Below, in pieces: positions 1 through 64,000 of a stretch of DNA of 64,000 bases. The DNA is from Mytilus californianus. Lineage: Eukaryota. A program made the position numbers and the translations under genes. The notes beneath the pieces are model-generated. The model was given only the letters and a program-made list of their open reading frames with translations. It made no database searches and had not been told where the DNA came from. The DNA is taken from contig NW_026262615.1 in the NCBI RefSeq assembly GCF_021869535.1, positions 682,001 through 746,000 of the forward strand. The letters are read 5' to 3'. How positions within the stretch are numbered: the first letter of the stretch is position 1; each line of letters starts with the position of its first letter.

Positions 1-3000
1 GTCAATTCATGCTAAAGATACTATGCCGACGATAGTTTTAGTACAATCGATACGAGAAGAAACAAATATTTAGTAGACCTTTTGAATGAAAATCGTTTAT
101 ATACTGAAGAAAATGGAATTACTTTTGTAAATTGAAGTGGTAAAGGAACCTCAACTATTGACTTTTTATTTTTTGAATAAGATTTTAAAGAGATTGTGAT
201 CTGTATGGAAACAATGGACAATGTAGCTACTAATATATCTGATCATTATCTAGTAAAAGCGAAAGTGAAATATATCATCAATGCTAAAGAAAAATCAATA
301 TGTTCACATTCAAAAATTTTACCAATGTCAGGTAAAACTCTATGGAAAAAAAATAGATAAAGATGCAAATAATACTTTAGTTGAAAAAGGTTTAGATAAC
401 TTGTCATCATTTTTAGAAAATAAATATGAAGTGGATCTTGCTTTTCAAAACATGAACAGTTTACCTTTCAATTCGGCAAAACGTTGTTGTCCAGCTCCAC
501 GAAAAAGATTTAGAAAACCGAAATTAAAAGTAATGAACCAAGACATTTTTGACGCAATTGCAATGAAAAAAAAAAGCTTTTTAACAAAAAAGATTAATAA
601 TCTTGAAATAAATGAAAGATTAATGGGCGGTCTGAAGATTCCAGAAATGAACTTTATATCCAGAAAAAAGAGACAACTTATAATTTACGTAAACATTGTC
701 GCAAGGCAGTTGCTATGAATAGAATCGATGAAAAAGAAAAGATAATGGAAGCAAATATCAAAAATAAAAATTCATTTTATAGACTTTTTAAAAAAACAGA
801 GGGGAAGATTAAGTAATCATATAATGAACTATCTGTAGGTGACACAGTGTATAGTACAGAAGACAACATTCTAATTGGATGGAAACGCCATTTTTTCGTT
901 GAAAATTTAACGAAAAATTCTATTCATGAACATTTTGACAACAAGTATCAACAAAAGGTCGAACAAGAATATATTGATATAAATGACATATGTAGAGCTA
1001 TGTTTCATCACCAAAGTATTACTAAAAATGAAATAGAAGAAGCTTTGAAGTTATTAAATTTAAATAAATCGCCAGATATATTTGGAATTTCAACTGAAAA
1101 TTTATTGTATGGTGGACAATCTCTTATTTATCATCTTAAAGAACTTCTAGATAGTACTTTTAGACTTTGTTATATACCAGACGATCAGAAATTAGGGATA
1201 GTAATTCCGCTTTTTAAGAATAAGGGAAGCTGTAAAGACAGTAAAAATTATCGGGGAATAACAATTACTCCAACATTATCCAAATTCATTGAGGCTGTTT
1301 TAAAGATCAGAATTAATCCTGACATTATAAAATATTAAAACCCATTACAACGTGGTTTTACTAGAAGAACAGCACCATTAAACTGCTCTTTTATTATAGA
1401 AGAATTTCATAAAGAATGTGTTGAGTTAAATGATTAAACAATAATGCTTGATGCAAAGTCAGCATTTGATGCAGTAAAACATGCAGGGCTTATAAGAAGA
1501 TTATATCAAATGAAAATTCCAGAACAATCTATTTTGATTATTGATAATTTATATGAAAATGCTGTCTCCTGTGTAAAATGGAATAACCAAATATCAGACA
1601 CTTTTAGAATAGAGCAAGGCGTAAGACAAGGTGGGACTCTTAGTGCAGACTTGTACAAAATCTATATAAATACACTTTAGACATTTTAACTGATTCAGGA
1701 TATGGAGGGAAAATTGGATCAATTTCTTCTTGTGCTCCTACTGGCGCAGATAATTTAGCCATACTTAGCAATTGTCCGAATGAAACACAAATTTAATTAA
1801 TATGGCCTTTGATATTAGTAAACGTGAGGCATACTTACTACAACCAGCAAAAAGTTGTGTTATACAGTCTAATTCATGTCACAATGAGAAAGTAAATGCA
1901 AATTTTTGGAATTTAGGCAATTCGACTCTTCCAACTTGTAAGAAACCAACACATATAGGAATTTGTCGTACAAACGATGATTCATGTAAAGCAACAATAG
2001 ATGAGAATTTAAAGAAAGCAAGAAGGAAACTTTATAGTTTAATGGGGGTTGAACTTTATGGAGAAAATGAATTAGATCCACAAATCTCAATGTCAATTAT
2101 GAATACTTATATAATACCAATAATGTTATATGGATTGGAAATAGTAATCCCAAGAGGAAGATGTTTAGAAACTTTAAATATCCAGTTTAAAAAACTTTTG
2201 AAACAATTGTTATCTTTACCAAAAACAGTAGCTGATCCTGCTATATATACAATTTCTTGGATTTTACCTGTAGAAGCTCAAATAGATGTTAAAAATTTAA
2301 CTTTTTATGGAAATATTACTAGACAAGAGAAAATTCTATTGAATGGCAACTAGCTGAAAGGCAATTAAATGTAAAATCTATTAATAGTAATAGTTGGTTT
2401 AGTTTACTGCGAAAAATATTTTTGAATATGAACTGAATGATCTTGTACAATATTTAGTCAATCCAATTTCTAAATACCAATGGAAAAGTGAAACAACTTC
2501 CAAAGTTCAAAAATTCTGGACTGAGAAGATACTGAATCAAGCAAAACTTTATACCAGTTTAAAATATTTATCATTGATATATACACCAGGATTGATTGTT
2601 GGTTGTTTAGCGTCCAATGGCAAATATTTCATGCATACACCAGGACGTTGTCATCCTATTGCTAATACAAACTCTATGAATTCAAGGGAAATTATTAGAA
2701 TTCCTACAAAATTGAAAAAAAAACTACTGGAAGTTACATTCTACAAGCAGTTAGAGAGCTAAGTATATAAATAATTAAAAACTGTCTATATGTAAATTGT
2801 GTAATGAAACAGAAGAAACTTTACCTCATTTTTTATTAACGTGTAAAAGTCTAGAAGATATAAGAAAACCGATTTTGGAAGATTTAATTAATTCCTGTAG
2901 TGCAGAGTTGGCTATTTTGAATATGAGAGATGAACACTTTGACATTTTACAACTGATTATAGATCCATTTGCTTACTTGACAATGTTAAGAAATGAAAAA

Positions 3001-3372
3001 TCTTTTAAAGTGATACAGAAACTTATAGATCCAAAATGTAGACGATTATGTTACAATCTCCATTGTGAAAGATATAGACTGTTGCAATTAGATGATATAA
3101 AGAAAAAGAAGATAATAACTTTATATAATCCCTTAAGTGATTAATGGCCGTCTACTCTTAAACAGTGATATCTTTCGATAGATATTTTAGATTTTAAAGT
3201 ATTTAAAGTGTTGATGCAGTCTAAATTGACATTAAGCCCAATTTTATCGTCAAGAATGTAAATAATGTACAGTGATATTGGTGGAAAATATTGGTGGAAG
3301 ATATTTTTATATTCATGTTGTTAAATACATTACTCGGAAGAGGTGTGCCTACATTGGCAGAAGCTATATAAC
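1..3372 (+). mobile_element. Decayed non-LTR retrotransposon (APE endonuclease + RT + C-terminal Cys/His knuckle; RTE/RTEX-like, clade uncertain), runs off the window's left edge
   Basis: Collinear motifs broken by stops and frameshifts: APE end (STIDFLF ~151-171, ISDHYLV ~235-255); RT (KSPDIFGI, IPLFKNKG, NYRGITI, LDAKSAFDAV, GVRQGGTLS, CAPTGADN at 1731-1754); C-terminal CNETEETLPHFLLTC. Ends in a short ACAGAT-type repeat tail near 3360-3372. Confidence 0.88.
2581..2645 (-). mobile_element. 43-bp SINE-tail insertion flanked by an 11-bp direct repeat, nested in the LINE
   Basis: ATACACCAGGA at 2581-2591 and 2635-2645 flanks TTGATTGTTGGTTGTTTAGCGTCCAATGGCAAATATTTCATGC, which matches the repeat end at ~41499-41545. 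Confidence 0.7.
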
Positions 3373-4307
3373 AGATTACAGATAGACACAGAGAAACAAT
3401 TTCTCAATCTGACAAGGAAACAACTACCTGCTTTAGAAGGAGAAGTTTACAATAGTTTAATTCAATTTGTGGAAAGTTGTGACGAGTATAGTAATGTCGG
3501 ATATGGGTTTTACCTTTAATGAATGTGATTGCATATATTCTTGAAGTGACATCGATAGTAGATTACAGCTCGCCTTATACTTTTATAATCCCACTTAACT
3601 GAACAATTTCTAGATTATTGCCGAACAATTGTATACCACTAAAATATGCATTGTGGCATCGTTGTGCTCACAGCTTCAGCCATATATTTTTGAATACAGA
3701 ATATTTGAAAACAAACAAAAACAAATTGATGTATAGAAGGCAAATACTAAGAATATATTTTATTTTCAAACAACAATATTGCACACGCTGTTAAATTGAC
3801 ACAACTATCTCAATCAAAATCCCAAATGTATTAGTACCAGAGGCTATGGGAATTGTCAGGAGGATTAACTGCGTTTGTTAATGGTTTACAAAACTTTTGA
3901 TATAACATCCATTAATAAAAACTGTAATTTATTTAATGTATTTATATCATCTGGCATTATAAAGCAAAAGATTATCGTAATGTTATAGCTCAGTATATCA
4001 GGACGGTTGCTTATGGATATTTTCATGTGTTTGTGGTTAACAGTTGTTCTAATCAATTTAGAATAAATGCTCACATATGTCTTACCTTAATGTATATTAT
4101 GACAAATTATTAAAAAGATTTAGACGTTAAGTGCAAGAACGATTTTTTGTTTTTAATTTTTTTTTTTTTTTGTGTATCTTTCTTTTTTACTACATTTATA
4201 ATATCTGCCTCTTTTTACGAGACATAATACAAAATTGTTCTGACATGATTAATTACGTTCATTTGACACGCTTTATATATAACCCGGGTTTGCAACTGTT
4301 TTGTTTC

Positions 4308-4345
4308 GAGCGCCACTGATACGTCTTAAATTGATGAAACGAAAA
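4308..4345 (+). repeat. Degenerate hammerhead-ribozyme repeat relic (variant A)
   Basis: GAGCGCCA-CTGATAC-GTC-TTAAATT-GAT-GAAAC; homologous to the 51603 motif, but the core and stem III are mutated. Confidence 0.55.
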
Positions 4346-5007
4346 TATTGGGTTCCAAATTATAAGGTTTTTTTTGTGAGTTTTAATAACAGTCAAACGC
4401 GCATGTTGAAAATGAAGAGCATTGATTTCTTAAGAATAGATATGACTTAAGAAGTACAGATCAACCCTTTTGAAAACTTTTTCTGGCTGCACTCAGACTA
4501 CTAAAAAGAATAATGAACAGTGATATAATAAAACATTTCAATATATGTTTGGTAATGTGTGACTATAATTAAATGTTAACAAATTATTTGAGTGAAACAA
4601 CATATCTTATACCTGTTATCTTTACTTTATTGATTGTCAGCGTTATATACAAATTGCTTTCCTGTATGATTGAAACGTTCTATCAATTTTACTTCAATAT
4701 ATACAACAGCTCTATAAGAGTTTCAGTTAATATCAGCAGTTTTACATGTAAGACATAAGACATGTTTCAAAGTATTAAATCATGAGATGCCAAAAAAAAA
4801 GTAGTCTGATCTGTGTCCTATTGTGACATTTTGGATGCGTGTGGAGTCGCATGACGAATGGTATTTACCCTTTCGAATGCCTTCGTTCTCGCTTCTTTTG
4901 GAATTCAAGAACTTGTACTTAAAAAAGTGTGTTGCCCTGGTTTGCCATTATTTAATATTTCTTCTTGCTGGGAAAACATGTTACAATGGTGAAATTACTC
5001 GAAAAAT

Positions 5008-5083
5008 ATACCAGGCTTATAATTTGGTAATCCAGACGCGCGACTGGTCTACATAAGATTAATCAGTGGCACTCGAATCAAAA
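5008..5083 (-). repeat. Degenerate hammerhead repeat relic (variant A)
   Basis: CCAGGCTTATAAT...CCAGACGCGCG..GTCTACATAAGA..ATCAGTG matches 51586-51655; on the minus strand CTGATGA reads CTGATTA and GAAA is lost. Confidence 0.65.
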
Positions 5084-5895
5084 GATCTGCTAAGTCATTT
5101 CATCATTTAAAGTTGAAAAACATTAATAAATGAATATTCCCAAAACAAATAATAACGGTTAACCATTTAAGCATGCAAAACAAAGTATAAAATAAGCTCA
5201 CCAAAGTTGTATTATACAGTGAGTCATTGTATACGCCTGACGTGCATGTCGTCCACATAGAACTCATCCCTGGCACCCGAATCAAAACATTCAGAAAGAA
5301 GATGAAAATACGAAGTACAAGAGCATTAAAAACTGAATGTAGCAGAAACACAAAGATAATATTTGAATGTAACATTAAGTTATTCGCAGCAACAGTCTCA
5401 CTCTGTAAGATTTGTTAACTTTCCAGTAAAGTTTTCAGCTTATTTGAATATTTTTTCTTACAGGAAAACGTCACTGTTTTTGCAATTACTATAAAGATAA
5501 TGCATCCAAACATATTACATCGACATTTAACAACAAGTCAATGACTTCCGCATAAATGCATTTCTGTATAAATGTAGTGCAGGCCAAGGGGCTAATTGTT
5601 CAATTTTGCAAATAATATTATATATATATCAAGGGTTTATGAGATTCCCTTTGATGGACATGGTCATCGAACTCATTGCTGACGTTGAATACGCTAAAGT
5701 ACTTAGCATTATTGACATGAATATAGTTGACAAAATAATAATGGTAACAAAATTGCTGTTTTATTTTTAGATAAGTAGGTGCTGCGTGTAAGATTATTCG
5801 ACTTGTATAGTAAAATACATTACATTAGTGTTTGACGATGAAAGGAGTCGGACATATAAATTGAAATTGAACAAACTTTGGTAAACTGAATTAAT

Positions 5896-6015
5896 CAAAG
5901 ATACCCGGCTTATAATTTCGATCGCAAAACGCGCGTTTCGTCTATAAATGACTCATCAGTGACATTCAAAAAAAAAAAGTTAAAAAGCCAAATAAAATAC
6001 GAAGTTGAAGATGAG
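5896..6015 (-). ncRNA. Hammerhead-containing repeat (variant A); core intact, stem I damaged
   Basis: Minus strand 5967-5921 reads GAATGTCA-CTGATGA-GTC-ATTTATA-GAC-GAAA-CGCGCG-TT-TTGCGAT. Flanks match the retrozyme body. Confidence 0.7.
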
Positions 6016-6350
6016 GAAAATGATAGTAAATATTCATATTACAATACTTTTTTTTTTAAATCACTGGTTTCTTGTATATAGCACTTTATTATTTCGAAGA
6101 AACATACGTTTACCGATGTATTTTCTAATCTTATAAATAATTTCAAAACATACAAAACATACTCACATGAACTCCAAAAGTAGCTAGACCAATGATAAGA
6201 CATAAGACAATGTCATTTGTTCAGTATTCATCATGATTAATGTATAAATGCTGCAAAACTAAATAGGACAACATGCTAGTAAATAAAATAAATACTTTAT
6301 ATATTTCCTATCTCCGAAGTGCTTTCAAAGATGTGACGCTTAGAAGTTTG

Positions 6351-6395
6351 ACACCAGGGTCGCCTATCGTCTGCATATGACTCATCAGTGTGGAA
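6351..6395 (-). repeat. Degenerate hammerhead repeat relic (variant A)
   Basis: Minus strand CA-CTGATGA-GTC-ATATGCA-GAC-GATA; GAAA is mutated and stem III is lost. Confidence 0.55.
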
Positions 6396-6462
6396 GTCAG
6401 ATAGCTTGCAAAGTTGTTGAATAGTTCTTTAATATAGAGATCTAAACCCAAATATAGAATGA

Positions 6463-6719
6463 GGGGCCTCGGTGGCCGAGTGGTCTAAGTAGTTGAACTA
6501 CTGTATCACTAGCCAATTAACACTGAGGATGTGAGTTTGAATCCCGCACGGGGCAGGTGCACTCGACTCCAATCTTAATTGACTAGTATTGTCAGTTTTC
6601 CTACCGAAGGTCGGTTGTTCTCTCCGGGCACTGCGGCTTCCTCCACCAATAGAAACTGTCTGCCACGAAATAACACAATAGTGTTGAAAGTGGCGTTAAA
6701 CACAAATCAATCAACCAAT
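6463..6719 (+). mobile_element. tRNA-derived SINE (V/Meta-like central domain)
   Basis: Pol III box A TGGCCGAGTGG (6473-6483) and box B-like GTTTGAATCCC (~6534-6544); central TTCTCTCCGGGCACTGCGGCTTCCTCCACC; 3' tail GTTAAACACAAATCAATCAACCAAT. The domain-family assignment is from memory of SINE consensus motifs and is less certain than the SINE call. Confidence 0.8.
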
Positions 6720-7734
6720 ATAAAATGCAAAGCTAATAGAAAGTTTAAAAAAACTATTAAAAGTGACCAAAAACACTCAAGTTCATCTCTATCCTTATAA
6801 CATCAAGGCCAATGTTTAATTTCGGTATACAACATAACTCGATAAATTGATTTACATCCTGGTTAATAATTACTTTTGTTTTATTAAACAGCTTGTTATT
6901 TATTTTGTATGAAGGTTAAAAAAGGGTCATTTAAAAGAAGACAATGTACCTCTGCTTATCTTGTTTGGTACTGTCATCTTGTAAACAAGTCCGTTTAAAT
7001 TCCTGCTCAATTCTCGTAAAAGTACAGGACAGGGTTCATCATTATATCATATCAATATGTTTGTCCTGATAAATATGTAAAGTGTGCATCTTGAAATTAA
7101 AAAAAGGAATTAAATCAGCCTCCAATGTTATAACTGGTGGCACATGTCAGATTAATAAAAAAAATCACCCGTGATAATTTAGGTTAATCTAAGAGAAAAT
7201 AAGGGATTTATAACATAGTAATATGTAACTCATTTGGGTAATTAAATCACAGAAAATTGAGTTTTAAACTTCAGATGCAAATATATAATTGTATTCAAGC
7301 ATGTTTCTCCTTCGTCCTTTGTTTGCTATACCTTTAGTCTTTTCAATTGTTTTGGCTCTTTGACGTTTATATAGTGGTTTTGATTTTCAAATTGTTTATC
7401 TCCAGAAAAATTATTTGTCTGAATGATAATTCCGTACAGGGAAAATTGATGCCGTTTATGTTATTCTTAACTAAAAGAGAAGCAGATATACATTTAAACA
7501 CTAGGTTTGAGGAGTTCTTGAGATCACCACCAATTGTTAATTTGGTTCATGTTGCACAATGTTTAATTTTCTATGTAGTGTTTTGTGAACTTCGAGGTCT
7601 TTTCGTGGTCTGTCGTTTTTCCCCCATGAGATTGTCAGTTTTTGTTCCCTAATGAGGCATGAAAGTGCCCTTGGTATCATCGCATCTTTCTTGTTAGACT
7701 GATCGCTAATTATTACGGTATATAGAAAAAAGCA

Positions 7735-7935
7735 GGGGCCCCAAAATGACTAGTATAAAACAATTCAAACAGGAAAACCAACGACAAACACTTATGAATC
7801 AAATCAAAAAACGACAACCAATGAAACAGGTTCCTGACTTAGGACAGGTGCAAACAAATGCAGCGGGTTTAAATGTTTTAACAGGCGCCAACCTTCACCC
7901 TAAACTGTCATATCAGTGTAACGTTACAACATAGA
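7735..7935. repeat. Interspersed repeat family Y (partial, inverted relative to 35170 copy)
   Basis: Contains CCTGACTTAGGACAGG, GCGGGTTTAAATGTTT and CAGTGTAACGTTACAACATA, the reverse complements of blocks at 36540-36580 and 35420-35500. Confidence 0.7.
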
Positions 7936-7984
7936 TAAGCACATTTACCTCAACGTAGAAGATCAACGTGTTTCTTCAACGATT

Positions 7985-8200
7985 TGCCTTCTACAGCACT
8001 TGAGATCACCGCCTGATTTTGGTAGGGTTCGTGTTGCTCAGTTTTCAGTTTTCTATGTTATGTTATGCATACTGTTGTTTGTATTTTGATCGTTTTGTTT
8101 TTTGTTTCTTTTTTTTGTTGTTTTTTTTTTACCATGGTGTTGTCCGTTTATTTTCGACTTGTGAGTTTGAATGTCCCTTTGGTATCTTTCGCCTCTCCTT
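7985..8200 (+). repeat. Penelope-like (Naiad) 3'-end-derived repeat
   Basis: GAGATCACC...GGGTTCGTGTTGCTCAG...TTTTCGACTTGTGAGTTTGAATGTCCCTTTGGTATCTTTCGCCTCT is the reverse complement of 9512-9670, which directly continues the PLE RT ORF. A more degenerate copy lies at ~7500-7690. Confidence 0.8.
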
Positions 8201-8679
8201 TTGTAATTATCATGTATCAACTTAATACTGTTCTAAACATAAAGAGATTTTCTCAGTCAAGTCAAATTACGAATATATATAATTACTAAGAGTGAAATGT
8301 TTTTTTTTTTTTAATTATTATTAGTCGAAGAGTGGTCGTAGATATTGCAGTACATTTTTTTGGGGGAAATTGACATTGCTGATAGACAACAACTTATCTG
8401 TATTATTTTGAAATCCCTTATGACAGTAATTAAATAATTACTTGAATTTTGTCAAAAATGTATAATGCAACGTATATGTATATATGTATTCGTCGGATAA
8501 CCGCGTGTAAGGGTTCTGGGCACCAAACACTATTTTACATGTCAAATTTTACTGAAACAACAACGTCAATTCATGTGGCAACTGTAACGCTACATTTGAA
8601 ATGCATACATATTGATTTATATTCTTAGAATATAAAATACATCGTCTCCGTTTTTTAAAGGGATTAGAAGACACACATT

Positions 8680-8920
8680 TATTGCGCTAAGCGAAGAGCC
8701 ACACTGTTTTGTAACAAATACACTGAAGATGATATCATTAAAATGCTGGATTGATATTTCAACCAAAAAGTTATTAGCAGGAGTTTGCTCTTTACACAAC
8801 AATTGCACCGATAGAGTTATCAGGACGAACGACTGCAATCAAAACTTAATAAAGTTTACGGTAACCATTACGAATTGGTTGACCGATACGATATTTCTTT
8901 GTCTCAACTCATGAAAGTTT
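8680..8920 (+). mobile_element. Internally deleted Penelope-like RT fragment
   Basis: KYTEDDIIKMLD matches FSETDIIKMLD of the 10245 ORF; the downstream KFYGNHYELVDRY-like DNA matches the 9636 ORF (KFHGRHHELVDRY). Confidence 0.6.
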
Positions 8921-9511
8921 TAGATCCTTAGAATCCAAAATTGCAATTCAATCTTTTATTTCACTGATTGTTTCCTATTATCGATTCCGACATTTTTATT
9001 GAGTGTTAGTGCACAACCAAAAATTCTTAATCTGTGAACGCACCTACTCTCGCTCTTTAATGGGTTCAATTCCCTCAGTGTTTTTTGTTTCTAACTTTGA
9101 CTTTTTTTTTTATTGAGATTTGAACATCAGCACAATACTGCTGCCTATACATCAGCTTATTTTTGGAAAACACCAGAGGAACCGCCAACCTCCGTCAGAT
9201 TACGTGAACTTGTTATATACATCAAGTATAAGAGATAACCCTAAATGAGTAATAGTATTGATTATACGATCTCTATCAATTTTAAAAGAGCAAACATTTT
9301 AGATCCAAAGCACAAATGTTAGCCTCTAAAAATATAAAATGTTAGCCTTACAAAAAATAAGCAAACTTTTTGCAGGATAAAAAAAAACTATCGCAAAAAA
9401 GATTAAATTTTAACATACAGATACAAGCATTGTAGCATTGATAACCATGTGTTGGTTCTTATCATTCAGAGCACGTATTGCAATTTTAATGAATTGTTTA
9501 TATGTGTGATC

Positions 9512-12500
9512 AAAAAGAGGCGAAAGATACCAAAGGGACATTCAAACTTACAAGTCGAAAATAATTGACAACGCCATGGCTAAAAAGAAAAAAAAAGACA
9601 ACAGACAAACAATAGTACAGAAAACATAAAGAAAACTAAAGACTGAGCAACAAGAACCCCACCAAAAATCTGGACGGGATGGTAGTTACGCTATTTGGAA
9701 CATATCCGCACGCTATCATCTGTGAAATGGATATTTTATAACGGTCAACCAACTCGTGATGGCGTCCGTGAAATTTGCGAATAGATAATTTCAATTTTAC
9801 CACTTGAAACTCTTGGTTTAAGAGCTTCTTTGTGAGCAGCAACCCTCTATCAAGGAAATCTCGAAAGGTAATACAAGCCCTAGAATACCGTTTCAACTAA
9901 AAGATATATACTCCGTATGCAGACGCTGCCTGAATGTTGCTACATAGCAATGGAAAATTCAAAATTGGTCAGCTGAAATCATCTCTTTTGTCATAAAGTT
10001 TTGTTTTAAACCGACCCTCATTGTCAATTTCTAGATGTAAGTCAATATATGAGGCAGACTTAACTGTATTTGTTATATTCTGTATCTCAAGTTCGATGGA
10101 ATAGATGCGTTCAACATAGTCACCAAATGTTGAATTATTTAGTGGGAGAACATCATCTATATAGCGGAAGGTAAAGTGAAATGATACTGCTAACTTCTTT
10201 TCTTTCTTCCTTAGAAGTGTCTGTATGACGTCAACCTCATCTGACTAAAGGAAGAAGTCGACAAGAAGGGGGACACAGTTGGTTCCCATAAAAATGCCAA
10301 TTGCTTGTTGAAAAACACGTCCTCCAAACGTAACAAATATGTTGTCAATCAAGAAATCAAGCATCTTGATAATGTCAGTTTCAGAGAATTTTTTGTTTGA
10401 ATCAGAGTGATTTTTTACAAAGTGAGATGTATCCCTCCCTAAGACAAGATACTTGTATCTACGTCGGTCATTCTTTTTTATGAACCAAAGCAGGACCAAC
10501 TCTTACAATGTTTTTTTCTTAATTTGGAATGGGGAATACTTGTGTAAAGTGTAGAATAGTCAAATGTTTTAATACTTTTGCAAGATGAAAGAATCTTAGA
10601 TTGTATGTACTCTAACAGATCTATAATTTTTTCTGGTATCCACATCTGATTCATGTCGCCTGTATAATAGGTAGTATAACAATAACTTTAAATCCCGGCT
10701 TTGATTGCTGATCTAATTGTGTTACGGTAGATGGGGGGTCTTAATTAAAATCCATAGAATTTTTTTATAATTTATCAAAATGTAGTTTATGTCATACTTT
10801 TTTCAAAAATATGATAAAAAGTATGGGTCACCGTGCTTTTTTTTTACGATACAGGTTGTGCAAAACTGTCAGATTTTGTATAGATTATGCATGGAAAACC
10901 CAATTGTGTGTGATAAAAAGAAAACTACGCCATAGAATTTTAAGATAAAATATGAGAAGATAGCTCTAATAATATGATTTCAGATAAGAAAAAGAAAAAA
11001 TGGGGTCACCGGACTCGTTTTCTTGCTACATAATAAAGTAGGTAAATTCACAACACATTCTATTATAAAAGTTACTTTATCTGAGTTATGTCCCCTTATA
11101 TCTGAGTTATCTACCCTTATGTGGCAAAGTTTGAAAAAAGTGAATCAAACAAAAATATTCTGTTTTTTGTAAAGTACAGCCGTAAATATGATAAAGCACA
11201 TAATTTTCTATATCAACATGACAAGTCTTACACATGAATTACATACTACTCTCGAAATTTGCACATTTCATTAAAGATCTAGACCGATTGCTATATGCTA
11301 TTTCAAAATCCAAGATGGAGGAAGACATCCTAGCTACCTTAATGATTTAAAAAAAAGGTTTCGTGAAGCACATGGAAGACCCAGCAATATACCGTTGTTT
11401 TAAGGACACTTATTACACAATTTAGGTATCAAATACAGGAATGGAAGATCCAGTTCTTCAACTTTAGATGAAATTCCAAAAAAACAAAGAACAGAACTAT
11501 GATAACCCATAATTTCCTCTTTAGTAAGTGCCATGGGGGTATATGTTGAGTTTTCAAGTAAATTGTCAATACCTAATTCATTTATCAAACAGTTTATGTA
11601 ATGTGAGTTACACACAAACACGTTATTGTTTGGGGCTTTATCAGCAGAGATAACAACATATTTGTCATGGAGGTACGACAAGTGTTTTGCAACAATTGGG
11701 TCTTTGAAAGTTGATGTAGCATGGGTATTCATAGACCAATTTAATTTCTCAATTCTGATTTGTATCAACGACCTTACAGCCTTAAAATATTCGGACAGAG
11801 TATCTACGTCTTCTTTCTCGCGGTTAACCCATTGCTTGGCATAATCCGCGACTGAATCAAACAGTATTTTGAAGTTGTGTTTCCAATTAATGGATTTAGG
11901 CTCACGATATTTCGGGCCTTTGGATAACAGATTTCACAGAGAAGTGTTATTGACAATGTTTAGGTCACAAGTAATAACGCGGCCAGCCGGATTATATATA
12001 AATGGGGAACTAGCACAAGTACAATCAGGGGTTTTAAACTTGAAGTCGTCAATTTTGTGATCCTGCAAAACGTGTTTGTAATTGAACATTTTATCTGAAA
12101 TTGGTGTTGTATAGGTAAAAGGAATGATAGGTACAAACTAATCTTTAAAATGGGGAGGTATTTGCGAGTGAATGGATTTATGATGAAGGATATTGTCCAA
12201 GTTGATGGCATCGAGACCTTTGTTGGAAAAGGAAACCTTTAGAAAGTAGTTTTTCCGTTTTCATCCTTTCCTATGCAAAATGGTTTGAAGAGTCTGTGAC
12301 ATGCAATATCCGAAGTGATAGCTGTAAGTTCGCTTGAAATAGGGTTTTTAGCAGTGGTTTCCAAACATAAGTTGTACAGAGAATGAAGTTTTGAAAAGGG
12401 TAATACATAAAGCTTCGTGCGAATGTGGTGAATACCTAATGGCTTTTGTAAAAGTTGCAGCAGGTCATTAACAGAGACATAATGGAAAGTAGGTGATGTA

Positions 12501-12910
12501 TAATGACGATGACCATGACTGCGTCTACGTCGAGGAGTAGAGTTCACATTCACCGAGCTACCTGAAGGACTAGATATAATACCTATACCATCAATTTTGT
12601 CATTGCAACTATTTGGTGTCGCAGTTCCCAATTGTCGAATCCAGAAGAGGTGTTGCAAGATAAGGATTGTTAGTCCTGTGGTATTTTTTTTCGATGATGC
12701 AAACTTGCATAGAAAGGATTGAATGGTCAGGCTGGTTAAAATTCTTGTAAACAATGTCGCTATCACTGTTGTTGATTTCTGATTTATGGCCGGACATTTG
12801 TTTATTTAGCCTTCCTTCCGTTTCATTGCCGTATACCAATCCGCAAAGGTTACGCTATAATCCATAGACGACATTTGTTGATTTACAACTCAGATCATCG
12901 TAGCTTCTGA
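9512..12910 (-). mobile_element. Decayed Penelope-like retroelement with N-terminal GIY-YIG endonuclease (Naiad-type)
   Basis: Minus-strand order: GIY-YIG (SCKSTNVVYGL*RNLCGLVYGNET...MSGHKSEI, ~12900-12770); CxC linker PDCTC (CTC at 12015-12023); KGPKYREP; KQRYIAGS; RT motifs TFDYSTLYTSIP (~10530-10570), GIFMGTNCVPLL, FRYIDD (YIDD 10152-10163); thumb LYDKRDDF/YSRAC; 3' untranslated repeat to ~9512. Multiple stops and frameshifts. Confidence 0.9.
10726..11338. mobile_element. MITE with TTAA target site (Kolobok-like), inserted in the PLE RT
   Basis: Imperfect TIRs GGTAGATGGGGGGTCTT / AAGACATCCTAGCTACC, flanked by TTAC (10722-25) and TTAA (11339-42). The PLE reading frame is present on both sides. 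Confidence 0.7.
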
Positions 12911-12959
12911 TAAAATAAGACCTGATAAACATCATCGACCACGTATGCCATATACGTCG

Positions 12960-13280
12960 TTGAAATGCACCCTATATTTTAAGGCAGTCTGTTTATAGCA
13001 CGGTTTGGGAAATGTCCGTGAGTTCTATGAAGAGTAATGGTATCTGGGGTGATTACCATTGGTAATTTGAGAATAACTTTTTTTTGTTTATCAATTTTAA
13101 TAAAAATATCATTATGCATACTATTCCTCGAGATTACGCAAATATAAATTCATTAATAATTAGTAGTCTGTTCTATTTTGCTTGGACACGTATTTACGAA
13201 TGCAGAGGTAATACCATTCACTTTGAATAATAAATAGCTCATTTCACTTTTTGTCTAGATCGTAAAAGTATATCTAAGAA
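12960..13280. repeat. Unclassified interspersed repeat; second copy at ~50875-51165
   Basis: Shared blocks AATGCACCC.ATATTTTAA, GACACGTATTTACGAATG and TAGATCGT.AAAGTATATCTAA appear in both places in the same order. Confidence 0.7.
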
Positions 13281-13559
13281 AATGCCTGTACCAAGTCAGG
13301 AGTATGACAGTTATATTCGTGTGTTATGGTAAAGATAATTAATCACCCACTTCATTTATTAGATTTTAGTTTGGTTCAACGAAATTTATACGATATATTT
13401 GGTTTACAGTTTGATTCAGAAGAAACACCGACATAGCTAGATAATACAATTAATTATCTAATTACTACCACAATTTGATATTAATAAGTATTGCAATTTT
13501 CATTGTTATTAATAAATGTAATGTCAGTATTACAAATCTAATCTTGAATCAATCCTAAT

Positions 13560-13700
13560 CCTATCTTATTTTTGGGAAATATTTTTACAAATTCAAATGT
13601 GACGTCACTTTTTGTGTTTTTTTAGAATTCCAAATGTGACGTCACTTTGTGCGTTGATGCTTTGGCTAACTCGGCTGTGTATTTTTATATGTTAGATTAA
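13560..13700. repeat. Interspersed repeat; inverted copy at ~22140-22250
   Basis: TTCAAATGTGACGTCACTTTT (internally duplicated) and GCGTTGATGCTTTGGCTAAC are mirrored by GTTAGCCAAAGAGATCAACGC...AAGTGACGTCACATTTGAA. Confidence 0.7.
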
Positions 13701-13754
13701 GTTGTTTAATGTAATGTATCCGTTTTTATTCTGTAGTTAGTCCCCACTTTGGTT

Positions 13755-14005
13755 TTATCATGTATATCTATTATATAGTCATTTTATAAAATTTACTGTT
13801 TGCAAAATTATAAATTATTCTTAATAATAAGGATGTTCTTGTCCCAGGCAGAAAACCCTGAACGTGTTAGGCGCAACATTTTGGAAGTTTTGGTCCTCAG
13901 TGCTCTTCGGCTATGTACTTGTTATGTCTTTCAAGCTTTTTTTCACTGGATGGTCTTGTGTGGACGAGACGCACGTCTGGCGTATTAAATTTTGAGCCTA
14001 GTACC
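13755..14005 (+). repeat. Diverged retrozyme monomer with inactivated hammerhead
   Basis: Collinear with the reverse complement of 51590-51840; the ribozyme reads CA-CTGGATG-GTC-TTGTGTG-GAC-GAGA-CGCACG-TC-TGGCGTA. Confidence 0.75.
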
Positions 14006-14049
14006 TTTTGTTAGCTATTATTCGTGTGTTTCTTTGTCCTATATGTTCT

Positions 14050-14385
14050 CCCATTTATTTGTATTGTGGTCCTGTCATGTGATGTTGTCGTTTTGGTGTT
14101 GTGTTTGACGTTGCCATTAAAGCGGGAAGTTTGGCATGCCACAAAACCAGGTTCAACCCACCATTTTTTTCTTAAAATGTCCTGTACCAAGTCAGAAAAA
14201 TGGCCATTGTTATATTATAGTTCGTTTCTGTGTGTGTTACATTTTAATGTTGTGTTTTTGTTGTGTCGTTGTTCTCCTCTTATATCTGATGCGTTTCCTT
14301 CAGTTTTAGTTTGTAACCCGGATTTGATTTTATCTCTATAGATTTATGAGTTTCGTACAGCGGTATACGATTGTTGCCTTTAGTT
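14050..14385. repeat. Interspersed repeat family X (copies at 33308-33630 and 63033-63360)
   Basis: Shared AAAACCAGGTTCAACCC, CTTAAAAT.TCCTGTACCAAGTCAG, TTAGTTTGTAACCCGGATTTG and CAGCGGTATAC..TTGTTGCCTTTA. Confidence 0.85.
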
Positions 14386-14569
14386 ATCCATTCGTTTGAT
14401 GTGGTTGAGCTTTTGATTTTGCCATTTGATTAGGGACTTTCCTATTTGAATTTTCCACTGAGTTCAGTATTTTTGTGATTTTACTTTTTTCTAATAAAAT
14501 CAGAGATTACGATAAACGCATGTATATATTCTAATTATAAGGACTACGGTCATGCCTACATATAACCGG

Positions 14570-15260
14570 GTTTATACTGTAATGCTCTTATATAAGCAAA
14601 AACGTCACCTCATGCATCCAACACTAAAACAAAGCACAAGGTCTAATCCAAGAATGTGGTTAGAGCATAAATGATTACAGAAATGATAAATCTTTGATCT
14701 GAGTACAATGTACAGGTGCTGTGTCATCATCAGATGGCCGACTTAAATGGACTGCAAAGAAATATTGATTAACATACAGAACAAACCAGAAATATTAGTA
14801 GTCTCATAGCTTCAGTTGCATTAATTAACCATAAAATCCGCATACAACAGAAATGTAACATTTGATATTACACATCCTAACTTAGGATATTTCACAACTC
14901 TTAACAAGTACAAGAAACGACTTAATACATGTGGATGAAATGAGGTGAAAATGTGTAATATAATAATTTCTGACACGACATGCACGAGGACCAGCGCATT
15001 TCCTTCCTTTTTGTCTTCCATAACACAATACGCATATGTCACAGCAAGCTCAAGATTTACCCAAGTATGCTAACCTGTTTCAGGTAAATTATTAGTTTGA
15101 TGTCAATATAATTACATCATGGTGTTGATGATATCAGAAGCAGGCTAATATCAACAGATGACAGCCAATAATAGAAATGCATAATACATTTATTTGAATT
15201 GTAAAAGGAATTGTAAAATACATTGACCGTTTAAACGACAAACATCACCTGACTACTCCC
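14570..15260 (-). pseudogene. Possible heavily decayed family-B (Methuselah/adhesion-like) GPCR pseudogene
   Basis: Frame-hopping translation gives, in order: GDVC, INVLCISIIGCHLLILACF (TM1-like), NLPETG*HTWVNLELAVTYAY (ICL1/TM2-like), ACRV / IIILHIFTSF..LSRFLYLLRVV (TM3-like), FLLYA. Many stops; recognition is by eye only. Confidence 0.3.
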
Positions 15261-16339
15261 ACTTAACCGTCCATGTAGCGATTGAAATAGCATTGCATTC
15301 AGAAAGTTTATAGTTATAATGTTTTGCTTTTTTGCATTGTCTCCTTCCTTATTGTATAAATGTATTCTATCAATATGACAACATTTGTCATAAATACAGC
15401 TGAGTTTAATTTTTGAGTTAATCTTCTTTGTTTGCATTTTATGACGAATATGTTGTGGTCTACATTTAAACCTATGACTTATTGATTGTGTTCCCTGGTC
15501 AACTTTTTAATTTTTATCACTGGTGAACTGTTACCATCCGAAAGTATCACTGTCCTGGTAGTATTCAATTATTGGTGTATGTTATTTTCAACTGACAAAA
15601 GAAACATAATAGTTCAAGTGCAGATTTTCTTTTCTTTTGTCTTTTTATGAGATGTATTATGCTAAATTCGTAGAATTTAAAGAAAAACAAAACATTTAAA
15701 ATATCCCTAGTACTGCGACAACAATTGAACAGCGTCCTTAATATGACTTCGATTGTCAATAGAGGAATTGTATGCATATTGCATTAATATAAACGTCTAA
15801 TTATTTTCTGAATAGGTCATCAAATTGTACTTTTCAATCCGACTATCATTGTTTGACATGTCATATGTATTCTAGCGAATTCTTATATGTAAATGAGATG
15901 TATAAAGAACGAAATGCGCGTTAATAATGTGATGCACCAATTAAAGATTAAATCTGAGAAGAATACATTTTCAAATTTTAACTAAGTAAGTACAAACTTG
16001 AAGTCAATAATTATAGACATTTTTCAATCGATATTTGATTATGATATAGCTTACCTTAGATCACATAAACCTACTCATATCGCTCAAAAATGTCAGCAAG
16101 TTGACCTTCGATTGAAACTCACAGATCAAAACGTTGCAATTAAACTAGCGATGCTCCATTTTCTAGTTATTTAAGTGTTAATAAGATAGCGTCCCACTTT
16201 CCTTTAATCACTTGTTTAGAGCTTCACGATTTAGTTGATTGCAGGTCAAACAAAAAAAAACGATAAAGTTGTCTATGTATTGTATGTTTGAGGCATCGAC
16301 CCACTTTTCTGTATATATATATGCCAACGTCTCACTCTT

Positions 16340-16912
16340 GTGGATCATTGGTATATATTTCTGCAGATAGAATTTTCTGATACTTTGCCAAAATGTAGAT
16401 TTGTCCATGTTTTTTTTTCAAAAACATAATATAAAGTATGGGTCACCGTGTCATTTTTCAAGCTACAAGTCGTGTAAATTGCCACAATTTGCATAGATTG
16501 TTCATGAAAAACTTTTTTTTTCTGAATAAAAAGAAATCTATGAGATGGAATCTCGAAAAGAAAGAAAAGATACAATGTAGGTTTTAAATTATGCATTAAC
16601 AAAATAAAAAGAAAACAATTAGTGTCACCGACTTTGCCTTCTTGATACAATTAAACATTTTAAAATTTTCAAGCATTCCTTTATAAAGACTTTATTATAT
16701 GAGTTATTTTCAAATGGCCAATTTGAAAATATGATTTAAACAAACACAATTTGTATGTATTTGTTAAATCAGTTTGGATAATGCAATAAGACACTTATTT
16801 TTTTTTTATTCCAATGAACATTCTAACACATATTAGCCACATTTGCAGAATGAAAGACCGAGTGTGAACTGCTATTTTACAATCCAAGATGGCAGTGCAC
16901 AGTTAATCTGCC
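16340..16912. mobile_element. Second, more diverged copy of the 10726 MITE family
   Basis: Shares AAAGTATGGGTCACCGTG, CAAAATGTAG, GTCACCG and CCAAGATGG blocks and ends in CTGCC-TTAA (16913-16). The left TIR is not recognisable. Confidence 0.6.
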
Positions 16913-19704
16913 TTAATTTCACTGTTATTGTTCGATATGAAAGCCCTGTAGTATAGTATAAGCAGAGACATACGTATATATATATATATATGTGTGTCTC
17001 TAGTATGAGATAATTTTAGCGACCTTATATAAAACTTCTTTTTACAAAATACGCTCCAGTTGATATGAATATGCAAATTTGAATTAAGGTTAGTCATAAT
17101 TTGACTTCTTTTGATCACGAATTGATTTCTCAAATATTCAAGATGTTTAGCTACACGAAAAGCTTTTTATATTTTTAAGAGCTTGTATTTATAGTTGATT
17201 CCATTATTGAAATAGCCGCTTATCGGCATTTTTTAAAAGAATAAACCTTGGATTTTTATACGAGTTTTTAATGCCTCGGGGTAAAGTCGGACGATCAACA
17301 TGTTAAGTACATAAAGCTTTAAGATTCTCAAAACTATTCTTCTTTTTCACATGATATTATAAATATTCAGATTATATATTTTCCGATGAGGAAAGTGAAA
17401 ACGATTCGGACACACCATATCTTTAAAATTATATCCGTCCTTTTCTTTAATTATTAGGTTCCCGAGGTTAATTGAAAATTGTAAATTTCTTTCGGTTTAT
17501 ATTCTGACATTTACTACGCCTGGAAAGGTTAACCCTAGACGTTGAAATGCACTTGGGTGAGGACCAAAATAACAGTTTACAGAATGCCAATTTGTCAACA
17601 CGCTATCAGATATTTATTTTTGTTTTACTTAGCCTTCGGGGAAAACATTTTAAAAATTAAATTCCATGATACGATCTTCTTTCAGCACTGACAACCTATT
17701 AAAATCTGAAATATTAAACTACCTTTACCGTAGGAGTTTTAAGTAAATGGATATAAAAGTTGCACTTCAACTCGTTAATTGTTTTATTGTTAGATGGTTA
17801 TTAGCTTTGAAAATCAGTCATCGGTGTACTTTAGATTGTGTTAATTATGATATGATTAGCGAACACGTCTTTATATGATGTCAGTTCTACTCCCTGAATG
17901 CTACTGTGATAAAAGAAAAACACATCACAACTCACAAGTGAGAATAAATAAATAAGATTCATCATTTTCTTTTTTATAAGTGGGCACATATCGATAAAAT
18001 TTGCTGAATATATTCTGTTATATGATGAATCAAAACTCAAAAGTGTTCCCTTTAAAATATTTAAATGTTATCAAATCATATTATCGTTTAGATTCTTTTG
18101 AGGAATCCTAATTAGCTTTATGTATACTCATATTGATTGACGACACATACTTAATGCCTGGGTGAGTTAAATTGCTAAAAATCTACTTTCGCATTTTGAT
18201 TTCTTACAGCATGTTGCTTTGTATATGTTTAGGTGTCAAACTATTGAAACAAATGATACCATTGAATGAAAAACTAGTGGGTGGCATATCTAAATGTAAT
18301 TTGAGAGTGGTTTAGAAGGCGGAAATCTATTCATTATTATCTACATTTTTTTCGCTTGACCGATATTATTATTATATATGTATTAAGTGCCATTCTTGTT
18401 TTAAATATAATTTGTTGATTTTGATATTCGTATTTCTTTCATCTTCAGCACCGAAGATAACACGTGCAAGTATAAGCATTCCTTCAATTAATCGTTGGAA
18501 ACAATCGTTACGAAAATTGATTAGTATTTATAACAAAAGTCGTAGGGTGTCGACTCGATAAACCCCATACTTTCTAAATGCAACTACATAATGATTTCAT
18601 TGAACTATCAGTCATATAAGTGGTCTTTTTAAAACAATTATAATTTTAAGTGCTATCTGAAATTTGAAAATGTTTTGTTATGGTTATAAGAATCGATATA
18701 CGTAGGACATCTAGTTTATGTTGCATATTAAAAAAAATGGATACGCATGATTTTATCTGCAAAAATTAATTTAAAATGCAGTATAACATTAATTTTTTGG
18801 CTTGATAGTAATAGTATACAGAACTTAAATGATAAGGAAAAGTCAAAATAAAAATTACATTTCAAAATAAATTTAGGAAGTCCGAATGTCTTCGAATATT
18901 CTGATATATTCAGGGAAACCTTAACTTCAATAATTTGGACCTAGGTTTGGTATTGGTTTCTTAATTTTGAAACAAAGAATTTATGAGAGAGGTATGCTAT
19001 AAATCATGTCAGTACCAAAGCACTCACTTCCATGATGATATTACCCTTTGACACTAGCAGTACATCAGCAGCAATATTGATTTTTTTACTCGAAAATAAA
19101 AAATGTGCTGTATAAATGTTGTGAGTTCGAAGCAATTTTCAATAAAGGTAACACCAAACATTGAAAGTCAGTGATGACTAAGTACTAGAATAACTAAAAG
19201 AGACATATGACGAAAGGTCTTTCGCCTCTCTTTCAGAAAGTTTGTTATAAATCAAGCCAATACAGAAGCAAATTTATCTTTATTTGGCTTGATAGACCTA
19301 TGCTCACTTCAATTAAAATTAAATAAGGCTTTTCTTTTTTTGGGGGGTTTTGGTTTTTTTTTTTTTTTACTTTTATTATTGTTATAATGTACACATATAT
19401 ATATATATATATATATTGTGCATTGCATAATATTATGTCTTCTGTACTTTTCATGACTTTACTATATGTAATCAATCTTTGCTTATATTCGAATGTATGT
19501 TAGCTTGGGTTGATATCAGTATTAAGTACCTATGAGTATTCTATGATACTGTATTGTTTCGTAATGTTTTGCAGGTACTTTCGATTTGTTTCATTTGTAT
19601 TTAGAGCTTAGAGATTTTCCTTATCTGATCAGCACCAATGTCTTGCACGCAAAGACAAAACACCTCATTTTTATGATATTTTATTCAAATACTTATATAA
19701 AATT

Positions 19705-20250
19705 GAGAATGGAAATGGGGAATATGTCAAAGAGACAACAACCCGGCCAAAGAGCAGATAACAGCCGAAGGCCATCAATGTGTCTTCAACGCAGCGAGAC
19801 AATCCCGCACCCGGAAGTGGTCCTAAGCTGGCCCCTAAATAAAATGTGTACTAGTTCAGTGAAAAGGACGTCAAACTAAACTCCAAAACATATAAATGAA
19901 CTAAAATTAAAAAAACATACAAGACTGACAAAGGCAGGAGGCTCTTGACTTGGGACAGGCGCAAATATGCGGCGGGGTTAAACATGTTTTGTGAGATCTC
20001 AACCCCCAAACATGTTTTGTGAGATCTCAATCCTCCCCCTATAACTCTAGCCAATATATAATAAAGAAACACACAGCGATACGAGCACTAAAACTCAGTT
20101 TAAAAGAAGTCCGAGTCCGATGTCAGAATAGGTAACAAAAGAAACTAAGCAAAATGACAATGATACATCAATTAACAACGACTACTGACATGCCAGCTTC
20201 AGACCTTAATTAAACTGATTGAAAGATTATGTCTTCATCATATGAACTTA
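19705..20250. repeat. Composite interspersed repeat (family Y, inverted) with internal 28-bp tandem duplication
   Basis: Reverse complement of blocks at 31290-31505 and 23585-23760. AAACATGTTTTGTGAGATCTCAA occurs at 19980 and 20008. Confidence 0.8.
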
Positions 20251-20499
20251 TATAGTATACATGTTATGTTATGTCTGCTTTTTTTATATAAGGAAAGAAG
20301 AAATAAGACATCTTTCTATTTTGAACAATTTCAAGTAATATGTTCTTGTTCTTATTGCAATACGGTGCAATCCTCTTAATGAATATTATTCCACAATTGT
20401 TCATGCTCGATGTGACAACAAAGATGAAAGAAAATATTTACAGGTGCAAGTTGAAATCAGTCTTATGGTGGAATTGTTGGATACTGCCGATCAGTTACA

Positions 20500-21170
20500 C
20501 CCTGCATGAACACATCTAGTGATGAACTATCAAACAATGTTGTGGAAGGCTGTTCCATTTCCATATAATGTCTGGTGAGAAGGGATGACTGTATGTTGAT
20601 GTTCTGACATATGAGACAAGGAATTGCATACGGTGTCCTCTAGCTACTGATGTTGTATTATGTAGCTCTAGTGGTATTGGTACGAGGCCATGTTCTATTC
20701 TGTAAATAATCACAGCTTTACCTTTGGCCCTCCACTCGGCTAATGGTTGCCACTGTAGAGTTTTTAGTATTAATGATACACTTATTGTTTGTTAGTAATC
20801 GTTCATTACAAACCGGGCTGACCTTCTCTGCACTCGTTCTCGTGTCTGCATGTTAAGACTAATAAACGGGTCTTAAACTGTTCATGCATGTTCAGTGATC
20901 TTACTAACGTTGTGAATCATACAAATTCTGCTTGTTGGTGACAGTTCTGCAGGTTTCTTTGGATAAAAAGCCCTTTTAGAAATCACTTTTGAGCTATGTC
21001 CTCAATGAATGTGTTCCAATTTATGGTTTTATGGATTGTAGCACCTACTTATTTATCCGAGTAAATAAATTCTTATTACAATTTACATTGCACTTTGTCT
21101 AATAATTTTTACCAATGCCCGTATTGGCTACAACAACGATTTTACCTAAGTTACTAATAAAATCAAAAGA
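20500..21170 (-). mobile_element. Decayed 3' fragment of an L2/CR1-group LINE
   Basis: Minus-strand remnants ERVQRRSARFVMNDY, IIYRIEHGLVPI and TYSHPFSPDIIWKWNSLP, typical of the RT C-terminal region. Confidence 0.65.
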
Positions 21171-21339
21171 TTTAGATAGCAAAAGTATTATACATTTGTA
21201 TTCTTTGTACGTTGCATTATACAAAGTTTGTCGGTAAGCATATATAAACGTTATTGGTGATACATACAAAATCAAAGGCTAACAACGGGTTTTTTGTCCC
21301 CCTTTTTGTTTAGATCTTTAAAAACCGAAAGTATAATTA

Positions 21340-21535
21340 ATCAAACCACCACGTCCACTTTGTGATTTTTTTAGATGTATTTCTTTTTGTATCCGTCTGA
21401 TGCGTAAAGCATTTTTCAACTGATTTGTATAGTTTGTTCTTATGTTGTACTGTTACACCACTGTCCCAGGTTAGTGGGAGGGTAGAGCGCTCACAAACTT
21501 GTTTAACCCCGCCACATGCTGCATGTGCGTGTCCC
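21340..21535. repeat. Interspersed repeat family Y (partial)
   Basis: CCACGTCCAC...TTTTCAACTGATT...TGTTGTACTGTTACACCACTGTCCCAGGTTAG...TTTAACCCCGCCACA is also present at 35380-35500 and 38930-39050. Confidence 0.8.
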
Positions 21536-24500
21536 AAAAAAAACCATAATATGTAAACGTTGTGTTGATCAACATCATTTTTTTGTTATTTTTACTTGAT
21601 GTTCAAAGCCCTTTTGCTTCAAAGTACAGCATTCAATGCAATAATTAAAAGCATGCCAATGTAGATATATAACTGCATTTGAACACGAATGTATACAGAG
21701 TAAAATTAAATTCAACCACTAAGCAATTGACGATGAAATTTGTTTTTTGCTACTAGTCTGCAAAATAAATGTTCATTTTTAGCTTTTGATAAACATATAA
21801 GTCATCAGTTCATATCCATAATCTTTCCATTTGCGTCCCAGACAAAACGCATTTGTGTTAGATTTACAGTTGGGGGATGATCGCATTGACCTAGCACACT
21901 ATATTTATCATCTTAAAATTATAGCTTGATTAACAATCTTTCTAGGATAGAATACCCCAGACTTCCCTAAATCAGTTATGAATCATCGACTATTAAAAAG
22001 AACTTAATAGTATCAAGTATATCATTCTCTTTTGAAGGAATGTTTCTTATATTAGTGTTAATATAGAATAGATATACATGATAACACCGAAGTGGTGACT
22101 AACTACAGAATAAAAACGGATACATAAAACAACATAAACCAGCACATAAAAATTCACATCCTAGTTAGCCAAAGAGATCAACGCAAAAAAAGTGACGTCA
22201 CATTTGAATTTCTGAAATTTCCCCAAAATAGGATAGAAGTAGGATAGAATTCAATATTCTTTTTGTTCATATGGCTTTTGGAATGTTTTGATTTCAATTT
22301 GTATCCATGTAAAACAATAGTTTTAAAAAAGTGTGAATGAGAGGGGAGAAAACACTATTGAAAAAAAAACTGAAGCGATACATGAATCATTGTGCTTGTG
22401 TAGAATAAACTATCAAATAATGTAAAATCTTGAAATGATTTAGGATGCATCTGTTTATTGGCTTGAATAATAACTTTCTTTTGTTCATGCTTGATGTCTT
22501 GGTTTTAACGAATTTTGTATAAAACAAAATCTGAAATTTGTATTGTTGACATATTTCGTGGTGGTTAATTTTTACACATAAAATACACAAAAATTTATTC
22601 GCCACCAATGATGAATGTATGATCGGATGATAATTTTTTTCTCTCTTACATTTGATCTAGGAATGGTGAAAGCACTAATATATACACCTATTTCTCTGTG
22701 AATAACATTTTAGAAAATTCAATACATATATCAGTAATCGATTTGGTTTTCATTGTCATGAGCATAGACATACTTTCATGTGGACAAAAATGTTTAACTG
22801 ACGTTATACAGCGTTCGACAGACACATAATTCTTTAACAATCATGGCAGTTATAATGAATAACAATATTTTACCGTTTCATGTGTTCGATTTCATTTGTT
22901 TTTGATCGTGCAGTTGTTGGATAATTTATTGATATATTGTAGCTCCGTGTGTGCTTATTGTCTAGCGATATAAATAGTTTGTTTATTCATATTGATAATA
23001 TGTGCATATCCAACTTTGTGTGTTTGAACTACGTGGTAATGAAACAATGTGAAGAAAGAACTCAAATGTTTTACGAAGAGCCATCAAGCATGTCATAGAT
23101 CATACTCAGTAATGATGCATTGATTACAATAAAGTACAGAACACTAGTACTAAACCTGTCCCTACTCTCAAGAGATCGAATTTATCGTTTCTTCCATGAG
23201 ATGAAGACTGATTCCATATATCCACAGATGCCCATTGCCTAAAAAACGTGTTTGTATTTTACATTATCGAATCATCCTGCAATAATTAATTATGAAGCCC
23301 TTTACATATTTTGACGGTATATTTTTACATACATTTTGTTTACTTTTATTGACTACATTGTATATACAGGAGGAGGAAGATCCCCGGTTTTTGATGGAGT
23401 TCGTCTTGCTCAGATGCTTTAGATGCCTATGTTGTGTGTTGCGTACTGTTTGTCTTTGATCGTTTTTTTTTTTTTCAATTGTTACCATTGCTTTATCAGT
23501 TAATTTTCGACTGATGAATGTATGTATCCCTGTTGGATTTTTGTCCCTATTTTAAAGCTATCATATTCTTTTTAAGATATGGAAAAATTAATAAAAATAT
23601 AATTGAGGTCTGGAGCTGGCATGCAAGTAACTGCTAGTAGTCCTTTGTTAATGAAGGTAATAATTAACATTTTGCGTAGTTTCTGTGACCTATTCATATT
23701 TATATAGGACTCGGTCTTCTTTAAAACTGAGTTTTACTGAGTGTATTGATGTGTGTTTGTTTATCCCTCATTAGCTAGAAGTATTAGGGTGCGGAGAGAT
23801 CTCATAAAGCATATGAAATCCCGCCGCATTGTTGCGCCAGTCCCACGTAAGGAACCTCACACCCTTGATAGTTTTGTGTATTTTCATTTAAATGATATAT
23901 TTGTTGACTGTGTGTATATTTTTGGACAATGCAAAATATCAGAGAAGCACATTCATTTTATACCAATAATGCTAATAACGGCCACCCGCTTGTTTTAATT
24001 CCGGAAATATCATACATATGTGTTTGTCTTTTTTTTTAAGTCACTCATATCGGTTAAAGAGGATGTCCAAACTATAAGGTAAATTATGATGTATGATGCT
24101 AGACCAGATAAGATGTTGTGCAACATCAATACACACGTTCAAATAGATATGCTTTTGATATTCATTCGAAGTTTCTAGAGTTTCGATATTGAATATTTAA
24201 AATTCCCCTCAATTGACATATATGGTGCCAAAAGTTTGCATTATAATGGTGAATAAGGATTGTAGAACTAGCTTCAGTTTTGTATATAACTGTCACACTA
24301 CACAGTCAAACCAATTTTGGAATAGACAATTGTGTCTGTATTGATATGAGTTTTAGCCATGTAGTTCAACATTAAAACGACAGTACCTTTACTTAACTCA
24401 AATGCATTCTTCGACAATTGTATCCCTTCGATGATGCTTGAGGTCTGAATATTTGAACAATCCAACACGTATTTAAAACGCTAGAGATCTCATTCAAAAC

Positions 24501-25159
24501 TTGCTTTATATATTATGAAAAACATTGGCAAGAATTACAAAACAGTTTTTTCAGACAACATCCATCTGCTTTTATATATTGATACAAAGCCAAAGTTTAT
24601 GATAGATGCTAGAAATTCATATATCCTTTAGGAATATACCAAATCAACATAATACACACAGTAGGAGTCGACTCGAAGACCGAATTTGAGTGGTTCGACA
24701 GCCTTAAAACTCCTGTAAAGCGAGAAAATCCATACACAGTCTATTCGACAAAATCGGTGTAAAACAGGCGATTTTTCTGATATCTTATGATATATGACTT
24801 TCCACCATGTCTTATATGTATTCAGACTCATAAACGTCGTATCAATCACCAAATACTAGATTTGATGTTAAAACATGTTTTGATGGAACAATTTTATGTG
24901 AAACAGAAACTATTTAAATACAGCACAATATTATATGAACATTTGCGTTCGTTAATCCTTTATTGATCAATGTTGAAACCATAAGTTTGTTAAAAAAAAA
25001 CTCTTAGTGTTCTACCAAATCATGTTGATCTTACTCTTATCATTTGACAAGAGAAACATTCTAAAAACTGAACTTGAACACAACCCGCTAAAGAACCACA
25101 AGAAGCGAAACAAAATCATATTAGTCTTTTTATTTTAATAAAGTACAACAAAAACAATG

Positions 25160-25325
25160 AGGCACATGCCTATATACACGAGACAGGTGTTGAACTAGAA
25201 TGGTGTGAATTACACATGATACACGCCTACATCCACCTGTTTGGTCTTTAACTGGAAAAGTGTGAGTTACACATAATATATGATTACATCCACGAGTTTG
25301 GTGTTGAGCTGGATTGGTGTGAATT
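25160..25325 (-). repeat. Three diverged in-frame 57-bp tandem units spanning the GPCR stop codon
   Basis: GTGTGA(A/G)TT recurs at 25203, 25260 and 25317 (period 57). Minus-strand translation: NSHQSSSTPNSWM*, NSHFSS*RPNRWM*, NSHHSSSTPVSCI*. Confidence 0.75.
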
Positions 25326-26435
25326 TTGAACTGAGCATCTTTGATAACTTTCGTTTACCTTACGTCTATAAGTAAAGAAAGCCTTCAATTCTTTTCTGAA
25401 GTACGCACCCGTTACAGAATAGAGAAAGAAATTTATACAATAGTTCAAAAAATATGCAGTCTTGGTAAAGAATAGTATGTTTTGCAAGGTATCTACTTTA
25501 CTACCTGATGAAAATGTTTTCGTTCTTGTTTGGTGAAACTGCTTAAACCATACAACAGCGTAAGGTGAGTTAAAAGCAATAAAACAAATCGAAATTGTTA
25601 TAAGTATTACAGTAAACTCAAACCGAATGATGCTTTCTTCAGTAATAAAATTGCATTTCCGATGTTGTCTGCTCCTTTCTATCAATGTACGAATTATCAG
25701 TATGTTAAGAGTTGTTATGACAAAAAACGGTAGGAATGTTATACACACTGCAAATACGCAATCGTAAATAAATGAAACCGTCACAAGGTCTGTTTTCGGG
25801 AGACACCATGGGGTTTGATCAGGTCCAATATGGCGAACTTCATTTAGCCAAGGCCTTATTGAGGAAATGAATATTGATATCAGCACTAAAATTACAACAA
25901 TTTTCTTTGACGAATTAATATCACATATGCCCCTTCGTTTGAGTGGATGACATATTCCTATGTACCGTTCCAAAGTAAAACTTGCCACCAGCCATGTTGA
26001 GAGAAATCGAGAGGCGTATGACAAGAAAATTGTAAGTTGACAAATTCCATTGACGTCTAAAAATTCTGCAATGTTGCTACGGAATTCCTCACGTAATCCA
26101 CGCTTCACCCATTCAATGAGAACAAAAAATATCAAAGCTAGAAGATCTGCTGTCGACAGAGCAGCTAAATAGACACTAGCTGATAATTTTCTCATGTTTT
26201 TGGTAACAAATACCATTAGTGATAAAACGTTTCCCACAATTCCTACGATGAATATAATAGGTGTAAAATAGGTGAAGAAAACTAGTCCTTCGTGGCTGAT
26301 CTCAGTTGAATTGTTTAACTCCCCAAAACTGAGAAAAAAATCGTTGTCATTGCATGGTATTTGAGTACTGTTTGAACTGTTAAACCTTAAGCATGGGTCA
26401 TTCTTTGTTTCGTTTTCCTGAAATAATAGAAGCAT
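25284..26435 (-). CDS. Class A (rhodopsin-like) peptide GPCR, FMRFamide/CNMamide-receptor-like, 383 aa
   Basis: Uninterrupted ORF with seven hydrophobic segments and family motifs: N-terminal N-glycosylation sites (NET, NSS, NST), TM1 GIVGN, TM2 YLAALSTAD, TM3 Cys and TLERYIGICHP, TM5 LPF, TM6 CFIAFNSPY, TM7 INFFLY, helix-8 FRKEL. The annotated ATG overlaps a TTTCAG that could instead be a splice acceptor. Confidence 0.93.
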   Translation of the reverse strand: MLLLFQENETKNDPCLRFNSSNSTQIPCNDNDFFLSFGELNNSTEISHEGLVFFTYFTPIIFIVGIVGNVLSLMVFVTKNMRKLSASVYLAALSTADLLALIFFVLIEWVKRGLREEFRSNIAEFLDVNGICQLTIFLSYASRFLSTWLVASFTLERYIGICHPLKRRGICDINSSKKIVVILVLISIFISSIRPWLNEVRHIGPDQTPWCLPKTDLVTVSFIYDCVFAVCITFLPFFVITTLNILIIRTLIERSRQHRKCNFITEESIIRFEFTVILITISICFIAFNSPYAVVWFKQFHQTRTKTFSSGSKVDTLQNILFFTKTAYFLNYCINFFLYSVTGAYFRKELKAFFTYRRKVNESYQRCSVQNSHQSSSTPNSWM

Positions 26436-29029
26436 AAATATTTAATCATCTGATTTTTACGAAGTTTGGAAAAATCTATATGAGATAGATTTATAATCCA
26501 TTTTGCGTATAGAGATTTTACAAATTTTATAAATAAATGATTTTTGATATTTTTTTCACTCTCTCTTTATTGAATTTCTTGTCAGAATTTTAACACTCTT
26601 ATATTAACAGTTACCGATAAAAAGTCATAAAGATATATGTGCTGAGCACGAAGTTTTTGAATTACTTGCAAAATACAATCTACTCTGTGTGTATATCAAT
26701 TAATCAACGGTATATCACATGGCTGCAAAATTGCATAATGCAAGACATAAAAAAATAACATATATTGAAAGAATGTTTAATAGTAATAAGGAAAATTATT
26801 ATATTGATTGCAATAAATAACTTTGATTCCCCATTGAAATAAATCTGATCACTTCTCTGACGTCATACATTAATAAGTGTTGTCAGGACTTAGTCAATGA
26901 CGTTGCATCAACACAATTGAGAATGCGTAGTAACAAAATATACTTCCTTTCATTTTTGCTTTATCTTAATCAAACAGTCCTCAATAAAAAGAATATATAA
27001 TTCCAGGATTAAAATATCGACAATTTTTCAACTCGTGGCCGAGCAACACTGAAAACTCATGCGCCACGTGTTTCATGAATGAATGCGTTTTTCCGTCACT
27101 CGATGCATATTATTCTATTCATGAATTCTTATGAAATGTAAGATAAAGGAAAGAGAGATAGCAAAGGGGCAATCAAATATCCATTACTCCTATACAAAAA
27201 AAAACAACAAAAAAACGCATGGCCAGAAAAATAGGAACAACGTACAAGACTATCATAAACAACAAAACTCTGCACTGAATATGAAGACTGAACAAAACAT
27301 GAATATTCAATTAAATGTAGTAATAACGTGTTACCTAATTATTTTGCATTTTAACTGTAAAACCTTCCAATTAATCCGATTTTAAGCACATATTTTGGTA
27401 AGTCGTGTTACTTTATATGCAATTATCATGGTAGTAATAATTGGACTGTGGATTGTCGGTTCTTCAGTTTGTCATTTAAAAGCTAAAATTCAAGGCAGCA
27501 ATTACAACTTTATTGTTTGCTTTGATTGGACTTATAATTATCGATTTCACAATGATATCTTTTCTCTTTCTTTATATTAATTGACTTTACATTATTCCCA
27601 TTATGATTTTTTTTTCCTCAGACGAGTAGTTCGACCACTAGTAGTTTACATCTAATAATATAATATGCTTTTGTTAAGCAAATCAAAGTAAAATACAAAA
27701 ACTGCAAGAATCACATTCACTCCAAAAGAAAAAAAAGACTGGATGTATCAACAGAGTAAGCGTCTCATGCTAGGCATAAATCAAAATGAATTAACAAAGA
27801 ACACATTTAATAACGATACAATATTTCAAATATTTGATATAAATACGCAATATGTTCTTATCTGTAATTATTAAATATAAACAGTTTTAATATCTGCCTT
27901 AATCAGAGTGATCAACCGACTATTGAATGCACGGGTTGTGAAGTCATATTAGTATATTATTTCCTTGCGATCAACTACTTTTTTTTAGGGAAAAATGCAA
28001 TCAAAACATTCGATTCATCATGCATTGAGATGTCAATACATATACTATCAATTTATATCAGTATATTAAACATCTTGTTATTTTTAAACAGAGGAGCAAA
28101 CATCCTTAAGAACAAAATAAGAAACATAAACATCCTCTCAAAATAATAAAAAAAAACATCAAAAACAAATGAAAAATAAGATAAACGACAAAAAAGATTG
28201 CTCTTCGATGCACTGTAAATTGAAAATTATTTCTGAACATGCGTAGAACAAAGATTAAGCAGCAAATAAATCTAACGATGACAGCAGAATAAGTGATTAA
28301 ACCCACTCGTTTTGAAATAAATGCGTCAAATAAATTCTTAAGTGTATCGTTGAATTACAACCTTACTTAGACATCATCAGTGAAAAGAACATACGACCGA
28401 TTTTTATGTCCCATTTGGCAATACAACTCTTATAAACATAAGAACACTTATTAAATATACTATTGCTATTGCTTTTGCTATATTGTTGCATATAGACTTT
28501 ATATTCCCGTGAAAAGAAAAGACTTCATAAGTGTTTATGGTTGTATCTAATCCTAATTGTGTTTATGCAAATAAAATATGTTTAAAGTAAACACGTCAAA
28601 AAACAATTAACAACATTTTTTTCAGTTCAAAATTTTTCGAAATAAATGTCCTATGATCTCAACTAAACATAAATTGTAATGCATGTTGAATAGATAAGTT
28701 GATACTGAATGATAACATTAAATAATTATCTTTTGGTCTTAAAACAGTCATATAATATAATATAAGTAATGCAAAATATTTGTAAGAGGAGTAGTACGAA
28801 ATAGTTAATTCCGGACGACAATTATATTTGAAACCGACATTTGATTTTCCTAATTCTAAGGTGTATTTTCTTTATTCTTGCAATTTTTACAATGTTTTTT
28901 TTTTTTTGTTCAAATGTTTAAAAAACACTTGCATATTATGTTTTTTTCAATGTTTTCAAACGGCAAGAACAATGACAACTACAAATATACAAATAAAATC
29001 ATCCAAGATACAAAACTTAAGGTTGTATA

Positions 29030-29100
29030 CCTCAGAAACGCGTTTCGCGTTAATTAGACTCGTCTGTGGCACTGCAATCAAAATAGAAGGGAAGAAACCA
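29030..29100 (-). repeat. Degenerate hammerhead repeat relic (variant A)
   Basis: CAGAAACGCGTTTCG...TAGACTCGTCTGTGGCACT...ATCAAAATAG is homologous to 51608-51662. Confidence 0.5.
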
Positions 29101-29124
29101 AGGACAACATTTTGGAGCATTTAA

Positions 29125-29399
29125 GGGGGTACATAACACTACAGGGAGATAACTCTTTAAACATAAGCAGAACGTTTTAATCACGTTCTATTGTTAAGGA
29201 AATATTAAGCTTCTCAATGATCAAAATTAGTGTTTGTCAAACTGCTATATATTCAATGAAATTTTTCCGATAAAGTGTGTGATTCAAGTTTTTTTGAAAT
29301 TTTCATATTTTTGTCAAAGGGTCAAAGTAAATATTTTGTTAAAATTTTATGAAAATTAAACGAGCCAAATTAATCTTAGTCAAGGTGTTTGGTACCACC
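29125..29399. mobile_element. 275-bp MITE with TTAA target-site duplication (Kolobok-like)
   Basis: TTAA (29121-24)-GGGGGTACATAACAC ... GTGTTTGGTACCACC-TTAA (29400-03); imperfect 15-bp TIRs starting with GG. Confidence 0.8.
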
Positions 29400-30107
29400 T
29401 TAAAAATCGAATAGTTAATTAGAAATGTTTACCAAATCTGGCAAAGGAAATTCCTGTATGTATATATATGCCTGTGGGTAAAAAAAAAATAATAGTATTT
29501 TAAACATTGATTTCCATTATTCCTAGACAATACATTTACAGAAAATAATCGTGTCATACAGGTTTTCAGAAAATGTACCATACATTTCGTATGATTTGAA
29601 TCGCCGTAATAGTTTAAATAGAATGCACACAAGCCTTTAAAATTTAAAATTATATTCCATACCTTAGTTGTCCCAATGTACAATTTTAATGCCGAAAACA
29701 AATAATCACTCATAATGTATTGCTTTCCTTAAAAGCTGGTCATGTTCCATTTAAATCGTCTAATTATTCTTTGAATCAGAAACTATTTCGAAACTTCCAA
29801 CAGGTGTCTTTATATATGATTCTTCCTACACATTTAACGCACTTTTTTATGAAAACAAAACGTCGTTACCAATAAAATTTTACGTTTGTCTGCAAGGAAA
29901 ACAAATCTATAAACCTCATCTTTATAGAAAAACAGCTGTGACAAGTAAAGTTATTTGAATAACACATTCAGATTTGATAATTCTTTTCTCCAGTGACACA
30001 ATACTATAAATTGATTGCATGCGTATTCGGTATTTTTCTTTATTCTTTTTTTTTTATTTTGAAATTGTCTTTTCCATATTTTATTTGAAACGATATCAAA
30101 TAATGTG

Positions 30108-30292
30108 AAAGAGAGGCGAAAGATACCAAAAAGTATCAAAATCTTTGGTTAAAGACAAGTTAACAAATTGACAACGTCTTAAGAAAAAAATGACTATTAA
30201 ACGATACACATGAGACTACAAAACACAACATTGAAAACTGAGAGCACGAATCTCTCCAAAAATCGGAGGTGATCTCAGCTGATCCGAAGGTA
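30108..30292 (-). repeat. Penelope-like 3'-end-derived repeat
   Basis: GAGAGGCGAAAGATACCAAA...TTGACAACG...ACAAAACACAACAT.GAAAACT as at 9512-9670. Confidence 0.7.
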
Positions 30293-30321
30293 ACAAAAAA
30301 ATGAAAACACTTTCTATATTT

Positions 30322-30624
30322 CATGCGTCCGATGCTCTTTTCTGGATTTACCTCCACCAGGAACGCTCAAAACCGAATATTTGAAAGCCAATGATGAATA
30401 ATAAAGACCAAAACAATTGAAGAGATATATAACCAAAAAGACCTAAACAAATAGCCAAATCAATTTAAGGTCAACTTTGCCTGAGGAAGTTGAAAGCTTA
30501 GATTCTTTATAATTTATAAATTTATAAACAGACAATTTTAAAAAGATTTGTTATTAATCATGTCAGTACCGAAGTAATTACTACTGAGCTGGTGATACCC
30601 TCGGAGACTGATAGTCCAACAGCA
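30322..30624 (-). repeat. Retrozyme monomer with variant-B hammerhead (core mutated)
   Basis: Minus strand GAGCGTTC-CTGGTGG-AGG-TAAAT-CCA-GAAA-AGAGCA-TC-GGACGC. The body is collinear with the 51650-51900 unit, including the GCTGGTGATACCCTCGG block. Confidence 0.65.
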
Positions 30625-31169
30625 TAAATGTAAATTAATGATGTACATTTTCATCTCGTTTTCAGTTGCATCTTTAATTTTTGATCTACAGATCGATTAA
30701 TATGTTTAAATGTCATTGTCATATTGAAATTGGATTTTTAAATCCTGCAATCCAATTTGCCCTATAGAGTAATGATAGAATTTTATTAATGCTGGATGAT
30801 ATTTATGGAATCTGTTTTATGTTTAGTTTTGTATTAAGTAATTAGCCAAGTGACGGATTATATCCACATGTGCAGATTTAATCCTGTATTGGTATGATTA
30901 TCAGAACATGTATGTGACTAACTTTTATGCTGCATATACAAAAAACTCATCAAAGATACTATGTTTATATATTGGTATGCCAGTCGAGTTTTTTTGTTAA
31001 TATAAGACTCGTCAGAGGCCCCCGAAGAAAAAAATGTTGGAAACTGTAACAACAAACACTTGCTATGGGTTATCAATACTATAGATTGTGTTGCCATTCT
31101 ATTTCGATATAAAACATATTTCTAAATATGTATCATAAACTTATTCTCAATACATCAATAGTGACCTTC

Positions 31170-31505
31170 AATTACATGTGAGAGGTGGAGGCCCGCTAAC
31201 ATGTTTAACCCAGCAACATTCTGTATGTGCCTCTCCAAATTCAGGAGTCAGTAATTTAGTGGTTGACGTTTGTTGTTGTATTTCGGTGTGTTTGGTTCAT
31301 TGATTTTTACATAAATGAGGCCGTTAGTTTTCTCGTTTGAATTATTTTACATTTGTCATTTCGAGGCCTTTTATAACTTACTATGATGTAAGGGTTTTGC
31401 ACATTGTTGTAGGCCGTACAGTGACCTATAGGTGTTAACTTCTAAGATATTTGGTCTCTGGTGGAGAGTTGTCTCATTGGCAATTATACCACATCTTCTT
31501 TTTTA
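31170..31505. repeat. Interspersed repeat family Y
   Basis: CCCGCTAACATGTTTAACCC...GGCCGTTAGTTTTCTCGTTTGAATT...GGCCGTAC.GTGACCTATAG...GGAGAGTTGTCTCATTGGCAAT.ATACCACATCTTC; similar copy at 36395-36842. Confidence 0.8.
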
Positions 31506-31666
31506 AATGACAAAGAGATTGCTTACTACCCTTTCATTATTAATTGATCCTTTTTGAATCTGGTTTACTTTACTTAGAGTTTCTTCCTCAGTTAGGTTGC
31601 TATACAATTAAACAAATCCTTGTCTGAATTCAGTCAACGCGCTATTTATTTCTTGCTATTGAAACA

Positions 31667-31918
31667 TTTTTATTGAAAGTATACATCATAGTATATCTAT
31701 CTATAAATTATATACTCTGCGTTAGACGGCAGGTTACTGTAATGCTTTATTGAAGGAATACATCATCATTTATCTACATCATAATTTATCTATCTATCAA
31801 ATCATATACTAGGCGTTGGACAGCAGGTTACTGTAATGCTTTATTGAAGGAATACATCATAGTTTATCTACCTATCAAATCATATACATTTCGTTGGACG
31901 ACAGGTTACTGTAATGCT
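31667..31918. repeat. Tandem repeat, about 3 units of 78-94 bp
   Basis: CAGGTTACTGTAATGC at 31730, 31824 and 31902; TTTATTGAAGGAATACATCAT is also repeated. Confidence 0.85.
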
Positions 31919-33307
31919 GTATAATTACAATTTTTAAACACAGGACACAAATAAAATGTATGATTAGTTATTGGAAAAATGCTCCATATAAATAACGGTA
32001 TCGTAAAATCAAAATTTGAGTTTTTTAAAATTTCCGAAACACATCAAGTCGCAATTTTCAAGAAAAGGATTTACGGTAAATATGTAATGCTTGATTTCAG
32101 ATAAAACCATCGTTGATACGGTATGAAATATTTTAATATTGATTGTCATTTTTTTTTTTTTTTTTTTTTCTTCGTTTTTATTGAAGGTTTATATGTCCCC
32201 TGTGTTATTCCGTCGATCGACATTTTAAGGAAGGCGGTATGGATCTGAAGAAGCTAACTTTACTGAATTATATATGACTGTCATACAAAAGAGAGGTTTA
32301 GCTAGCTATTACACCAGGTTTTATCCACAATGTACTACATAAGGAAATGTCTGTACCAAGCCAGGAATATGACAGTTGTTCTTCATTCGTTTGATGTGTT
32401 TCGGGTTTTGATTTTGCCATTTGTAAAGGGACTCTCCGTTTTCCTTGGAGTTCGGTATTTTTGATATTTTGCTTTTTAACCATTTTCTTATTTGTGTATA
32501 TATCATAGGTCAGGAATTATGCCTTTGTTATGTGATGAATTAAGTATTAATGGTAAAATTTCAAAGTCCTATGTTGAATCATTTTTCAGCTGTCATTGAA
32601 TCATACAGATTTCGAACAAGATACTTAGTATATCGTAAAGACACCTGCCTACTGATTGATTTATAGATATTTGTTGGTAATTTGTTTGGTTTAGTTTTGT
32701 TTTATTTATTATATTCTATTATGAATAATAATGACTTATAAAGAAATATGAATTTATAAAGGCAAAGAAAGGTTAAATAGCCCACTAATCATGTTTATAA
32801 ATGGTACATATCATGTAAACACGTAATCAATCATCGTAAGAGCATACGTGATTCCTAGCACAGCAGTTTTCAATTAGTCAAGATCAAGGCGAAGATAAAC
32901 ATTAATATCTAAAAAAAACCATTGAAAATGTATTTCAGTGGAAGGATTAAGAATATACATATCAGCATCATACGGTGTATGACAAGCATATAGATTTCAC
33001 TGCAATACTCTTCAAATAACAATTTGTAATATGAATTTTTGCTAGAGTTATATGAAGCATTGATATTTCGATGCATCAGTGAATATGAAAGCACTTACTT
33101 AGTTTGATAAGGTAAGGTTACTATGTAAAATACACCACAAAACCTAAAATATGAAAGGAAATGGTTCATTATTTAATAGCAAAATAAACTCTCCATGAAC
33201 CCGTGCTCCTTTTTATACAATCTTAACAATATGTGCATTATATAATTTTATAATTGAATGATATTGTAGAATTTGTGTGCATTTATTTAATCAAAACTAT
33301 CATTTTA

Positions 33308-33630
33308 ATGTAATGTTGTCATTTTAGCGGTATATTTAACATTGCCATAAAGCGCGGAGGTTTGGCTAGCCACAAAACCAGGTTCAACCCACCATTTTTT
33401 CTTAAAATGTCATGTACCAATCAGGAATATTGCAGTTGTCATCTAAAAGTTCGTTTCTATGAATGTTGCACCGTTGTTTGTTTTTTGTTGCACTTCTGTG
33501 TTCTGTTATTTCGTTGTTTTCCTCTTATAATTGATGTGTTTCCCTCGGTTTTAGTTTGTAACCCGGATTTGTTTTTTCTCAATCGATTTATGACTTTTGA
33601 ACAGCGGTATACTACTGTTGCCTTTATTTA
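33308..33630. repeat. Interspersed repeat family X
   Basis: Near-collinear with 14050-14385 and 63033-63360. Confidence 0.85.
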
Positions 33631-35169
33631 CCCGAGTGGAAGAGTGATAATGTTTTGACATTGTGCGATAGCAGGGACATCACAAATGTAAAACAATTAA
33701 AATTTTAAAAAAACAACGGCCTGAATTGTGACAAAATATCAAATGAAAGGCAAATTTAACAAACAGCAAATATTGACAGCCAAGGAATTAAAGCCTCCGT
33801 ATTGGGACAGGTACATATGATATGTGGCGGGATCGATATGATTGTGATCGCCCAATCCTGCCCTAGCCTTGGACTGTGGTGTAACTGTTCCACATAAGAA
33901 CAAATTGTCTGTTTGAAATGGCTTGACTCATTAGATTGGCATGAAGCAGAAAAAAAAAAACATAACATAAAAAAAATACACATTGTAACAATCTATCAAT
34001 CTCGCAGTTACTGAGAGCTAGTTCAAAGCCCAGAACAACAAATGATTAAATCATATTTCAATTCTACGGAATATGATGATTTCCATGTTATACAATTGAT
34101 TAAAATTGTGGGTTGCCGATCTGATTTTATTAATCATTTTAATTTTTTTTCTTATCTTTGACCATTTTTTGGGAGGTGGGGGGAGCATGCGTGATATACA
34201 CATCATTGTTTTCTAACTTTTGCTTGCTATACACTTTTCCTTTTTATAATAATACATGTAAGAGTGGTAAATAAGCCTAGATGAACCGCTCGACATCAAT
34301 TCTGCATTGTATCTTCATACATATGCTTTTTGGTAAAAACAACTTGTACTCTACCTGGGAAAAAAATTATACTTAGCTACAATTTTAAAGTCAAATTAAC
34401 CATGTCTTAAATAAATGCTGATAGAGCTATATGGATCGTTCATATCTTATTTGATGATAGAAATATATTATATATAATATATTGATTTCAATTTTTTCTA
34501 AAGCACAAGACTTTTTTTCACGTAAGATGTTCTTAGTTTCTTTTATTAATGACGAAGTAATTTGTATTATTATATGTAATTGATTGATTTATCTAATCGA
34601 TAAAGCAAACAGAATTCAATTTTGAAAATCACCATACTTTTGAAAGCATAATGTCACATATCAAATGTTATGAGAAAAAAAGCACCTGTTACCCATCGGC
34701 GTGTAGAAAAAAAACACAATATACTGTTGGTTGTCTCGTCAAACATATATCTGTAATAAGGTAGCATTAGGTTGTTTGTCCTTTGAAATTGCGCATTTTA
34801 AATAGATTTTATCGTATATCTGTCTAGCATATTGAGTAGATTCTTGATGACTTGAATGTAAAGAAAGAAAAATGTTAATGTTTTAATCAAAGAATTCGTA
34901 TCTTCATGGACAAGTGAATATATATAAAGATTAATAAAATATAGATTTGAACTGCAGATTTTCCGATGCTTACGTCAAACTATATTGCTCTCATCAACTA
35001 AAAAGTCAAAAATTTCCAAATGGAAACTCGAAAAACAGTTTTAAAATAAAGGAAAATTAGAGGTGAACAATGGCATTAAAAAGTAAAGTTATTCAGTTAG
35101 GGATTTCGTTACCACAAATTACCTTAAGTCGTTACAAAATTCTCTCATAGATATAAAGATTTGGTTTTG

Positions 35170-35560
35170 AAGTTTGGTTTGGATGTTGGATGTTTTCTGA
35201 TTGATATTTTAGTCTTAGATTCATGATTTTTCTATTACTTGCTATTGGCTTTGAACTTGCTGTCAGTTACTGCGAGTACTCTCAGATATGTACTGAGTGT
35301 CTTTTTGTTGTGGGGATGTATCAGTATGCCACTCTGTGTTTTTGGTACCTGTTTTGTCCCTTATATCGATCTGATAAGTAAAGCCCTTTTCAAGTGATTT
35401 TTATAGTTTGTTCATATATTGTACTGTTACACAATTGTCCCAGGTTAGGTGGAGGGTTGGGCGCCCGTTAACATTTTGAACCCCCTCCTGTATGTGCCTG
35501 TCAAAAGCCTGTTATTCCGAGGTTGTCGATTGTAGTTGTGAATCATATTTTTAGATCCTT
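35170..35560. repeat. Interspersed repeat family Y
   Basis: TATTGGCTTTGAAC..GCTGTCAGT.ACTGCGAGTACTCTCA...GGGATGTA...TGTACTGTTACAC..TGTCCCAGGTTAG; collinear copy at 38720-39110. Confidence 0.8.
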
Positions 35561-35589
35561 TTGGTTAAATGACTCGTCAACTGTTTCGG

Positions 35590-35700
35590 TTCTTATATAT
35601 CCTCGGCTTTCAAATATTCGGCTTTGATCGTTCACGATAATGGCAAATCCAGAGAAGCGCTTCGGAAGCATGAAATTAGTAACGTGTTGTTTTCATTTTT
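35590..35700 (+). repeat. Variant-B hammerhead repeat relic
   Basis: GGCTTTCAAATATTCGG..GATCGTTC-ACGATAA-TGG-CAAAT-CCA-GAGA-AGCGCT-TC-GGAAGCATGAAAT, the reverse complement of the 30318-30388 region. Confidence 0.65.
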
Positions 35701-35797
35701 TGCTGAACTTTTTCCGTAGAAATTCAGCAACTAATTACAGGGATACTTGGACTAACGCTGTAATCCGAGTAAAATATTAAAACAGAACTGAGGTTGA

Positions 35798-35817
35798 GGG
35801 GGGGGGGGGGGGGGGGG
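35798..35817 (+). repeat. G20 homopolymer
   Basis: 20 consecutive G in AT-rich DNA. Confidence 0.95.
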
Positions 35818-37939
35818 TACCAAATGGCAATGCAAATTTGACTCGTTACAATAAGTTCCTGTTAGTTTAAGGATACTTCTTATTTTTCTGAAACGTGAAC
35901 GTTTTTACCTTTAGATATCTTTATTTGTCCTTTTTTAATATTCCGAGAACAGGAGAAGAGGAGCTAGTTTTTATTTAATAATGATGTTGTAAGTCTGTTT
36001 TTTTGTATTATCCTTGTATTAATTATCTGTTATCATTTTGTTAAATGTTGCGACACGTGGCCTGATTTTTTTGTTAGAAATATGCTTCATAAGAGATGTA
36101 TATTCATGATAGGATTAACTTTGTTTTGATAACTTATTGAACGTTTTAGCATATACATTGTTTTTAAAAAAAAAATGTTCACAACCGTTTCATATGTATT
36201 GCTTTTCAAACTTTTCATCTTTGACTAATTGCAATAACGTTAAACGAGAGAGGCAACAGATATCAAAGGGACATTCAAACTGATAAGTTGTAATATAAAA
36301 TGACAACACCATGGCTAGAAAAGAAAAAGACAAACAGGTTATATCTGGTCTATATACCAGCTTTGATAAGTGTTTGTTATTACTATTTATTTGTTTAGTG
36401 TATGTTCACTGGTGTAAATATGTCTTTTGATTGAGTTATGCCACTTCATTTGATATTTTATAGTGTGTCTTTGTATGTTGTGATGTTACACTATTGTTTC
36501 AGATAAGGGTGACGGTTTGGTACCATTAAAACGTTTCAACCCGCTGCAATTGTTTGCACCTGTCCTAAGTCAGGAATCTGATGTTCAGTAGTTGTCGTTT
36601 GTTGTTGTGGTTCATAAGTTTTTTACGTTTCTCGTTTTTTATATAGATTAGACCGTTGGTTTTTCCCGTTTGAATGGTTTTACACTAGTAATTTTTGGGG
36701 CCCTTTATAGCTTGCTGTTCGGTGTGAGCCAAGGCTCCGTGTTGAAGACCGTACTTTGACCTTTATTGGTTTACCTTTATAAATTTTGACTTGGACGGAG
36801 AGTTGTTTCATTGGCACTCATACCACATCTTCCTATATCTATAAACAACAGTACAGTTAACACTACAAAAAAGCAATGAATCACGTGGTCATGTTCGCTG
36901 CCTAGGACTGTTAGCATTCAAACTTACCATCATTTCAGGTGTATTTTTTTATAAATTTATGATTAAAAATATACATTTAGACAGTAAATAACTAAAGCAA
37001 TAAAACCGAATTCTAATAAGGTAAATTCAAAAAAAGGTAAGGTCCGTAAAATCGGACAATCAGACGGTAGGCTTTCTTAACAAACGGAACAAATTGAAAA
37101 CAGATTTTCTCTTTAAATATCATATAATTATGTTTTTTTTTCATAAATGGTCACATCTTTCTCAGGGATAACTTATCTTAGATAAATATGGTTGTTGTAT
37201 TATATTTCATCATTTTTAATTTTCCCAAATGTTTGGTTCGAACATACTTGATTAATGAGATTATATATTACATGTCGTGCTTACGAACATCATTGTTAAT
37301 AGTTTCTTTAATTGTACTTAATACTATATATGTGGTAGTGCATCCTGATGATATTTCTGTAAAATGTATTTACATCTACAATGTATATCAATAGATTTTA
37401 TGGAATAAAAACACCTGCATGCACACTTGATTAACATCACGATTTTCTTTAATATACTATATTTACGGAATATATTCTAAAAGAATTAGAATTCAGGGTA
37501 AAAATTATGTTTTTTATAATTATTTGGTATTTAAGAATTTTGTCAATATCATACTGATATATACTAATTTGTATTGTTCAGATCAATAGGAACTGACAAA
37601 ACGAATGTGGATTTTATCCTTTCATTTAAAAAGAAAGAAAATGTGGTATGATAACAAGTGACAAAATTGTGTAGGTCCAAGAAATTTGAGATAACCATAT
37701 GGCCTTTAGAAATGACAATGGACAAATTATATGCAGTAAAGTAAGCTTATAAAAGGCTTCGACGTGATAAACTGTAAAATGAAATAAAACGAGAAAACTA
37801 AAGACTGATATATACACAGTAAAACAAACGAAAACAAAGTATGATAGACAGCAACCAATGATAACCACTGAATATCAGGTTACTTACTAAGGACAAGCAT
37901 ATACATTATGCGGCTGGGTAATATATGTATGCAAGCTCT

Positions 37940-38115
37940 CAATCTTCCCCTTCACTAGGACAGTGGTGTAACAACCTGAGAACAAACAGTCATCGTAACC
38001 CTCACCTTCCCTTAGACAGTGGTGGAACAGCACAACCTGGGAACAAACAGTTATCTCAACCCTCCCCTTCCCTTGGACAGTGGTGTAACAGCACAACATG
38101 AGAACAAACAGTCAT
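37940..38115. repeat. Local triplication (56-61 bp units) inside a family Y copy
   Basis: GACAGTGGTG at 37959, 38015 and 38076, each followed by GAACAAACAGT. Confidence 0.85.
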
Positions 38116-39649
38116 CCAATCTTATCGAAACACACAAAACAAATAACAAAAAGCCTAAAAAGACAAAGTACCGACCTAAGAGTACTTGCATTGACTGAAA
38201 ACCTAAGTTTAGCTAATAAATTAATAGTGTTTCCTAGACAAACAATGTCTCAATATATTCTTTTTAATGTGTCTCATTGTTCACGATATTTGTGGGAGAA
38301 TGTAAAATAAACAAAAATGGTAAAATTAATGTTAAAGTCATGTAACGTATTACTATTATTGATGTACCTGCACTTACTGTGGAGTTTCATCGCAGATAGT
38401 TTTCCTTGACTGTTCTAAATTGATGTGCGCGGATCTATTATGAGTTGAAACAACACCTGCTGGATAGTTTCTAAATACATGCAGACTTTCAGACATTATC
38501 ATGCCTGTAAACGATTTAGACTGTATCCTTCATATATTATATTTCTTGAACATGATACTAAAACATGCAAGGTATATACCAGATGTTGAAGATACCATAG
38601 AGAGAAACAAAACTCATAAGAAACGAAAAATATAACGGAAAAAATAGACAAACTACAGTCTAAAAAACACTGTATAAAATAAAGACTGTTTCTTTTAAAG
38701 TTGTCTTTACACTAAATACATTGAATGTGGGATGTGTACTGATTGTTATTTCATTCTTAGATACATAATGTTGTTATCAGTTGTTATTGGCTTTGAACTA
38801 GCTGTAAGTAGCTGTAAGTACTCTCAAATCTGTACTGTGTGTCCTTTGTTTTGTTGTGGGGATGTACAAATACCCTGCCACGTCCTGTCTGGGTTTTTGG
38901 TTTGGTATTTTTCTGCTCTGGACCGATCTGATGAGTTAAGCCTTTTCAACTGATTTTATAGTTTGTTCTTATGTTGTACTGTTACACCACTGTCCGAGTT
39001 TAGGTGGAAGTTTGTTACCTTCAAATATGTTTAGCCCCGCCACATTTTTTATGTGCCTGTCCGAAGTCAGGAGCCTGTTATTCATTATGGATGTGGTTGG
39101 TTTATTTCTCTTATATCTGTTTCGTCTCAATTGATTTGTTTTACATGTTTCAATGTCGGACGCTTTTATAACCGACTATACGGTATTTGGTATGCTTCAT
39201 GTTGAAGGCCGTACGATTGCCTATAATTTGCTAACATCGACTTCATTTGAAATTAAGTTGATAGACGTCTCATTGGCATTTTTGTCAACATATATCGCTT
39301 TTTTAAAACACGAGAGGAATTTTCTGTTCCTAACAATTATTTCATTTTCGATACTGTTCAGTTATAGAGTGACTATAGGTGGGTACTTTTATCAACACAA
39401 GACAGGAACTTTACAACTTCATGTAGTTCGTTACCTCTGGTGGTTGACTGTAAGTATCACCAGCAAATTAGCCAGTACGCACAGACCATAAATTGTCAAA
39501 TCATTTCCGAATTTTTATTTTAACTGGAGGAGTTTTATCGTGACAGAACTGTCACAAATAAAGGAACATCATAAAATGAAATAACATCAAAACCATCGTT
39601 AAATGATACTAGTATTAGTAAGACACGAATAATATCATTACTTATAGAA

Positions 39650-40330
39650 TAAACATAATGGTGTTGATCAGTCTTTGAGTCTCTTCTCTTTTGTAATACT
39701 AACATCTTCTTGCAAATTCATAATTTGAAACAGAACTAAACTGTTTCATTATGTGTTTGTTGTCTTAATTAATAAATATATTGTAGTACATTACTAGGGA
39801 GTTGAACAGTATCGTGTCTTCTTTGACTTTGCATGACGTCGGTACAATCTCCAATGATTTGTGTATACTATCAGTGTCTGCGAAGATCTTATATATGATA
39901 TTAATTAGCACTGTCTTTCTAGTATCCGTGTTGTGGGTGTAAATATTTTTTCTAAACTAGTTTCTATCGCACCTTGTGCTTTGTTTCTATTTGTATCAAT
40001 CGAATTGAGAATACATTTTGGATTTGTTAAGCTAGTCTATACCCGCCAACTATAAATGTTCCTTTCTGAACTCAGGAAAGTGAGGAAGTGATATTTGAAT
40101 AAAGAAGGTACATTGTATTTCTATTCGGTTGATAATTTTTATATGGAATTTGATGTTTACAGACGAGTTTTCATAGTTTATCCAAATGTTAAGGAGTCAC
40201 CGCTTGGAACACACTATGCATACCATATCTTGACTTCCAGTTATCTCTAATTTTTGCAATTTACAAAATGGACTGTCTGACCATGATCATTTATTGTGAT
40301 ATCAAATATGGTGACCGATATTCATACTGT
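39650..40330 (-). mobile_element. Old 3' fragment of an L2/CR1-group LINE
   Basis: Minus-strand remnants DITINDH, INRIEIQCTFFIQISLP..EHL*LAGID*L resemble the LE.IQ.RA..II.P..SY..AL segment of RT C-termini. Many stops. Confidence 0.4.
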
Positions 40331-40413
40331 TTTTTCCTTACATTTTCAACTTTTATAAAAATATTTTAACCAGGAAAATTCACATCTGTAATTTACAATT
40401 TGATGGTTTATAT

Positions 40414-40672
40414 AAAAGAGAGGCAAAAGATACCAAAGGGACATTCAAATTCATAAGTCGAAAATAAACTGCATGACAACGTCAGGGCTAAAAAGAAAAC
40501 GAAAAACAGACAAACAACAGTACACAAAACACAAAACACAACATAGAAAACTAAACACTGAGCAACACAAACCCCACCAAAAACTGGGGATGATCTTAGG
40601 GGCTTCGGACGGATAAGCAGATCCTGCTCCACATGTGGCATCCGTCGTATTGCTGATGTTAATACAAACCCG
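40414..40672 (-). repeat. Penelope-like 3'-end-derived repeat (long form)
   Basis: AAAGATACCAAAGGGACATTCAAA.TCATAAGTCGAAAATAAACTG...CACCAAAAACTGGGGATGATCT...CAGATCCTGCTCCACATGTGGCATCCGTCGT; similar copy at 63523-63790. Confidence 0.85.
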
Positions 40673-40959
40673 AGTTACGACTAAATTTTCAAATGAATGT
40701 AATTAATATAGGTGATAGTAATTTATCGATGTTCGTATCTTGTAAATCAATTAAAAAGAAAAAAAAACTCAAGGTATAAAAGGAGTGGAATGCTAAAAAA
40801 AATTAAACTGGATGCGCCCTCAAAGTAAGCGTCTCCTGCTATGCATTCGTCACCCGCCATGTGAAATCACTGAGACAAAAATGTCACAATCAGGAATATG
40901 ACTCAATCGATGAAACCACGGATCAGACGACTATAATGAACAGGTTTATATAGAAAATT

Positions 40960-41340
40960 GAATAAGAGACAACAACTGAAGACTATTGCGTTTGCTCCGA
41001 ACACATCACACAAATTATTTAGTAGTTATAACTTGTTCTATCAATTTGTATGTTTCTCCTAGATTATGTCGTCTTAATCATTAACATTTTTAATGTCGAT
41101 AAATCGCAATATCACACTTTTAGTGGCCTTGCTTATAAAATGTCTGTAAACATGGTAAAAAGGTTTTCTATTTCTATTTTCTTTAAGAAACGTCTTATGG
41201 TCAATTTCGTCTCCTCTCATTATAAACAACAAAGCCATAATCATATTTGTTGAGACAATTAGTTTTGCCTCGGCGCTATTGTCTTGCATTAATGCGATTT
41301 TTGTGACATTTAACTTCCCCCCTACAAAATAGAAACCATG
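40960..41340 (-). mobile_element. Decayed Penelope-like GIY-YIG fragment
   Basis: Minus-strand DNA TGT.TCAACAAAT..TATGG.TT, GACCATAAG and TGTTTACAGACATTTT aligns by eye with the endonuclease at 12900-12720; the ORF contains VYRHF. Confidence 0.45.
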
Positions 41341-41489
41341 GACTTTCTGACAGCATATCAAATGTGACAGGACGTGACAATTTAATGGAAAAGATCAGGA
41401 TTCGAAGGAGACCTCAGTGTAACCTAAGTCTCAAGTTTATTAGGTTGAATTAGGAGCAAACACTTTGATTTAGAAATACACGGATGAAG

Positions 41490-41910
41490 GTTGTTTAATT
41501 GATTGTTAATTGCTTAACGTCCCGTGACAAGTATTTCGTGGATGTTTAGGAAAAGGACAAATTGACAATAACTTTAATAGGAAGGTCTTTTTATAAAGGT
41601 CGACTGGGATGAAGGACGAGAAGTTTGAAATGCCACTCTGATACATTGGATAAGAACATAAAATTAGCTTTGCCACAAGCCACCTACAGACCCCTGAAAT
41701 ACTTGCTGCAATTATTCTTGAGGTAACACTTTCTCTATACGCTGCGTCGGATTTAACATCCCCATTACGTTGGACGTGGCAGGACTTTATAAATCCAACA
41801 CAAACCATTGGACTTCAAACTTTGGCTAGGAATTTACCGCTTGTCGAAAGAAGACCAGGAGATAAGAGTTGTCTTTACCATGTTTTCCACAATATCCACT
41901 GGATTACGAA
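41490..41910 (-). mobile_element. Probable SINE (antisense), family of the 2592 insertion
   Basis: Begins with TTGATTGTT..TTGCTTAACGTCC (reverse complement of an AATC-type tail) and contains GGATTTAACATCCCC. No clear tRNA head seen. Confidence 0.45.
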
Positions 41911-42207
41911 TGAAGACAGTTATGACTTTCCCGTAAAGGAGATGCTTTTAGATGTTATGGTCTCAAAATAATTATCTTTTTTGTTTTCCTCAGTTTTTGT
42001 TGGGAGGTTATGTCAATCACTGAGGAAACCATCAGCTTTCAAACACGTTTGCATGAATTCGCCTTAACTGGAATAGTTCACATTTATGCTCTTACCCTTT
42101 TTCCCGGAAACAAATTGTTTCAACTTATTTTTGATTGAAGCAAACTATATTGGAACATTAATTAGTATTTTCATGTTTGAAGAAATTAAATACTAATAAA
42201 TGTGAAA

Positions 42208-42535
42208 TAACAAGTGCAACTGCGAGCTACTGCTCACTGATGATACCCCCGCCCAAATATTTTGGCAAACTGGTAAACAGGAAGTTGTTGAGAGATGAAT
42301 CTGAAAACACGTCACACGGTACAGCTGACTTATATAACCCTGAAACCAGATTTCAGAAATCCTTGAATTGTAGTTCCTGAGAAAAATGTGACGAAAAATA
42401 TTCATGGGATGGACGGACGGACTGACGGATGGATAGATGGACTGACGGATATATTTGTGGATGGACGGACTGACGGACGGACAGGCAGAGGTAAAACAGT
42501 ATACTCCAACTTTTTTTTAAAGCGGGGTAATAATT
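42208..42535 (+). mobile_element. Helentron-associated non-autonomous element (HINE/pearl-like)
   Basis: Starts AACAAG; subterminal inverted pair TGATACCCCCGC (42241-52) / GCGGGGTA (42522-29); internal (GGAC/GGAT)n microsatellite 42406-42483; 3' GGTAAAACAGTATAC..GGGGTA hairpin. Confidence 0.65.
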
Positions 42536-43045
42536 ATAAAAATTATACCATGCATTTAGTAAAATATACATTTACAAATTAATGTAATATAAATGGTGTA
42601 CAACAGGCAGATTATCATAATACATAATCTTAGTCAGCTGTTATCAATTACACATGAATTAGTCATTATTTGTTTAGTTCCTTTTTTTTTAATTGAAAAT
42701 ATTCAATTAATGAAAAAAAATATCATTTTCTTGGCAGAGAAACGGCAATTGTTTATGCTATGAACCAATACAAATATAACATGCTCCTGGTCTAAGTTCT
42801 TAATCACATATATTAGTATATATCTTTAAAACGATATTGAAAACACAAATTTTTACTGAAATCATCTTTTTTTCGTGTGGATTAAATGTTTAAAAAAAAA
42901 TATGTAATATAATAGTATACAATGTTAACATGATTTATCCAAAGAAATCATAATTTCTTTCAAGACAAGTCATCTAGTGTAATCGATTTCATTTTAACGT
43001 AGGTGCAATTGTAATGAAATCCATAACATTAAATTAGCAAACGAA

Positions 43046-43105
43046 GACGAAACGCGCGCATGGCATATAAAAAATTGAAATCCTGGTATCTTTAATGAGT
43101 TTATT
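43046..43105 (+). repeat. 3' half of a variant-A hammerhead repeat
   Basis: GACGAAACGCGCG..TGGCATATA...ATCCTGGTATCTTT.ATGAGTTTATT. Confidence 0.6.
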
Positions 43106-43555
43106 GTAACATAGATATTGAGATGCATTGACACTAAAAAGTAACTTAGTAGACAGTTGTGCTAATTTGATTTAGAATTTTGCTTTTTCCTTCTCAATGC
43201 ATAATACCATTGTATTTAAGGATTAATAGGTTAATATGAGTTTGACCTGTAGAATTTTCTAGGACTGAAATACTATTCTAGTTCTTTAATAGTTTTTCAT
43301 TTACTTTATTTGTTTCAATGTCATTTAGCAATGGCTTAATAGTGACAGATATTTTTATTTATACATGATTGGTTCTAAGTTGTATAGTCCTTCAAGAGCA
43401 AAGGAGGTTTTAAAGGGTGGAAATTTTATACAGTATAGCTAAAATTAGTTTTGTTAACTTTCTTTGGGCATCAACAGACTGTCAAATATATCACTTAACT
43501 TTTTTTCTCGAAACATTTGAGATACTAATATCATATGGTAAATGATCATCTAATA

Positions 43556-43630
43556 TACCAGGCTTATATTTTCGTACGCCAAATGGCCGTCCGTCTTAAA
43601 AAAACTGACAAGTGACGCTCGAATAAATAA
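43556..43630 (-). repeat. Degenerate hammerhead repeat relic (variant A)
   Basis: TACCAGGCTTATA...TACGCCA....CGTCT......ACT...AGTGACGCTCGAAT is collinear with 51584-51655. Confidence 0.55.
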
Positions 43631-44663
43631 AAATATTCGTTTTATGGAAAAACCTTTTGTTTAATTCAAAAGAATCAATTTTAAGATATATCAATTTTAC
43701 ACATATATGCTCAAACAAATGTATTTTGGGTGTACTGCATCTGCCCTTCTATTAGCCTACAAAACAAAACAAAATGTATTCGGCAATTTGTTTTGCGCTT
43801 CTTACCAGTCATATTTATAGTATAATTATGATTACGAAAGATATGTACACACAGCTTTGTGTGAACTAGTTCTATCTTTCAAAGACTTACATTGGATATA
43901 TTATTTGAGATCTTGTTAGTTATTTCCGTATTTTAGTGTTAGTTCAACGAAAAGATAATTAAAACTGAAATGTCTACAAAAAAGACAATCACCAACAAAT
44001 TTTAAACCTTATATAATGTAGAAATAATCTAAATATTCAAAATAGAAATTTCCATAATCGTATTTTGTAAGATGAAACCTATAATTTTCATACGCCCAGT
44101 GGCAATAGCTTCGAACTCTAATTTAAGTAATTTGACTCGAAAACAGTATGTTTTTTTTATCTTATTCATGTTTTGTTAGTTAAAACTTCATCAGATTCAG
44201 ATGACGAATATAATTAGTTGACTGTTTATTGGTGACTGCAGACCTAAGTATCCGATGCTTGTTATGTCAGACACTCGAATATCAATATTTGTAAACGTCT
44301 CTCTTTATTAGTCAGCGTAGGGTATGGGTGTGGGTGTAATTATCTGCATAAGCGACTTTCCTAAGATGTCTGATAAGGAGACGCTTGCCATGTCGATATA
44401 CCCGTTTTTTGCCTTTTTATGGTTCATACGATTGTCTTCTTTGTGTCAGTTGCTATGATTTGTCATCTTAATGGATTAATGAAAACACCGGAATTGTGTT
44501 AGAAAATTTGTTTTTACGATTTTGTTTCAATTATTTGGAATTATGGAATACATCTCCTTCATGCAAATCTCTGGTTCCTTGCAAGGCTATGGCTATAACT
44601 TGGGTCCTTTCGGTATTATCAGCTCTTCTTTTGTTTTAATAAATTCACAATTTTTGGCTTCTA

Positions 44664-44707
44664 GCATCACTGAAGAGACATTTATTGTCGAAATTCGCAT
44701 CTGGTGC
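44664..44707 (+). ncRNA. Minimal type I hammerhead ribozyme, variant C
   Basis: GCATCA-CTGAAGA-GAC-ATTTATT-GTC-GAAA-TTCGCA-TC-TGGTGC. Stem I (GCATCA/TGGTGC) and stem II (GAC/GTC) pair fully; the core is intact; predicted cleavage after C44701 (AUC). Confidence 0.75.
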
Positions 44708-45154
44708 AGTACAATAGGTACAATTAATTTTACTGTACATCGGTAAACTACTGTTGCCTAAATTTCGTATAACAAGCTTAGTTAAAAATGAGTTGAAGCA
44801 CTGATACACATACGAAGTATATGATTGTTAATTGGAGACTAAAGTACGTGCTGATGCTGACCTACGTAACCGATTCTTATTATTTTAGACACTCGAATCG
44901 TGCTTACTGGCAATTGGTATTACACGGTTATATTATTCACTAGGAAAGGACATTTAATTAAAATTAAATGTAACCTTTTCACCGAGGCAAACCAAAACAA
45001 AATAAACCCGAAAAAGACACGTGTTAATGAATAATACCGATGACAACAGATACAGAATGAAATTGAAAATTGTTTCGAAATAAGAATCATTCGAATGCAT
45101 GCGCTTAAAAAGAGGCGGAAAATACGAAGGGGATAAGCAAACTGTCTTTGATTC

Positions 45155-45238
45155 GAGGGTCACTGATGAGTATTTTGTAGACTGAACGCGCGTCTGTCGT
45201 ACAATGTTTTCAACCTGGTATCTATGATGAGTTTATTT
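45155..45238 (+). repeat. Degenerate hammerhead repeat (variant A)
   Basis: GAGGGTCA-CTGATGA-GTA-TTTTGTA-GAC-TGAA-CGCGCG-TC-TGTCGTA; GAAA and stem II are mutated. Confidence 0.7.
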
Positions 45239-45355
45239 AATCATAAGTCGAAGAGAACTAACAATGCCATGGCAAGTAAAACAAACGACAAACAAGTCAC
45301 AGAACACTACATACAACCTGAATAGGAAGAAACCTTTCAAAAATTTGTAACTTAA

Positions 45356-45746
45356 GGATGCTCGCTCCTTTTGTTTTTGATTTTTTACTAGATATTCGGA
45401 ATCTTCTGACTTTATCCATGTAGTGCCATTAAAACATTTGCCCACCAACCCCTACTTTTCTTTCCATAATTTGATAACATATAGGTTGAAATGACATCTT
45501 TGAACATCTTATAAAATCCTTGTTGCTTTTTGCATCGTTTTTGAAAGAAAAAATGTGCCAATGTTAAATGTATGAAAAATCTAGGGAGAATTATTTCCCG
45601 CCAAATTCTCAATGGCTTATATCTCAAAAACAAGCACACGGACCCTTCATTTTTTTCTGCTTTTTTAGTTTCTTTATTTATAAACTATCAACTTATAACA
45701 GTCTTTTAAAAAAGCTTGTTATTTTGAAACAGAGTAGCGAATATCC
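45356..45746. mobile_element. 391-bp MITE with TTAA target-site duplication (Kolobok-like)
   Basis: TTAA (45352-55)-GGATGCTCGCT ... AGCGAATATCC-TTAA (45747-50). Confidence 0.8.
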
Positions 45747-45984
45747 TTAAGGACTTTGAAGGATAAACAAATGTTTTTGTATCTAAAAAATGTACTAAAT
45801 AAGAATACATGTATTTGAAATTGTTCTGTTCACCTTTAAGGGAAACTGAAAATTATTTGAACGTATTATTTTGGCCATTCTCAAATTCGACACAGAAAAA
45901 TGGACGAAGCATGCAGGTCTTTAACGATTTATGTATTTTTGGGCATATAGCATAAATTCATCATATACACAATGATTTAAATTG

Positions 45985-46205
45985 TATACGCTAGAGGTGC
46001 GTTTCGACTCATCAGTGAGGCTCGAATCAAACAAGTTAAAACGGCCAAATAAGAAACGAAGTTGGAGAGCATCCACAAATTCCGAAAGGTTTTTGTCAAA
46101 TACAGCTTAGGTTATCTATTCCTGGGGTTGAACATCCTTAATATTTCGAAAAATTCAGTTTTATAAACAATAAACTTATAATCATGACATATCAATAATA
46201 ATTCA
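45985..46205 (-). repeat. Retrozyme monomer with stem II deleted
   Basis: Minus strand CA-CTGATGA-GTC-GAAA (10 nt of the loop and 3' stem II missing); the body matches 51650-51830. Confidence 0.75.
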
Positions 46206-48349
46206 CGAAATTGAAATATGATTATGCCCCCTGTTATTACCATATTAGAATTATCCAAACGAAAACAATAATGTTCAATATAACCATAGATCTAACTGTA
46301 TCATTCATATTACTCTCCAGACGCATTTGTTTGTTCTATTTACCATGATGTTTTACTTAGCAAATGACAAAAGCTGAATATAATTTTATCTAACCGCTGC
46401 GACAGCCCCAAAATATCATTCATACGATGTTTTAAAGTCTTTTTCATCGGTTTCATGAAATCATTTAAACGGCATGCAAGCCAGTAAGAAAGGACAAACC
46501 GATAATGGTCAATAATGAACATGCTAGATATTTGACATATCAATGATTATTAAGCCCGAGAGTTAAAAACGTAAAATATGCCATAAAATATCTTTCGAAT
46601 TAATTACACATCAAATCAGAAGCAAATGGTTATATTCCTAAACCAATGAAACTCAAAACATAAAAATATGGTTTTCTAAGCAACAGCATATGTTTCTAGA
46701 ATAGCATTATTAAGGTTTCCTTAGTACAACACGTTTAAAAGCCAATCATTTGAAACAGCAGAGAGTTACAAAAAAAACAGTTTATGATATGTGAAATATC
46801 TAGTAGTACGTATATTGTATTCCTATATGTATCTTAGAGTCAGGATATTATACACATATTTCTCACAAATTGACAATAGACAACAATGTGTATTCATATC
46901 AAAAACAACTTAACAATTCTAACATATAAGAAAGCGTATTAACAAAATGCAATTTGCCTTAATCAAAATATCAATGAGAAAATGAAAAACGATTATCTAT
47001 GAAACAACAATCCACAACAAACACCAAAGGACAAGGTTACTTACTTCTATAGCTACTGTACTATACCATTTGTATGCATACACACATCATATAAAAAAAG
47101 AAGTATTCGAGGTAAGCCTGAACATGATGAATGAAACGACAACAACAAGATTGTCATGCATGAAATCCATTTGGAGGTCAGTGTTCTATATTTTACAAGT
47201 GTCTAGTATTTGATACGTCAAGCTTGTAATCACATGGACTGTTGACAAGATTGTAGTAGCAATGGTTATTGTAGTACCTTTGCATAGCTGATACATTTTC
47301 TCCTTTTTGGTATTCATTTTTAGGATTTACATCAAAAGTGATATCAAACTTCCAAAAATTAGAAATAAATTTATTTGCAAGAAGCACGAATTTTTAATGT
47401 AGCTTTAAACACGTACTGATTGCTGAATGTCCTTTTTTTTCTTATCCAGATGGAGTCATATAAAAGTATAAACTCGTCTATTTATTACGTTAGAGCAAAA
47501 TCTATCTGGTAAAGTAAGTAGTGTCATATCTTTATTTGTGTCATGGGAAATGTTGTTTTCAATAACCATGTTATATTCACATTAGGTGTTACGCACACTA
47601 TACTAACTAGCACTGTATTGAATTTTAAAGGAAACATGGGACACCAAACACGAATTTCAAACACTAACAAAATGTAAACTAATTACAAACACTTAAAAAA
47701 AATGCAAACTAACGTTTTAATTGAACTAGAGAGTTTTAATACAATCTTAAAAGAACTCTGCGTTTTGCAATCGCAGCATGTTCTCAAATTTTATTTAATA
47801 AACCGGTATGTATTGTACTTAGATTTTGAATATTACTTTTATTTGTTTACAAATTAATTTTGTTATTAGTAAATAATAAATATTATTGCTATACACAAAT
47901 GTACATTTGCGGTACGACCAATCTTTCGATGCCTTTATTTTGGCATTGCACATGGTCATATGTTATCTGACATCTTAACACTAAATCACTTGAATGTTGG
48001 ATATGTACTATTTCAGTTTTAGATACATATTTTTCTTTCTGAAATGTGACGTGCGCGATTTTTCTTTTTTTTTTCTTCAGTTTTTGTTTATTACCTTGCT
48101 CTGTATCGTCCTTAGATGAATGATTTATGAAATGTAAACATCGATAAATTACATCAACTTCTAACTTATTCAAGGATTGGAAATCGTAAGTCGACGAAGA
48201 AAGACAACACCATGAATACTAAAAAAATCATGGAAAAAGAGATAAGTTGAAAACACATCTTTGTTACACAGCATCAGAATATCGAGTGATCTCAACATTT
48301 TATTAATTGAAATTTGCAAAAGAAATATTAAAGAATAATTATTTTGAAA

Positions 48350-49310
48350 AATACACCCTATGTTCTGATTCCTATTAGATTAGAACTTTAAAATGACCCA
48401 AAATCCATCCCATGTTCTAAATCCTACTCATATACTGGCTTTAAGATGACCAAAAATACATCTCATGATCTAATCTTAATCATATACTAATCTTAAAATG
48501 ACTCAAAATACATCTCATGTTCTGATCCTACCCAGATACTAGTTTTAAAATTACCAAAATACATCTCATGTTCTGATCCTACTAGGATACTAGTTTTAAA
48601 ATGACCAAAAATACATCCTATGCTTTGTTCCTACCAAGTCACTAGTTTTAAAATGGCCAAAATACATCTCTTGTTCTGATCCTACAAAGATAAAAGTTTT
48701 AAAATGACCAAAAATACATCCCATGTTCTGATCCCACTCAGATACTACTTCATGAATGGCGAAAAGTACATATCATGTTTTGAACCCACTCAGATACATT
48801 TATGTACTAGTTTTAAAATGACCCAAAATACATCCTATGCTCTGATCCTACCCAGATACTAGTTTTAAAATGACCAAAATACATCCTATGCTCTGATCCT
48901 ACCCAGATACTAGTTTTAAAATGACCCAAAATACATCCTTTGCTCTGATCCTACCCAGATACTAGTTTTAAAATGACCCAAAATACATCCTATGCTCTGA
49001 TCCAACCCAGATACTAGTTTTAAAATGACCCAAAATACATCCTATGCTCTGATCCTACTCAGATGCATGTTTCAAAATTACTAAAAATACATCCCATGTT
49101 GTGATCTTATTCGGATACTCTTTTAAAAATGACAAAAACTACATCTCGTGTTTTGAACCTACTCTGATACTGTTTTTCAAATCACAAAAAGTACATCCCA
49201 TGTTGTGATCTAACTCCGATTTTGTTCTTAATATGACGAACGGTACATTTAATGTTTGAACCCCATTCCGATACATTTTTTATAAAATGACTAACTCCCA
49301 TGTTCCAATA
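48350..49310. repeat. 52-bp minisatellite, roughly 18 units
   Basis: Unit TACTAGTTTTAAAATGACCCAAAATACATCCTATGCTCTGATCCTACCCAGA; starts at 48805, 48857, 48908, 48960, 49012. Units diverge toward both edges. Confidence 0.95.
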
Positions 49311-51602
49311 TCATTCTGATTCTTTACTCTCAATATTTTCCGATGGTCTTTAATGAAAAATGTTCTCATTGACATTTTACCACATCTGCTTTTTAATTTT
49401 TTTTTTTTTTTTTTTTCAATGACGAAAAGTACATCCAAGATTTTGATTTTACTCAGAAAGTGTCTTAACATTGGTATTCACTTAGAATCGTCTTTAAGAT
49501 TTGTGTTTTTTGTCGCATGGGCAGAAAGATCGCCTCACAACTTCGTCGACCTTATTAATTTTTAAGATGTTCTAACGCAATTTTCTCTGATATTATAAGA
49601 CAGAAATGATGCTCTCGGCAGATAAACTACATTAACATTTCTAGTCATCATGCGGGAAGTACATTTACTTGATGAAGTAACAGGGTTATAAGTCTCCCAT
49701 AACATTTTGTTTTGTGTCCGGTAATCAGACATAATTATTGGTGTTTTACGTTATATCCTGGATAACCTAAGCTGTATTTTGCAAAACTAGAACCAAATGC
49801 TCTTGAACTTTGCATTCTATTTGGCCTTTAAATTTCTTTAAATTATAAGCTTGATATCTTTGAAGTGTTGTATTTGTATTTTTATTTATTTTGTTTATTT
49901 GTTGGAGATATATAAGTGTTGATGTGAGTGTTTGTCTCTATATTTCGATTAATCAATTAAAAAAGGCACGAGTATTTTGGTAAAAACTGGCTTTTTAACG
50001 ATCTCTTGCAGATGTATTTACGTAGATATTGATACTAAAACAATTCATCTGACTTAAAAGTATATATATTGGTACATCGTTAGACCTTTTCCTGACATTG
50101 ACATGGTCGTATGGAGTTCCTTAGGATTCGACGTATCAAGGTTTGCAGTAGGCGTCTTGTCGTTGGTTACTATCTGTCGTATTTGTAATTCGTTTCCTAA
50201 TATGCCAAAAACCTTGACACGGACCTTTGCCTTTGAATTGTTTAATTTTATATTATGTCGGGTTCTTTGATAGCTGACTTTATGGTATGGATGTTGCTCG
50301 TTGTTGAAGACAGTACCGTCACATATATTTGACAAAATGGAAAATGGTCTCAATGATAACCCATATCAATGAAAAATCATATCCGGCAGTATATAGAAAA
50401 GATAACATTAAAATTTGAGATCATACGGATGATAAACTAGATAAACGTGACGAAAACAATAGTAAGATATAATTTTAATGACAAACTGATATCACAATAC
50501 AACTGTTTTCCTTTTCTTTTCTTTTGCACTAAAGGAGAGAATATACTAAGAGGACAATACAAAATTATACTCCAACAAATACAACCACACAATAGTCCAA
50601 AAAAAATGACGAAACAACAAACATCAATTACAAAAAACTACCTTGAAAATGAAAGATGAAACGGGCAAATCCATGGGATGAAATCGGATGCTCTTTCATT
50701 TGTAAGAATTTCCTAGTGATACCTGTTGATAAGAAAATCAGAACAAAGGGACCAAAGGAACATGTTTGATAGATATTATTTTTTTCTAGTGCACTATAAA
50801 AAGAAAGGGAAAAATCAATTTCTCTACATAAATGTAAAAAAAAAATATGAAAGAATGGAGATGTGGGAAAACGAAATTCGAATGCACCCGATATTTTAAT
50901 GTACAAAGGTTTATGAATTATATAAAGGGTAATGATTTCTGAAGTGGTTAACATTGTCAAATTCGAAAGATCATTACGCATTTTAATTCTTCAGGATTTT
51001 ATGGATAAACATAGATGACTATTATATAAATTTCATTTATACTAAGTCGTCTGTTATGTTTCTGTTAGACACGTATTTACGAATGTATAGGTGAAAGCAT
51101 TGACTTTGGATGATATATAGCTTATTACGTTTTCGTAGATCGTGAAAGTATATCTAAAGAATTCAGATATGACGATAAAGGATTTTATACATTTTAATTG
51201 AAGAGACTACCGTCGTGCCTTAATATAACCTGGTTTGGCCTCAACGTGTGACGAATATAATAGTTTATTTAATAGACTATCATAATATAAAGTGTTGTGT
51301 TAAAGTACGATGGTAAATTTGATGTTTACGTAAAAACACACCTAGACTTCTAATTTTCAGTACCTGTGTCACTCGCCTAATAATAAACATATGATACAGT
51401 ATTAGTGTTAGAAAAATGTGTTTTTGAAAAAAAGAAGAAATGTTGTACTAATTCAACTGTAAATAAACCTGTTAATATCATCAAAATTATTTCACTTCCT
51501 TAAATATAGTCAAAATGGTGCTAACAAATAGCACACGCCAAGGTAAATTCCAAAAGGGGATGTCCATAAATAGTTATCAAAGGTACCAGGATTATAATGT
51601 AA

Positions 51603-51649
51603 TACGCCAGACGCGCGTTTCGTCTACATAAGACTCATCAGTGACGCTC
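51603..51649 (-). ncRNA. Minimal type I hammerhead ribozyme (variant A), intact
   Basis: GAGCGTCA-CTGATGA-GTC-TTATGTA-GAC-GAAA-CGCGCG-TC-TGGCGTA; predicted cleavage after GUC, between 51610 and 51609. Confidence 0.9.
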
Positions 51650-51957
51650 AGATCAAAATAGTTATGAAGCCAAACAAGTTCAAAGTTGAAGAGCATTGAA
51701 GACCAAAAATTCCAAAAAAGTGTGCCAAATACGGCTAAGGTAATCTATTCCTGGGATAAGAAAATCCCTAGTTTTCCGAAAAATTCAATGTTTTGTAACA
51801 GGAAATTTATAAAAATGACCATATAATTGATATTCATGTCAACATCGAAGTGCTGACTACTGGGCTGGTGATACCCTCGGGGACGAAACGTCCACCAGCA
51901 GCGGCATCGACCCAGTGAGGAAAAATGGTTATCAAAGGTACCAGGATTATAATTTAA

Positions 51958-52004
51958 TACGCCAGACGCGCGTTTCGTCTACATAAGACTCATCAGTGAC
52001 GCTC
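51958..52004 (-). ncRNA. Minimal type I hammerhead ribozyme (variant A), intact
   Basis: Identical to 51603-51649; predicted cleavage between 51965 and 51964. Confidence 0.9.
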
Positions 52005-54744
52005 AGATCAAAAGAGTTTTTAAGCCAAACAAGTACAAAGTTGAAGAGCATGGAGGACCCAAAATCCCAAAACAATGTGCCAAATACGGCTAAGGTAATC
52101 TATTCCTGGGATAAGAAAATCCTAAGTTTTCCAAAAAATTCAATGTTTTGTAAAACTTGAAAAAAATTCAAACGTTAGACTACAATATATGTCAACAAAC
52201 TGAACGAATGGGAAGCAACTGTCATATTTCTTACTTCGATTTTGCATTTCCTAAAGTAAATGGTGGGTTAAACCTGGTTTAAAAGCCAGCAAAACCTCTA
52301 ATTTGTACGGCAGTTGTTTATAAATCCGTTATATTGGCAAAATCAAGTGACCAAACCAAACAAACTTGATTGGTTATTGTGAAAATATTTGGGATCCAGC
52401 AGCCACAACTGTGTAAAACATACATCAAAGACATACGACACAACTGATTATAAAATTCAAACAAGCAAACAAGAAAATCTGACAAAGACGCCGGCAGAAA
52501 AAACTATATTAAGGCAGTCGTAATAGTCAAACTGCAATATAAGCTTTCTGTGTGCAGTATTTTAGACAATAGTGGACAAAATATCAATTAGGTGTGAAAA
52601 TAAATACACTGTCTTAATCTCTTGTCAGGGTATTATCTTTTGCATTACTCTGTGCAATTACTGGAAATGTTTATGATTGTTTCCTCTCAAGACCTAAATT
52701 GATGTTACATTAGTGATAGGAATTACTGTACCATGAAATCTGATTAATGCAAATAAACCATCATAATGTGTCATTTACATTATGCAAGTTCCAATACACA
52801 GGTGGACTGACTATCAATAATAGCAATTCGATCGGAGAATACCATATCGTCACAGCAGATAAAACGCATTATAGAATCAAACGATCTAGAAGAACAGGGA
52901 ACTTGACTTGAAGATATTTTTAACATGACAGAAAAGGTTTTTGAAAGTCGTGTTATGAGGTTATCAGAACATTATATTTAACGTACCTGCCCAAGCTTTC
53001 TCGTATAAATAAACAGAGATGTAAGAACATGTCAATGAGCCAGAAAAATGCTTCAAAATGGATGTATGATATGTTTACTATCCAAATTCGGTCTCCATTT
53101 GCCTTATAAAACAATTGATTTTACCAAATTTAGGCTACTTAAACTTAAAGATCAATTATCTTCAAATTTCTTTTTTACATTAAATCGTGACTTTTGGAAA
53201 CACTCTTCAAAGCAACGGTCCTCCTTTTGATATAGATATAGTCAAAAAATATAACAGCGAACATATATGCATGTTTAACCTCATGTTTACAGCACAATTC
53301 ATTTTCCAACAACTTTACCACAAATTACGTGTTGTTTAACCTTTAAATGTGCGTTTTAAAACATGGTTTTAGATCTATTTAATAGACATTGGGTTCGCGT
53401 GACGTCTCATACTTCTTCTTTTTTCTTCTTGGTACACTTCCGAATGTAGATAAATCTGTCTACATAAAATATAGACTTGTTAATTAAAAGCTATATACAT
53501 ATTCCTACACGATTAATACATAGATATCAATATCCGAAATTGGTCAAATATGAGACAAATGCCAACAATATTGATCTAAACTATGTTTTTTTAAATATTG
53601 GCAGAAGCTCTATGAATTATGTGAAGGGTAGCTATCATTAGAGAAAATACACATAAGTATACTAGTCGTTGATTACGATCCCCGTTCGTGAAATGCAGAA
53701 AAAAAATTAGTATATCCCTGCGAATGAATTGTATTCTACAAAAATATAATGTTGAACTATTGAACTTGTGGATAAATATTAATTACGTATTTATCAATAT
53801 CATTGATGATTAGCCACTTTTCTGTTCTGTTTTCATTGAAAATGTATCTATATAAATGCATAACTAAAAGCATATATGATTCGTTTTAAATCTAATAGGC
53901 TAATTTAATTGCATAGAAAACAGAAGGGTATATTAAAAGACACAGTAGAGACAACAAACCTTTCTCTTGATCTAAATTTTACAAGAGCATAAAGCTGTAG
54001 TAAATCTTTTCGTATTCATTAGTGAAACATAAAAAAAGATTCAGCATGAAATATTTATTTCAAATATTATTGTAAAAATGTTACACGGAAAAAGATATAG
54101 TTAACTATAGATAACACAACTGGATTGTATGATGCTCTAGTATCGTAACTTTAACCTGGAAGTCATTTATTTACAATTAAGCAGTAGTAGAAACAATACC
54201 TGTTCGTAATATAAACATAGGAACAGTGGTATGATTACCAATAAGACAACTTTTCAACAGAAAACCAAAGGACTGATTTTAACTAAAACAATAAATAAAA
54301 ACACAACAGATGACTACATGCGATAACCATTGAAGGTAACGATCTTGTTTTTGTACAAACATAATGGTTGTGTCAAGTTTTAGAATGATAGTAAGCATTC
54401 GACACTCTCAAAACCTTAGGACTGTGCTGCAACAGAAAAACACAACAACACATTGCACTTCATATGAACAAAATTGAACACTAAAGTCAAAGTGTGTCTT
54501 TTGTTCCTTTTGTTTATTTGTGTAGGCCTTATTTATACACCAAAAAAAATTAACATACTATCCTTTAATGTTTCCATAAAACTATCTGAACTGCTATTTT
54601 GTGCAACTAATTATAAAATATCTTATTGTGTTGCTAAACTATATTGGTACCTTAAATGTATTACAACATGTACAACGATGGATTGTGGGCAATGACATTT
54701 TATGAATGAACCACTTGCCTGATGAATGAAGTAATTGTCTCCTT

Positions 54745-54960
54745 ACTTATTATGAAGAAAGGAAAAAAGCTAGCAGTATCCTTAAACTTAACTTTCCGTT
54801 ATATTGTTGATGTTCTCTTACTAAATAATTCAAAATTTGGTGACTATGTTGAACTCATCTATTCCATCGAACTTGAGATAAGGGATACAACAGATACAGT
54901 TAAGTCTGCCTCATATCTTGACTTAAATCTAGAAATTTACAATGAGGGTCGAAAACAAAA
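54745..54960 (+). mobile_element. Penelope-like RT fragment
   Basis: KKLAVSLNLTFRYIVDVLLLNNSKFGDYVELIYSIELEIRDTTDTVKSASYLDLNLEI closely matches the RT at 10020-10200. Confidence 0.85.
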
Positions 54961-56035
54961 TATTATGAAGATGACTCAACTAATTTCATTTGACTACAAG
55001 CAACGTTTGCCATCAATCTGTTTTAAACACATATATTAAATGGAATATGAATGAACGACGGAATATTACCTAATGTTTTAAAACTAATTTTTGAAATGTT
55101 TGCGATGTTTGTAATATTCCGAAAATTGCGAAACTACGATGAAATAAGATGGAACTTTCTTTTTTTGTTGTTGTAAAATACCTTATCAGATGACGTTTAA
55201 ATAGTTGAATGAGGAAAACACTTGCAACGATTATGTATTTCATTTTGACTTTTTCTTTATACCTATCTTAACTTATCACCGTGATAATTAATTTTGAAAT
55301 GATGAAAATAACGAGGGCCTGTTTACAGGGCAGAATGTACTTTTGGTGATAAGACACGTGTTTATGCAACACATCTTAGTAGGTATAGTCAAGAGAAATA
55401 AAATTTACAAAAACATAAATTGAGTGATCAACATAATCATCAAAACAATCCACGAAAAGAAATTGCTAAGAGGGTTGCAACGTTTAAAATTTACTCATTG
55501 TTTAGTTTAAACATATTTTATTGTTCAAAATTGACAAATGGATTAGACACAAGTTTTTCAACTTAGTAACGTCTTCTCCAATATATACATAAATGCACAT
55601 GAATGAACATTACATAAATCTGACTTTAATCAATTATTATTTTAGCATGAAGATATAAAAATAAGTTACATACAAATTTTAAGAATCGAATCAATGGATA
55701 TTTACCACTTAATATAACCAATCGAATGCGCCTATTTTCAGTAGAAATAAATACAAACACACCGAGCTGTGTAAAATAAAATATGTTAGTGTACATGACA
55801 AGTCATGTGAGTAAATTTGTTTAAATGTAAATTACACACTCATAGTTTATAGTTACGGATTAACAGGAAAACGGAATAAATCTACACGTAATTGTAAGTA
55901 TCAATTTTGTTTTTTACTTAAATCCATGGAAACGTTTCAGAATACAAAAGTCAATCATAAAGATCATTCGATTATCGTACCCCTAAGAGCATACATTGAT
56001 CATGTTCTAGTAAGATCTGTTACAGAATAAGGTTG

Positions 56036-59000
56036 TCAAAGTTGAGAAAAACGCTTGGTACTTTTTATATACTTTTGTACAGATAGAAAAACACTATAAT
56101 TTTCTTCAGAACTCAAAGACTCATCACCAAAGAGCAATAACTCAATTGTAATATTGACAGCAAAAACATTGATTTCATTTATCATTAAAAGCCTTTGTGA
56201 TGAAAAATTGTTACAATATAATAAATAATGTTTAGCATCTTCATTGATGAAGCCACATAAACATTTGGCATCTTGTACTAAGTTTGCATTAAACAAATCT
56301 GATTGAAGAGTGCTACAATGGTTTCGCAACCTTGCATGTAATACAGATAGTAAGCGGTCTCCAGAGTAAAAATGTCTCGGAGATTTTTTATTCTTATAGT
56401 ATAACATATGCAATTTGCTTTTAAATAATGAAAATGTAGGAATCTGTCTAATAATAATATCTAAAGTGTTCCACAATGTTATGGATGCTGGGAAATAAGA
56501 ATGTTGATAAACCGACAAACGATTCACTGGAATAGTGATATTGTGTCTGTTTCGTAAATTGTAATTACTAATATCAGATACAAATTCTGGAACCAAGTCA
56601 TGTAGATAATCTGGAACCTGATTGTTAATAATTTTATAAAACATGGCCAACTTTTTTACCTCCCGCCTTACGCTTAATTTTTCCCATCCCGTCTCCCTGT
56701 AAATAGCGTTTCGGCTAGCATAACTTGATAATCCAGTAACAATGCGAGCAGCCTCGATTTGAATATTTTCTATTCGATCAGAATTTATGTTCCCACAATT
56801 ATCCCAAACTTCTGATGAATACTCAAGTATCGGACGAAAAAAAATCATATAAATTTTTTCCAAATATTCCCTTTTTAATCGATATTTTAGTTTGCGTAAA
56901 ACATTAAGCTGCTTCGAAGTTTTCTCAATCAGTTTATCAACATGCTTATTCCATTTACAATCATTACTAAATATGACACCTAGATGTTTGTGCGCACTAA
57001 CTGGTTTCAATGTAGCACCACCAAAATCAAAAGTAATATCACTGTATATATTTTTCAAACTGAATATCATAATATCAGTTTTATTAGGATTAAACTTCAC
57101 TAGCCATTTTTCTGACCACTTACTTAAATAATCAAGATCTCTACTGATCGAACTTTTTAAAGTGGATTCATCAGGTGCAGTATGACCTATTGAAGTATCA
57201 TCTGCAAAAAGCCTTCCGAATCCAGACATACCATCAGCTATATCATTAATGTATATTAAAAACAACAAGGGTCCTAATACCGACCCCTGGGGCACACCAG
57301 CGTTAAGTTTTCCAATGTTTGATAATGAATCTTTTATGACAACTCTCTGAGATCGTCTAGACAAGTAACTTTTCAACCAACATAGCAAGTCTCCTTTTAT
57401 ACCATATTTTTCAAGTTTATGTAATAAAGCCTTAATCCAAACAGTATCAAATGCTTTGCTTATATCAGCAAATGTAATGCTTGTTAAAAGCTTTTCATTT
57501 AGTGCACTCAAAATTTTGTTATACAATTCTATCAACTGATGCGAAGTTGAGTATCCTGGAATAAATCCGGATTGATACTTGTATAATAGTTTATTTTCAT
57601 GTAAATGGTTAAAAATATTTTTGAAAACAATCTTTTCTAAGACTTTAATCACACATGACAATAATGAGACTGGCCTGTAGTTAGACGGTAATGACTTGTC
57701 ACCACTTTTGAATAAGGGAATAACATGTGCAATCTTCCATTGGTCTGGAAATATTTTATCATTTAAAGATTTGTTAAAAAGTAGACATAATGGTTTGGAA
57801 ATTTCATTTCTAACAGCAAGTAACATTCTGTTGCTATCGATATCTGGTCCAACAGCTTTATTAACATCGAGCGTTGAAAGAATATCAAGTACATCTTGAT
57901 CACTAACTACAATTTGTGAAATAAAATCAAGACATCGGTCTTCAAATTCCGGCAAATCTTTACTAGCGCCATCTAAATTAGAAATTGAACAAAAATATTT
58001 ATTTAAAATGTCGGACTTTTCGGTTCCCTCATACGCAAGTTTAAAATTATGATCAGGGTCCGTCATGGGTGGTAAATCATGAGACGGTGTATCACTTTTA
58101 ATTAACATGTTAACCGTTTTCCAGTACTGTTTACAGTTTGTAACTTTTAGTTCATCTAAATTTTCATTAATACTGGTAAAAAAATGTTTTTTAGCTTGCT
58201 TTTTCAAGTTATTTACTTTGTTCCTTTGTTGTTTAAATTTCTTTTCTGCGGATGTACTATTTGAGCGAATAAAAATATTACGAAGCCTGTCGCGTTTTCT
58301 CGTTTCACGCCGCAAATTCGAATCATACCAAACTTTATCGTCACATCTTATAGTTACTTCCCTTGTAGGTATACACTCGGAGGCTATATTAAGAAATGAA
58401 TTCGTGAAATTAGTCGCAGCAACATGAACGTCACTCGTATCAGAAATTAAATATTCCCAATTTGTTTCAACTACTTTTTGTTTCATAAGGTCATAATCAC
58501 CTTTTTTATAATCCCATATCAATCTATTATAAGTTCGTCTTTTACTAAAACCACAATCAATTGTGACGTATGTTCCATCATGATCACTAATACCTCTATC
58601 AAAAGATATTGTGTCTTTATCTAAAACCGTTATCGAATCAGTGACTAAAATAGGATCAAGTAAAGACGTGCTACCTGTTCGTGTGTCAAAATGAGTAGCT
58701 TTGTCAATTATGTTAACAAGGCCATTGATGAAAAAAATATCTCTTATATTTGACGGTAGATCTGACATAAAGTTTTTATTCAGGTCACCTAAGCAAATTA
58801 TGCAATTATTTTCATCCAGGGCATTTTTCAACATTTGATCAAAATACTGCCAGAAATAAAGTGAAGATTGCCGTTCCGACCTATAATTGATGTTTATCAA
58901 TATTGATCGCAATTTGGTTTTTAACTCAAACCACATACTCTCAAGTTGGCAATTCTCCAAATCATGTCGACGAGTTATGCGAACATAACTTTTATAATAC

Positions 59001-59452
59001 ATAATAATGCCACCCCCATGAGAATTTCTATCTTTTCGAACTGGTATTTCAAAACCAGATATATATAAATCAGAATCTGTAATATTTGAGTCTAAATGGG
59101 TTTCTGTCAAGAATACGACATCGTAATCTTCAATAATATCGACAATATAATTCAGTTTATTTCTAAGGCTTCTTATATTACCATGGAAAATTGACAATGT
59201 TTTCTCAGATATTTCTGGTGTGCGCTCAGGACCCGGGTTCGGTTCGATGTCACCACATATTAGCAACAAACATAATAACAGTATGTAAAATGAAATCATA
59301 TTAGCAGAAGATCTGTATAAATTAAAAATACATATTTTGAGTCTTGAAACATTCGTAAATAAAACGGCAAGTAATTCATACACTGAGAACGATACAAATG
59401 TTTTTCTCAAACAACCCAGACTTATCTTGTGATAAAACAGTCCTATTGTCAT
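56036..59452 (-). CDS. LINE ORF2: 2A-like peptide + APE endonuclease + reverse transcriptase + Cys/His tail, 1138 aa, uninterrupted
   Basis: GDIEPNPGP (residues 67-75); APE motifs HGNIRSL, LTETHL, GGGIIMY, LGDLN, SDHDG; RT motifs KAVGPD, NYRPVSLLS, DISKAFDTV, GVPQGSVLGPLLFLIYIND, LFADDT, HLGV; CLCGFINEDAKHYLLYC. Confidence 0.95.
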   Translation of the reverse strand: MTIGLFYHKISLGCLRKTFVSFSVYELLAVLFTNVSRLKICIFNLYRSSANMISFYILLLCLLLICGDIEPNPGPERTPEISEKTLSIFHGNIRSLRNKLNYIVDIIEDYDVVFLTETHLDSNITDSDLYISGFEIPVRKDRNSHGGGIIMYYKSYVRITRRHDLENCQLESMWFELKTKLRSILININYRSERQSSLYFWQYFDQMLKNALDENNCIICLGDLNKNFMSDLPSNIRDIFFINGLVNIIDKATHFDTRTGSTSLLDPILVTDSITVLDKDTISFDRGISDHDGTYVTIDCGFSKRRTYNRLIWDYKKGDYDLMKQKVVETNWEYLISDTSDVHVAATNFTNSFLNIASECIPTREVTIRCDDKVWYDSNLRRETRKRDRLRNIFIRSNSTSAEKKFKQQRNKVNNLKKQAKKHFFTSINENLDELKVTNCKQYWKTVNMLIKSDTPSHDLPPMTDPDHNFKLAYEGTEKSDILNKYFCSISNLDGASKDLPEFEDRCLDFISQIVVSDQDVLDILSTLDVNKAVGPDIDSNRMLLAVRNEISKPLCLLFNKSLNDKIFPDQWKIAHVIPLFKSGDKSLPSNYRPVSLLSCVIKVLEKIVFKNIFNHLHENKLLYKYQSGFIPGYSTSHQLIELYNKILSALNEKLLTSITFADISKAFDTVWIKALLHKLEKYGIKGDLLCWLKSYLSRRSQRVVIKDSLSNIGKLNAGVPQGSVLGPLLFLIYINDIADGMSGFGRLFADDTSIGHTAPDESTLKSSISRDLDYLSKWSEKWLVKFNPNKTDIMIFSLKNIYSDITFDFGGATLKPVSAHKHLGVIFSNDCKWNKHVDKLIEKTSKQLNVLRKLKYRLKREYLEKIYMIFFRPILEYSSEVWDNCGNINSDRIENIQIEAARIVTGLSSYASRNAIYRETGWEKLSVRREVKKLAMFYKIINNQVPDYLHDLVPEFVSDISNYNLRNRHNITIPVNRLSVYQHSYFPASITLWNTLDIIIRQIPTFSLFKSKLHMLYYKNKKSPRHFYSGDRLLSVLHARLRNHCSTLQSDLFNANLVQDAKCLCGFINEDAKHYLLYCNNFSSQRLLMINEINVFAVNITIELLLFGDESLSSEENYSVFLSVQKYIKSTKRFSQL

Positions 59453-60289
59453 TCTTTATGCTACGATGTCATTACCCATTGTCAAATACAAGACAATACA
59501 TATAAATGACAATCAGAAAATTGGACTGCTTTGTAAAACATGATGCAAGATATAAACACATATAATTCGAATGATCATTCATGAAATTCAGGCAAATAAA
59601 AAATAAGGGAAAACAAAAATCTATGTACAAAAGGCAAAATTGGAACATCATAAGAATGTTCGATGCAGTTGTAGTGAAATCAGAGAGATTAATTTAGTTA
59701 AGATGAATTTAGTTTCGATGTCATTTTAGGGGGGAAACAAATAAATCAAATAAATCAGAAAACAAAATGTGAAGTTTTTTTAAAAACGGAAGCTCTTTTG
59801 TGAAATGTTATAAATAGGTAAATAGAGTAATCTATCTTTTCATTTAATCAATACAGGTAAGCTATAAAAATGTTTGAAGAACGATCATTGATAAAGTTAC
59901 AGGAACGACACAAGTTCACGTGTATGTAAGTGATTTTAAATCACTCAGGTGTAAAGAGTTGAGTTATAATTTCATGTCACATGTTTTAAATAGCAAATAA
60001 ATGAAATATAAATAAACAAACACAGGCACGTGCTGCTTAACACGTGTATCGAAAAAAGAAATATTCAGTACAGCAATACATAGAAAACAAGTATATATAT
60101 ACAAGTGTATATAATTAAATTGATAAAACAATTTAAGAATTGTGTTATTTAAACAAATGCAAGTCAAAAGACATAAGACTATGATGTAAACGGAATGTCT
60201 AATCCTCTTTCTGGTCATCACCTTCAAGGACTTCCCCACCAAGCTTATATATGTCCTGCCTTGAAATTACCACTTTCGGACGAGAATTC

Positions 60290-60630
60290 TCAGATAGATT
60301 GTTTAATCAATATTGACCCGTCATGTGTCCAAAACGAATTTATTTGACCTTTCTCACGCAATGTGTTTAGTCTGTGCAAAAGATTGTATCTGTGTTTTGT
60401 AAGGTTTTCAGCAATGAAAGTTTTATTTATGTTTCCTTTCAATTTGCGTTTATTGCTGAAAACTAACTGCCTTTGACGATACGACAGGAACCGTACAATG
60501 ATGGAAGTTTTCCCGTCTTTAATCTCACCTATGGGATGGGATCTGCCAATATCTCTCGTGTCTAACTTCATTGTTACTTGCATATCTAAGCCATTTATAG
60601 GTAAATGTATGACTAAATCAGAACCAGAAG
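60290..60630 (-). CDS. C-terminal fragment of LINE ORF1 (L1-type RRM/CTD-like)
   Basis: DIGRSHPIG...IIVRFLSYRQRQLVFSNKRKLKG...FIAENLTKHR...WTHDGSILIK pattern. The N-terminus is missing, and the ORF-track start at 60682 appears to be flanking DNA. Confidence 0.8.
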
Positions 60631-62289
60631 CGAAACACTTTTGATTCCTAAATCGTTTCCCCTTTTGATTGACACACGTCACGTGGTTTATGTGTGTATC
60701 TATTTCATTTAATTTTCTTCTTTTATAAACATATTTTTATTTTATCATGACGACGACCACAGATAACAATCACCTGGATACCCAACTTTTAGGAACGTAT
60801 AAATATAACGATATAATTTAGAATATCAGTTTACACCTACACACGCAAAAAAAAAACAAAAGAAGGCTTAATCGTATAAGGTAATAATTACAAACTTAAT
60901 TTAGGAAAATAACATGAAAGACTATGCTTGTGTTTCAATTCTAACAATATTCATATATGCACGACTTATTTCAAGTCGATCCAATAGTTGGATAACCTGA
61001 CATATATTGTTCCTCATTGCTTTAGTTCTGGCTGTATATTCCAAATTTCAAAATAATCGTTTATTTAAATGATCTGCAAACGTACACAATTCATAAAGTG
61101 TTATTTTCATATATGTTGTATTAATGCATCTCGATGACGATTAATTCGGTATCAGATAATCGAACTAGGAACCTAACATGTTGACAATCTCCCTCAAGAG
61201 TTTTTTTTTTTTTTTTTTTTTAAGAAAAAAATATTATAAACAGTGAGTGACACATTTTATAATACCCAGACAAAACTTCATGTATCTTATCACGAGTAAG
61301 TAAAATTCATATAATGTGTTCCTGTTTCAGTAAATGTGTCAGATAATACACGATAATTGTTATATATCCCGATGAATACAGTATAAATATAATACAATGT
61401 TCCTGTTGCTTAAACCCATTCAATAAAGTTTATCAATATATTCCATCAATCTAATATTCAAAATTAGCTAATGGCATACACTTCATATCCCTTGATATTA
61501 TGATATGTCAAAGATAAATGTGACAAAATATTAACTTCTTTGAATAATACATACGTTTTTTTGTTTTGTTTTCATGGATACTATATGCATATAGAAATAA
61601 TTACAATATTAAGAAAATCAGAAAAAAAACCTCATTTCGATTAGAAAGTTGTATTAAGCTCAAAGGAAAATACAATTCTACGTTTGATGTGTTTGACCTT
61701 TTGATTATGTCATTTGATAAGGGACTTTCCATTTTGACTATTTTTGTTATTTGACTTTTTCACAATTTCAAAGACATGTTTTGTTCGTAATTGAATCTAT
61801 ATTATCCAACTAAAATTGAATTGGAAAACCCATCATCTTATCAGCTAAAAAAGATGTACAGTTTCTATTAAGTTCATGAATTCTTTATCGAATTCTAATT
61901 ACTGCATTTAAATTGAGATTTTTACATATATTTAATCGAAGGAAAACATAAACCAACAACATTAGACTAGCTTTGAAGTCAGTATAAGTGGAAGATATTC
62001 CTACTGATTAGAATACATTATGAAGTAAATAAGGTTATTTCTGTTTTGTAAGGTTTAAAGAGTATAACACATAGATATGTATTGGACATGACACCGTGCA
62101 GATTTTAATCTTGCCAACCAAAATTATAAAAATAAACATCATTAATATTGATCTCCTTATTTATTACTCAAAACGCAATTTAAATGGGATTTGAAGTATT
62201 ATAGACGAATATTTGTTAATTTGTTCAAAGCCGTTAAGTGACTGTGTATTTCCTTTTGGTAAAACAGAAATCATACAAAACCTTCTCAG

Positions 62290-62600
62290 AGACAAAAACA
62301 AAAGACATCTTGGACAGTTTTTTAATTTGATTTTAAGATATGTGGATAATGTCACCAAAAATCCAGTGTTTAGTGAGTCGTTTCTACTAATATATCAAAG
62401 TAAACGTAAGCTAAAGAATGCTTTCGACACTAGAAGGTCTAACTCACATTTTCACCTTTTCCTCGATATTGACAGTGATGAAGGACTTCAAACTGAATTA
62501 ACTTTCCAATTGTCAACGTCCCAATATCAGCAGCAAAACAACCTCTGCCCTATCGTATGGAGTTTATATATTTCAATTAATACTTAATATTCATACATTA
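62290..62600 (+). mobile_element. Old Penelope-like RT fragment
   Basis: HLGQFFNLILRYVDNV and HLFLDIDSDEGLQTEL echo LAVSFNFTFRYIDDV and LHLEIDNEGRLKTKL. Confidence 0.6.
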
Positions 62601-62715
62601 ACACACTCTACGGGCTTCACTAACAGGGGTATGCTCCTTACACAAAAGTTGATAAAAGAGTTGTGATTAGAAATGATTACAATTGACAGTCTGGCCTTTT
62701 AAACTTTTTTTATTT

Positions 62716-62780
62716 GACCGTAGCTCATGAGTCTTTTGTAGACGAAACGCGCGTCTGGCTTACAAAATTTCATTCCTGGT
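62716..62780 (+). repeat. Hammerhead repeat (variant A) with a G5 core mutation
   Basis: GACCGTAG-CTCATGA-GTC-TTTTGTA-GAC-GAAA-CGCGCG-TC-TGGCTTA. Confidence 0.7.
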
Positions 62781-63032
62781 AAATATTTATAAAATTGCCT
62801 TTCAATACCATCATTGTCATGAAAATTGTTTGGACTGGTATTGTGAAAATAATTGTATAAAGTTCGAAATTGCATGTTCGTTACGTAAGGGCGTCACTGT
62901 TTGTGATCTACTGTGGTGTCTCTCGTTGATGGAAGATGTTCGTTGTTGTTCTGCAGTTTGCAGGTTGTGTCGACTATTATATTATTTGTTTGTGCGTTTC
63001 TCTGTTATAGTGTTCTTGCGTGTGTTTGTGCT

Positions 63033-63360
63033 GTAATTCTGTCACGTAGTTGTCATTTTAGCGATATTCTTTAATATTGTCATATAAACGAGAGGTTTGG
63101 CTAGCCATAAAACCAGGTTCAACCCGCCATGTTTTCTTAAAATATCCTGTACCAAGTCAGGAATATAGAAGTTGTTATCAAATAGTTCGTATCTACGTAT
63201 GTTGGCGTTTTTTTTAGTTGCACTTCAGTGTTCCTGTTGTTCCTTTGTTTTCCTCATGTAGTTGGTGTGTTTTCTTCGGTTTTGATTTGGATCCGGATTC
63301 GTTTTCTCTCAATCGATTTATGACTTTTGAACACCGGTATACTACTGTTGCCTTTATTTA
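63033..63360. repeat. Interspersed repeat family X
   Basis: Collinear with 33308-33630. Related partial copies lie at ~32290-32490, ~52170-52340 (inverted) and 63860-64000. Confidence 0.85.
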
Positions 63361-63522
63361 TATATGATGAGTTTATCATTCATAATTTTTATCATCATAC
63401 ATTGGTTTACCTATACGATATGTGTGTGTATTATTATTCATTAGTCACAAGTTTCTGGAGACTTTGATGTTTAAAAACCAGAATAGTCATCACATACACA
63501 ATTTTACCAATTGTGTTCTAAT

Positions 63523-63790
63523 AAAAAAGAGGGTAATGATACCAAAGAAATATTCATACTCATAAGGCAAAATAAACTGACAATTCCATGGCATAAAAAC
63601 GAATAACGACGAAAAGCCAACAACAGACTGACCAACACGAACCCCCAACAAAAACAAGGATGGATATCAGGTGCTCCGGAAGGTTTAGCAAACCGAGCTC
63701 CACATGTGATATCCGTCGTGCTGCTCATGTAAGTACAAACCCGTTGACCGATCTAATTCGGGAGGTCACATTCGGGGAAAAGGGGAGAGG
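63523..63790 (-). repeat. Penelope-like 3'-end-derived repeat (long form)
   Basis: GATACCAAAG...CATACTCATAAG...ACGAACCCC..CAAAAAC...TCAGGTGCTCCGGAAGG...CTCCACATGTG..ATCCGTCGTG as at 40414-40672. Confidence 0.8.
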
Positions 63791-64000
63791 ATTATGGTAA
63801 AGACAGTTGTCTGTTTGTTTTGTTCACACATTGTTGTCAATATAATGGAATTCCTTTTGACTATCATACGTGAAAAGTTACGTTAGCTAAAAAACAGGTT
63901 TAATCCACCATTTTTTAACATAACGAAATGACTGTACCAAGTCAGGAATATGACGGTTGTTTTCCATTCATTTAATGTGTTTGAGCTTTTGATTTTGCCT

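What the first reader, a model, noticed from the sequence alone, without database searches (positions are those of the whole stretch)
51573..52153. Head-to-tail retrozyme dimer with two perfect hammerhead ribozymes, predicted to release a 355-nt circularisable RNA
Seen: a 355-bp unit repeated about 1.6 times. Each copy has, on the minus strand, stem I GCGTCA/TGGCGT, core CTGATGA, stem II GTC-TTATGTA-GAC, GAAA, a self-complementary stem III (ACGCGCGT) and a GUC cleavage triplet. Established: tandem 170-400 nt non-coding repeats carrying minimal type I hammerheads (non-LTR retrozymes) occur in metazoans including mussels, yield circRNAs and are thought to be mobilised by Penelope-like RTs; minimal hammerheads with palindromic stem III work as dimers. 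Inference: a minus-strand transcript would self-cleave at 51965/51964 and 51610/51609 and release an exact 355-nt monomer. This is the best-preserved copy of the family in the window.
Basis: partly seen in the sequence, partly recalled or inferred. Interest (0 to 1): 0.85.

Follow-up and report, generated by a model that had tools for sequence, protein, structure and literature searches.

The report
Known mussel hammerhead retrozyme copy
This is a real but ordinary genomic copy (1.65 head-to-tail units with two intact self-cutting hammerhead RNA motifs) of a small non-coding jumping element already shown in Mytilus mussels to make abundant RNA circles; this copy looks like a silent retro-insertion.

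Summary
Window 51568-52153 holds 1.65 head-to-tail copies of a 355-bp unit. Two identical type I hammerheads lie on the minus strand (51959-52002 and 51604-51647). Predicted cuts at 51965/51964 and 51610/51609 would release exactly 355 nt.

The ribozyme differs by one loop-2 base from the Mytilus galloprovincialis Mg353 retrozyme hammerhead, which was shown to self-cleave and form circRNA (Cervera and de la Pena 2020). That paper's primer 110R matches the unit perfectly.

The genome holds 1,025 exact copies of this 44-nt ribozyme and about 3,600 copies of a 32-nt stretch specific to this family.

RNA-seq of the same species label gives 700-3,100x, strand-biased depth over the unit and about zero over the upstream flank. 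At this copy's own variant positions the reads carry the family-majority letters. So the family is expressed, but this locus shows no sign of it.

A paralogous empty site proves the 586 bp is an insertion, into a T4/A4 run. Sampled copies share a fixed 3' end about 42 nt past the cleavage site, have variable 5' truncations and lack long target duplications.

I found no link to a helper reverse transcriptase. This scan has already reported retrozymes many times in this genome.

The parts
51568..52153 (-). Whole retrozyme insertion: 586 bp, 1.65 units. It is 5'-truncated at unit position about 167 and ends at unit position about 42.
   Evidence: The empty paralogous site L056 shows the two flanks contiguous.
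51610..51964 (-). Full 355-nt unit bounded by the two predicted cleavage sites. It is the RNA monomer that a minus-strand transcript would release.
   Evidence: The unit differs from the family majority at 14 of 355 positions.
51965..52153 (-). Upstream 5'-truncated unit (unit positions 167-355), including the first hammerhead.
   Evidence: 93% identical to the full unit. (11 differences from the family majority).
51568..51609 (-). 3' tail: unit positions 1-42 repeated after the second hammerhead, ending ...GATAACTATTT. This is the family's constant 3' end.
51959..52002 (-). Hammerhead ribozyme 1 (type I). The predicted cut lies between 51965 and 51964.
   Evidence: RF00163, 33.0 bits, model positions 1-45..
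51604..51647 (-). Hammerhead ribozyme 2 (type I), identical to ribozyme 1. The predicted cut lies between 51610 and 51609.
51852..51916 (-). GC-rich central hairpin module (about unit positions 48-113), conserved between this family and the Mg353-type sister family. It contains the site of published primer 110R.
   Evidence: 0 mismatches at 51852-51880. (near-identical block in the sister unit). (it pairs in the circular fold).
52152..52157 (.). 5' junction of the element with the target A/T run. The run of four A at 52152-52155 (plus strand) begins the filled-site AAAACTTG, which corresponds to AAAACCTG of the empty site. 2 nt are ambiguous between element and target.

Best explanation
Window 51568-52153 is a retro-inserted, 5'-truncated 1.65-unit copy of the Mytilus non-LTR retrozyme. 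It belongs to a 355-nt subfamily that is about 81% identical to a genomic unit of the Mg353-type sister family.

Mechanism of the family:
- A transcript of the ribozyme strand folds two type I hammerheads. Each cuts after GUC and leaves a 5'-OH and a 2',3'-cyclic phosphate.
- The unit-length RNA is closed into a circle by a host RtcB-type tRNA ligase.
- A retrotransposon reverse transcriptase copies an RNA that is continuous across the 355-to-1 junction, meaning a circle or an uncleaved multimer. It starts at a fixed site about 42 nt 3' of the cleavage site and stops at variable points. This gives DNA copies with a constant 3' end, zero to several full units, and a ragged 5' end.

What is shown here:
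- the anatomy and intact ribozyme cores;
- that the element is an insertion (empty site);
- the family copy number and architecture;
- abundant, strand-biased family RNA that is continuous across the cleavage/ligation site.

What is taken from the literature, for the near-identical Mg353 hammerhead: self-cleavage, circularity and ligation by RtcB.

What is inferred: a circular template, the identity of the reverse transcriptase, and that this locus itself is transcriptionally silent and decaying neutrally.
For: - Hammerheads: RF00163 matched full length at 33.0 bits (E 6e-6) twice. There is an exact 32-mer at both sites, against 0 expected.
- Published relative: the Mg353 construct in the supplement of PMC7229834 has the same ribozyme apart from one loop-2 base, with the same marked cut site. 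Self-cleavage, circRNA northern blots and RtcB ligation are reported there. Primer 110R matches with 0 mismatches and 109R with 1.
- Sister family: it is 81% identical over the whole unit.
- Copy number: 1,025 exact 44-nt ribozymes and 3,604 hits to the family tail 32-mer, with 0 control hits.
- Insertion: the paralog L056 has the two flanks adjacent, with AAAACCTG between them.
- Architecture: 34 of 35 sampled insertions end 28-55 nt past the cleavage site, most at 40-44, and so contain the 355-to-1 junction near their 3' end. Their 5' ends are scattered. The sister family ends at the same place.
- RNA: depth is 700-3,100x on the unit against about 0 on the flank 52156-52400. First mates lie on the plus strand 5-10 times more often in three runs. 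No pile-up of read ends occurs at 51964/51965.
- Non-coding, low GC: the longest ORF is 54 aa and GC is 39.7%.
Against: - The Rfam score is 1 bit below the curated threshold.
- Cleavage of this exact sequence, with loop 2 UUAUGUA, has not been assayed.
- Short reads cannot tell circles from uncleaved precursors.
- The RNA strand assignment assumes a dUTP-type library.
- Locus-level expression is not supported. There are no reads across the upstream junction. At this copy's variant positions, 93-99% of reads carry the family-majority letter at most positions where a single alternative dominates (51845, 51927, 52014, 52052, 52066, 52124, 52131 and 52144; 83% at 51902 in X21).
- The circular fold is not more stable than shuffled sequence (z = -1.1).
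- No helper reverse transcriptase was linked to the family.
Confidence: 0.88

Rival explanations
1. The same element, but this locus is itself an active source. It would be transcribed from an internal promoter in the partial upstream unit and would contribute 355-nt circles to the pool.
For: Both hammerheads are intact. Two ribozymes bracket a full unit, which is the minimum needed for release. A few dozen reads per run are at least 99% alike (33-46 of 2,500-8,000). By the definition in the 2026 preprint, an array with a hammerhead in every repeat counts as 'active'.
Against: Depth is zero in the upstream flank. Reads carry the majority letter at this copy's variant sites in 93-99% of cases at most positions where a single alternative dominates. 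The copy is 3.9-5.8% diverged from the family majority and ranks 59th of 68 sampled units. With about 9 private changes in 456 non-ribozyme bases, having none in the 88 ribozyme bases is expected about 18% of the time, so there is no sign of selection.
Confidence: 0.08
2. A local DNA-level tandem duplication (a satellite seed formed by unequal crossing-over or replication slippage) of a single inserted unit, rather than a multi-unit reverse transcript.
For: The two units are only 93-94% alike. Within-element identity across the family (0.961) barely exceeds between-element identity (0.950). The 2026 preprint discusses expansion by unequal crossover.
Against: The same layout (partial unit, n full units, 42-nt tail) recurs at dozens of unrelated loci with different 5' ends. 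The whole 586 bp is absent from the paralogous site as one block. Young arrays have near-identical units (0.994 and 0.986).
Confidence: 0.03
3. The terminal repeat (pLTR) fragment of an autonomous Penelope-like element, not an independent non-autonomous element.
For: PLEs carry type I hammerheads near their 3' ends and are mostly 5'-truncated. Xenopus retrozymes are related to PLE pLTRs.
Against: There is no ORF in or next to the element, and the flanks are contiguous in the paralog. The unit has no similarity to the young 755-aa and 911-aa PLE families sampled, apart from separate nearby retrozyme insertions.
Confidence: 0.02

Closest known systems
Mytilus galloprovincialis retrozyme Mg353 (Cervera and de la Pena, NAR 2020, PMC7229834)
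   Same: It has the same hammerhead apart from one loop-2 base, the same cleavage site, and a unit of about 350-390 bp. It shares the conserved central hairpin (primer 110R site), the low GC content, a copy number in the thousands, and abundant RNA. The window unit is 81% identical to a genomic unit of the same genome that carries Mg353's loop 2 (UUUUGUA) and matches that paper's primer 109D.
   Different: This is a 355-nt subfamily with loop 2 UUAUGUA and a different stretch just 3' of helix I (ATTAAATTATAATCC... in place of ATATACAAAATTTAGTCC...). Activity of this exact variant has not been assayed. The paper stresses tandem repeats, whereas in the part of the tail-motif hit list that I inspected most copies are solitary and 5'-truncated.
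Amphibian satellite 2 / axolotl retrozymes (dimer-acting type I hammerheads)
   Same: They are type I hammerheads in tandem units of about 330-350 bp, with a palindromic helix III region, and give circular and linear RNAs.
   Different: Amphibian helix III is weaker (1 bp plus a tetraloop) and needs dimeric constructs. The mussel type is described as 2 bp plus a tetraloop and cleaves from a construct with one ribozyme.
Penelope-like element pLTR hammerheads
   Same: The hammerhead sits close to the 3' end of the DNA copy, followed by a short tail. Copies show frequent 5' truncation and partial tandems, and often have no clear TSD.
   Different: The retrozyme has no RT/GIY-YIG ORF, and no sequence is shared with the PLE families sampled here. 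None of the 35 sampled junctions lies in a (TA)n run, which is the preferred target reported for Naiad PLEs and, in earlier notes of this scan, for other retrozyme families of this genome.
SINEs mobilised by LINE/PLE target-primed reverse transcription
   Same: They are non-coding, have a fixed 3' end and variable 5' truncation, are dispersed in thousands of copies, and insert at T/A-rich nicks with microhomology.
   Different: The template must be continuous across the ribozyme junction (a circle or a multimer). Copies can hold several units. There is no poly(A) or microsatellite tail and no Pol III boxes were tested.
Plant LTR retrozymes
   Same: Hammerhead-bounded non-coding RNA that is circularised and retrotransposed.
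   Different: Plant elements use type III hammerheads inside LTRs, have a PBS and PPT, have 4-bp TSDs, and use Gypsy machinery. None of these features is present here.

Membership tests
Hammerhead ribozyme type I (Rfam RF00163) | Conserved catalytic core CUGANGA ... GAAA ... and a cleavage triplet UH (here GUC) | tested here: met
   Both copies read CUGAUGA, GAAA and GUC in the correct order and spacing.
Hammerhead ribozyme type I (Rfam RF00163) | Three helices around the core, with helix I open (type I topology) | tested here: met
   Helix I has 6 bp (2 of them G-U). Helix II has 3-4 bp. Helix III is ACGCGCGU, which is 2 bp plus a tetraloop, or 8 bp in a dimer. The Rfam alignment covers model positions 1-45.
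Hammerhead ribozyme type I (Rfam RF00163) | Score at or above Rfam's gathering threshold (34 bits) | tested here: not met
   The score is 33.0 bits, 1 bit short, with E 6e-6 locally and 2.4e-4 for the whole window. This is a curation cut-off, not a structural feature.
Hammerhead ribozyme type I (Rfam RF00163) | Mg2+-dependent self-cleavage | not testable with these tools
   Self-cleavage was shown for Mg353, which differs by one loop-2 base. It has not been shown for this sequence.
Metazoan non-LTR retrozymes | Type I hammerhead inside head-to-tail repeats of about 170-400 bp | tested here: met
   The unit is 355 bp and there are 1.65 copies here. Arrays of up to 8 units occur elsewhere in the genome.
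Metazoan non-LTR retrozymes | Non-coding, GC below 45-50%, no LTR/PBS/PPT | tested here: met
   The longest ORF is 54 aa and GC is 39.7%. The 'repeat' is only the overlap of 1.65 units. PBS and PPT motifs were not searched for explicitly.
Metazoan non-LTR retrozymes | Expressed as abundant unit-length RNA of the ribozyme strand | tested here: met
   At family level, depth is 700-3,100x with a 5-10:1 strand bias, and the flank is at about 0. This is not shown for this locus.
Metazoan non-LTR retrozymes | The RNA is circular | tested here: inconclusive
   Reads are continuous across the cleavage site and no read ends pile up there. That is compatible with circles but also with uncleaved precursors. 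The 'goes back 355/356' joints only reflect my permuted reference. Circularity is published for the sister family.
Metazoan non-LTR retrozymes | Dispersed multi-copy element that inserts into new loci | tested here: met
   There are 3,604 tail motifs on all large contigs. An empty paralogous site exists for this copy.
Non-autonomous derivative of Penelope-like elements | Sequence homology of the unit to the pLTR or 3' end of a resident PLE | tested here: not met
   Eight PLE loci were sampled (755-aa and 833-911-aa families among them). The only matches are separate retrozyme insertions outside the PLE ends. The sampling is small, so this is weak negative evidence.
Non-autonomous derivative of Penelope-like elements | PLE-type insertion scars: 5' truncation, a hammerhead near the 3' end plus a 30-40-nt tail, and variable or absent TSD | tested here: met
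   These scars are also compatible with LINE-type target-primed reverse transcription.

The most novel reading that the evidence does not exclude
DNA copies of two diverged mussel retrozyme families (81% identical) all end at the same internal point, 42-47 nt 3' of the ribozyme cut, at a ..TATTT motif. Nearly all contain the 355-to-1 junction. The one empty site available shows insertion into a T4 run.

This would mean that reverse transcription starts at a fixed site on a circular (or uncleaved multimeric) RNA, immediately after the hammerhead domain. It would be primed by an A-rich nicked target end pairing with the U-run, with the hammerhead domain acting as the recognition handle for the reverse transcriptase.

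None of the 35 sampled junctions lies in a (TA)n run, unlike other retrozyme families and the Naiad PLEs noted in this genome. The helper may therefore be a different reverse transcriptase from the one usually assumed.
Probability: 0.3. Interest if true: 0.45.

Novelty: already known. Interest (0 to 1): 0.15.

Why it matters
For annotation, it shows that a whole abundant ribozyme family (1,025 identical motifs) sits 1 bit under Rfam's hammerhead threshold. Default scans of mussel genomes therefore miss it.

Biologically, the element is a textbook case of the published route from retrozyme to circRNA and adds no new principle.

The modest added value is threefold. First, there is empty-site proof that such a dimer is a single insertion event. 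Second, there is family-wide evidence for a fixed start point of reverse transcription just after the hammerhead domain. Third, the target (a T-run, not (TA)n) differs from that reported for other retrozyme families of the same genome. This bears on the open question of which reverse transcriptase moves animal retrozymes.

Tried and rejected
- Rfam at gathering thresholds gave no hit. The E-value mode was needed.
- Tandem Repeats Finder did not list the repeat, because there are fewer than 2 copies.
- The 'goes back 355/356' joints in read laying looked like circle junctions at first. They only join unit positions 166 and 167, because my reference was a permuted unit. They say nothing about circles.
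- A search for long target-site duplications in 35 insertions gave a mean longest shared string of 4.1 nt, against 3.6 +/- 0.16 for mismatched pairs. So there is at most a few nt of microhomology or TSD.
- Apparent '5' end exactly at the cleavage site' in five copies was an alignment artefact. They start a few nt inside the ribozyme.
- Two paired copies that looked LTR-like (L031, L044) are a 1.8-kb tandem segmental duplication and a 1,959-nt perfect inverted duplication. There is no ORF between them.
- Helper search: 12 GIY-YIG loci have no Rfam hammerhead. Eight larger PLE loci have no homology to this unit within the PLE ends. The neighbouring LINE's 3' region has no similarity to the retrozyme's 3' domain (score 17 against 19 +/- 2.4 for shuffles).
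- The circular fold of the monomer is not unusually stable (-79.8 kcal/mol, z = -1.1).
- Selection on the two ribozymes at this locus is not supported, once variants shared with other copies are separated from private ones.
- I did not align the printed Mg353 sequence numerically, because that would have required typing a long sequence. I used a genomic sister unit by reference instead.
Full report
**Observation**

Read on the minus strand, window 52153->51568 holds one 5'-truncated unit, one full unit and a 42-nt start of a third, all from a 355-bp repeat.
- The repeat finder gives 51568-51798 against 51923-52153: 231 nt, 94% identical, spacing 355.
- The 32-nt hammerhead string from CTGATGA to GCGCGTC occurs without mismatch at 51965-51996 and 51610-51641 on the minus strand. 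None is expected by chance.
- This places the scissile bonds at 51965/51964 and 51610/51609. The released unit is 51964->51610, exactly 355 nt.
- Rfam's type I hammerhead model aligns full length (positions 1-45) to 51959-52002 and 51604-51647 at 33.0 bits, with E 6e-6 in a 1.7-kb search and 2.4e-4 over the whole window.
- That score is 1 bit under the curated threshold of 34, so the default scan is blank.

**What it is**

The supplement of Cervera and de la Pena (NAR 2020, PMC7229834) prints the genomic Mytilus galloprovincialis retrozyme construct Mg353 with its cleavage site marked.
- Its ribozyme reads GAGCGTCACTGATGAGTCTTTTGTAGACGAAACGCGCGTC|TGGCGTAT.
- The window's ribozyme differs at a single base, in loop 2 (UUAUGUA in place of UUUUGUA).
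- That paper's primer 110R matches the window at 51852-51880 with no mismatch, and 109R matches both ribozymes with one.
- The paper reports about 5,000 such hammerheads in 350-390-bp repeats and co-transcriptional self-cleavage at about 0.1 per min.
- It also reports abundant circular RNA in gonad and mantle. Circularisation by RtcB reached about 30%, against about 1% for self-ligation.
- In this genome (1.65 Gb, 175 contigs) I found the Mg353-type sister family through a loose-end consensus from the RNA reads. It gives 538 pattern hits.
- A 363-nt sister unit is 81% identical to the window unit. The ribozyme and a GC-rich central hairpin are nearly invariant between the two.
- The element is therefore a subfamily member of an already described family.

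**Family size**

- The exact 44-nt ribozyme occurs 1,025 times in the genome.
- A family-specific 32-mer from the tail occurs 3,604 times with up to 2 mismatches.
- The reversed-pattern controls give 0.
- In the part of the tail-motif hit list that is shown, most places stand alone rather than 354 bp apart. Most insertions therefore hold less than one unit plus the tail, and two-ribozyme copies like this one are a minority.

**It is an insertion**

Both flanks of the element match a paralogous segment on the same contig (C35:11373723-11374218, 89-94% identical).
- In that paralog the flanks are adjacent...gtccat AAAACCTG aaaaattcaaacg....
- The window reads ...gtccat AAA-[element]-GT AAAACTTG aaaaaaattcaaacg...
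- The 586 bp therefore entered an A4 run (T4 in element sense) as one block. Between 0 and 4 nt of duplication or microhomology are possible, and there is no deletion.

**Architecture across copies**

I fetched 37 loci and defined 35 independent insertions.
- The 3' end is nearly constant at unit position 40-44 (...CCTGGTACCTTTGATAACTATT(T); a sub-variant reads ...GATAACTAATTAG).
- The 5' ends are scattered over the unit, between positions 6 and about 349.
- Between zero and seven full units lie between the two ends.
- Long TSDs are absent. The longest shared junction string averages 4.1 nt, against 3.6 +/- 0.16 in mismatched controls.
- None of the 35 junctions lies in a (TA)n run.
- Solitary copies of the sister family end at the equivalent place (...GATGAGTTTATT(T), 43-48 nt after the cut).
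- Because nearly every copy contains the 355-to-1 junction near its 3' end, the template cannot have been a linear, ribozyme-cleaved monomer. It was an RNA continuous across the junction: a circle or an uncleaved multimer.
- A fixed 3' end with ragged 5' ends is the signature of target-primed reverse transcription. This agrees with the published retrozyme model and adds a defined start point.

**Age and selection**

Over 68 full units the mean majority fraction per column is 0.974.
- The ribozyme columns (0.976-0.988) are slightly more uniform than average, as are some other segments.
- The window's full unit differs from the majority at 14 of 355 positions, and the partial unit at 11 of 189.
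- About 9 of these 25 changes are private to this copy.
- At that rate, having no change in the 88 ribozyme bases has a probability of about 0.18. The intact ribozymes need no selection at this locus.
- Units within one insertion are barely more alike (0.961) than units of different insertions (0.950). A few young arrays reach 0.986-0.994.

**RNA**

I laid four RNA-seq runs of the same species label on window 51799-52400, at 90% or greater likeness.
- Depth is 700-3,100x over the element and essentially zero over the unique upstream flank 52156-52400. The edge is sharp, at 52153/52154.
- In three runs, first mates lie on the plus strand 5-10 times more often. For the usual dUTP chemistry this means the RNA is minus-strand, that is, ribozyme sense. 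The fourth run is unstranded.
- Depth is continuous across 51964/51965, and the tool flags no place where molecules begin or end. Cleaved linear ends are therefore a minority, as the published northern blots showed.
- Short reads cannot separate circles from uncleaved precursors.
- Only 33-46 reads per run are at least 99% alike.
- At this copy's variant positions, 93-99% of reads carry the other letter at most positions where a single alternative dominates (51845, 51927, 52014, 52052, 52066, 52124, 52131 and 52144; 83% at 51902 in X21).
- So the family is strongly expressed, but nothing shows that this locus is.
- Loose-end consensuses at 51957 and 52004 belong to the Mg353-type sister family, which shares only the ribozyme with this one.

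**Structure**

- The circular monomer folds to -79.8 kcal/mol with 58% of bases paired. This is not different from dinucleotide shuffles (z = -1.1).
- The isolated 44-nt ribozyme in its catalytic fold scores -3.4 kcal/mol.
- Two copies co-fold into a double hammerhead with an 8-bp intermolecular helix III at -29.5 kcal/mol, against 2 x -9.2 for the monomers.
It is not required, because Mg353 cleaves from a construct with one ribozyme.

**Helper reverse transcriptase**

The literature proposes PLEs. A 2026 preprint shows that Xenopus retrozymes are related to PLE pLTRs. I could not link this family to a helper.
- Twelve GIY-YIG loci have no Rfam hammerhead.
- Eight larger PLE loci, including very young 833-911-aa and 755-aa families, show no homology to the unit inside the PLE ends.
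- A different hammerhead family (ACATCA-CTGAAGA-...) does sit next to PLE ORFs in L015, L062 and L063.
- The APE-type LINE 4 kb away (56036-59452) shares nothing with the retrozyme's 3' domain.

**Verdict**

This is a correct reading of a known element. This scan has already reported retrozymes in this genome many times: 142 notes hold the words 'hammerhead retrozyme'.

Novelty is 'already known' and interest is low. There are three small additions:
- empty-site proof that the dimer is one insertion;
- a fixed +42 start point for reverse transcription, shared by two families;
- a T-run target in place of (TA)n.

Noticed in passing
window 56036-59452 (-): An intact-looking 1,138-aa ORF with an Exo_endo_phos (APE) endonuclease domain and an RVT_1 domain. 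It is a LINE-type non-LTR retrotransposon 4 kb from the retrozyme, on the same strand. Its 3' region has no similarity to the retrozyme's 3' domain.
   Followed up: partly
window 25284-26435 (-): A 383-aa ORF with a rhodopsin-family 7TM receptor domain (PF00001, E 1e-22). It is probably a single-exon GPCR gene.
   Followed up: no
window 48348-49262: A 52/103-bp tandem satellite with about 16 copies at 79% identity, 2.3 kb from the retrozyme.
   Followed up: no
window 52154-52453: The flank on the element's 5' side belongs to another abundant repeat: 2,972 first-look candidates, with typical copies 77-81% identical. The retrozyme therefore landed in or beside an older repeat. The weak snoR64 hit at 52139-52240 (24 bits against a gathering score of 45) is probably spurious.
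   Followed up: partly
window 62690-62790 (+), 13738-14023 (+), 46006-46205 (-), 5915-6011 (-), 30555-30624 (-), 45147-45194 (+): Decayed, 5'-truncated relics of the same retrozyme superfamily. The copy at 62724-62755 is the Mg353 type (loop UUUUGUA) with a dead core (CUCAUGA). The copy at 13738-14023 has lost both CUGAUGA and GAAA. The two whose 3' junctions were read (62690-62790 and 13738-14023) end about 35-45 nt after the former cleavage site.
   Followed up: partly
window 51918-51922 (unit positions 43-47): A hypervariable spot in both the RNA reads and the genomic copies, with substitutions and 1-nt indels. It lies immediately beyond the point where all DNA copies end (unit position about 42). 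RNA depth dips here.
   Followed up: partly
L044 (G000:C121:107985400-107991200): A 1,959-nt inverted duplication at 100% identity with 1,815 nt between the arms, each arm carrying a retrozyme copy. It is either a very recent palindromic duplication or an assembly artefact.
   Followed up: partly
L062 1-4000, L063 about 4888, L015 (G000:C132:102983000-102992000 and others): A different hammerhead family (ACATCA CTGAAGA GACATTAATTGTC GAAA TCCGGAT A TGGTGT, also with a palindromic helix III) forms a 540-bp array next to an inverted pair of 833-aa PLE ORFs. It also lies 0.65-1 kb downstream of PLE ORFs at two other loci, in one case directly after a (TA)7 run.
   Followed up: partly
G000:C110:55838761-55862602 (L016, L057): A head-to-tail array of a Penelope-like element with a 3,927-bp period. 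Each unit has an open 755-aa frame containing a GIY-YIG domain. No canonical hammerhead was found by my motif scan of L057 or by Rfam in L016.
   Followed up: partly
genome-wide (G000): The family's hammerhead scores 33.0 bits against Rfam's gathering score of 34. All 1,025 identical copies are therefore invisible to default Rfam annotation.
   Followed up: yes
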